From Candidatus Electrothrix sp. GW3-4 (GTDB taxonomy: Bacteria; Desulfobacterota; Desulfobulbia; Desulfobulbales; Desulfobulbaceae), in contig NZ_CP147990.1 of the NCBI RefSeq assembly GCF_037902255.1, forward strand, positions 3,600,001 to 3,632,000: DNA of 32,000 nt. Reading direction: 5' to 3'. The stretch's first letter is position 1, and each line of letters opens with the position of its first letter. Below, piece after piece: positions 1 to 32,000 of the stretch. A program made the translations under genes and the position numbers. The notes under the pieces are model-generated. The model saw nothing but the letters and a program-made list of their open reading frames with translations, was not told the origin of the DNA and ran no database searches.

Positions 1-242
1 AGATGAAGGAAATGACCACCTGCATGGTCAAGACCCACCTCTCTCTGTCCCATGATCCCAAGCTCAAGGGAACCCCCAAGGGCTGGACCCTGCCCATTCG
101 CGATATCCTCACCTATAAGGGTGCAGGCTTTGTCGTGCCCGTGGCCGGTGCCATCAGCCTGATGCCAGGTACTGCATCTGATCCGGCCTATCGCCGCATT
201 GATGTGGACACCGAGACAGGTAAGGTGAAGGGCGTCTTCTAG
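1..242 (+). CDS. fhs: formate--tetrahydrofolate ligase, C-terminal fragment (5' end lies outside the window)
   Basis: The ORF is open to the window edge. Its tail, ...[43 protein letters not shown]...[13 protein letters not shown], matches the conserved Fhs C-terminus as I remember it (SLSxDPxLxGxPxGxxxPIRD...GAGF...MPG...GLF end). Confidence 0.8.
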
Positions 243-301
243 AGCCCTCTAATATAGCGAGGGCGGTCCGTGAACCGTGCCTCTGCATATTGAACAACGC
301 T

Positions 302-343
302 AACGGGCCGGAGGGAGAAATCCTTTCGGCCCGTTCTGTTTTG
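302..343 (+). terminator. Rho-independent terminator downstream of fhs
   Basis: aacgggccggaggga-GAAA-tcctttcggcccgtt forms a roughly 15-bp stem (two G.U pairs) with a GAAA tetraloop, followed by ctgttttg. Confidence 0.65.
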
Positions 344-562
344 TGGCAGAATGATGTTGTTACTGGTAGAGTTCTGGTCCTTGTCTCGGAGAAAATTTGC
401 AGCGCAAGAGGATGCTCTGTCGGATGCTCTGTCGTTTTTCGCTACAGTATTGACCTGTCTGGTGACCGCTCTGCACCTCTATGTTTTTCTGCGTCTGGCC
501 TCCCTGCCCTTGATTAGGAGAGGAAATGGGCGCAGGGCGTTGATCATCATCGGGGTGCTGAT

Positions 563-1567
563 GTGGTTGATTTTTCTCCTGGGGCGGATGTTTCACAGGC
601 AAGAGAATGGCCCGCTGATGACATTATTCGAGGTTTTTTTTTGAGCATGCAGTGGATGGGAACCCTGTTCCTGTTAGCAGTAGCTCTACTCGTTGTGGAC
701 CTGTCCACTGGCTTTGGCCTGTTTCTGTCCAAGGCGATTGTGCTTCGTATCCGCACAGCAGGCTTGGCCTGTAGCGCTGTTTTGGTACTGATTGCCCATG
801 TACAAGGCTTGCGCCCTCCAGCTGTTGAGCAGTATGAAATTCCTGTCAACGGGTTGCCTGCTGACCTGGATGGCATTACCATCGCAATACTCTCTGACCT
901 GCATCTGGGGGAGATGCTGCTGAATGCGGACTGGCTCAATGCCCGTGTCCGGCAGGTACAGGCCAGTCAGCCGGACTGTATCGTCCTGGTCGGCGACTTA
1001 TTTGAATGGAGCAGTGATCCGGTGGCCCTGTCCCCGGTCCTGCGGCAGCTCTCCGCTCCGCTGGGTGTATTTGCGGTACGGGGCAATCATGAGAGACTTC
1101 GCCCTCGTCGCCCTGATCATGCCGGGAAAATCCTGACTGCGTCTGGTATCCGTCTGCTGACTAACGAATGGACAGAATTGGCCAGCGGGTTGGTGTTGGT
1201 CGGAATTGATGACCTGACCTCTATCCGTCGTCAGGGCGGGGGAGGGCAAGACCATCTTACCCGAGCCTTGGCTAATCGCCCTGCCGGTGCGACACTCCTC
1301 CTGTCCCATACACCTTGGTTGGTCGAGCAGGCGGCGGCTCATGGAGTGGATCTTATGCTCTCCGGCCACACCCATAATGGGCAGATTTGGCCCTTCAGCT
1401 ATCTGGTTCACACCCGCTACCCTTTTCTTGGTGGTCAATACAGGGTTGTGGATATGAACCTCTTTGTTTGTCGGGGTACAGGAACCTGGGGGCCGCGAAT
1501 GCGTCTCTGGCAGCGTGGTGAGATTGCCCTGGTAACACTGCGCTGTCCAGCCGAGCTGCCTCAGTGA
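563..1567 (+). CDS. membrane-anchored metallophosphoesterase (calcineurin-like, COG1408/YaeI-type); N-terminus probably disrupted by a frameshift (see findings)
   Basis: Metallophosphoesterase motifs are present: DLHLG, GDLF, GNHE, SGHTHNGQ. A TM segment (WMGTLFLLAVALLVVDL) precedes the catalytic domain. The upstream ORF 351..644, in another frame, encodes the two TM helices expected at the N-terminus of this family. Confidence 0.85.
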   Translation: MVDFSPGADVSQAREWPADDIIRGFFLSMQWMGTLFLLAVALLVVDLSTGFGLFLSKAIVLRIRTAGLACSAVLVLIAHVQGLRPPAVEQYEIPVNGLPADLDGITIAILSDLHLGEMLLNADWLNARVRQVQASQPDCIVLVGDLFEWSSDPVALSPVLRQLSAPLGVFAVRGNHERLRPRRPDHAGKILTASGIRLLTNEWTELASGLVLVGIDDLTSIRRQGGGGQDHLTRALANRPAGATLLLSHTPWLVEQAAAHGVDLMLSGHTHNGQIWPFSYLVHTRYPFLGGQYRVVDMNLFVCRGTGTWGPRMRLWQRGEIALVTLRCPAELPQ

Positions 1568-2022
1568 AAAAGTTGCCTTGTTGAGTAACAGAGTAGTTGT
1601 TATGGTGTTGTTATGGTGCGGGTGAGTAGTCCTGGCTTTACCAGGGGTGAAGCGCCTGCTCTCTGTCGCTTATGCTTTCCAGGAATGGATCAAGGACGAC
1701 TTGTTTTGTTCTCCTCTTTAAGGCCAAAGTATCTGGTGGGGCTTCAATAAAAAACAGAGCAGGAGGGAAAATCACTTTTGGCCCGTTTTTTTTTGTAGTA
1801 AGTTGTAGTAAAATAAGAAACCGTAGTTTGAAAAAGCAGTTAAAAAAGATCACAGACTCTTACTCCTTAAAAAATATACGATATGTCCTCCTCCGAAAAA
1901 ACGCCATAGGGGCTGGCAAGGCGTCGAGCATAAAGCGTGTCCGTTAATCATCAAAATGATGTGTGCCAGAAGAAGCAACTCTATAACTTGTTCCTGTGAT
2001 AGGAAATTTTCCCCAAGATATT

Positions 2023-4278
2023 ATGGCAAAAAAAACAACAGCCCCAAAAGCACCACAAAAAGCCTCTCTGAAACGAACTGTTAAGGATCAATCCGGGGCG
2101 GGCAAGCTTAAGATTGGTGAACTTCTGCAAAAGGCGGGCTATATCACTGCGGCAGAGTTCAATAACGCCAAGGCGATCAGTAAAAAGACCGGATATAGAT
2201 TAGGAAAGATTCTGGTCGAGAATGGGACGATTGAGTCTGATACGATTCCCAATTTTCTCAGTCGGCAGCATAACTATACGTTGGTGAATATTGCAGAGGA
2301 AGCTCCGAGTCAGGATGCTGTCAAACTGGTTCCCTATGAAATCGCCAAGAGATATCTCGCCTTTCCCCTCAGGATTGCTGGTGACACCTTGCAGGTCACC
2401 ATGGCCGAGCCCACTGACTCCCTTGAGGTGGAAGAACTGCAAAATGAGGTCAAAAAAGGGCTTGATGTCTGTGTCTCCACGGCCAGAGATATTATTGAGG
2501 CCTATAAGACCTATTATAAGATCAGCGAGGAGGAATATAAATCCTTTTTTTCAGAGGATGATGATCAGGATGTTCAGGTTGAAGAGGTTGAGGACTGGGG
2601 TGCTTTGGTCTCCGATGTTGCCGATGAGTTTGAATTTGAAGAGAACAAGGAAGATGACGAGGGCATGGCCGGTCAGTTTTCCGCCAATGACGCGCCGATC
2701 ATTAAGCTGGTGAACGGTATCCTGGTCAAGGCCGTACAGGACGGGGTCAGTGATATCCATATTGAACCTTTTGAAAAGACCATGCAGGTTCGTTACCGTA
2801 AGGACGGCTCCCTTTTCAAATCCATGAACCTGCCTCTGACCATTAAAAACGCCCTGATTGCTCGGATGAAGATCCTCGCAGACCTGAATATCACCGAGCG
2901 CAGGGTTCCGCAAGATGGCCGTATCAGGATTCGTCTGGGAAGAAATAAGGCCGTCGACTTTCGTGTCTCCACCCTGCCCTTGCTCCACGGGGAAGGGACA
3001 GTCCTCCGTATTTTGGATAAGGGCTCCTTGAATGTCGATTTGACAAAACTGGGCTTTGAACCGGAAACTTTTGAGATCCTGAAGAAATGCCTATCCAGTC
3101 CCCAGGGACTGCTTCTGGTCACCGGTCCGACCGGTTCCGGAAAGACCGTTACCCTCTACTCGGCCTTGAACTCCCTGAACACTGAGGATATAAAAATCCT
3201 GACCGCAGAGGATCCGGTTGAGTTTAACTTTAAGGGAATCAATCAGGTTAACGTCAATACCGAGGTCGGCATGACCTTTCCTGCCGCGCTCAAGGCCTTT
3301 CTCCGTCAGGATCCAGATATCATTATGGTTGGTGAGATTCGTGATATCAGTACAGCGGAGATCGCCATGAAGGCCGCTATGACAGGCCATCTGGTTTTTA
3401 GCACCCTCCATACCAACGACTCCCCCTCAACCGTTGGTCGTATGGTGGATATCGGTATCCCTCCCTATCTGTTAGCATCTTCGCTGACCATGGTTCTGGC
3501 CCAGCGTCTGGGCCGTAGACTTTGCGCGAAATGTAAGCAGCCTGTTACTTATGAGCGGCAGGAACTCATCAATATCGGTTTTACTGAGGAACAAATTGAT
3601 GCTGAAGGCTTTCAGATCTACGCTCCTAAAGGTTGTCCGACCTGCAACGGCCTTGGCTATAAGGGCCGAGTCGGCTTCTTTGAACTGTTGGAGGTTACCG
3701 AGGAGGTAGGCCAGGCTATTCAGGCCGAGGTCTCAGAAGAGCAACTTCGTAAGGTTGCCGTTCAGTCAGGGATGGTCCCGCTCCGGCAGGCCGCTATTAA
3801 AAAGGCGATTCAGGGGATCACCAGCATAGATGAGGTGCTGCGTCGAACCGTGGCCCATGAAGATACCATGCCCGCCTACCTCGTTAACCCGGATATCGAA
3901 GAATATGAGGACGGCGACATCATTATTCAGGAGGGAAACGAGGATGACAGGAATTTTTATCAACTCATCCGGGGGAAGGTTGGCGTCCTGAAGCAGGGCA
4001 AAAAAATTGCGGAGATAACGGAACCTGGAGAATATTTCGGAGAAATGGCCTGTATCATGAACGAGCCAAGATACGCCTCGGTTATCTCCCTTGGCCGCTG
4101 CAAGATAAAACGATATCCCGGCGATAAACTCAATGAGCTTATTGAAAAATATCCCGAGATCTCTAAAAAGCTTTTTAAGACCATGGCCAAACGTCTCCGT
4201 AAGACCGACAATATTGTTATTCAACTTGCTGGCGGAAAAAGAACACCGAAGCCCTCTATCCCCCCACGAATGCGATGA
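2023..4278 (+). CDS. GspE/PilB-family secretion ATPase with N-terminal T2SSE_N/MshEN-like domain and C-terminal cyclic-nucleotide-binding domain
   Basis: ATPase motifs: Walker A GPTGSGKT, Walker B DPDIIMVGEIRD, His box TGHLVFSTLHTND, and a tetracysteine CAKC...CPTCNGLGYKGR. The C-terminal roughly 110 aa carry FGEMA...PRYASV, the cNMP-binding signature. I start the gene at ATG 2023 (MAKKTT...) rather than the GTG at 1996. Confidence 0.9.
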   Translation: MAKKTTAPKAPQKASLKRTVKDQSGAGKLKIGELLQKAGYITAAEFNNAKAISKKTGYRLGKILVENGTIESDTIPNFLSRQHNYTLVNIAEEAPSQDAVKLVPYEIAKRYLAFPLRIAGDTLQVTMAEPTDSLEVEELQNEVKKGLDVCVSTARDIIEAYKTYYKISEEEYKSFFSEDDDQDVQVEEVEDWGALVSDVADEFEFEENKEDDEGMAGQFSANDAPIIKLVNGILVKAVQDGVSDIHIEPFEKTMQVRYRKDGSLFKSMNLPLTIKNALIARMKILADLNITERRVPQDGRIRIRLGRNKAVDFRVSTLPLLHGEGTVLRILDKGSLNVDLTKLGFEPETFEILKKCLSSPQGLLLVTGPTGSGKTVTLYSALNSLNTEDIKILTAEDPVEFNFKGINQVNVNTEVGMTFPAALKAFLRQDPDIIMVGEIRDISTAEIAMKAAMTGHLVFSTLHTNDSPSTVGRMVDIGIPPYLLASSLTMVLAQRLGRRLCAKCKQPVTYERQELINIGFTEEQIDAEGFQIYAPKGCPTCNGLGYKGRVGFFELLEVTEEVGQAIQAEVSEEQLRKVAVQSGMVPLRQAAIKKAIQGITSIDEVLRRTVAHEDTMPAYLVNPDIEEYEDGDIIIQEGNEDDRNFYQLIRGKVGVLKQGKKIAEITEPGEYFGEMACIMNEPRYASVISLGRCKIKRYPGDKLNELIEKYPEISKKLFKTMAKRLRKTDNIVIQLAGGKRTPKPSIPPRMR

Positions 4279-5069
4279 ACAAAATTTCCGTCTATATTAT
4301 TGCCTGGAATGAAGCTGACAAGATCCGTTCTGCTCTTAACTCGGTGCTCTGGGCAGATGAAATCATCCTCGCTGATTCATACAGCGAAGATGATACTGCT
4401 GCCATTGCTCAAGAGATGGGCGCTCGGGTTGAGCAGATTACCTTTTGTGGTTTTGGTGATTTGAGGAATCGAGCTATGGCAGCCTGCACCCATGACTGGA
4501 TCTTTTCTCTGGATGCGGATGAGCGCTGTACCCCGGAGGCCCGTGATGAGATTTTGGCCGCAGTTGCCTCGGCCAATCCAGCAGATGCCTATTATATTCC
4601 TCGTCAAAATTATTTCATGGGCCGTTGGATCAAACACTCAGGCTTTTATCCTGACTACCGCCAGCCCCAGCTGTTTCGAAAAGGAACCCTGCATTTTAAG
4701 ACAGATGACCCTGTGCATGAGGAGTATACAATACGTTCTGCTCAACCGGTGAGCTATCTTCAGCAACCTATTTGGCAGTTTCCCTATAAAAATTTGGAAG
4801 AGGTCGCTCGAAAGGCAAATCGATACTCTACCTTAGGAGCCCAAAAACTGCAACAGCGCGGGCGCCGAGGAGGGATGCTGAAGGCCCTTGGACGCGGCCT
4901 GTGGTCCTTTTTTCACATGTACTTCCTGAAAAAAGGCATCTTGGATGGTTGGCCTGGCCTCGTTATTGCGATCGGTAATTTTGAAGGGACCTGGTACAAA
5001 TACGCCAAGCTCCATGAGTTGGAAGAAAACTGGCAAGCGCCTGAGTCTCCTCCTTTACGAAGGACATAA
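4275..5069 (+). CDS. family 2 glycosyltransferase, WaaE/KdtX-like LPS core glycosyltransferase
   Basis: The N-terminus ISVYIIAWNEADKIRSALNSV.WADEIILADSYSEDDT is a typical GT2 fold start, with a DAD motif (SLDADE). The start overlaps the upstream stop (ATGA). Confidence 0.8.
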   Translation: MNKISVYIIAWNEADKIRSALNSVLWADEIILADSYSEDDTAAIAQEMGARVEQITFCGFGDLRNRAMAACTHDWIFSLDADERCTPEARDEILAAVASANPADAYYIPRQNYFMGRWIKHSGFYPDYRQPQLFRKGTLHFKTDDPVHEEYTIRSAQPVSYLQQPIWQFPYKNLEEVARKANRYSTLGAQKLQQRGRRGGMLKALGRGLWSFFHMYFLKKGILDGWPGLVIAIGNFEGTWYKYAKLHELEENWQAPESPPLRRT

Positions 5070-5157
5070 AAAGCGCTCCCCCCGGCCTGCGGCCAGGACC
5101 AAACTTCAAAGTAACAGTGACGTACACGTCATATTGCTTAGAAGAATGGGTGAATGC

Positions 5158-5949
5158 TTACCTTACAAAGTATGCATCCACTCCCCGTTCACACCACACC
5201 CTCTTTTGCTCAATGGTTTCCTTGAGCAGGCGGTCATTCTCCGGGAGATAGCTGCGGTCATTTCTTGGATGATAGAGATGGTAGGCCAAGGCGTTGAATT
5301 TAACACTTCTTCGCATGAGCCCGTAATTCAGTAGTCTGGCCGTGAATTCAGAGTCTTCTCGGCCCCAGCCGATAAAATCTTCATTAAAGCCATTCACTGC
5401 CAGGGCATCCTTACGCCAAAAGGCAAAATTGCAGGTCCTCACCCCGTTCATCCCTCTGTTTTTAAAAGAAACCAAACGCGAGAGAAAGGCCGAGCGGAGG
5501 CAATTCTTTCTATTTTCAACCCCTTTTTTACAGAGGGTCTCTGGCATTTTTTTCCGGGCAAGAACAAGTCCTGAGAGCTCTTCTTTAAGGAGCACTCGGG
5601 TGCCCTGAACAAAACAACCAGGCTGGGCAAAATGGATATGGTCGGCAATGAAATGCTTTTCCATGACGATATCGCCGTCAATCAGGACGATATAATCACC
5701 AGTTGTCTTGGCTATAGCCTTATTCCTGCTTGCTGAAAGCCGAAACCCCTCATCTTGCTGCCAGGAGTGAACCACTGGGAATGTTGCCTGTGCAGCAATC
5801 CGTGCAATTATTTCTCCTGTATCTGGCCTTGAGCCATCATCAGCAACAATAATCTCGCTCGGCTTCTTCTCTTGTTGTAACCCGCTCAGCAGAGAAAGCT
5901 CTAAGGCCTCTTTCCAGTTATAGGTCGTTATAATGAGACTAACATCCAT
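5158..5949 (-). CDS. family 2 glycosyltransferase (GWGxED C-terminal motif; LPS core/LOS-type)
   Basis: VSLIITTYNWKEALELSL...IIVADDGSRPDT, DGD, and NGFNEDFIGWGREDSEF motifs. It is the last gene of the minus-strand LPS operon. Confidence 0.8.
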   Translation of the reverse strand: MDVSLIITTYNWKEALELSLLSGLQQEKKPSEIIVADDGSRPDTGEIIARIAAQATFPVVHSWQQDEGFRLSASRNKAIAKTTGDYIVLIDGDIVMEKHFIADHIHFAQPGCFVQGTRVLLKEELSGLVLARKKMPETLCKKGVENRKNCLRSAFLSRLVSFKNRGMNGVRTCNFAFWRKDALAVNGFNEDFIGWGREDSEFTARLLNYGLMRRSVKFNALAYHLYHPRNDRSYLPENDRLLKETIEQKRVWCERGVDAYFVR

Positions 5950-5955
5950 GGTCTT

Positions 5956-7083
5956 TCAGGCGAATTCTTCGGCATTTTGAAGCTTTTTTTCTGAGGCGAG
6001 AGGCAAGCGCAAAAGAGAGGTCGCTGCTTCGAACACCATTTTCGGGGAGATCTTATGCATGCAGGAGAGATGCAAGCAGCTGCGTTTTCTGCATTCAAGG
6101 CAGTCGAGTGCTTCTGCCCGGATGATGCGATGCTCGTTTTCTTGCGGGCTATAGGGACCAACTCTGCTTGGATGGGTCGGGCCAAAGAGAGCCACTACAG
6201 GGGTACGAGCTAAGGCTGCGATGTGCATGGGGCCGGAGTCAAGACCAATATAGAGAGAGGCATGCTGAATCAGAGCAGCTGACTGGGGCAGCGTTAAACG
6301 GCCAGCGGCAATGATAGGCTCTGTCTGCATCAATCGGACGATTGAAGAGAGATACTCCGTGTCCTGAGGACTCCCACCAAACACCACCGGTATACTCTTT
6401 TCATGCAGTTGATCAGTGAGGGTGGCCCAATGCTCAATAGGCCAAAATTTGCTCTGCCAGCGGGCGGCGGGATTGGCATAAACTATGGGAGAGGTCGTAT
6501 CAGTACGAATCTGCTGCGCGTGAAGAAATTGCCACATGGCTTGGCGGTCTTCTTCCCCCGTGCAGAGGTGAAAATCTGCATCTGCCACCTTAACCCTCAG
6601 GTAGGAGCAGAAGAGCAGGTTTTTATCCTGGGCATGCTCTGTCGTATCGGGAATATCAATGAGATGCTCCTGAAAAAAGCTATTGAGCTCTTTGGCTTGG
6701 CCGAATCCCACTCGTTGCCCTCCAGGGTTTGTTCGGCCCAGGAGACCACTGCGAAAAGAGGCATGCAGATCAAGGATCAAATCGTAGGGTTCCGACCTAA
6801 ACTGCCGACGTAATCTTTGTAAGGTGGTGAACGTTGCCTGCAAGGCCTTGAGCCAAGCCCCTCGACCTGCCTGGGGGTCGCTGGTCGAGGGGATATGGAT
6901 CGGGTAGACTGCATCAATGCTGTCGTCTGCCTGTAATAACGGGGCAAAGGCCCGTTGCGCAATCCAGCCAATAGAGCTGTTGGGAAAACAGCGCTTAATG
7001 GCATGGGCGACCGGCAGGGTATGCACGATATCGCCCAACGAGCTGGGCTTAATAATCAGGATGCGTTTATTGTTCAGCAACAT
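5956..7083 (-). CDS. GT9 ADP-heptose:LPS heptosyltransferase (WaaC-like)
   Basis: The N-terminus KRILIIKPSSLGDIVHTLPVAHAIK and the C-terminal IGLDSGPMHIAAL...FGPT are classic GT9 motifs. It overlaps the upstream gene by 10 nt. Confidence 0.8.
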   Translation of the reverse strand: MLLNNKRILIIKPSSLGDIVHTLPVAHAIKRCFPNSSIGWIAQRAFAPLLQADDSIDAVYPIHIPSTSDPQAGRGAWLKALQATFTTLQRLRRQFRSEPYDLILDLHASFRSGLLGRTNPGGQRVGFGQAKELNSFFQEHLIDIPDTTEHAQDKNLLFCSYLRVKVADADFHLCTGEEDRQAMWQFLHAQQIRTDTTSPIVYANPAARWQSKFWPIEHWATLTDQLHEKSIPVVFGGSPQDTEYLSSIVRLMQTEPIIAAGRLTLPQSAALIQHASLYIGLDSGPMHIAALARTPVVALFGPTHPSRVGPYSPQENEHRIIRAEALDCLECRKRSCLHLSCMHKISPKMVFEAATSLLRLPLASEKKLQNAEEFA

Positions 7084-9641
7084 GTTTCGACCTGATCTTC
7101 AACCTGATCTTCGGCCAATGCGATGAGTTTTTGCACGGCATCCGCAACGGTCGGCAGCTTACTGAAATCTCTTGCTGGCATTGTCTGGAGGGTCGCGTTT
7201 TGTTCTTCCTGGACAAAATCGTCCAGAATTTTATCCAGAGCCCCGGCAATGGCTTGAACATTATTAGCTGGCACAGCCAAATGACCATGTTCTGTGAGCA
7301 TGCTGTCCAGTTCCTCATTATTATAGACCAGACCGATAATGGGGCGTCCGGTCAGGAGATATTCATAGACCTTGGAGGGGATGGTCTCACAGGAAAAATA
7401 GATAATATTCTGGATAACCAGTAGGCAATCAGTCTGCTGCATGGCGACCAAGGCCTGCTGTCGTGAAACAATCCCATGCCGAACAACCAGGTCAGTAAGC
7501 CCAAGCCGCTCCATTTCCCGCTCAGACGCTCCGTCAAAAGACCCGTACACGTCGACCTGCACTTTTTCACGGAATCCCGCCCGCTCTTTATACCGATTGA
7601 GAACCTGATGTAGGGCCTGGAAGAAGGTCACCAAGTTGCGGGTTCCAGCCAGCGAACCAAAATGAGCAAAATGGCAGCGTTCTTTTTTGCAGAAATGCTG
7701 TTGAAAAAGTTCCGGTATTGAGCCTGGATACACAACAGCTCCACGACATTGCCCGCCTGTCCTTCTCCTGCAATGCCGCATCGCTGCCTGAACGAGAAAG
7801 ACAAATGCATCCGCATGTTGACCTATCTTTTTTTCCAGGGCCTTGTATACCCGTAATACTCTTTTGCCCCGTCGCCAGCCATGATCATGCACCAAGGGGT
7901 CCTGGGTTTCAGCAATCCAGGTACAACCGGTCCAACGTTTGATCAGCAGGCCAGCAACGTGGGCTGAGGCAGATCCTCCTGTGGAATAGACAACTTCCGG
8001 TCGCAGTTGCCGACAGAGGAGGAAGCCACGCAACGAGGCAAGAAAACACCAGGACCACTCACTCTCCATATTGATGAGGATTTTTTCAAGGAGGTAAAAA
8101 GGGAATATCGGTATCATACAGATGGATTCAACCAGTTTGAACTGCCAACGTTTCTGGAGATGTTTTCGGAGAAAATGGCGGAGTTCAAAACGGATGCCTG
8201 AGGGGGCAAGGCTCAGGGTTCTGAAATGTATCCATTTATCTGAAGGGTTGCCAACCGGACCGCTGAGCAGAATCGGCTCAATTCCTTGGTCGCGGAAAAA
8301 AGGCAGGCGATCATCAATATGTTGAGAGCAGGCTGAGCCTGGAATATTGGCCCGGTAAGAGAGAATCAACCAGCATCTTGGAGAGGCATTTTCGGCAAGG
8401 ACCTCCTGGAGCCGTTGATCAGGTTTCTCTTTAAACAGGGCTGCTGCCATGACAACAAAGAAGAAGGCGGTTTGATAGACTGTAAGGTAGGATTCTGCCA
8501 ACATTATGACCAGGAAGAAGAGAGGCAGTGCTATGCGGAGCCGCTGGAATGGGTCCGGGAGCAATTTTGCCAGCACGAACATGATGATAAAGATCAACAA
8601 AAAGAGGAGGAGACCTGCTCCGCCAAGCATGGCACCTACCAGTACATACTGATTATGGGGGTTGTCGGTTGCAATGCTGGCCGGACTTCTTGTGCTGTTG
8701 ACCTCGGCATAGGCAGACTGAAAGTCACCGGTTCCCACCCCAAACCATGGATGATGTCGAATTATTTCAAGAGAATTTTGAAAGAACAGTAGGCGCATGC
8801 CCACCGAGGTGTCAGGATTTTTTTGAAAACCTTCTATTTCCTGCCGGGCCAAATTAACCCGTTGTTGGAAAGTCGGACTGTACAGGTATCCTATGATGCT
8901 GATGGAGGGCAGGAGGAGAAGGATCGCTAAAGTCGCCTTGAGTCGATTTTGGGCAAAGATCTGGAATAGCAGCAGGCCCATAAGGACAAGAAAAACCGCT
9001 TGGCCGGTCCTCCCCTCGGTGATGAACATATTCACCGTCATCAGGGCGGCAAGGGAAAAAAGAAGCAGACGAGCAGCAGGGTTCCGGCGAGCCAGCCCCC
9101 AAATTGCCTCATGAAAAAGCAAATATATGGCAAAGGCCAAGAGGGGATTATAGATAACGTGAAAGGTCTTCGGGGTCAGGTGGGTTGGGCTGACATCTGC
9201 ATACTGCACCAGCCCAAAACGAGCCAGAAAGGTCATGCCCATAGCCAGCGTCATCCCGCCCAGGAAGGCATAAAGATATAAGGCGCGATAGCGATAGGCT
9301 GCTGCGGTCAGGATCACAGGCAGCAGAGCAAGCTTCCATTGGTCTTTCAGGGCCTCAAGTCCAGCTACAAGGTCATCGGTCCAAAGGAGGCCCAGGCAGA
9401 GCAGGGCAAGAAAGGAAAATACGGCAACTGCAACGGGGTGAGAAACGATCTCAAGACCTTTTTCTATAAATCTGCCCTCAAGCAGCCAGAGCAAGAGAAT
9501 CAGGATGGCCAGCACAGAAACCGCTGAGGTGGACAGGGGCACAGCAAAGGCCAGCAGCGCAGGGAGCAGGCTATTGATCTGGCCGACCCGGTCGCGAAAG
9601 GAGCGGGAAAGGGGACTTTTCTGTTCGGGTGTTGGGTTCAT
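7074..9641 (-). CDS. fusion protein: N-terminal O-antigen ligase/polymerase-like (Wzy_C/WaaL-type) polytopic membrane domain + C-terminal GT-B (GT4-like) glycosyltransferase domain
   Basis: The N-terminal roughly 420 aa are multi-TM, with a periplasmic loop ...RHHPWFGVGTGDF...NPHNQYV typical of WaaL/Wzy_C. The C-terminal roughly 430 aa are soluble, with a GT-B-like tail (IPSKVYEYLLTGRPIIG). Confidence 0.7.
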   Translation of the reverse strand: MNPTPEQKSPLSRSFRDRVGQINSLLPALLAFAVPLSTSAVSVLAILILLLWLLEGRFIEKGLEIVSHPVAVAVFSFLALLCLGLLWTDDLVAGLEALKDQWKLALLPVILTAAAYRYRALYLYAFLGGMTLAMGMTFLARFGLVQYADVSPTHLTPKTFHVIYNPLLAFAIYLLFHEAIWGLARRNPAARLLLFSLAALMTVNMFITEGRTGQAVFLVLMGLLLFQIFAQNRLKATLAILLLLPSISIIGYLYSPTFQQRVNLARQEIEGFQKNPDTSVGMRLLFFQNSLEIIRHHPWFGVGTGDFQSAYAEVNSTRSPASIATDNPHNQYVLVGAMLGGAGLLLFLLIFIIMFVLAKLLPDPFQRLRIALPLFFLVIMLAESYLTVYQTAFFFVVMAAALFKEKPDQRLQEVLAENASPRCWLILSYRANIPGSACSQHIDDRLPFFRDQGIEPILLSGPVGNPSDKWIHFRTLSLAPSGIRFELRHFLRKHLQKRWQFKLVESICMIPIFPFYLLEKILINMESEWSWCFLASLRGFLLCRQLRPEVVYSTGGSASAHVAGLLIKRWTGCTWIAETQDPLVHDHGWRRGKRVLRVYKALEKKIGQHADAFVFLVQAAMRHCRRRTGGQCRGAVVYPGSIPELFQQHFCKKERCHFAHFGSLAGTRNLVTFFQALHQVLNRYKERAGFREKVQVDVYGSFDGASEREMERLGLTDLVVRHGIVSRQQALVAMQQTDCLLVIQNIIYFSCETIPSKVYEYLLTGRPIIGLVYNNEELDSMLTEHGHLAVPANNVQAIAGALDKILDDFVQEEQNATLQTMPARDFSKLPTVADAVQKLIALAEDQVEDQVETCC

Positions 9642-9652
9642 CGATATCTTGG

Positions 9653-11386
9653 TTATCTGTCAGCATACTGCATGGTATATAACCCTTCATAGACACCATG
9701 CTCCTTGAGGAGGTTCTCATGGGTTCCCTCTTCCACCAATCGTCCGTCCTGCATCACAATGATGCGGTCGGCATTCTTGATTGTGGAAAGGCGATGAGCG
9801 ATGACAATAGTGGTCCGGTTTTTCATCAGGTTGTCCAGGGCTTTTTGAACCTTGCGTTCTGATTCCGTGTCCAGGGCCGAGGTGGCCTCATCCAGAACCA
9901 AGATTGGTGCGTCTTTGAGGATGGCCCGGGCAATAGACACGCGCTGACGTTGGCCCCCGGAAAGACGGGTTCCTGATTCACCGATCACTGTATCGAAACC
10001 TTTGGGCAGATCCTCAATAAACTCCAGGGCAAAGGCGGCTTCCGCAGCCTGCCGGATGTCCTCATCTGTGCAGTTTGGACTGCCATAGCCGATATTCTTT
10101 CCCACTGTATCGTTGAACAGGATGGTTTGCTGAGTGACTAAGGCAATCTGGCTGCGCAGAGAGTGCAGGGTCAGGTCCCGGATATCATAGCCATCAATAC
10201 GTAGGGTCCCTTGGGTGATATCGTGAAATCGAGGGATCAGGCTGGCCAGGGTTGTCTTGCCGCCGCCGGAAGGACCGACGACTGCGAGAATTTCTCCTTG
10301 GGCAACCTTGAGGCGGATATCCCGCAGCACGGGTTCTTCCTTATCGTAGGAAAAGGTGACCTTATCGAATTCAATGGCATCATGAAAACGGGGCAGTACT
10401 TGACTGTTCGGCTTTTCTTTGATCTCCGGCTCAATGTCGAGCAGGTTAAAGACGCGGATGGCAGCGGCCATACCCGACTGGATTGTCGAGTTGATTTTGC
10501 TCACGCCTTTGACCGGCTCATAAAGCATAACCAAGGCGGTGAGAAAGGACATAAAGGTGCCTGGTGTGGAATTGCCGCCAAGAACCTGCATACCCCCGAA
10601 CCAGATAATTAGGGCCATGCCGATTCCGCCGAGAAACTCAATTAGGGGATGAGAAAGGCTCCGGAACTTGGTTTCCGTCATCAGGGTGTCAAAAAGGTAC
10701 TGCATTTTTTTTCCAAAGAGCTTCTTTTCCTGCTCTTCCATGCAGAAGGCCTTGACGATGCGGGCGCCTCGGATGGTCTCGTTGAGAAAATCACTGGCTT
10801 CCCCCATGCCCTGCTGATAGCTGGTGCTGATCCGACGAAATTTTTTACCAAAGACCACAATGGGCACCGCAGCCATAGGGATGAAGATCAGCGAGACAAA
10901 GGCCAGTCGCCAATCCATATAAAAAATCACGCCGAGAAGACCGCATACCGTAAAGAAATCTCGCAGCAAATGGATAAGCGCATGGGAGACAGATCCCTGG
11001 AGCATACTGACATCGTTCATGATCCTGGAGATGAGCTCGCCGGTGGAGTTCTTATGAAAAAAGCCCATAGACAGGTCATTGAGATGGGCATAGATCCTGT
11101 TGCGCAGATCTTTAATTACGCATTGCCCAATCCATTCAAGAAGATAAGAGTAGAGAAAATAAAAGACGCCTTTCACTAAAAAAACAGTGAGCAGGGCAAG
11201 GGGAAGGATGACCAACCATTCTTCATTTTTTTGGTAAAAGATCTCATCAAGCAATGGCTTGACCATGTAGGCCTGAGCCGCATTGAAGCCAGCAACAATA
11301 ATCATTGCCAGCATGGCAATAACCAATTTTTTCCTGTACGGTTGCATGACCTGATACAGGCGGGTGAGTATGGTCTTGTTTGTCAT
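9653..11386 (-). CDS. msbA: lipid A export ABC transporter (fused permease/ATPase), MsbA-like
   Basis: A 6-TM type-I exporter domain is followed by an NBD with Walker A GPSGGGKTT, signature LSGGQRQR and Walker B ILVLDEATSALD. The LPS-core gene context supports the MsbA call. Confidence 0.75.
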   Translation of the reverse strand: MTNKTILTRLYQVMQPYRKKLVIAMLAMIIVAGFNAAQAYMVKPLLDEIFYQKNEEWLVILPLALLTVFLVKGVFYFLYSYLLEWIGQCVIKDLRNRIYAHLNDLSMGFFHKNSTGELISRIMNDVSMLQGSVSHALIHLLRDFFTVCGLLGVIFYMDWRLAFVSLIFIPMAAVPIVVFGKKFRRISTSYQQGMGEASDFLNETIRGARIVKAFCMEEQEKKLFGKKMQYLFDTLMTETKFRSLSHPLIEFLGGIGMALIIWFGGMQVLGGNSTPGTFMSFLTALVMLYEPVKGVSKINSTIQSGMAAAIRVFNLLDIEPEIKEKPNSQVLPRFHDAIEFDKVTFSYDKEEPVLRDIRLKVAQGEILAVVGPSGGGKTTLASLIPRFHDITQGTLRIDGYDIRDLTLHSLRSQIALVTQQTILFNDTVGKNIGYGSPNCTDEDIRQAAEAAFALEFIEDLPKGFDTVIGESGTRLSGGQRQRVSIARAILKDAPILVLDEATSALDTESERKVQKALDNLMKNRTTIVIAHRLSTIKNADRIIVMQDGRLVEEGTHENLLKEHGVYEGLYTMQYADR

Positions 11387-11788
11387 AAAATAGCATCGTT
11401 TTTTTTCAAAAGCGTTGTGCAGCGCCTTGGCCAGATCCCTTGTCCTCTCAGCAGGATAGCAACACAGGTGCTTCTTTCAAAGAATATGCTGAGAAGCACG
11501 GAAAACCGGTGACTGAGGAGGCTGGGAAGGTATGTTCATACAGATGCTGGGAACCTATATTATGCCTTAGCAAATATCAAGTAAATAGTAGGATGCTGCT
11601 CAAAATAGCTGGTAAAAGATGGGCGGCCAGATGATTCTCATAGCGGAAGAGAAGAACAGGCTGTACAGGGAGGAGCAAGCTACAGGTTGAAGGTTTGTCG
11701 TGGAGAGTGTAGAATGCGCCCCTGTTGTCTCCGGGTATACGTTCTGACCTGTATCTTACTGCAAATTTCCGAGCGGAGTTTATCTTTC

Positions 11789-12166
11789 ATGCAACGCTTT
11801 ATTTTTTCAATACTTGCTGCTCTGTTGTTCCTTGTTGGTTGCTCCTCAAAGCCGATTCGCCATTTGGCCTCAGATGCTGCTTTAGTTGAGCCGGGAAAAT
11901 CTACACGAGAGGAGGTAGTGCGTTATCTGGGGCAGCCTGATAGACGCCGCCGCCTTTCCCCCGGTGTGGAGGAATATGTCTACTATAATGAACGCAAAGG
12001 ATTTTTCGGGAAGTTGCCCTTTGCTGGTAAGCTGGCTGATCCCAAAAGCTATGAAATGATCCTGGTCACCCTGGATGGCGATGTGGTGACGGATTGTGAT
12101 TTTCTGATCCATAAAGCAGGTGATGAGGACTGGGCGAGCGACTTGAACGGAGATGAACTTCCGTGA
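11789..12166 (+). CDS. SmpA/OmlA (BamE-like) outer-membrane lipoprotein
   Basis: The internal ATG at 11789 gives [20 protein letters not shown], a lipoprotein signal with lipobox LVGC. The motif [16 protein letters not shown] resembles BamE. The ORF-track start at 11687 is probably too far upstream. Confidence 0.6.
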
Positions 12167-12819
12167 GTGCAAGCGCCCTCTCTGCTTTTGCCATTCATCG
12201 GCAACGAATGACGGAAACGCTTGTTGAACGCGGCATTCAAGATCCTGCGACGTTGCGTGCCATGACCGAGGTGCCTCGACATCAGTTTGTCGAAGATGCT
12301 ATGCAGGCCCGGGCCTATGGTGATTTCCCCTTGCCCATTGGTTCTAACCAGACTATCTCCCAACCCTTTGTTGTCGCCTTGATGACCCAGGCACTCTGGC
12401 TTCAGGGCCATGAACGGGTGCTGGAAATCGGCACGGGCTCCGGTTATCAGGCTGCGGTGCTTTCCCGGCTCTGCAGGCAGGTGTACACGGTCGAACGGAT
12501 CCATTCCCTCCTTGGCCGCGCCCGGAAGGTCTTTGATCAACTCCATTATTATAATATTATTTCCTGCATAGATGATGGTACGGTGGGCTGGGCTGATCAG
12601 GCCCCTTTTGATGCGATCGTGGTGACAGCAGGCGGCCCAAAGATTCCAGAACCCCTGGTGGAGCAGCTGGCAGATCCGGGCAGGATGGTTATGCCGGTGG
12701 GTACGCAAGAAGAGCAGGAATTGCAGCTTCTGGAGAAGCGCAACAGAAGAATCAGGATACAATCTATCGGGCATGTTCGCTTTGTCAACCTGATAGGGGA
12801 ACACGGCTGGAGAGAATAG
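12163..12819 (+). CDS. pcm: protein-L-isoaspartate O-methyltransferase
   Basis: Contains [15 protein letters not shown] and the SAM-binding motif [16 protein letters not shown]. The GTG start overlaps the upstream stop (GTGA). Confidence 0.9.
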
Positions 12820-13542
12820 ATGGAGAAGGAAGAGGGAAAGGCGCAAAAGGAGCAGGAGCTACGTGCTGCCAAGCAAAAAAAGCCCGGCCTGATCCGGCGT
12901 CTCTATGATTGGATGTTGAGCTGGGCAGACAGTCCCTATGGGCTGCATGCCCTTGTCATTATCTCATTTGCCGAATCCAGCTTTTTCCCCATTCCACCTG
13001 ATGTGCTGCTGATTGCCTTGGTCCTTGGGGCAACCACCCGTTGGTACAAGTTTGCCTTGTGGTGCACCTTGGCCTCAGTGGTTGGCGGGCTGGCTGGCTA
13101 CGGTATTGGGGTCTTCGGCTGGGAGACTATCGGGCAATGGATTATCCAGCACATCGCCCATATGAAGTTGACTGAGGTGAATGGTCGACTGGACATAGCG
13201 CTTCCCACCTACCTTGTCTCCAGTTTGGGCACTTCCTTAGGCGGAGAATACCTCTTTCAGGTCTACGATCACTGGAACGCCTGGATTGTCTTTGTCTTTG
13301 GCCTGACACCTCTGCCATACAAGCTGGTCACCATTACCGCTGGCGTAGCCCGGGTCAATCTCCCGGTTTTCTTGGTCGCCTCCATCCTTTCCCGGTCCTT
13401 GCGCTTTTTCCTGGTGGCCTGGATCCTCTCAAAATGGGGTGTTCCAGCAAGGCGCTTTATTGATCGCTATTTCAATCTACTGTCAATTGCTTTTGTTGTG
13501 TTACTGGTTGGTGGTTTTTTAATTTTAAAATTGGTTATGTAA
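12820..13542 (+). CDS. YqaA/DedA-family (SNARE-associated) inner membrane protein
   Basis: FAESSFFPIPPDVLLIAL is the characteristic YqaA/DedA motif. The protein is multi-TM and starts immediately after the pcm stop. Confidence 0.7.
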   Translation: MEKEEGKAQKEQELRAAKQKKPGLIRRLYDWMLSWADSPYGLHALVIISFAESSFFPIPPDVLLIALVLGATTRWYKFALWCTLASVVGGLAGYGIGVFGWETIGQWIIQHIAHMKLTEVNGRLDIALPTYLVSSLGTSLGGEYLFQVYDHWNAWIVFVFGLTPLPYKLVTITAGVARVNLPVFLVASILSRSLRFFLVAWILSKWGVPARRFIDRYFNLLSIAFVVLLVGGFLILKLVM

Positions 13543-13629
13543 CCTACCTGCCTTCTCATTGAATGCGGCGATTTACCTCGATCGTATTTCTTGAGAAGAA
13601 CGTTTTTTTTCGACCAGGACCGTTTTTTC

Positions 13630-13657
13630 TTGACCAAAAAAGTGCCGCTGGTATTAT
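13630..13657 (+). promoter_or_regulatory. sigma70-like promoter for the tRNA gene
   Basis: TTGACC (13630-13635), a 16-nt spacer, then TATTAT (13652-13657), about 20 nt upstream of the tRNA 5' end. Confidence 0.4.
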
Positions 13658-13677
13658 AGAGGGTTTGTGTTAATTGG

Positions 13678-13754
13678 GGGCCTATAGCTCAGTTGGCTAG
13701 AGCCACCGGCTCATAACCGGTAGGTCCTTGGTTCGAATCCAAGTAGGCCCACCA
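13678..13754 (+). tRNA. tRNA with CAT anticodon (elongator Met, or Ile2 if lysidine-modified; not an initiator)
   Basis: Manual cloverleaf: acceptor GGGCCTA/TAGGCCC, D-stem GCTC/GAGC, anticodon stem ACCGG/CCGGT with loop CTCATAA, T-arm CTTGG-TTCGAAT-CCAAG, encoded CCA. A paired G1-C72 and the absence of a GGG/CCC anticodon stem argue against fMet. Confidence 0.9.
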
Positions 13755-13961
13755 ATTTTCAGAAAGCTTAAGCAGAGAAATAGGAGATGGGCTATGACCA
13801 GCTCCTTTTTGATAACCTCATTCTTTTATCGTCTTTTGAGTCCTCATACCTTGAGCAAAAAATCCTGCCTGCTAAGGAGCTTTTCCTTACAGGACAGCAG
13901 AAAGCAAACGTCAATATGAGAGGTACACCCTTTATGGGCTGTGCCTCTTTTTCTTTTTATT

Positions 13962-14783
13962 GTGGTAAAAGTTCAGAATATACTTGATATTCTTCAAGGG
14001 ATAGCCCCTCTTGATCTCGCTCAGTCCTGGGATAATGTCGGTCTGCTCGTCGGCAACCCTGACAGTAGGGTCACCTCGATTCTCCTTGCCCTGGACCCGA
14101 CCACGTCCCTGCTGGCCGAGGCAGAGCGATGCCAGGCCGAACTTATCATCACCCATCATCCGGCTATCTTTCATCCTCTGAAAAGCCTGCGTTCGGATCG
14201 TCCTACAGAAAAATTTTCTCATGCCGCTGTGCAGGCGGGGATACATGTCATCGGTTGTCATACCAATCTGGATGCCACCTCTGGCGGGGTGAATGATGTG
14301 CTCGCGCAACTGCTTCACCTGCAAGAGACGACTCCTCTGCTGCCAGACGGCAGAGAGTATTGCGGAAAAAAAACAGGCCTGGGTCGAATCGGGATGCTTG
14401 CGGAGCCGATTTCTTCGGAGCATTTTCTGGAACAACTGGATGCCGTGCTTTCTCCCCCTTGGTTGCTGGAAGCGGGGTCACGGCCTGCCAAGGTTGCCCA
14501 GGTCGCGGTGTGCGGCGGATCCTGCTCTGATGTTGCTGCGACGGCCTTAGCTGCCGGAGCAGATGTGTTTCTCACCTCTGAAATTAAGCATGATGTAGCC
14601 CGCTGGGCTGAAGAAGCTGGGCTCTGGTTGCTTGATGGCGGGCATTTTGCTACGGAATATCCGGCAATGGAAGGATTACGACAGTTGCTCGTTGCGAGGA
14701 TGGAGACCGCTGGTCTGGAAGTGCAGGTGCAATGCGCTCAACAGGAGCCCCCACTACGCTTGGCAGCTGGAAAAAGTCGCTGA
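13962..14783 (+). CDS. Nif3-like dinuclear metal centre protein (YbgI/GTP cyclohydrolase 1 type 2 family)
   Basis: The N-terminus ILDILQGIAPLDLAQSWDNVGLLVG and HHP, CHTNLD motifs are present. The start is uncertain: GTG 13962 is preferred, and GTG 13941 is also possible. Confidence 0.85.
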   Translation: MVKVQNILDILQGIAPLDLAQSWDNVGLLVGNPDSRVTSILLALDPTTSLLAEAERCQAELIITHHPAIFHPLKSLRSDRPTEKFSHAAVQAGIHVIGCHTNLDATSGGVNDVLAQLLHLQETTPLLPDGREYCGKKTGLGRIGMLAEPISSEHFLEQLDAVLSPPWLLEAGSRPAKVAQVAVCGGSCSDVAATALAAGADVFLTSEIKHDVARWAEEAGLWLLDGGHFATEYPAMEGLRQLLVARMETAGLEVQVQCAQQEPPLRLAAGKSR

Positions 14784-14913
14784 GGAAACTGGCGGTTTAT
14801 GCGGCAAGAGGAGAAGGAATGAGCATCGCCACAGATTTTTTTGATACTATTTTTTTCAATTTTTAACACGCCGGCCTTTCTATGGGTCGGATTGGATACA
14901 TGAGGAGTTTACC

Positions 14914-15639
14914 TTGAAAGAAGATATCAGCGTGCTTATAGCCCTGCAGGAACTTGATACAGAACTTTCTGGATTTGACCGGAAAATTGAGGAACAGAAA
15001 CAGGAGTTGACAGCGCGCGAGCAGGCCATCGCTGAAAAAGAAGCCCTTGCTGGCCAATGCAAGGAAAAAGCGGTGGAACTGGAGCAGAGCCAACGTGATA
15101 TCAAGGCAGGCAGCGAAGATGCCGCAGAGCGCATTAAGGATCGCCAGAGCAAGATGATGCAGGTGCAGACCAGCCGGGAGCATCAGGCCTTGCTCAAAGA
15201 GATTGAAGAGGCGAAAAAGACCATCAAGGATGCTGAGGAACAGCAGCTTCAGGTGCTGGAGCAGGTCGAGGCAGAAGAGGCCCAGGCCAAAGAGCTGGAG
15301 AATCTCTGCACAGGTGAACGGAAGTTGCTTGCTGAGGAGACCGGCAAGGTGGAAAAGGCCATTGAAGGCCTTAATAAGCAGCGTTTGGCTGTGCAGGAGA
15401 AACGCGATCAGCTTGCGCAGAATGTCCCTTCCTCCCGGATAAAACGCTATAACAAGCTCCTCAAAAAGCGTGAAGGGCTTGCCGTTGTTCAAGTCATTGA
15501 TGCAGTTTGCCAGGGCTGCTTTATGACCATACCGCCGCAGAAGTATAATGATATCCGTTTGGGGGAGCAGATCTATTCCTGCCCGACCTGCCAGCGTACG
15601 CTCTATTATCTTCCTGAGCCTGAAGAGGCTGATGCCTAA
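14914..15639 (+). CDS. COG1579 coiled-coil / C4 zinc-ribbon protein (usual Nif3 neighbour)
   Basis: A long E/K/Q-rich coiled coil is followed by CQGC...CPTC. The TTG start is preceded by GAGGAG at 6-nt spacing. Confidence 0.8.
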   Translation: MKEDISVLIALQELDTELSGFDRKIEEQKQELTAREQAIAEKEALAGQCKEKAVELEQSQRDIKAGSEDAAERIKDRQSKMMQVQTSREHQALLKEIEEAKKTIKDAEEQQLQVLEQVEAEEAQAKELENLCTGERKLLAEETGKVEKAIEGLNKQRLAVQEKRDQLAQNVPSSRIKRYNKLLKKREGLAVVQVIDAVCQGCFMTIPPQKYNDIRLGEQIYSCPTCQRTLYYLPEPEEADA

Positions 15640-16240
15640 TTCTTCCTTAGATCAAGCTGCTCTTGCAACTGCTCTTGGGAAACAGCTGCCAGATGCTACC
15701 TTGGCAACCCTGTTCCCGGATTATGCCCTTGCTGAGATACGCGCGGTCCTGCGGGGCCAACAGAAGACAGCGCGCCCGCTTATCCAGGCTGTTCAGCAGC
15801 AGAGCCTGTTTTCCGAACCGGCTGCCGATACCGCTCTTGCCTGTCAACTCTTTAGCGACGGGGCCTCCCGGGGGAATCCCGGAGAAGCTGGGGCCGGGAG
15901 CGTCCTTTTGGATGGCAAAGGTCAGGAACTTGCGGCCCGTTCCCGTTACCTCGGCCAGTGTACTAATAATGTAGCAGAGTACAAGGCCCTTGTTCTTGGC
16001 CTGCAATCCGCCCTTGAGCTGGGCTGCGCCCGGCTGGAGATCTTCCTTGATTCCCAACTGATTGTCCGGCAGATTCAGGGACAGTACAAGGTCAAGAATG
16101 CAGCGTTGAAGCCCCTTTTTGAAGAGGTAAAGGCCCTGCTTGGTGAACTAAAGCACTGGTCTATTGCCCATGTGCCCCGGGAGCAAAATAAGCGAGCCGA
16201 TGCCTTGGCGAACCAGGGCATTGATGAAAAGGCGGCCTGA
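15632..16240 (+). CDS. RNase H family protein (RNase HI-like) with a roughly 65-aa N-terminal extension
   Basis: LFSDGASRGNPGEAGAG...NNVAEYKALVLGL...DSQLIV...REQNKRADALAN gives the DEDD catalytic pattern. ATG 15632 overlaps the upstream stop (ATGCCTAA); the ORF-track start at 15548 lies inside the previous gene. Confidence 0.8.
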   Translation: MPNSSLDQAALATALGKQLPDATLATLFPDYALAEIRAVLRGQQKTARPLIQAVQQQSLFSEPAADTALACQLFSDGASRGNPGEAGAGSVLLDGKGQELAARSRYLGQCTNNVAEYKALVLGLQSALELGCARLEIFLDSQLIVRQIQGQYKVKNAALKPLFEEVKALLGELKHWSIAHVPREQNKRADALANQGIDEKAA

Positions 16241-16473
16241 TTCTGCGCCAGATAAGGAGTTCTCTCGTATCTTCGAGAAATATTGCAGACTGAAGGCTGA
16301 ACATTTCTGGATTTTTCCAGAAGATTTCTCCTTTCAACCCAAAAATCTTCTGCCATTACCCAGAAAGATCCTGGCTTTTCCCGAGAAGCCTTTTGGTCTG
16401 GAATAGGAAAAATCTTGTTTATTATAGAGGCAGCTTTTGCTGTAACAGGCTGTGCTTGGGAGATGTATATAGT

Positions 16474-16843
16474 TGCAGGGCGGATGCATGGTCGCTCCGG
16501 CTTTAAGCCGGTGAGGAAAGTCCGAACACCAAAGGGCGCGGTGGTTCCTAACGGGAACTCCGGGTAACCGGGGGAAAGTGCCACAGAAAAGACACCGCCG
16601 ATGGAACGGGTAACCGTTCACAGGTAAGGTTGAAATGGTGAGGTAAGAGCTCACCGCCTTTGTGGCGACATAAAGGGCAGGGTAAACCCCACCGGGTGCA
16701 AGACCAAATAGGGAAACGTTTGAGGGCTGCCCGCCCAAAGTTTCCGGGTAGGTTGCACGAGGTGCCGGGCAACCGGCATCCCAGTCAAATGATCATGGCC
16801 TGCTTCGGCAGGAACAGAATTCGGCTTACAGTCCGCCCTGTTT
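16474..16843 (+). ncRNA. rnpB: RNase P RNA, bacterial type A
   Basis: Conserved blocks are present: GAGGAAAGTCCGAAC, GAAAGTGCCACAGAAA, CAGGTAAGGTTGAAATGGTG, GCAAGACCAAATAGG, ACAGAATTCGGCTTACAG. The P1 pairing gcagggcgga/tccgccctg defines the ends, there is a P3 hairpin ccggc-ttta-gccgg, and a T7 run follows. Confidence 0.93.
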
Positions 16844-16980
16844 TTTTCAGCAACATATTCAAGGTTGCTCAATGTCCTACAGTCGTTTTGAGCCCAAAGC
16901 GGTTATATCCCTGCTCGGCCTTTATCCGGTCGAGCAGTCGGGGAAAATTTCATAAATCTTTTGCGTCATGGTGGACGGAA

Positions 16981-18177
16981 ATGCCTGAAACTTCAACCTG
17001 TACAACCGCTGCCATTATCCCGGCAGCAGGCTTCGGTACCCGGATGGGAGCCGATATCCCTAAGCAATTCCTTGAACTGGCCGGAGAACCCCTCCTGGTG
17101 CGTACCCTGCGGGTCTTCCTTGCCCACCCGGCTCTCCATCTTATCATGCTTGTCCTGCCTCCTAAGCATCTTCAGTCCGGCAAAGAACAGCTCCTTCCCT
17201 TCCTGACCCCAGAACAACAAGAGAAGATCCTCTATACCGCCGGAGGCGAAACCCGCCAACACTCGGTACAAAACGGTGTACAGGCCCTGCCTGCTTCCAT
17301 TGAACGAATTTTTGTCCATGATGGGGCCCGCCCCTTGGTCAGTGCGGAGATTATCGATCGCTGTCTTGCTGGCATTGAGGAACACGGGGCTGTGATTGCG
17401 GCGGTCCCGGTCAAGGATACCCTGAAAGAGGTCGAGGACGGTACCGAGATCATTGGCACTGTGGATCGCTCTCTGCTCTGGCAGGCCCAAACCCCCCAGG
17501 CTATGGATCTGCATTTGCTGGAACGGGCCTATGAGTATGCGGCAGCCACTGGGTTTATCGGCACAGATGAGGCCTCGCTGCTGGAACATGCTGGCGTCTC
17601 AGTGAGTGTGGTTATGGGCAGTGAGGAGAATATCAAGATTACCCGACCAAAGGACCTGCGGATTGCTGCTGCTTTCCTGCAGGAAGACCGGAAAAAAGGA
17701 GAAACAATGCGGATAGGACATGGTTTTGATGCCCATAGATTAGGGGAAGGACGGAAGTTGATTCTGGGTGGAGTAGAGATTCCCTCTCCACTGGGTCTGA
17801 TAGGTCACTCAGATGCCGATGTCCTGGTCCATGCCCTGTTGGACGCCCTGCTCGGTGCCTTAGGTGAAGGGGATATTGGCCAGCATTTCCCGGACACGGA
17901 TGAACAGTACCAAGGCGCGGACAGCCTCAAGCTGCTTGAACGGGTGATGGAGCTGGTTCATGCCAGGAAGATGCGTTTGAGTAACGCGGATATCACAGTG
18001 GTCTGCCAGCAGCCCAGGCTTGCCCCCTATCTCGCGGCTATGCAGGCCAACCTCAAAGCAGCCTGCCAGACAAAAGAGATGAATATCAAGGCCACCACCA
18101 CCGAGGAGATGGGCTATACCGGGCGGGGAGAGGGCATTGCCACCCATGCGGTGGTGCTCCTGACCAAGGCGGCATAA
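16981..18177 (+). CDS. ispDF: bifunctional 2-C-methyl-D-erythritol 4-phosphate cytidylyltransferase / MEcPP synthase
   Basis: IspD N-terminus AAIIPAAGFGTRMG. The IspF half starts MRIGHGFDAHRL, with HSDADVLVHAL. ATG 16981 is used because the ORF-track start at 16660 lies inside rnpB. Confidence 0.9.
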   Translation: MPETSTCTTAAIIPAAGFGTRMGADIPKQFLELAGEPLLVRTLRVFLAHPALHLIMLVLPPKHLQSGKEQLLPFLTPEQQEKILYTAGGETRQHSVQNGVQALPASIERIFVHDGARPLVSAEIIDRCLAGIEEHGAVIAAVPVKDTLKEVEDGTEIIGTVDRSLLWQAQTPQAMDLHLLERAYEYAAATGFIGTDEASLLEHAGVSVSVVMGSEENIKITRPKDLRIAAAFLQEDRKKGETMRIGHGFDAHRLGEGRKLILGGVEIPSPLGLIGHSDADVLVHALLDALLGALGEGDIGQHFPDTDEQYQGADSLKLLERVMELVHARKMRLSNADITVVCQQPRLAPYLAAMQANLKAACQTKEMNIKATTTEEMGYTGRGEGIATHAVVLLTKAA

Positions 18178-18476
18178 TTAAAGACCTCTTGGTGACGTGG
18201 GGTCTCATAACCACACGGGAGTATCTTTGCCCCGCAGCAACTACGGCGGCAGAAGAGGTGGCTATCCTGGAAATGAAATCTCATTGAAAGACAAGGAAAT
18301 TCCATAAGCTCCAGCAAGGAATCGGGTGACATATACTTTTTTTTCCCATATACTGTCCATAATATAAGACAATGCATACGGTTTCCAACAAATCCATCCA
18401 GGACCAACCAAGAGCAGCAAGAGCATCATCCATCACGATGGGCAGGCCATCTGATAATAACCAAAGGAGGTAATCA

Positions 18477-19490
18477 ATGAAAAAAATCTCTGTACTGACA
18501 ACAGGAATCCTCGCCTTATTCCTGGTTGCCGGAAGCACCAGCGCCTTTGCCAGAGCCTCTGGCATTATTGCCCAAGGCGAATTTTCTGTGTATAAGAAGG
18601 GTAAACTCACCAAGAAGATGTCAGGCACCACCCCTGTCACCGAAGAGGCCTTGCTTGTCTGCGAAGGCAAATGCCTGCTCAAGACAACCGGTATTGCTCT
18701 GGTCGTGCAGGATGGAACCGAGATGGCCGTCAAAAAAGGCCCGGATCGTTTCAACCTTATGGTCATGAACGGACTGGTTGATTTCTCCCTGACCGACCAG
18801 GCAGGCAAGATGGCCTTTTATACCGCAGACGGCCAATATACCGTTGGCGACCCTATGTTCAATACCAGCACCGCAAATGCCGTTCGTGGCTATATGCAGA
18901 TAGCTGATGACGGACGTGCCCGGGTTGGGCTGCATGAAGGCCGGATGGTCTTCAGCACCGGCGAAGGGGCCAAAACCATCAACAGCAACGAGTACATCTT
19001 GCTGAAAGCCGAGGCAAAGACCACCCCGTCTACCACAGGGGTCGCTGCCACTGAAGTAGGCCCTGCGGGTGGTGCCATTGGCGGATGGAGCTGGTTCGGG
19101 TTTGGCCCAGGCACTATCTTTACGACCTGTACAGTTGTCACCATGACGACCGTCACCACAGTAAGCAAATCCAAGGGCTCAGGCAAAAATCCCTACAAGA
19201 ACGCCTCAAAAGGATCAAAGAAAAGTTCCAACGGAACTACAGTCACCAAGACAACAACGACAACAAAGACAACAACCGGAACAACAAAAACGACAACAAA
19301 GACCAAGACAAAAGGTTCTGTCAAGGTGACTCGTCCTTGGCCGCCCAAGGGTTCCAAAGGAATGATGCCGCCCAAGGGTTCCAAAGGAACGATCATAGTT
19401 CAGCCATGGCGCCCGCTCCCTCCTCCTCCTTGGCAACCGTGCTCCACCTGTCCACCGCCCTGTTGCCCACCTCCCAGCCCCTCCACCTGA
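18477..19490 (+). CDS. secreted hypothetical protein with a Thr/Lys-rich then Pro/Cys-rich low-complexity tail
   Basis: A strong SD (AAGGAGG) precedes the start. The signal peptide is MKKISVLTTGILALFLVAGSTSAFA. A beta-rich roughly 190-aa domain is followed by TTVTKTTTTTKTTTGTTKTTTKTKTKG, 2x PPKGSKG, and the ending PPPPWQPCSTCPPPCCPPPSPST. Confidence 0.7.
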   Translation: MKKISVLTTGILALFLVAGSTSAFARASGIIAQGEFSVYKKGKLTKKMSGTTPVTEEALLVCEGKCLLKTTGIALVVQDGTEMAVKKGPDRFNLMVMNGLVDFSLTDQAGKMAFYTADGQYTVGDPMFNTSTANAVRGYMQIADDGRARVGLHEGRMVFSTGEGAKTINSNEYILLKAEAKTTPSTTGVAATEVGPAGGAIGGWSWFGFGPGTIFTTCTVVTMTTVTTVSKSKGSGKNPYKNASKGSKKSSNGTTVTKTTTTTKTTTGTTKTTTKTKTKGSVKVTRPWPPKGSKGMMPPKGSKGTIIVQPWRPLPPPPWQPCSTCPPPCCPPPSPST

Positions 19491-19567
19491 TGGGACATGC
19501 AGCAGATACGAGGAGCAGGCATGAGAAGAGGTCATAATCTGTTCTGAGGGGAACAGAGAAGCAAAAA

Positions 19568-19606
19568 CAGGGGTTGTCGGGTTATCTCGGCAACCCTTGT
19601 TTTTTA
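19568..19606 (+). terminator. Rho-independent terminator
   Basis: caggggttg...caacccttg (9-bp stem including one G.U pair), followed by tttttta. Confidence 0.7.
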
Positions 19607-19718
19607 TCCCTTGCGCTCCTCATCAGCAGAGCTTTATTATATTGCAGGCAGGAGAATCAATCCGACAAAGAACAGCGCCAATACTGCACATATTCCCTTC
19701 TTTTCCCCTTCTCCTCTG

Positions 19719-21101
19719 ATGACAACGACAAACAGAAATGCCCTTCTTATCGCCGGGACCCATTCTGGCTGCGGCAAGACCACAGTCACCCTAGGCCTCA
19801 TGGCTGCCCTGAAACAGCGCGGGCTGGCTGTCCAGCCTTTTAAATGTGGCCCGGACTTTATCGATCCTACCCTCCATCTCCTGATGACTGATCAGGTCTC
19901 ACGCAACCTGGATGTACGGATGTGTGGCGCAGACTATGTCCAGCGCCTCTTCCAGACCCATGCCCCTTTAGCAGGGGATCCCCCGCAGAGTAACCAGACA
20001 ATATCCATTATCGAAGGGGTGATGGGCCTGTTTGATGGGGGCCAGGGCTCTGCTGCGACCTTGGCCCGACTCCTCAACCTCCCTGTCCTCCTGGTGGTGG
20101 ATGTCCGTTCCGCAGCAGAGAGTGTGGCTGCGGTGATCAAGGGCTTTGAAACACTTGATCCCCAGGTAGAGATCACAGGGGTGATTCTCAATCGGGTGGG
20201 GAGCGAGCGACATAGGCAGATGATCAACGATGCGGTCAAACAGCATTGTCAGGCCAAAATTATCGGGGCCTTGCCCAGAGATACACAGGTTTCCCTGCCC
20301 TCCCGTCACCTTGGCCTGCACATGGGGAGCGAAGTTGAACTCAATCGCCAGCATCTGGTAGCGCTCATGGAGGAGCATCTGGATCTGGATCTGCTCCTCA
20401 AAATAGCTCAACAAAGGCAAACAGAGCCAGCGCTTCAGGATAAAAAATCGCTCCCGGCATCACCGGGGGCAGCCAAGGTCAGCCTGGGCGTGGCCAGGGA
20501 CGAGGCCTTCTGCTTCTATTACCAAGACAACTTGGACATGCTGGCGCAGGAAGGGGCAGAGCTGGTTTTCTTCAGCCCCCTCCATGATGCCAATCTGCCC
20601 GAGGGACTTAATGGCCTCTATCTGGGGGGCGGATACCCTGAACTCCATGCCAAGGCCCTGGCAGCCAACACCAGCATGCAGGCCGATATCCTGGCCTTTT
20701 CCCGTTCCGGTAAACCAATCTATGCCGAGTGCGGGGGCTTTATGTACCTGACCGAGGCCATCATCCCCGCAGATGAGCAGCAGTACCCCTACCCTATGGT
20801 TGGCGTTTACCCGGTGATTGCACGGATGCAGCAGGGCCTGCGCAGACTGGGCTATCGGCAGGTAACAATGCAGGCTGCAACCATCCTTGGCAGCGCAGGC
20901 AACCAATGCTACGGACATGAATTTCACTACTCAGCTATAGGCACGATGCCCAAGGAGATCAAACGGAGCTATGTGCTGGATGACGGTCGGGAAGAGGGCT
21001 TTCTCAGGGATAACACCCTGGCTGGCTATGTCCATCTCCATTGGGGCAGAACCCCGGAAGCTGCCCAACATTTTGTGCAGATGATGCGTAAGATGCGATA
21101 A
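19719..21101 (+). CDS. cbiA: cobyrinate a,c-diamide synthase
   Basis: The N-terminus LLIAGTHSGCGKTTVTLGLMAALKQRGLAVQPFKCGPDFIDP and the C-terminal glutamine amidotransferase motif YAECGGFMYL are present. ATG 19719 (MTTTNRN) is preferred over the ORF-track start. Confidence 0.85.
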   Translation: MTTTNRNALLIAGTHSGCGKTTVTLGLMAALKQRGLAVQPFKCGPDFIDPTLHLLMTDQVSRNLDVRMCGADYVQRLFQTHAPLAGDPPQSNQTISIIEGVMGLFDGGQGSAATLARLLNLPVLLVVDVRSAAESVAAVIKGFETLDPQVEITGVILNRVGSERHRQMINDAVKQHCQAKIIGALPRDTQVSLPSRHLGLHMGSEVELNRQHLVALMEEHLDLDLLLKIAQQRQTEPALQDKKSLPASPGAAKVSLGVARDEAFCFYYQDNLDMLAQEGAELVFFSPLHDANLPEGLNGLYLGGGYPELHAKALAANTSMQADILAFSRSGKPIYAECGGFMYLTEAIIPADEQQYPYPMVGVYPVIARMQQGLRRLGYRQVTMQAATILGSAGNQCYGHEFHYSAIGTMPKEIKRSYVLDDGREEGFLRDNTLAGYVHLHWGRTPEAAQHFVQMMRKMR

Positions 21102-21122
21102 GAAGCAGGAGGCAAGCCAATC

Positions 21123-21842
21123 TCACGGCTCTCGCACCTCAAGAGAGAAACAGAGATACCCGAACTGCTGCTCAATATAGGCAAGCAGGGTGTAGATGAG
21201 CAGAACAATCCCGTTCATCTCTAAAAACTCCTCAATGGTATAGAGTACGGTATAGGTGACACTGTAATAGCCGTGCAGCTCAGCCTCTCGCCCGCCAAGC
21301 ATATCAAAGCCTGCCGCCCCGGTAAGAAAGATAATCGCAGAAAGGATCAAGAGAACCGCTGTCTTGCGGGGCAGCCGGAGGATAAAGCGAAAATAGAGGA
21401 TCCCCAGGATGGCCATCAAGATACTGTAGGGAAGAATCCAGGGGAAATAGAGCAATCCGCTTGCCTCAAGAATCCCTGTTGATCTGATGTATTCTTTTGT
21501 GTACTCACCGAGTCTCTCATGCAGGACAAAGGCTTCATCCAGGGAGAGAAAGAGAAAAACAGCGGCAAGACCGAGCCAATAACAGCGCTTCCTTCCCTGC
21601 TTTTTCTCTAATGACGAGATACAAAAAAAGAGCAGGGAAGATAAAAACAGGGCAAAGCCTGAATAAAAGGAAGGGATATTCTTCTCTATATCCAGATCAA
21701 CATATGCTGCAATTCCCCTCAAGTCCTGATTCCCGGTAGAGAGAAGAACTGTCTGGGCGATACTGTGCAGCACGGTCAAGAGAATGACAAATGCCAGAAA
21801 AAAGAGAGCTGTTTCTCGGGGATGTATTTTCAGCTGAAACAT
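21123..21842 (-). CDS. hypothetical polytopic membrane protein, paralog A (about 6 TM; intramembrane LDEAFVLHE and EEFLEMNG motifs)
   Basis: Six hydrophobic segments. It is a clear paralog of 22762..23493, and the C-terminal third is almost identical at the DNA level. Confidence 0.7.
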   Translation of the reverse strand: MFQLKIHPRETALFFLAFVILLTVLHSIAQTVLLSTGNQDLRGIAAYVDLDIEKNIPSFYSGFALFLSSLLFFCISSLEKKQGRKRCYWLGLAAVFLFLSLDEAFVLHERLGEYTKEYIRSTGILEASGLLYFPWILPYSILMAILGILYFRFILRLPRKTAVLLILSAIIFLTGAAGFDMLGGREAELHGYYSVTYTVLYTIEEFLEMNGIVLLIYTLLAYIEQQFGYLCFSLEVREP

Positions 21843-21913
21843 AGCCAGAGCAGGAACCAGTAATTGAAAGGAAAAAAAGAGCCGTTGAAAGCCTGATTAA
21901 AAACTCAGACGTC

Positions 21914-21962
21914 AGCTGTCTCCCTCCCGATAGTTTCTAAGGTCTCGAAAAGGGAGACAGCT
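21914..21962 (-). terminator. 12-bp stem hairpin between the RGY gene and paralog A (possible terminator/attenuator)
   Basis: agctgtctccct (21914-21925) pairs with agggagacagct (21951-21962) around a 25-nt loop. On the minus strand a T5 run follows about 10 nt later. Confidence 0.35.
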
Positions 21963-22097
21963 CGACAACATAGCTGTCCGGTACAGAGACGTGCAGATAA
22001 AAACCTCTTGAAGCAGGCTTAATCGTCGTTAGTAGCCATAGCCATAGCCATAGCCGTAGCCTCTGTATTCATACCGATCATCTCATCGAAGTAACGG

Positions 22098-22433
22098 CTA
22101 ACGCCCTCCATTAGCGCCGCGATATTCGTAGCGGCTACCGCGCTCGTATCCACTGCCGCGATACTCATACCGATCATCATCGGAGTAGCGGCGGTCGTTG
22201 CCTCGATACTCATAACGATCATCATCATAATAGCGCCCGGTTCCGTGATACGCATAACGATCATCGGAGTAACGTCCTCCATAATTGCCACGATATTCGT
22301 AGCGGCTACCGCGGTCGTAGTATCCACTGCCGCGCTCGTATCCACTACCGCGCCCACTGCCGTGGGCAGTTGCGAAGAGTGCCAGTACGAGGAATGATCC
22401 GACCAGGGTTAGGGCTGCTGTTTTCTTTTTCAT
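22098..22433 (-). CDS. small secreted R/G/Y/D-rich repeat protein ((D)RYEYRG repeats)
   Basis: A GGAGG SD lies 8 nt before the ATG. The signal peptide is MKKKTAALTLVGSFLVLALFATAHG. The mature part consists almost entirely of R, G, Y, D, S, E with RYEYRG recurring. Confidence 0.65.
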   Translation of the reverse strand: MKKKTAALTLVGSFLVLALFATAHGSGRGSGYERGSGYYDRGSRYEYRGNYGGRYSDDRYAYHGTGRYYDDDRYEYRGNDRRYSDDDRYEYRGSGYERGSRYEYRGANGGR

Positions 22434-22505
22434 GGGTAAACCTCCGTCTGTGATAATGGTTAAAACAATTTACTCTTATTTATGTCTCTACAATAACAGA
22501 GAAAA

Positions 22506-22549
22506 GGTTAACGAAAGATTAAGGAGAGGTTAACGGAGGATTAAAGAGC
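22506..22549. promoter_or_regulatory. tandem 22-nt direct repeat, each copy carrying a GTTAAC palindrome, upstream of the RGY gene
   Basis: GGTTAACGAAAGATTAAGGAGA (22506-22527) and GGTTAACGGAGGATTAAAGAGC (22528-22549). A third GGTTAA occurs at 22458. The repeats lie roughly 75-115 nt upstream of the minus-strand ATG at 22433. Confidence 0.3.
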
Positions 22550-22761
22550 AAAGTTTTTTCGCTTTTTTATGTTGCCTTGAAAAAATATTTCTTTCCAGTG
22601 GATGGTTTATTGATTACCGCTCCGAAATTGCTCCTTTTTCAGCAGAACAGAAAGCTGTAAGAAAAAAGGAGGCAAGCGACGGAACGAGAGGAGAATCAAA
22701 ATGAAAGATGAATTGAGAGCAGAATATAATGCAGGAGATGCGGTGACAGAAAGACAGCCCT

Positions 22762-23493
22762 TCACGGCTCTCGTACCTCAAGAGAGAAGCAGAGATGCCC
22801 GAACTGCTGCTCAATATAGGCAAGCAGGGTGTAGATGAGCAGAACAATCCCGTTCATCTCTAAAAACTCCTCAATGGTATAGAGTACGGTATAGGTGACA
22901 CTGTAATAGCCGTGCAGCTCAGCCTCCCGCCCGCCAAGCATATCAAAGCCTGCAGCCCCGGTAAGAAAGATAATCGCAGAAAGGATCAGAAGAACCGCTG
23001 TCTTGCGGGGCAGCCGAAGGATGAAGCGAAAATAGAACAATCCCAAGAGAGTCGTCAAAATACTGTAGGGAATGATCCAGGGGAAATAGAGCAGGCCGCT
23101 GACTTGCAGGATCCCTGTCCGCTGCATATATTCCTCTGTAAGGTCACCGAGCCCCTCATGGAGGACAAAGGCCTCGTCCAGGGCTAAGAAGAAAAAAACA
23201 CCGGCCAGCCCCAGCCAATAGAGCGGCCTTTGTCTGCCTTGTCTCTTCTCCAATACAGCGAGGGCAAAAAAAAGGAGAGAACAGCACAAGATCGCAAAGG
23301 CCGAATACAAGGAGGGGATATTCTTCTCAATATCCAGATCAACATAGCCTGTAATATCCAAGAGTTCCTGATTACCGGTAGCGAGAAGAACCGTCAGGGC
23401 AATACTATGGAGCACGGTCAACAAGATGACGATGACCAGGAAGAAGAGGGCCGTTTTTCGAGGATGAAGTTGCAACTGGAACATAGATGACAA
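22762..23493 (-). CDS. hypothetical polytopic membrane protein, paralog B
   Basis: Same architecture and motifs as paralog A (LDEAFVLHE, EEFLEMNG). By alignment with A (MFQL...), the second ATG at 23484 may be the true start. Confidence 0.7.
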   Translation of the reverse strand: MSSMFQLQLHPRKTALFFLVIVILLTVLHSIALTVLLATGNQELLDITGYVDLDIEKNIPSLYSAFAILCCSLLFFALAVLEKRQGRQRPLYWLGLAGVFFFLALDEAFVLHEGLGDLTEEYMQRTGILQVSGLLYFPWIIPYSILTTLLGLFYFRFILRLPRKTAVLLILSAIIFLTGAAGFDMLGGREAELHGYYSVTYTVLYTIEEFLEMNGIVLLIYTLLAYIEQQFGHLCFSLEVREP

Positions 23494-23601
23494 GGGGAGC
23501 TAAAAGTAATTGAAAGAAAAAAAGGAACCATTTATGGTACTATACCGAACTCAACAATATATTGCTTTCCTGAATTAAGCTCACCGCCACGGAAGAAAGA
23601 G

Positions 23602-24954
23602 ATGACCGACCACAGGAACAAGGAGAACGAGAACATCTCCATCTGGGAGGCCAAGAATCGGCTGACCTTTAATGAACCGCTCCGGCCCGATGATGAGCTG
23701 AGCCAACGCCTCTTTGTCGAGACCTCCTCGGCCCGGGGGGACTTCAGCCTCAAACGCCTGTACCGGGAACTGAACGTGGATAATCAGGGCATGGCCCATA
23801 CCGCGCCCCGCAAGCAGTACATCCTCTTTACCGGCCATCGTGGTTGCGGCAAGAGCACTGAGCTCCTCCGTACCGCCGCCTTCCTGCACCATCCAGACCG
23901 CTATTACGTCATCCATCTCGATTGCCTGGAACGGCTGGACATCAACAACCTCAAATACTCGGACGTACTCCTGGCCCTGGCAGCGGCCCTGCTGGAACGA
24001 CTGGAGCAGGAAGAGGGGATCATCATTGAGCAGGTCTTTCTCACCCGCCTGGAGAACTGGTTCAGGGAGCGGGTGGAGGTCCATAGTGCCCTCCAGGACT
24101 TTGCCGCTGAGGTCAAGGCCGGGGCCAAGCTACAGACCGGCCTGCCCTGGCTGGGGAAGCTGTTCGGGGAGCTGACCAATAAGATCAACATCGGGTCCAG
24201 CTATCGGGAAGAGCTGCGCCTGGTGGTCCGCAATAACTTCAGCGAATTTGCCGAGGCCTTTAACCAACTCATCCTGGCGGGCGAGGAAAAGCTCCGGGAG
24301 GCAGGCAAGGGACGACGCATCCTCTTTACCGTGGACGGCACCGACCGCCTGGACCAGGAAGATGCCCCTAAGTTCTTTGTCGAGGATGTCCACCAGCTCA
24401 CCCAGATCAATGGCCTGTTCATCTACTGCGCCCCCATCCATCTCCTCCACCAGGACAACTGCCTTACGGCCAGCTTCAGCCAGCCCTTTCGCCTGCCCAT
24501 GCTCAAGGTTCGGGATCGGGACGGGGATGATGTCACGGAAAACATCGCGGTGATGCGGGAGCTGGCCCTGCGCCGGGTGCCGGAACACCTCTTTGATGAG
24601 CTGGACACGGTGGACTCTCTGGTTCGCCATAGCGGCGGCCACCTCCGGGATCTGCTCCGCCTCCTCAATGTGGCGATCAACTATGCTGATGAGGACCGCA
24701 TTGACCGGGCTGCGGCGAAAAAGGCGGTCAAGCAGGTGGCCAATGAATACCGCCGCTTCATCAACACCGAAGACTATGCCCGCCTGGTCCAGATCGACCT
24801 GCACCCGGATGCGCCGGATGATTTCACGGACGAGCAGAGCAGCCTGATGCTCTATAATCTGATCCTGCTGGAGTATAACGATTACTTCTGGAAGAGCCAT
24901 CCCCTGATCACCACCCTGCCTGGTTATCAAAAGGCCATGCAGGCGACCGGCTAA
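23602..24954 (+). CDS. P-loop NTPase, AAA+ ORC/Cdc6-like (uncharacterised)
   Basis: Walker A FTGHRGCGKST, a Walker-B-like RRILFTVDGTDRLD, and a C-terminal helix HSGGHLRDLLRLLNVAINYA..IDRAAAKKAV reminiscent of the Cdc6/ORC sensor-2 region. Confidence 0.65.
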   Translation: MTDHRNKENENISIWEAKNRLTFNEPLRPDDELSQRLFVETSSARGDFSLKRLYRELNVDNQGMAHTAPRKQYILFTGHRGCGKSTELLRTAAFLHHPDRYYVIHLDCLERLDINNLKYSDVLLALAAALLERLEQEEGIIIEQVFLTRLENWFRERVEVHSALQDFAAEVKAGAKLQTGLPWLGKLFGELTNKINIGSSYREELRLVVRNNFSEFAEAFNQLILAGEEKLREAGKGRRILFTVDGTDRLDQEDAPKFFVEDVHQLTQINGLFIYCAPIHLLHQDNCLTASFSQPFRLPMLKVRDRDGDDVTENIAVMRELALRRVPEHLFDELDTVDSLVRHSGGHLRDLLRLLNVAINYADEDRIDRAAAKKAVKQVANEYRRFINTEDYARLVQIDLHPDAPDDFTDEQSSLMLYNLILLEYNDYFWKSHPLITTLPGYQKAMQATG

Positions 24955-26457
24955 ATGAGCGGAGAGGGGCAAAAAGACTGGCAGGTACAACCGGAGCACT
25001 CCGGCTGCCTGGTCCGTTTGCAGAGGCTGCTCCAACGGGCCGCTGGCTTTCGCCTCCTTATCCTGCAACAGAACCAGCCTCTCTACCGGGACGGGCTGAT
25101 TACCTTCCTGGAAGAAGCGCAAGCGAACAGCCGGGTCCTGAACCTGAAAGAGCTGGGGAGCTTCGAGGCCTTTGAAGCGGAGCTGGAACAGCTCGGTCAG
25201 GGACGGATCCTCCATCTGATCAATCTGGAGGGCCTGGGAACGAAGGAGCAGCAGGCCTTTTTCAAGGGCCTGAACTACCACCGGGAATACATCGCCCGGA
25301 CCTGCTCCGGTATCCTGGCCTTCTGGTTACCCGAGCCCTTGGTGCGGGCAATGGCCTTGCAGGCGGCGGACTTCTGGGTCTGGCGGGAACAGGTGCTGGA
25401 TTTCACCGTGCCTGTTGAGCCGGTGGAACGGATGGCCGTTGACTGGGTCAAAAGCCAGAACATGGAGGTTTCCGGGAAACAGGAGCGGATCAAAGAGATT
25501 GAGGCGTTCTTTGTCCGCCCTGCGGAACAGCCATCGTTAAGTACTGCTGACCTGAAGCAGGAGCTGAGCAATCTCTACCAATCAATCGGCGAGTACACCA
25601 AGGCCAAGCAGGTGCTCAAGGAGGCAATTGCGGAGTACAGAGATCTGGATGAGGCAGCAGCATGCGCTCGTGCCCGCTATAATCTTGCGGTTTTAATATC
25701 AGCTCAAGGGGAGCATGAGCAAGCGCTGAAGATATTCAGGGAGCAGGTTCTCCCGGTCAATGAAAGCCTCAATGACATACGAAACAAAGCCGTCACTATG
25801 GGCAGGATCGCTGATATTCTTCAAGCCAAAGGACAAATCGACAAGGCACTGGAAATTTATCGGGAAGAACAACTCCCGATCTTTGAAAAGATCCAAGATG
25901 TACAAGCACAAGCCGTCACTATGGGCAGGATCGCTGATATTCTTCAAGCCAAAGGACAAATCGACAAGGCACTGGAAATTTATCGGGAAGAACAACTCCC
26001 GATCTTTGAAAAGATCCAAGATGTACGAGAAAAAGCCGTCACTATGGGCAAGATCGCGGACATACTCCAGGCAAGAGGGGAACTCGACAAGGCTCTCGAT
26101 ATTCGCAGGAACGAAGAACTGCCCGTCTATGAACGACTCGGCGATGTGCGAGCAAAAGCCGTCACTATGGGCAAGATCGCGGACATACTCCAGGCAAGAG
26201 GGGAACTCGACAAGGCTCTGGATATTCGCAAGAACGAACAGCTGCCCGTCTATGAACGACTCGGCGATGTACATAGCTTATTGATCGGACGAGCCAATCT
26301 GGCGCTGCTCCTGTTACAAATTAACGCGCAAGACCACAAGGATGAAATCAGGGACCTGCTCCAACTGGCCCTCAGCGACGCCCGACGCCTCAAGCTACCC
26401 AAGGAAACAGCACAGATTAAAAACATTATGAAGGATTTGCAGATCAAACCGCAATAA
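24955..26457 (+). CDS. TPR-like repeat protein with a P-loop-less NTPase-like N-terminal domain
   Basis: It starts on the base after the upstream stop (TAAATG). It carries at least six 41-residue helical repeats (e.g. AVTMGRIADILQAKGQIDKALEIYREEQLPIFEKIQDVQAQ). The N-terminal roughly 150 aa have beta-alpha alternation (FRLLILQQN, ILHLINLEG) but no GxxxxGK[ST]. Confidence 0.7.
   Translation: MSGEGQKDWQVQPEHSGCLVRLQRLLQRAAGFRLLILQQNQPLYRDGLITFLEEAQANSRVLNLKELGSFEAFEAELEQLGQGRILHLINLEGLGTKEQQAFFKGLNYHREYIARTCSGILAFWLPEPLVRAMALQAADFWVWREQVLDFTVPVEPVERMAVDWVKSQNMEVSGKQERIKEIEAFFVRPAEQPSLSTADLKQELSNLYQSIGEYTKAKQVLKEAIAEYRDLDEAAACARARYNLAVLISAQGEHEQALKIFREQVLPVNESLNDIRNKAVTMGRIADILQAKGQIDKALEIYREEQLPIFEKIQDVQAQAVTMGRIADILQAKGQIDKALEIYREEQLPIFEKIQDVREKAVTMGKIADILQARGELDKALDIRRNEELPVYERLGDVRAKAVTMGKIADILQARGELDKALDIRKNEQLPVYERLGDVHSLLIGRANLALLLLQINAQDHKDEIRDLLQLALSDARRLKLPKETAQIKNIMKDLQIKPQ
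25789..26280 (+). repeat. four tandem 123-nt coding repeats (pattern A-A-B-B) inside the TPR gene
   Basis: Units lie at 25789-25911, 25912-26034, 26035-26157 and 26158-26280. A1 and A2 differ only in the last three codons. B1 and B2 differ at a handful of positions plus the unit end. Confidence 0.9.
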
Positions 26458-26480
26458 GCAAGGCATAGATACAAGCAAGC

Positions 26481-26599
26481 AACAGACGTTTGTCAGCAGC
26501 ATTTACACGTCTGAATGCAGCAAACAGACGTTTGTCAGCAGCATTTACACGTCTGAATGCAACAAACAGACGTTTACCAGGAGCATTCAAACATCTGTT
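26481..26599. repeat. three tandem 42-nt intergenic repeats, each a CAGACGT-N17-ACGTCTG hairpin/palindrome
   Basis: Units start at 26481, 26523 and 26565, an exact 42-nt period. Units 1 and 2 are identical over 38 nt; unit 3 is degenerate (aacagacgttt...aaacatctgtt). Confidence 0.85.
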
Positions 26600-26739
26600 A
26601 ACAACTTATCTTCCTTGCCTGGCAAGAAGCATCTCTGCAACATAAACAAGAGCTTCCCTGCGCCGAAAAATAGAAATTCGGCAACAGGCCAAGAAACAAA
26701 ACCGTACACCATCCATCCCCAACCCAAGAGGAAAACACC

Positions 26740-27159
26740 ATGAAAAAACTGTTCTTGCTCTGCACCTGCCTGATTATGCTGGCTGCCTGCGCCAAAGGCC
26801 CACAGCCGGAAGACTTCCCCCAGACCATAGAACTGCGCTCGGGAGCCTCCAAAAAGGTGAGCAACGATCTCACTATCCGTTTAAACACGGTCCTTGAGGA
26901 TTCCCGCTGCCCCACCAACGTGGAATGCGCGTGGGAAGGCAATGCCGAAATCCTGCTGGAACTGAGCGGAGGCGACCTGGAGAGCACGCACCTGAACACC
27001 GGGGGCCAGTTTCCCAAAACAGAGGTCTATAACGGCTATACCATCACCCTGGAGGATCTGAAGCCCCACCCTGTTGAAGGAGAGAGCATCCCGGAGAAGG
27101 ACTACATCGCCGTGCTCTCTGTTGATCTGGAAACGGCCGACGAACCTGCCACGCCCTGA
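26740..27159 (+). CDS. small hypothetical lipoprotein
   Basis: Signal and lipobox MKKLFLLCTCLIMLAAC, plus a Cys pair in EDSRCPTNVECAWEGNA. No family is assigned. Confidence 0.6.
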   Translation: MKKLFLLCTCLIMLAACAKGPQPEDFPQTIELRSGASKKVSNDLTIRLNTVLEDSRCPTNVECAWEGNAEILLELSGGDLESTHLNTGGQFPKTEVYNGYTITLEDLKPHPVEGESIPEKDYIAVLSVDLETADEPATP

Positions 27160-27243
27160 TCGTTTTCCCTCTTTCTCTTCAACCAAAGCCGGGTCTGCCC
27201 TCTGGGCAACCCGGTCGAGCATCGCGCCTTCTCATTTGTCCGC

Positions 27244-28470
27244 ATGAAGACTATGATGAAACCGTCCTCCCCTCTTCTTCTCTGCCTGCTGTTCCTCTGC
27301 GGCCCTGTCTCCCTGCTCCCGGCCCACGAGCTGCATCTCACCAACGGTCGCATCATCAGCACCGATAATGTCTGGCGGGAAGGAGAGACCGTTCATTACA
27401 AACAATACGGTGGCACCGTTTCCATCCCCTATAGCCGGGTCAAGGGCGTGGTCTATGACAGGCCTCAGAAAGAGGAAAGAGAAGCTGCCGAGCAACAGCC
27501 AGAGAAGGAACAGGCTCTCCAAAGGCCGCGGCCATCAATTCCTCCGGAAAAAGATCTGGCTGCACGACTGAACACGGCCCTGTCCCCGAAAACCCCTGTG
27601 GAGCAGGCCAGCATGTGTACCCTTTCCGTCAAGACGGCTGCGGGCTTTGGCTCTGGATTTTTCATCTCTGAGGACGGCTACATCGTCACCAATAAACATG
27701 TAGTTCGGGGCAGTAAAAGGCAATTCCAGCAGGTTAAGACAAGGATTAAGCAAAGCCGAAAGAATCTTCGCCAGTATAAGCGTTCTCTGATCACGGCCAC
27801 AAAACAGTACCAGAGCTATCGAGAGGATCTGGAAGAAAAGAAGGCCCTCTTGGAGAAGCTGAAAAAAGCAGGCCGGATCGACAGGACCTCTTTCAAGGCC
27901 AAGCAACAGGAACTACGGGCCGCAGAACAACGCCTTCAGGGGGAGGAGCAACGATTAGCCAAGGCCCAAAAAAAGTACCGGACAGAGAAACAGCGCTTTG
28001 ATAAGGAGGTGGAGACATTTCATGGTGCCCAACAAAAATTAGCAGGCCAGGGCAGCTTCACCATTATCCTGGCCGACGAAACCGAACTCTACGCCAGCCT
28101 CTATAGAATCAGTGACAAGCATGACTTAGCCTTACTGAAGATCACGGGTTACAAGACGCCATTTCTCCAGCCTGTTCTGGAGAAGGAGCTGGTTCAGGGC
28201 CAGAAGGTCTTTGCTGTGGGCAGCCCTGTGGATCTCAGCCTGAAAAACACCGTGACCTCCGGGGTCCTCTCGGCTTTTCGTGATAATTTCATCCAGACCA
28301 ATGCCCAGATCTATCCCGGCAATAGCGGCGGTCCTTTAATTGACAGCAAGGGGCGGGTGATCGGGATCAACACCAAGAAACTCCTCACCGAACGATTTGA
28401 GGGACTGGGCTTTGCCATACCTATTCGTCTCGTCTTTTCTGAGTTCGAGGATTATCTCCTCCAGGACTAA
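27244..28470 (+). CDS. secreted trypsin-like (S1/HtrA-type, no PDZ) serine protease with a coiled-coil insertion
   Basis: Signal peptide; catalytic His in IVTNKHVV, Asp in HDLALLKI, Ser in GNSGGPLID. About 115 highly charged helical residues lie between the His and the strand preceding the Asp. Confidence 0.8.
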   Translation: MKTMMKPSSPLLLCLLFLCGPVSLLPAHELHLTNGRIISTDNVWREGETVHYKQYGGTVSIPYSRVKGVVYDRPQKEEREAAEQQPEKEQALQRPRPSIPPEKDLAARLNTALSPKTPVEQASMCTLSVKTAAGFGSGFFISEDGYIVTNKHVVRGSKRQFQQVKTRIKQSRKNLRQYKRSLITATKQYQSYREDLEEKKALLEKLKKAGRIDRTSFKAKQQELRAAEQRLQGEEQRLAKAQKKYRTEKQRFDKEVETFHGAQQKLAGQGSFTIILADETELYASLYRISDKHDLALLKITGYKTPFLQPVLEKELVQGQKVFAVGSPVDLSLKNTVTSGVLSAFRDNFIQTNAQIYPGNSGGPLIDSKGRVIGINTKKLLTERFEGLGFAIPIRLVFSEFEDYLLQD

Positions 28471-28595
28471 CAGACGAGAAGAGCGATCTCCCCGAGGGAA
28501 ATGCCTCGCCGAAAAAAATACCTCACCAACGCCTCTATCTCAAACAAGATACGCTCCGGCCCCTTCCTTGTAATTCAAATTATCAAACTTATTTC

Positions 28596-28624
28596 TTGAC
28601 ACATTATACAGCATTATGGAGAAT
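28596..28624 (+). promoter_or_regulatory. sigma70-like promoter candidate for ompW
   Basis: TTGACA (28596-28601), a 17-nt spacer, then GAGAAT (28619-28624). Confidence 0.35.
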
Positions 28625-28692
28625 CAAAAAAGGTAGATAATATCGGCTAGGTGTCGCCAGATCAACAAGACCACTTCATGGGGAGGAGAATT

Positions 28693-29415
28693 ATGCATGT
28701 GTTAAGTAAAGTTGGAGTTACTGCGTTCGTGCTTGGGATGTCCTGCGGAATGAGCACGAACACCATGGCCGCGCATAGCGCAGGCGATGTGTTACTCCGC
28801 GTTGGGGCAGTAACAGTTATGCCGGACACGGAGAGCGGAACAGTTTCCGGTCTGCCCGACGGTGTTGATAATGCCCGGGTTGATGTCGAAGACAATACCC
28901 AACTCAGTTTGACAGCCACCTATATGCTGACCAATAATTTGGGCATTGAACTGCTCGGGGCAACCCCTTTCACCCACGATATCGTTGGGGAGGGGGATAT
29001 TGAGGGCGTTGCAGTAGGTGAGACCCAACACCTGCCGCCCACAGTCTCTCTGCAGTATCACTTTGGCCGTGAAGATGGGGTCTTCAACCCCTACGTTGGC
29101 GTTGGCCTCAACGTCACAGTCTTCTTCTCTGAAGAGGTAGATGGTCAACTTATTGACACCCTGAACACCCTCCCAACCATTGCAGCTCTCGGTGGAGTCA
29201 ACTCCGTTGACATGGAGCTGGACCCCTCAGTGGGTCTTGCAGCCCAGGCCGGTGTTGATGTAAAGGTTGCTGAGAATTGGTATGTCAATGCCGCTGTATG
29301 GTACATTGATATCGGCACAACTGCTGAACTCACCACTGATCTCGGGACCACTCACGAGGTCGATGTAGATATTGATCCTTGGGTCGTTAATGTAGCTGTT
29401 GCCTATAAATTCTGA
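28693..29415 (+). CDS. ompW: OmpW-family outer membrane beta-barrel protein
   Basis: Signal peptide ending MAAHS; GDVLLRVGAVTVMPD; alternating beta-strand pattern; C-terminal VAVAYKF. ATG 28693 is preceded by GGAGGAG. Confidence 0.8.
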   Translation: MHVLSKVGVTAFVLGMSCGMSTNTMAAHSAGDVLLRVGAVTVMPDTESGTVSGLPDGVDNARVDVEDNTQLSLTATYMLTNNLGIELLGATPFTHDIVGEGDIEGVAVGETQHLPPTVSLQYHFGREDGVFNPYVGVGLNVTVFFSEEVDGQLIDTLNTLPTIAALGGVNSVDMELDPSVGLAAQAGVDVKVAENWYVNAAVWYIDIGTTAELTTDLGTTHEVDVDIDPWVVNVAVAYKF

Positions 29416-29920
29416 TAGAATTCTGATATCCCTCCTGCCCTCGGCTGGTTGTTCTCAGTTGGGGGCACCTTCTCTCAAACCTCTCTCAACAACCACTTGC
29501 AGGTAGCAGAACGCATTACTGAAGATCGGTCAGTCTCCTTCCGGTCCAGTAGGGCAGAGCGCCAGCCAACACTTCACATGTGGCTGAAGAACTTGCTCGT
29601 ACCTGCCTCTATGAATGGAAAATCTGGATATCAACAGAATCAGCTATAAACCACAAATTTAAGATTGCTGGTTGAAAGCGCAATACGAAGAACACGCAGA
29701 GTGGTCAACCTTAAGATTGTTCGTCTCAAGGGTGCTTCGCTGTTTTGGTTGAAGGAAACCGGCGGAGGCTATGCTGTATTTACAGGCGCACTATAAAGCA
29801 GGTCGATGGAAGATGCTGAGAGAGCATATTTTTCACTCAATGCTGCAAGTGTTATTGACCAACCTTTATGGAATGCTCCCCTTAGAAGTTTTGTCCCGGC
29901 TGCGACCGGGGAGCACTTAT

Positions 29921-29960
29921 AAAAAAAATCAATCAAGAGCGCAGGGATGCACTCTTGATT
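29921..29960 (-). terminator. Rho-independent terminator of the cold-shock gene
   Basis: The 9-bp stem aatcaagag/ctcttgatt (29931-29939 / 29952-29960) is followed on the minus strand by T8 (29921-29928). A second 9-bp hairpin sits at 29966-29997. Confidence 0.7.
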
Positions 29961-30017
29961 CAACGAATCCTCTCTCTTTACATAATCCAGAGAGGATCTC
30001 ATCCGAGCAACAGGACG

Positions 30018-30218
30018 TTACTGAGTAATAACATTTTCTGCGGCAGGTCCCTTGGCACCGTCAACAACATCAAAAATTACTCGCTGACCTTCCTGCAGGC
30101 TCCTAAATCCCTCGGCTTTAATTGCTGAATGATGGACAAAAACATCTGAACCGCCATCTTGCTCAATAAATCCGAATCCTTTGGAATCGTTAAACCATTT
30201 TACTGTTCCTTCTGCCAT
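30018..30218 (-). CDS. cold-shock protein, CspA family
   Basis: [33 protein letters not shown]... carries the RNP1/RNP2 motifs. An AGGAG SD precedes ATG 30218; the ORF-track upstream extension is spurious. Confidence 0.92.
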
Positions 30219-30530
30219 TGTGACACTCCTTGCTACGCGGTTTCTTTGCGAAACCATTTTGAAAAAAAGCGGATTCCTGTTACGAAGTCCTGGTGCAGCC
30301 TGCATCCCAGCCTGCGGTTTACAATATTACATACAGCCGACGCCGCAATAAATCAGTACTGATGTATTATCATATATAAACTACGACAGAAAAAAACAAG
30401 CATTTTTTCACGTAACCCACCAGAAACATAGGGAAGAATAAACGAGATCCGAGTTTTTCCCCTGTGCCACAAGAAAATTTCAGCGCCCTAAAAAAAGAAA
30501 GAGCAGGCATTTTTCCGCCCCCTCTCCTCC

Positions 30531-32000
30531 TTACTCCATCTGATCCGCCCGCCGGGCAGCAGCAGGCTCCACAGCTTCCCTCTCTAACCAAACACCTGTC
30601 TGCAAGCGGCCCACCACCAGACGCCAGTCGTTCACGATAGCTAATAGACTGGGGATCAAGACCAACGTCAAGATAGTGGACCCCACAACCCCTCCTGCCA
30701 GGGACAGGGCCATAGGAATAAGAAACTGGGCTTGCATATCAGTCTCCAAAATCAATGGCGCAAGACCGCCCACAGTGGAAACAGAAGTGAGAAGGATAGC
30801 TCGAAAACGGCGTACTCCCCCCTTGATCACAGCATTATGAAAAGACATACCCTCGGCCAAATTTTCATTAATGCGCTCAATAAGGACAATCGCATCGTTG
30901 ACGACCACCCCGGTCAAGGCGACCATGCCGAACATGGACATCATAGAAAGGTCATAGCCCAGGAGGAGATGGGCAAGAATAGCGCCAATAATACCAAAAG
31001 GGATACTCACCAGAATAATCAACGGTTGAATATAAGAACGAAAGATAGTGGCGACAATGACAAAAACCCCCATTATGGCCAAGGGCACGCTCACCTTGAG
31101 CGGAGCAAAAGACTCCCGCATATTTTTCTTTTCTCCCTGAGTGGAGACGTGCAGCCCTGGATAGCGCCCCTCAAGCTGCTCAAAGAATGGTACCAAGTCA
31201 GCAAAGACATCCTGAGCATTAGCCCGTTTCGGATCGACATCTGCGGTAACCGCTACCCTACGCAGGCCATCCGTACGGGTAATAGCAGAAAATCCCGGTC
31301 CAAACTCTGTATCAGCGACCGAGAGCAAGGGCACCTCCTTCCCAGTGGAAGTACGAATACGCATCTGCTGAAAATCCGTCACCCGGCTCCGTTCACCCTG
31401 GGTATAGCGCACCTTGACCCGAATATCATCCTGCCCCCGCTGCACCCGAAAGGCCTCTTTTCCATAAAAGCCCGCGTTGACCTGTTGGGCCAAATCCTCA
31501 ACAGTCAGACCGAGCGTCCTGGCTTCCGGCTTCAGGGTCAGGCGAAATTCATTTTTCCCAGGAGCATCATCAGAACGTATCTGAACAACCCCATTATAGC
31601 TGCGCAATTTCTTCTGGAGCTGCTCTGAAGCGGCAATAATATCCGGCATCCTGTTCCCCTGAATCCAGAACTCCAGCTCTGCACCGCCAGGCCCGTGCGA
31701 CTCCCCCTCAAAGGTCAATGATTTTGCTCCAGCAATAGAGCCAATCTCCTCTTCCCAGGCAATCATAAGCTCATTGGAATGTACCCCACGTTTTTCCTCG
31801 GGAAGCAGGATAAACTGGACCGAGCCCAGATGCGCTCCTTTTTGCCCCCGTTGCTGAGAACTCAGGCTCTGACCAACCAGGATCATTCGCTGTTCAATCA
31901 AGGGCTCACCACTCACTGTGTGGGTGCGCCCGGCGACCTGAAGAAAGGCCTGCTCAATTTTTTTCAAGGCCCGATGGGTGGCATCTACCGGGGTTCCTTC
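30531..32000 (-). CDS. RND efflux transporter permease subunit, C-terminal part (5' end lies outside the window)
   Basis: The frame stays open to the window edge. The periplasmic porter region plus the TM7-12 bundle, with MFGMVALTGVVVNDAIVLIERINE, is typical of AcrB-type RND pumps. Confidence 0.85.
   Translation of the reverse strand, partial: EGTPVDATHRALKKIEQAFLQVAGRTHTVSGEPLIEQRMILVGQSLSSQQRGQKGAHLGSVQFILLPEEKRGVHSNELMIAWEEEIGSIAGAKSLTFEGESHGPGGAELEFWIQGNRMPDIIAASEQLQKKLRSYNGVVQIRSDDAPGKNEFRLTLKPEARTLGLTVEDLAQQVNAGFYGKEAFRVQRGQDDIRVKVRYTQGERSRVTDFQQMRIRTSTGKEVPLLSVADTEFGPGFSAITRTDGLRRVAVTADVDPKRANAQDVFADLVPFFEQLEGRYPGLHVSTQGEKKNMRESFAPLKVSVPLAIMGVFVIVATIFRSYIQPLIILVSIPFGIIGAILAHLLLGYDLSMMSMFGMVALTGVVVNDAIVLIERINENLAEGMSFHNAVIKGGVRRFRAILLTSVSTVGGLAPLILETDMQAQFLIPMALSLAGGVVGSTILTLVLIPSLLAIVNDWRLVVGRLQTGVWLEREAVEPAAARRADQME

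Follow-up and report, generated by a model that had tools for sequence, protein, structure and literature searches.

A conserved two-gene cassette of a predicted AAA+ ATPase and a pseudo-ATPase-TPR protein: a candidate split STAND-like sensor

What is the role of two abutting genes, the first encoding an apparent P-loop ATPase and the second an array of TPR-like repeats? The question is raised by a locus of the cable bacterium Candidatus Electrothrix sp. GW3-4, within the 32,000-nucleotide stretch of DNA analysed here (the window). An earlier note, made from the letters of the window, had taken the two genes, ORF1 and ORF2, for a candidate split STAND-like NTPase/sensor module in an accessory sensing, conflict or signalling system. 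Its coordinates and lengths for both frames are exact (Table 1), as is its description of the junction, where the ORF1 stop codon (TAA, 24952-24954) abuts the ORF2 start codon (ATG, 24955-24957) with zero gap and ORF2 lacks an SD of its own; no GGAGG-type SD was found upstream of the ORF2 start. The ORF2 sequence is 100% identical to a Ca. Electrothrix sp. GW3-4 protein.

Table 1. Features of the ORF1/ORF2 locus, in positions of the window
Feature	Position	Strand	Description
Promoter-like element TTGAAA-17 nt-TATGGT	23510..23538	+	5' of ORF1; overlaps imperfect palindrome
ORF1	23602..24954	+	450 aa; predicted AAA+ ATPase of ORC/Cdc6-STAND-KAP affinity; AF2 pLDDT 90.2
Walker A GHRGCGKST	23833..23859	+	residues 78-86
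Helical insert, ~125 aa	23923..24306	+	residues ~108-235; between strand 2 and Walker B strand
Walker B strand ILFTVDGTDRLD / RRILFTVDGTDRLD	24316..24354	+	residues 239-251; NACHT-like hhhhDGxD
Lid domain	24535..24696	+	residues 312-365; sensor-2-like SGGH(P/L)RDLLRLL; Pfam ORC-CDC6-like and AAA_assoc_2 matches
C-terminal winged-helix-like domain	24697..24951	+	residues 366-450; acidic, pI 5.55
ORF2	24955..26457	+	500 aa; predicted pseudo-AAA+ domain, then TPR array
N-domain	24955..25434	+	residues 1-160; predicted degenerate AAA+ alpha/beta core without Walker A or B
TPR-type units, seven of 41 residues	25543..26403	+	residues 197-483; TPR_12, TPR_10 and TPR_MalT matches
123-nt tandem repeat, 3.6 copies, 88% matches	25786..26226	+	encodes near-identical units 3-6
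42-nt repeat, 2.5 copies	26481..26587	+	3' of ORF2; two perfect, one degenerate; adjacent, membership in module not shown

Sequence and AF2 model predict that ORF1 is a catalytically intact AAA+ ATPase, built of a core, a helical insert of ~125 aa, a lid and a winged helix. Residues of the Walker A motif (G78, G81, G83, K84, S85 and T86) and of the Walker B strand (D245, G246 and D248) are invariant in 44/44 ORF1 homologues. Both motifs and the helical insert between them had been recognised in the earlier note, which set them about 170 residues apart; the spacing is ~160. DSSP on the AF2 model places six helices of the insert between residues 119 and 233; its pI is 4.9, and nowhere does it reach TM-grade hydrophobicity (maximum KD19 0.98). 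The model further resolves a lid (312-361) and a helix/beta-hairpin domain (369-432), in which helices are followed by the hairpin at 422-432. In the lid, G345, G346 and R349 are invariant among homologues, and the family consensus is SGGHPRD, with L for P in the window. The helix HSGGHLRDLL..., earlier likened to the sensor-2/lid region of ORC/Cdc6-type proteins, lies exactly in the stretch (338-390) that the Pfam family ORC-CDC6-like (PF24389) matches, at 26.3 bits against a cut-off of 27 and over the lid only (profile positions 417-468 of 571). This match and Foldseek bear out the ORC/Cdc6-like AAA+ assignment. Cdc6/Orc1, PABY2304, SSO1545 and RdrA are the top structural matches, led by 1fnn, 2qby and 1w5t (E 5e-5 to 1e-4, with modest TM-scores); the alignment with Cdc6/Orc1 chains is full length, and the order of AAA+ core, lid and winged helix is closest to Orc1/Cdc6. 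Run as a profile against PDB sequences, the ORF1 alignment returned P-loop noise only.

The N-terminal ~160 aa of ORF2 are a predicted pseudo-ATPase, with an AAA+ fold, no Walker A and no conserved Walker B acid. The AF2 model (pLDDT 89.8) is a five-stranded alpha/beta domain for which Foldseek finds AAA+/RecA-type cores only (Skd3, ORC3/4/5, MuB, Hda, RuvB, TnsC and IstB); the AAA+ call is drawn solely from these matches, at E ~1e-3 and TM-scores of 0.43-0.57. N107, R110, W124, D139, W141 and W143 are invariant and R144 is present in 27/28 sequences, the alignment of the domain contains no GK[ST], and no Pfam family covers it. Model, fold matches and conservation thus agree with the first description of an NTPase-like N-terminus without a P-loop. 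A word-indexed search with the N-domain alone gave 4 close matches, and an exhaustive search and a full-length query were needed; the exhaustive search yields a family of 379 clusters at 50% identity. The domain stands at the N-terminus in 150/150 clusters listed, with 0 ATPase-first fusions. Behind it, the array of 41-residue TPR repeats is as first described, with seven units rather than "at least six". Units 3/4 and 5/6 are almost identical as protein, and ORF2 orthologues carry between 3 and 7.

One rival explanation is a MalT/AfsR-type switch split in two, with the TPR protein as sensor of a metabolite or peptide and the ATPase as a regulator of neighbouring genes that would bind DNA through its winged helix. 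TPR_MalT and AfsR-like TPR matches in ORF2, the collinearity of ORF1 with DNA-binding Orc1/Cdc6 and the many non-defence STAND clades that are regulators all speak for such a switch. We nevertheless consider it improbable: with a pI of about 5.5, both ORF1 as a whole and its winged-helix region are acidic, an output HTH of the LuxR, SARP or any other kind is lacking, and neighbouring target genes are not conserved.

The pair is a conserved two-gene cassette. Relatives of ORF1 occur in at least 558 species genomes from many phyla, and in at least 54 of ~78 informative loci an N-domain protein is encoded directly downstream of the ORF1-type ATPase, the two genes typically overlapping by 4-44 nt or lying 0-12 nt apart. 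Conversely, each N-domain protein whose locus was examined sits just downstream of an ORF1-type ATPase (3/3 loci), and the two proteins co-diverge (r=0.82; Mantel 0/999). The tight coupling proposed earlier from a single junction therefore extends to many phyla, with adjacent or overlapping genes and strong synteny in both directions. The earlier note had also recognised no effector domain in either protein; none is recognisable, and across 79 loci the cassette has no conserved third gene. The distribution is broad and patchy; genomes of filamentous cyanobacteria, Myxococcota and some other groups contain several paralogues each, and carriers include cable bacteria, Thiothrix, Beggiatoa, methanotrophs, Myxococcota, filamentous cyanobacteria and Methanothrix. 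The cyanobacterial partners are giant N-domain+TPR+nSTAND1+WD40 proteins with the same N-domain at their head, and some ORF1-type ATPases are fused to AAA_15/AAA_21 and EAD1.

In GW3-4 and sister species alike, the locus is set among core genes; it is syntenic across Electrothrix species, where it lies between CbiA and Trypsin_2/OmpW, and no mobile-element genes are found near the pair in the window. E. laxa and E. aestuarii retain ORF1 and lack ORF2. Two neighbours were considered as further components and rejected. The downstream Trypsin_2 gene, a candidate effector, encodes a signal peptide, and its synteny is confined to Electrothrix and not conserved elsewhere; the upstream membrane protein, a candidate third component or effector, has an unrelated gene in its place in Thiothrix, and no third gene is conserved. 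The divergent membrane-paralog/RGY cluster, which had been drawn into the system, is absent outside Desulfobulbaceae. The membrane/RGY genes lie outside the module, and so do the palindrome and the hairpin repeats on either side of it. The palindrome at 23525-23540 is present and imperfect, as first described, and the corresponding sequence is not palindromic in sister species; as an operator it was rejected, since its symmetry is not conserved and the promoter-like match that overlaps it is within chance expectation. This match is a single hit to the consensus, at a frequency that chance would give. Nonetheless, TTGAAAG and a TATGGT-like hexamer are kept in four Desulfobulbaceae where the palindromic symmetry is not, and the element, whose conserved parts resemble -35/-10 hexamers, may act as a promoter. 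The "three hairpin repeats" downstream are 2.5 copies of a 42-nt repeat, one of them degenerate, in a region with a folding z=-4.2 and with no T-tract terminator on the + strand. They were found in none of 90 related loci and, being private to the GW3-4 genome, were rejected as a part of the system.

In other genomes the surroundings are more varied. Some loci adjoin integrases, IS elements or phage genes; one lies in a phage/satellite-like island, another on a conjugative plasmid that also encodes integrases, HicAB and a NACHT protein, while an Eco47II R-M system adjoins one locus and ParE TA genes adjoin others. Plasmid matches are confined to cyanobacterial megaplasmids, and 50,697 phage records yielded no homologue. 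The 135 ORFs flanking 27 loci are mostly housekeeping genes and only a few of the 135 match defence models in PADLOC and Pfam scans; no strong defence-island signal was found in these bulk scans. The suggestion of a conflict system in the earlier note is favoured by the phage-, plasmid-, integrase-, TA- or RM-associated loci, and disfavoured by the core context in GW3-4 and its sister species and by the largely housekeeping flanks. Overall, we regard a defence role for the pair as plausible.

The same surroundings bear on two further explanations. An accessory ATPase of a mobile element, of the MuB/IstB/TnsC type and serving target selection or element maintenance, might be indicated by the integrases, IS elements or phage genes beside some loci and by MuB, IstB, TnsC and RuvB among the fold matches of both proteins. 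However, transposase or integrase linkage is not consistent and most loci are without any, the window has no mobile-element genes nearby, and such ATPases are not known for TPR, WD40 or STAND partners; the loci surveyed largely point against defined element boundaries or a linked recombinase for the cassette, and we judge this explanation very improbable. A non-immune AAA+ machine, with ORF1 as a remodelling or assembly ATPase and ORF2 as its substrate-recruiting pseudo-subunit, for example where large or filamentous bacteria assemble their envelope or protein complexes, is in our view unlikely. A housekeeping machine is poorly matched by a patchy, multi-copy and plasmid-borne distribution, by a genomic context that differs between phyla and holds no recurrent client gene, by an ORF2 that is dispensable in sister species, and by TPR arrays of variable copy number and near-identical internal repeats; nSTAND1-WD40 partners and EAD1 or AAA_15/21 fusions are, moreover, typical features of conflict systems. 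At the same time, it would account for the predominance of housekeeping flanks, the Electrothrix synteny from CbiA to Trypsin_2/OmpW, the conserved promoter region upstream of ORF1 and the combined absence of an effector domain, a PADLOC match and phage homologues, and inactive AAA+ subunits common in housekeeping complexes (clamp-loader delta', ORC) are among the fold matches of the N-domain.

No curated family or PADLOC model claims ORF1 or ORF2: in PADLOC-DB v2, ORF1 has no match, the negative result that the earlier note expected of a novel system, and ORF2 matches the generic TPR model PDLC01169 only. With STAND NTPases in the sense of Leipe et al. (2004), ORF1 shares the core, GxxGxGKST and FxVDGTD being invariant in 44/44 sequences, as well as the lid and winged helix of the model; it departs from their single chain, the TPR array being on ORF2 and an effector domain absent. 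STAND profiles stay below threshold (NACHT 14.3 bits against a cut-off of 26.7, in a weak match at residues 238-259; nSTAND_NTPase5 14.5 against 34), NOD2 ranks only 37 in the Foldseek list, and no Avs, NACHT or NB-ARC model reaches threshold for the pair. The KAP family (PF07693) has no match to the window ORF1 at E<=1 and is reached by distant relatives, such as L066 (24 bits, cut-off 20); TM helices in the NTPase domain, which characterise KAP, are missing from ORF1 (maximum 19-residue hydropathy 0.98). The Sll1717 model (NF047389) is matched by 44/44 members of the ORF1 family, with a best E of 1.6e-16, always below its cut-off of 75 bits (31.5 for the window ORF1, 19-41 for relatives scored individually), and from these sequence matches the ORF1 family looks like a sister family of Sll1717 ATPases. 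The DS41_1 model (NF053860) is matched at E<=0.01 by 36/44 members (best 6e-9), relatives scoring about 20-40 bits against a cut-off of 370; the window ORF1 falls short of that cut-off and has no match at E<=1. Neither MoxR nor vWA genes, which mark the iSTAND/iSTAND2 ternary systems (Kaur et al. 2020, 2021), were found by the window locus or in the 79 loci.

We consider the chances about even that ORF1 and ORF2 constitute a self-contained, horizontally mobile two-gene module working like a split sensor of the STAND/NLR type. In such a split sensor, the pseudo-ATPase domain would act as a dedicated docking subunit, either entering ORF1 oligomers or nucleating them, and the conserved R144, just before strand 5 of the N-domain, may enter the ORF1 ATP site. 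The TPR array would bind a ligand, most likely a foreign protein, and thereby control ATP-dependent assembly. The output would most likely be made by the ATPase assembly itself, because no other gene is conserved and DS-41, a distant relative encoded by a single gene, protects E. coli from phages by itself. Cyanobacterial proteins carry this docking domain at the head of complete TPR-nSTAND1-WD40 receptors, an arrangement in which ORF1 would take the place of a recruited effector or partner. In favour of a split sensor count the motifs and folds of both proteins, their synteny and co-divergence, the N-terminal place of the pseudo-ATPase domain, the broad, patchy and multi-copy distribution without a conserved third gene, the cyanobacterial partners and the ATPase fusions, the mobile or conflict surroundings of some loci, the DS41_1 matches, the variable TPR arrays, and the hetero-multimers of active and inactive STAND subunits predicted by Kaur et al. 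(2021). Several observations count against it, among them the lack of an effector domain, of an ORF1 model in PADLOC and of homologues in phages, the mostly housekeeping flanks, the core-gene setting in the window and in sister species, the missing ORF2 in two sister species, the modest fold matches behind the AAA+ call for the N-domain, and a link to DS-41 that is far below cut-off and not significant pairwise.

One extension, to which we give tentative and rather limited credence, is that the ~160-aa pseudo-AAA+ domain is a new adaptor, coupling interchangeable sensors to a common ORF1-type effector through heterotypic AAA+/AAA+ co-assembly, with the ATPase oligomer as executioner, as in DS-41. 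As sensor, proteobacteria and others would use the TPR array by itself and cyanobacteria a full TPR-nSTAND1-WD40 receptor; the co-assembly would parallel Death-fold or EAD adaptor pairing while depending on nucleotide. Receptors built on such an adaptor would form a new class of binary immune receptor, widespread and with an enrichment in prokaryotes that are filamentous and multicellular. More generally, if the cassette is an immune or conflict module, it is a widespread addition to the prokaryotic NLR-like repertoire, in at least 558 species genomes, and would represent a new receptor build, in which NTPase switch and sensor are on separate chains joined via a dead ATPase domain, with no classical effector; it would also offer a mechanistic handle on DS-41-like single-gene ATPase defences. 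Should the cassette have no immune function, the N-domain still merits definition as a family: it is sizeable (379 clusters at 50% identity), lacks annotation and has a clear partner.

How, then, does the cassette compare with known systems? The best structural matches of ORF1, archaeal Orc1/Cdc6 and PF01637-type ATPases (PABY2304, SSO1545), share with it the AAA+ core-lid-winged helix order and a sensor-2-like G-x-x-R-D/A-L-L, at TM-scores of only 0.35-0.5. ORF1 differs by its insert of ~125 aa and by the acidity of its winged helix; unlike Orc1/Cdc6, it is bacterial, patchily distributed and without a replication-origin context. KAP (PF07693) and Sll1717 (NF047389) share the large insertion between Walker A and Walker B, and some ORF1 relatives pass the KAP threshold or carry an NCBI KAP annotation, although the insert of the window ORF1 has no transmembrane helices. 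RADAR RdrA (8hra, Foldseek rank 6) is likewise an AAA+/STAND-like defence ATPase with a separately encoded partner, but it is ~850 aa long and pairs with the deaminase RdrB, whereas the ORF1/ORF2 locus has no deaminase and no PADLOC match. Avs/bNACHT proteins have in common with the pair an NTPase switch, a TPR or WD40 sensor array and repeat diversification, and the Walker B DGxD of ORF1 is NACHT-like, as in STAND/bacterial NLR-like receptors; they are single chains with an N-terminal effector, whereas here ATPase and sensor are separate and linked via the pseudo-ATPase domain.

By sequence, the nearest relatives of ORF1 appear to be the Sll1717 ATPase family and, distantly, DS-41, a validated single-gene anti-phage system of E. 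coli (construct AAA2, WP_033812887.1; DefensePredictor, Science 2026; PMC13092281). DS-41 is similar in size (502 aa against 450 aa) and follows the same order of N-terminal segment, Walker A, long helical insert, Walker B (hhhhDxxDE) and lid motif (SPRELIKL), and the DS41_1 matches of 36/44 ORF1-family members are collinear with this layout. Like ORF1/ORF2 it has no separate effector; unlike them it is one gene, without a pseudo-ATPase-TPR partner. Close homology was rejected, as pairwise BLASTP and hhalign of DS-41 with ORF1 were not significant and the distant relationship is seen through the curated HMM only.

The earlier note could match the pair to no named system. That holds for curated models, but a two-gene nSTAND2 system of this design had been predicted before by Kaur, Iyer, Burroughs & Aravind (eLife 2021; PMC8195603, Fig. 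6C), and DS-41 is a distant relative. ORF1/ORF2 as nSTAND2 homologues were rejected, hhalign detecting no sequence homology (probability 0.1% for the N-domain and 1% for ORF1, against the nSTAND2 inactive-module alignment, which does not cover the gene-1 family). The nSTAND2 inactive module is ~315 aa long with a lid and wHTH, and its subunit ends in a HEPN or GT4 effector; that of ORF2 is a ~160-aa core only, and ORF2 stops after its TPRs, with no HEPN or GT4 match. Nonetheless, the predicted nSTAND2 system is the closest described design, and ORF1/ORF2 has the same operon architecture: both are mobile two-gene operons of an active STAND-type NTPase with a wHTH, followed by an inactive STAND/AAA+ module with TPRs, and for nSTAND2 a toroidal hetero-multimer of active and inactive STAND subunits, with a retained arginine finger, has been predicted (PMC8195603).

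Overall, we believe that a split STAND-like module is the best-supported reading of ORF1 and ORF2, the abutting genes for a AAA+ ATPase and a TPR protein, whose products very probably work together. In such a module, the pseudo-AAA+ domain at the N-terminus of ORF2 (the N-domain) would dock a variable sensor onto the ORF1 ATPase. Both genes have exactly the boundaries and lengths read from the DNA in the earlier note, as does their junction, where the ORF2 ATG directly follows the ORF1 stop and a GGAGG-type Shine-Dalgarno sequence was not found upstream. A protein encoded by Candidatus Electrothrix sp. GW3-4 matches ORF2 at 100% identity, in agreement with the source of the window.

The Walker A and B motifs, helical insert and sensor-2-like helix described for ORF1 were all confirmed by profiles, model and alignment. 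The AlphaFold2 model, built on an alignment of 44 homologues, has a pLDDT of 90.2 and a pTM of 0.89. Its top Foldseek matches in the PDB are archaeal Cdc6/Orc1 (1fnn, 2qby, 1w5t), followed by the archaeal ATPases PABY2304 and SSO1545 and RADAR RdrA, and further down by HslU, RuvB, RFC and TnsC, with NOD2 at rank 37; searching the PDB sequences with a profile returned P-loop noise and nothing more. No curated family in Pfam, NCBIfam or PADLOC matched ORF1 above threshold, the PADLOC search giving no match at all, as had been anticipated for a novel system. The Pfam ORC-CDC6-like model reached 26.3 bits (cut-off 27) and matched the lid only, the NCBIfam Sll1717 family reached 31.5 bits against 75, and AAA_16, ATPase_2, NACHT and nSTAND5 (Pfam) were each sub-threshold. 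Transmembrane-grade segments are absent from the insert, and ORF1 as a whole is acidic, its winged helix included. ORF1 is predicted to be an active enzyme under purifying selection, because Walker A (G78, G81, G83, K84, S85, T86), Walker B (D245, G246, D248) and the lid motif GG-x-x-R349 are invariant in 44/44 sequences. We therefore conclude that ORF1 is a AAA+ ATPase at the ORC/Cdc6-STAND-KAP border, outside every defined family.

For ORF2, the alpha/beta N-terminus without a P-loop was likewise borne out, as was the 41-residue length of the repeats that follow, of which there are seven where at least six had been noted. In the DNA, these repeats correspond to a tandem array with a 123-nt period and 3.6 copies. 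The N-domain has no Pfam match, and its AlphaFold2 model (pLDDT 89.8; helix-(beta-alpha)x4-beta) retrieved solely AAA+/RecA-type cores in Foldseek (E ~6e-4 to 7e-3, TM 0.43-0.57), among them Skd3, ORC3/4/5, MuB, Hda, clamp-loader delta', RuvB, TnsC and IstB. It is kept in partner proteins, with 45% identity in Thiothrix and 31% in a gammaproteobacterium, and is present in 96 of the 124 best TPR matches. An exhaustive HMMER search placed its family at 379 clusters at 50% identity, and among the clusters listed it occupies the extreme N-terminus in 150/150. AVTMG-type TPR units number 3-7 among ORF2 orthologues and 3-6 within cable bacteria.

Homologues of ORF1 fall into more than 829 clusters and occur at no fewer than 558 loci in species-representative genomes, spanning Desulfobulbaceae, Thiotrichales, methanotrophs, Myxococcota, Acidobacteriota, Verrucomicrobia, Spirochaetia, Nitrospirota, Chloroflexota, Planctomycetota and Bacteroidota, many filamentous cyanobacteria, and Methanothrix. 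Among 80 loci kept, about 78 of them informative, an N-domain protein lies directly downstream on the same strand in at least 54; the two genes usually overlap by a few bases, and loci without the downstream protein are mostly truncated contigs. The reverse linkage, from N-domain protein to a putative ATPase gene upstream, holds in three picked loci (Entotheonella, Beggiatoa, Parasulfuritortus; 3/3), where the upstream gene encodes 434-450 aa and is ORF1-like by position and length, with at most a faint ATPase_2 match. Pairwise identities of the ATPase and the N-domain are correlated (r=0.82, Mantel 0/999, 50 pairs), and clustering of all neighbours of 79 loci found no third recurrent gene. 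The upstream membrane paralogs, previously considered together with the pair, are a local Desulfobulbaceae feature.

The cassette also varies in architecture. In cyanobacteria, megaplasmids included, the downstream partner is a protein of 900-2060 aa in which N-domain, TPR, nSTAND1 NTPase and WD40 propellers follow one another; the pseudo-ATPase domain thus takes the N-terminal slot of STAND-receptor effector/adaptor domains. One Xenococcaceae cyanobacterium carries a three-gene chain of an ORF1-type ATPase, an N-domain fused to such an ATPase, and a 1600-aa N-domain+WD40 protein. In Methylovulum and Pseudanabaena, a naive ORF caller gave putative fusions of the ATPase to an AAA_15/AAA_21 module (ABC-type), with EAD1 in addition in the latter and no N-domain partner downstream in either. 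Distant homologues (28% identity) on two cyanobacterial contigs adjoin FtsZ, FtsQ and a glycosyl hydrolase, have no N-domain partner, and may form a functionally different subfamily. E. laxa and E. aestuarii keep an intact ORF1 at the orthologous locus (83% and 68% identity, respectively) and lack ORF2 there; about 150-190 nt after ORF1 comes the 138-139-aa gene that trails ORF2 in the window.

Coordinates of the cassette, its predicted domains, neighbouring features and related loci (L numbers) in other genomes
Feature	Position	Strand	Basis or remark
ORF1	23602-24954	+	450 aa
ORF1 N-terminal helical segment			AlphaFold2 model; first in order
ORF1 P-loop alpha/beta core			AlphaFold2 model; after N-terminal helices
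ORF1 six-helix insert	residues ~108-235		AlphaFold2 model; between strand 2 and Walker B strand
ORF1 lid	residues 312-361		AlphaFold2 model
ORF1 helix/beta-hairpin winged-helix-like domain	residues 369-432		AlphaFold2 model
ORF1 stop TAA	24952-24954	+	
ORF2	24955-26457	+	500 aa
ORF2 N-domain	residues 1-160		
ORF2 TPR_12/TPR_10/MalT-type repeats	residues ~197-483		Pfam
MshEN + T2SSE ATPase	1996-4275	+	
Membrane-protein paralogs	21123-21842; 22762-23493	-	~240 aa
Arg/Gly/Tyr-rich ORF	22098-22433	-	
Intergenic region	23494-23601		
42-nt repeats	26481-26587		2.5 copies, two perfect
Trypsin_2 protease	27244-28470	+	
L003, phage- or satellite-like context	1-17323		Gammaproteobacteria bacterium GCA_024235055; ATPase/TPR pair at 8001-10862
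L005, ORF2 absent	9353-9509		E. aestuarii
L088, ORF2 absent	11374-11565		E. laxa
L019, putative fusion	8953-11370		Methylovulum
L066, putative fusion	9938-12913		Pseudanabaena
L058, L059, distant homologues	~7100-14630		cyanobacterial contigs
L074, three-gene chain	487-8796		Xenococcaceae
L074, second gene	1905-3965		Xenococcaceae

Four Desulfobulbaceae share a conserved intergenic region before ORF1, in which TTGAAAG is invariant and a TATGGT-like hexamer follows 17 nt further downstream. The palindrome proposed there did not survive comparison, its arms not being kept by compensatory changes in these four; a single promoter-like match overlaps it, which is no more than chance would give. Upstream lie two membrane paralogs (81% identical, without a Pfam family) with a small secreted ORF between them; the paralogs look like a recent local duplication, since one of the two has a syntenic counterpart in sister Electrothrix genomes. 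Behind ORF2, 42-nt repeats, each with CAGACGT...ACGTCTG, fold stably (z=-4.2) and are not T-tract terminators; they are missing in 90/90 related loci and private to the GW3-4 genome, E. laxa carrying part of the motif once, in degenerate form, directly after its ORF1 stop.

The main competing reading, in which a AAA+ machine and its TPR adaptor do housekeeping work, we consider rather unlikely. The window is core genome (MshE-type ATPase, LPS glycosyltransferases, O-antigen ligase, MsbA-like ABC transporter, NIF3, IspDF, CbiA, Trypsin_2, OmpW, AcrB), the Thiothrix cassette lies between glycosyltransferases and Nrf-type genes, and when 135 flanking ORFs from 27 loci were scanned in bulk, most fell into housekeeping families and only a few matched defence models. 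Elsewhere, a gammaproteobacterial pair amid Bro-N genes, a Toprim/VapE primase, GpA terminase, HTH, DUF5131 and GMT-wHTH genes looks like the cargo of a phage- or satellite-like element; one cassette is on a conjugative plasmid, where a tyrosine recombinase lies on either side of it and HicAB and a NACHT protein are also encoded; and single loci adjoin ParE/HTH with an integrase fragment, an Eco47II R-M system, or ParE. Phage genomes gave no match. On an evolutionary timescale the cassette is therefore mobile, travelling at times as mobile-element cargo, and a location in defence islands is not consistent across loci. That the split STAND-like module serves immunity or conflict, its output being the ATPase assembly, is plausible and in our view about as likely as not. 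Within the window, the N-terminus of the Trypsin_2 protease resembles a signal peptide, and a long charged insert, probably coiled-coil, precedes the protease domain; synteny of this gene with the ATPase is confined to Electrothrix. The MshEN + T2SSE secretion-type ATPase is unusual in being fused at its C-terminus to a cyclic-nucleotide-binding domain.

The pair is not described in the 2026 STAND census or the DGR paper. The NCBIfam DS41_1_antiphage model matches 36/44 ORF1-family members, sub-threshold and collinearly; DS-41 itself consists of one ATPase of 502 aa, which gives E. coli protection against several BASEL phages (PMC13092281), and on sequence grounds would be a distant relative at best, because its direct comparison with the ORF1 family is not significant. 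The predicted mobile two-gene system nSTAND2 (Kaur et al. 2021, PMC8195603) encodes an active STAND+wHTH protein, then an inactive STAND+wHTH+TPRs+HEPN/GT4 protein, with a toroidal hetero-multimer as the proposed assembly. Comparison by hhalign of ORF1 and the N-domain with nSTAND2 found no homology (probability <=1%), and the inactive module of ORF2 differs in being the core alone, without an effector after the TPRs; the design of the two systems is nonetheless the same.
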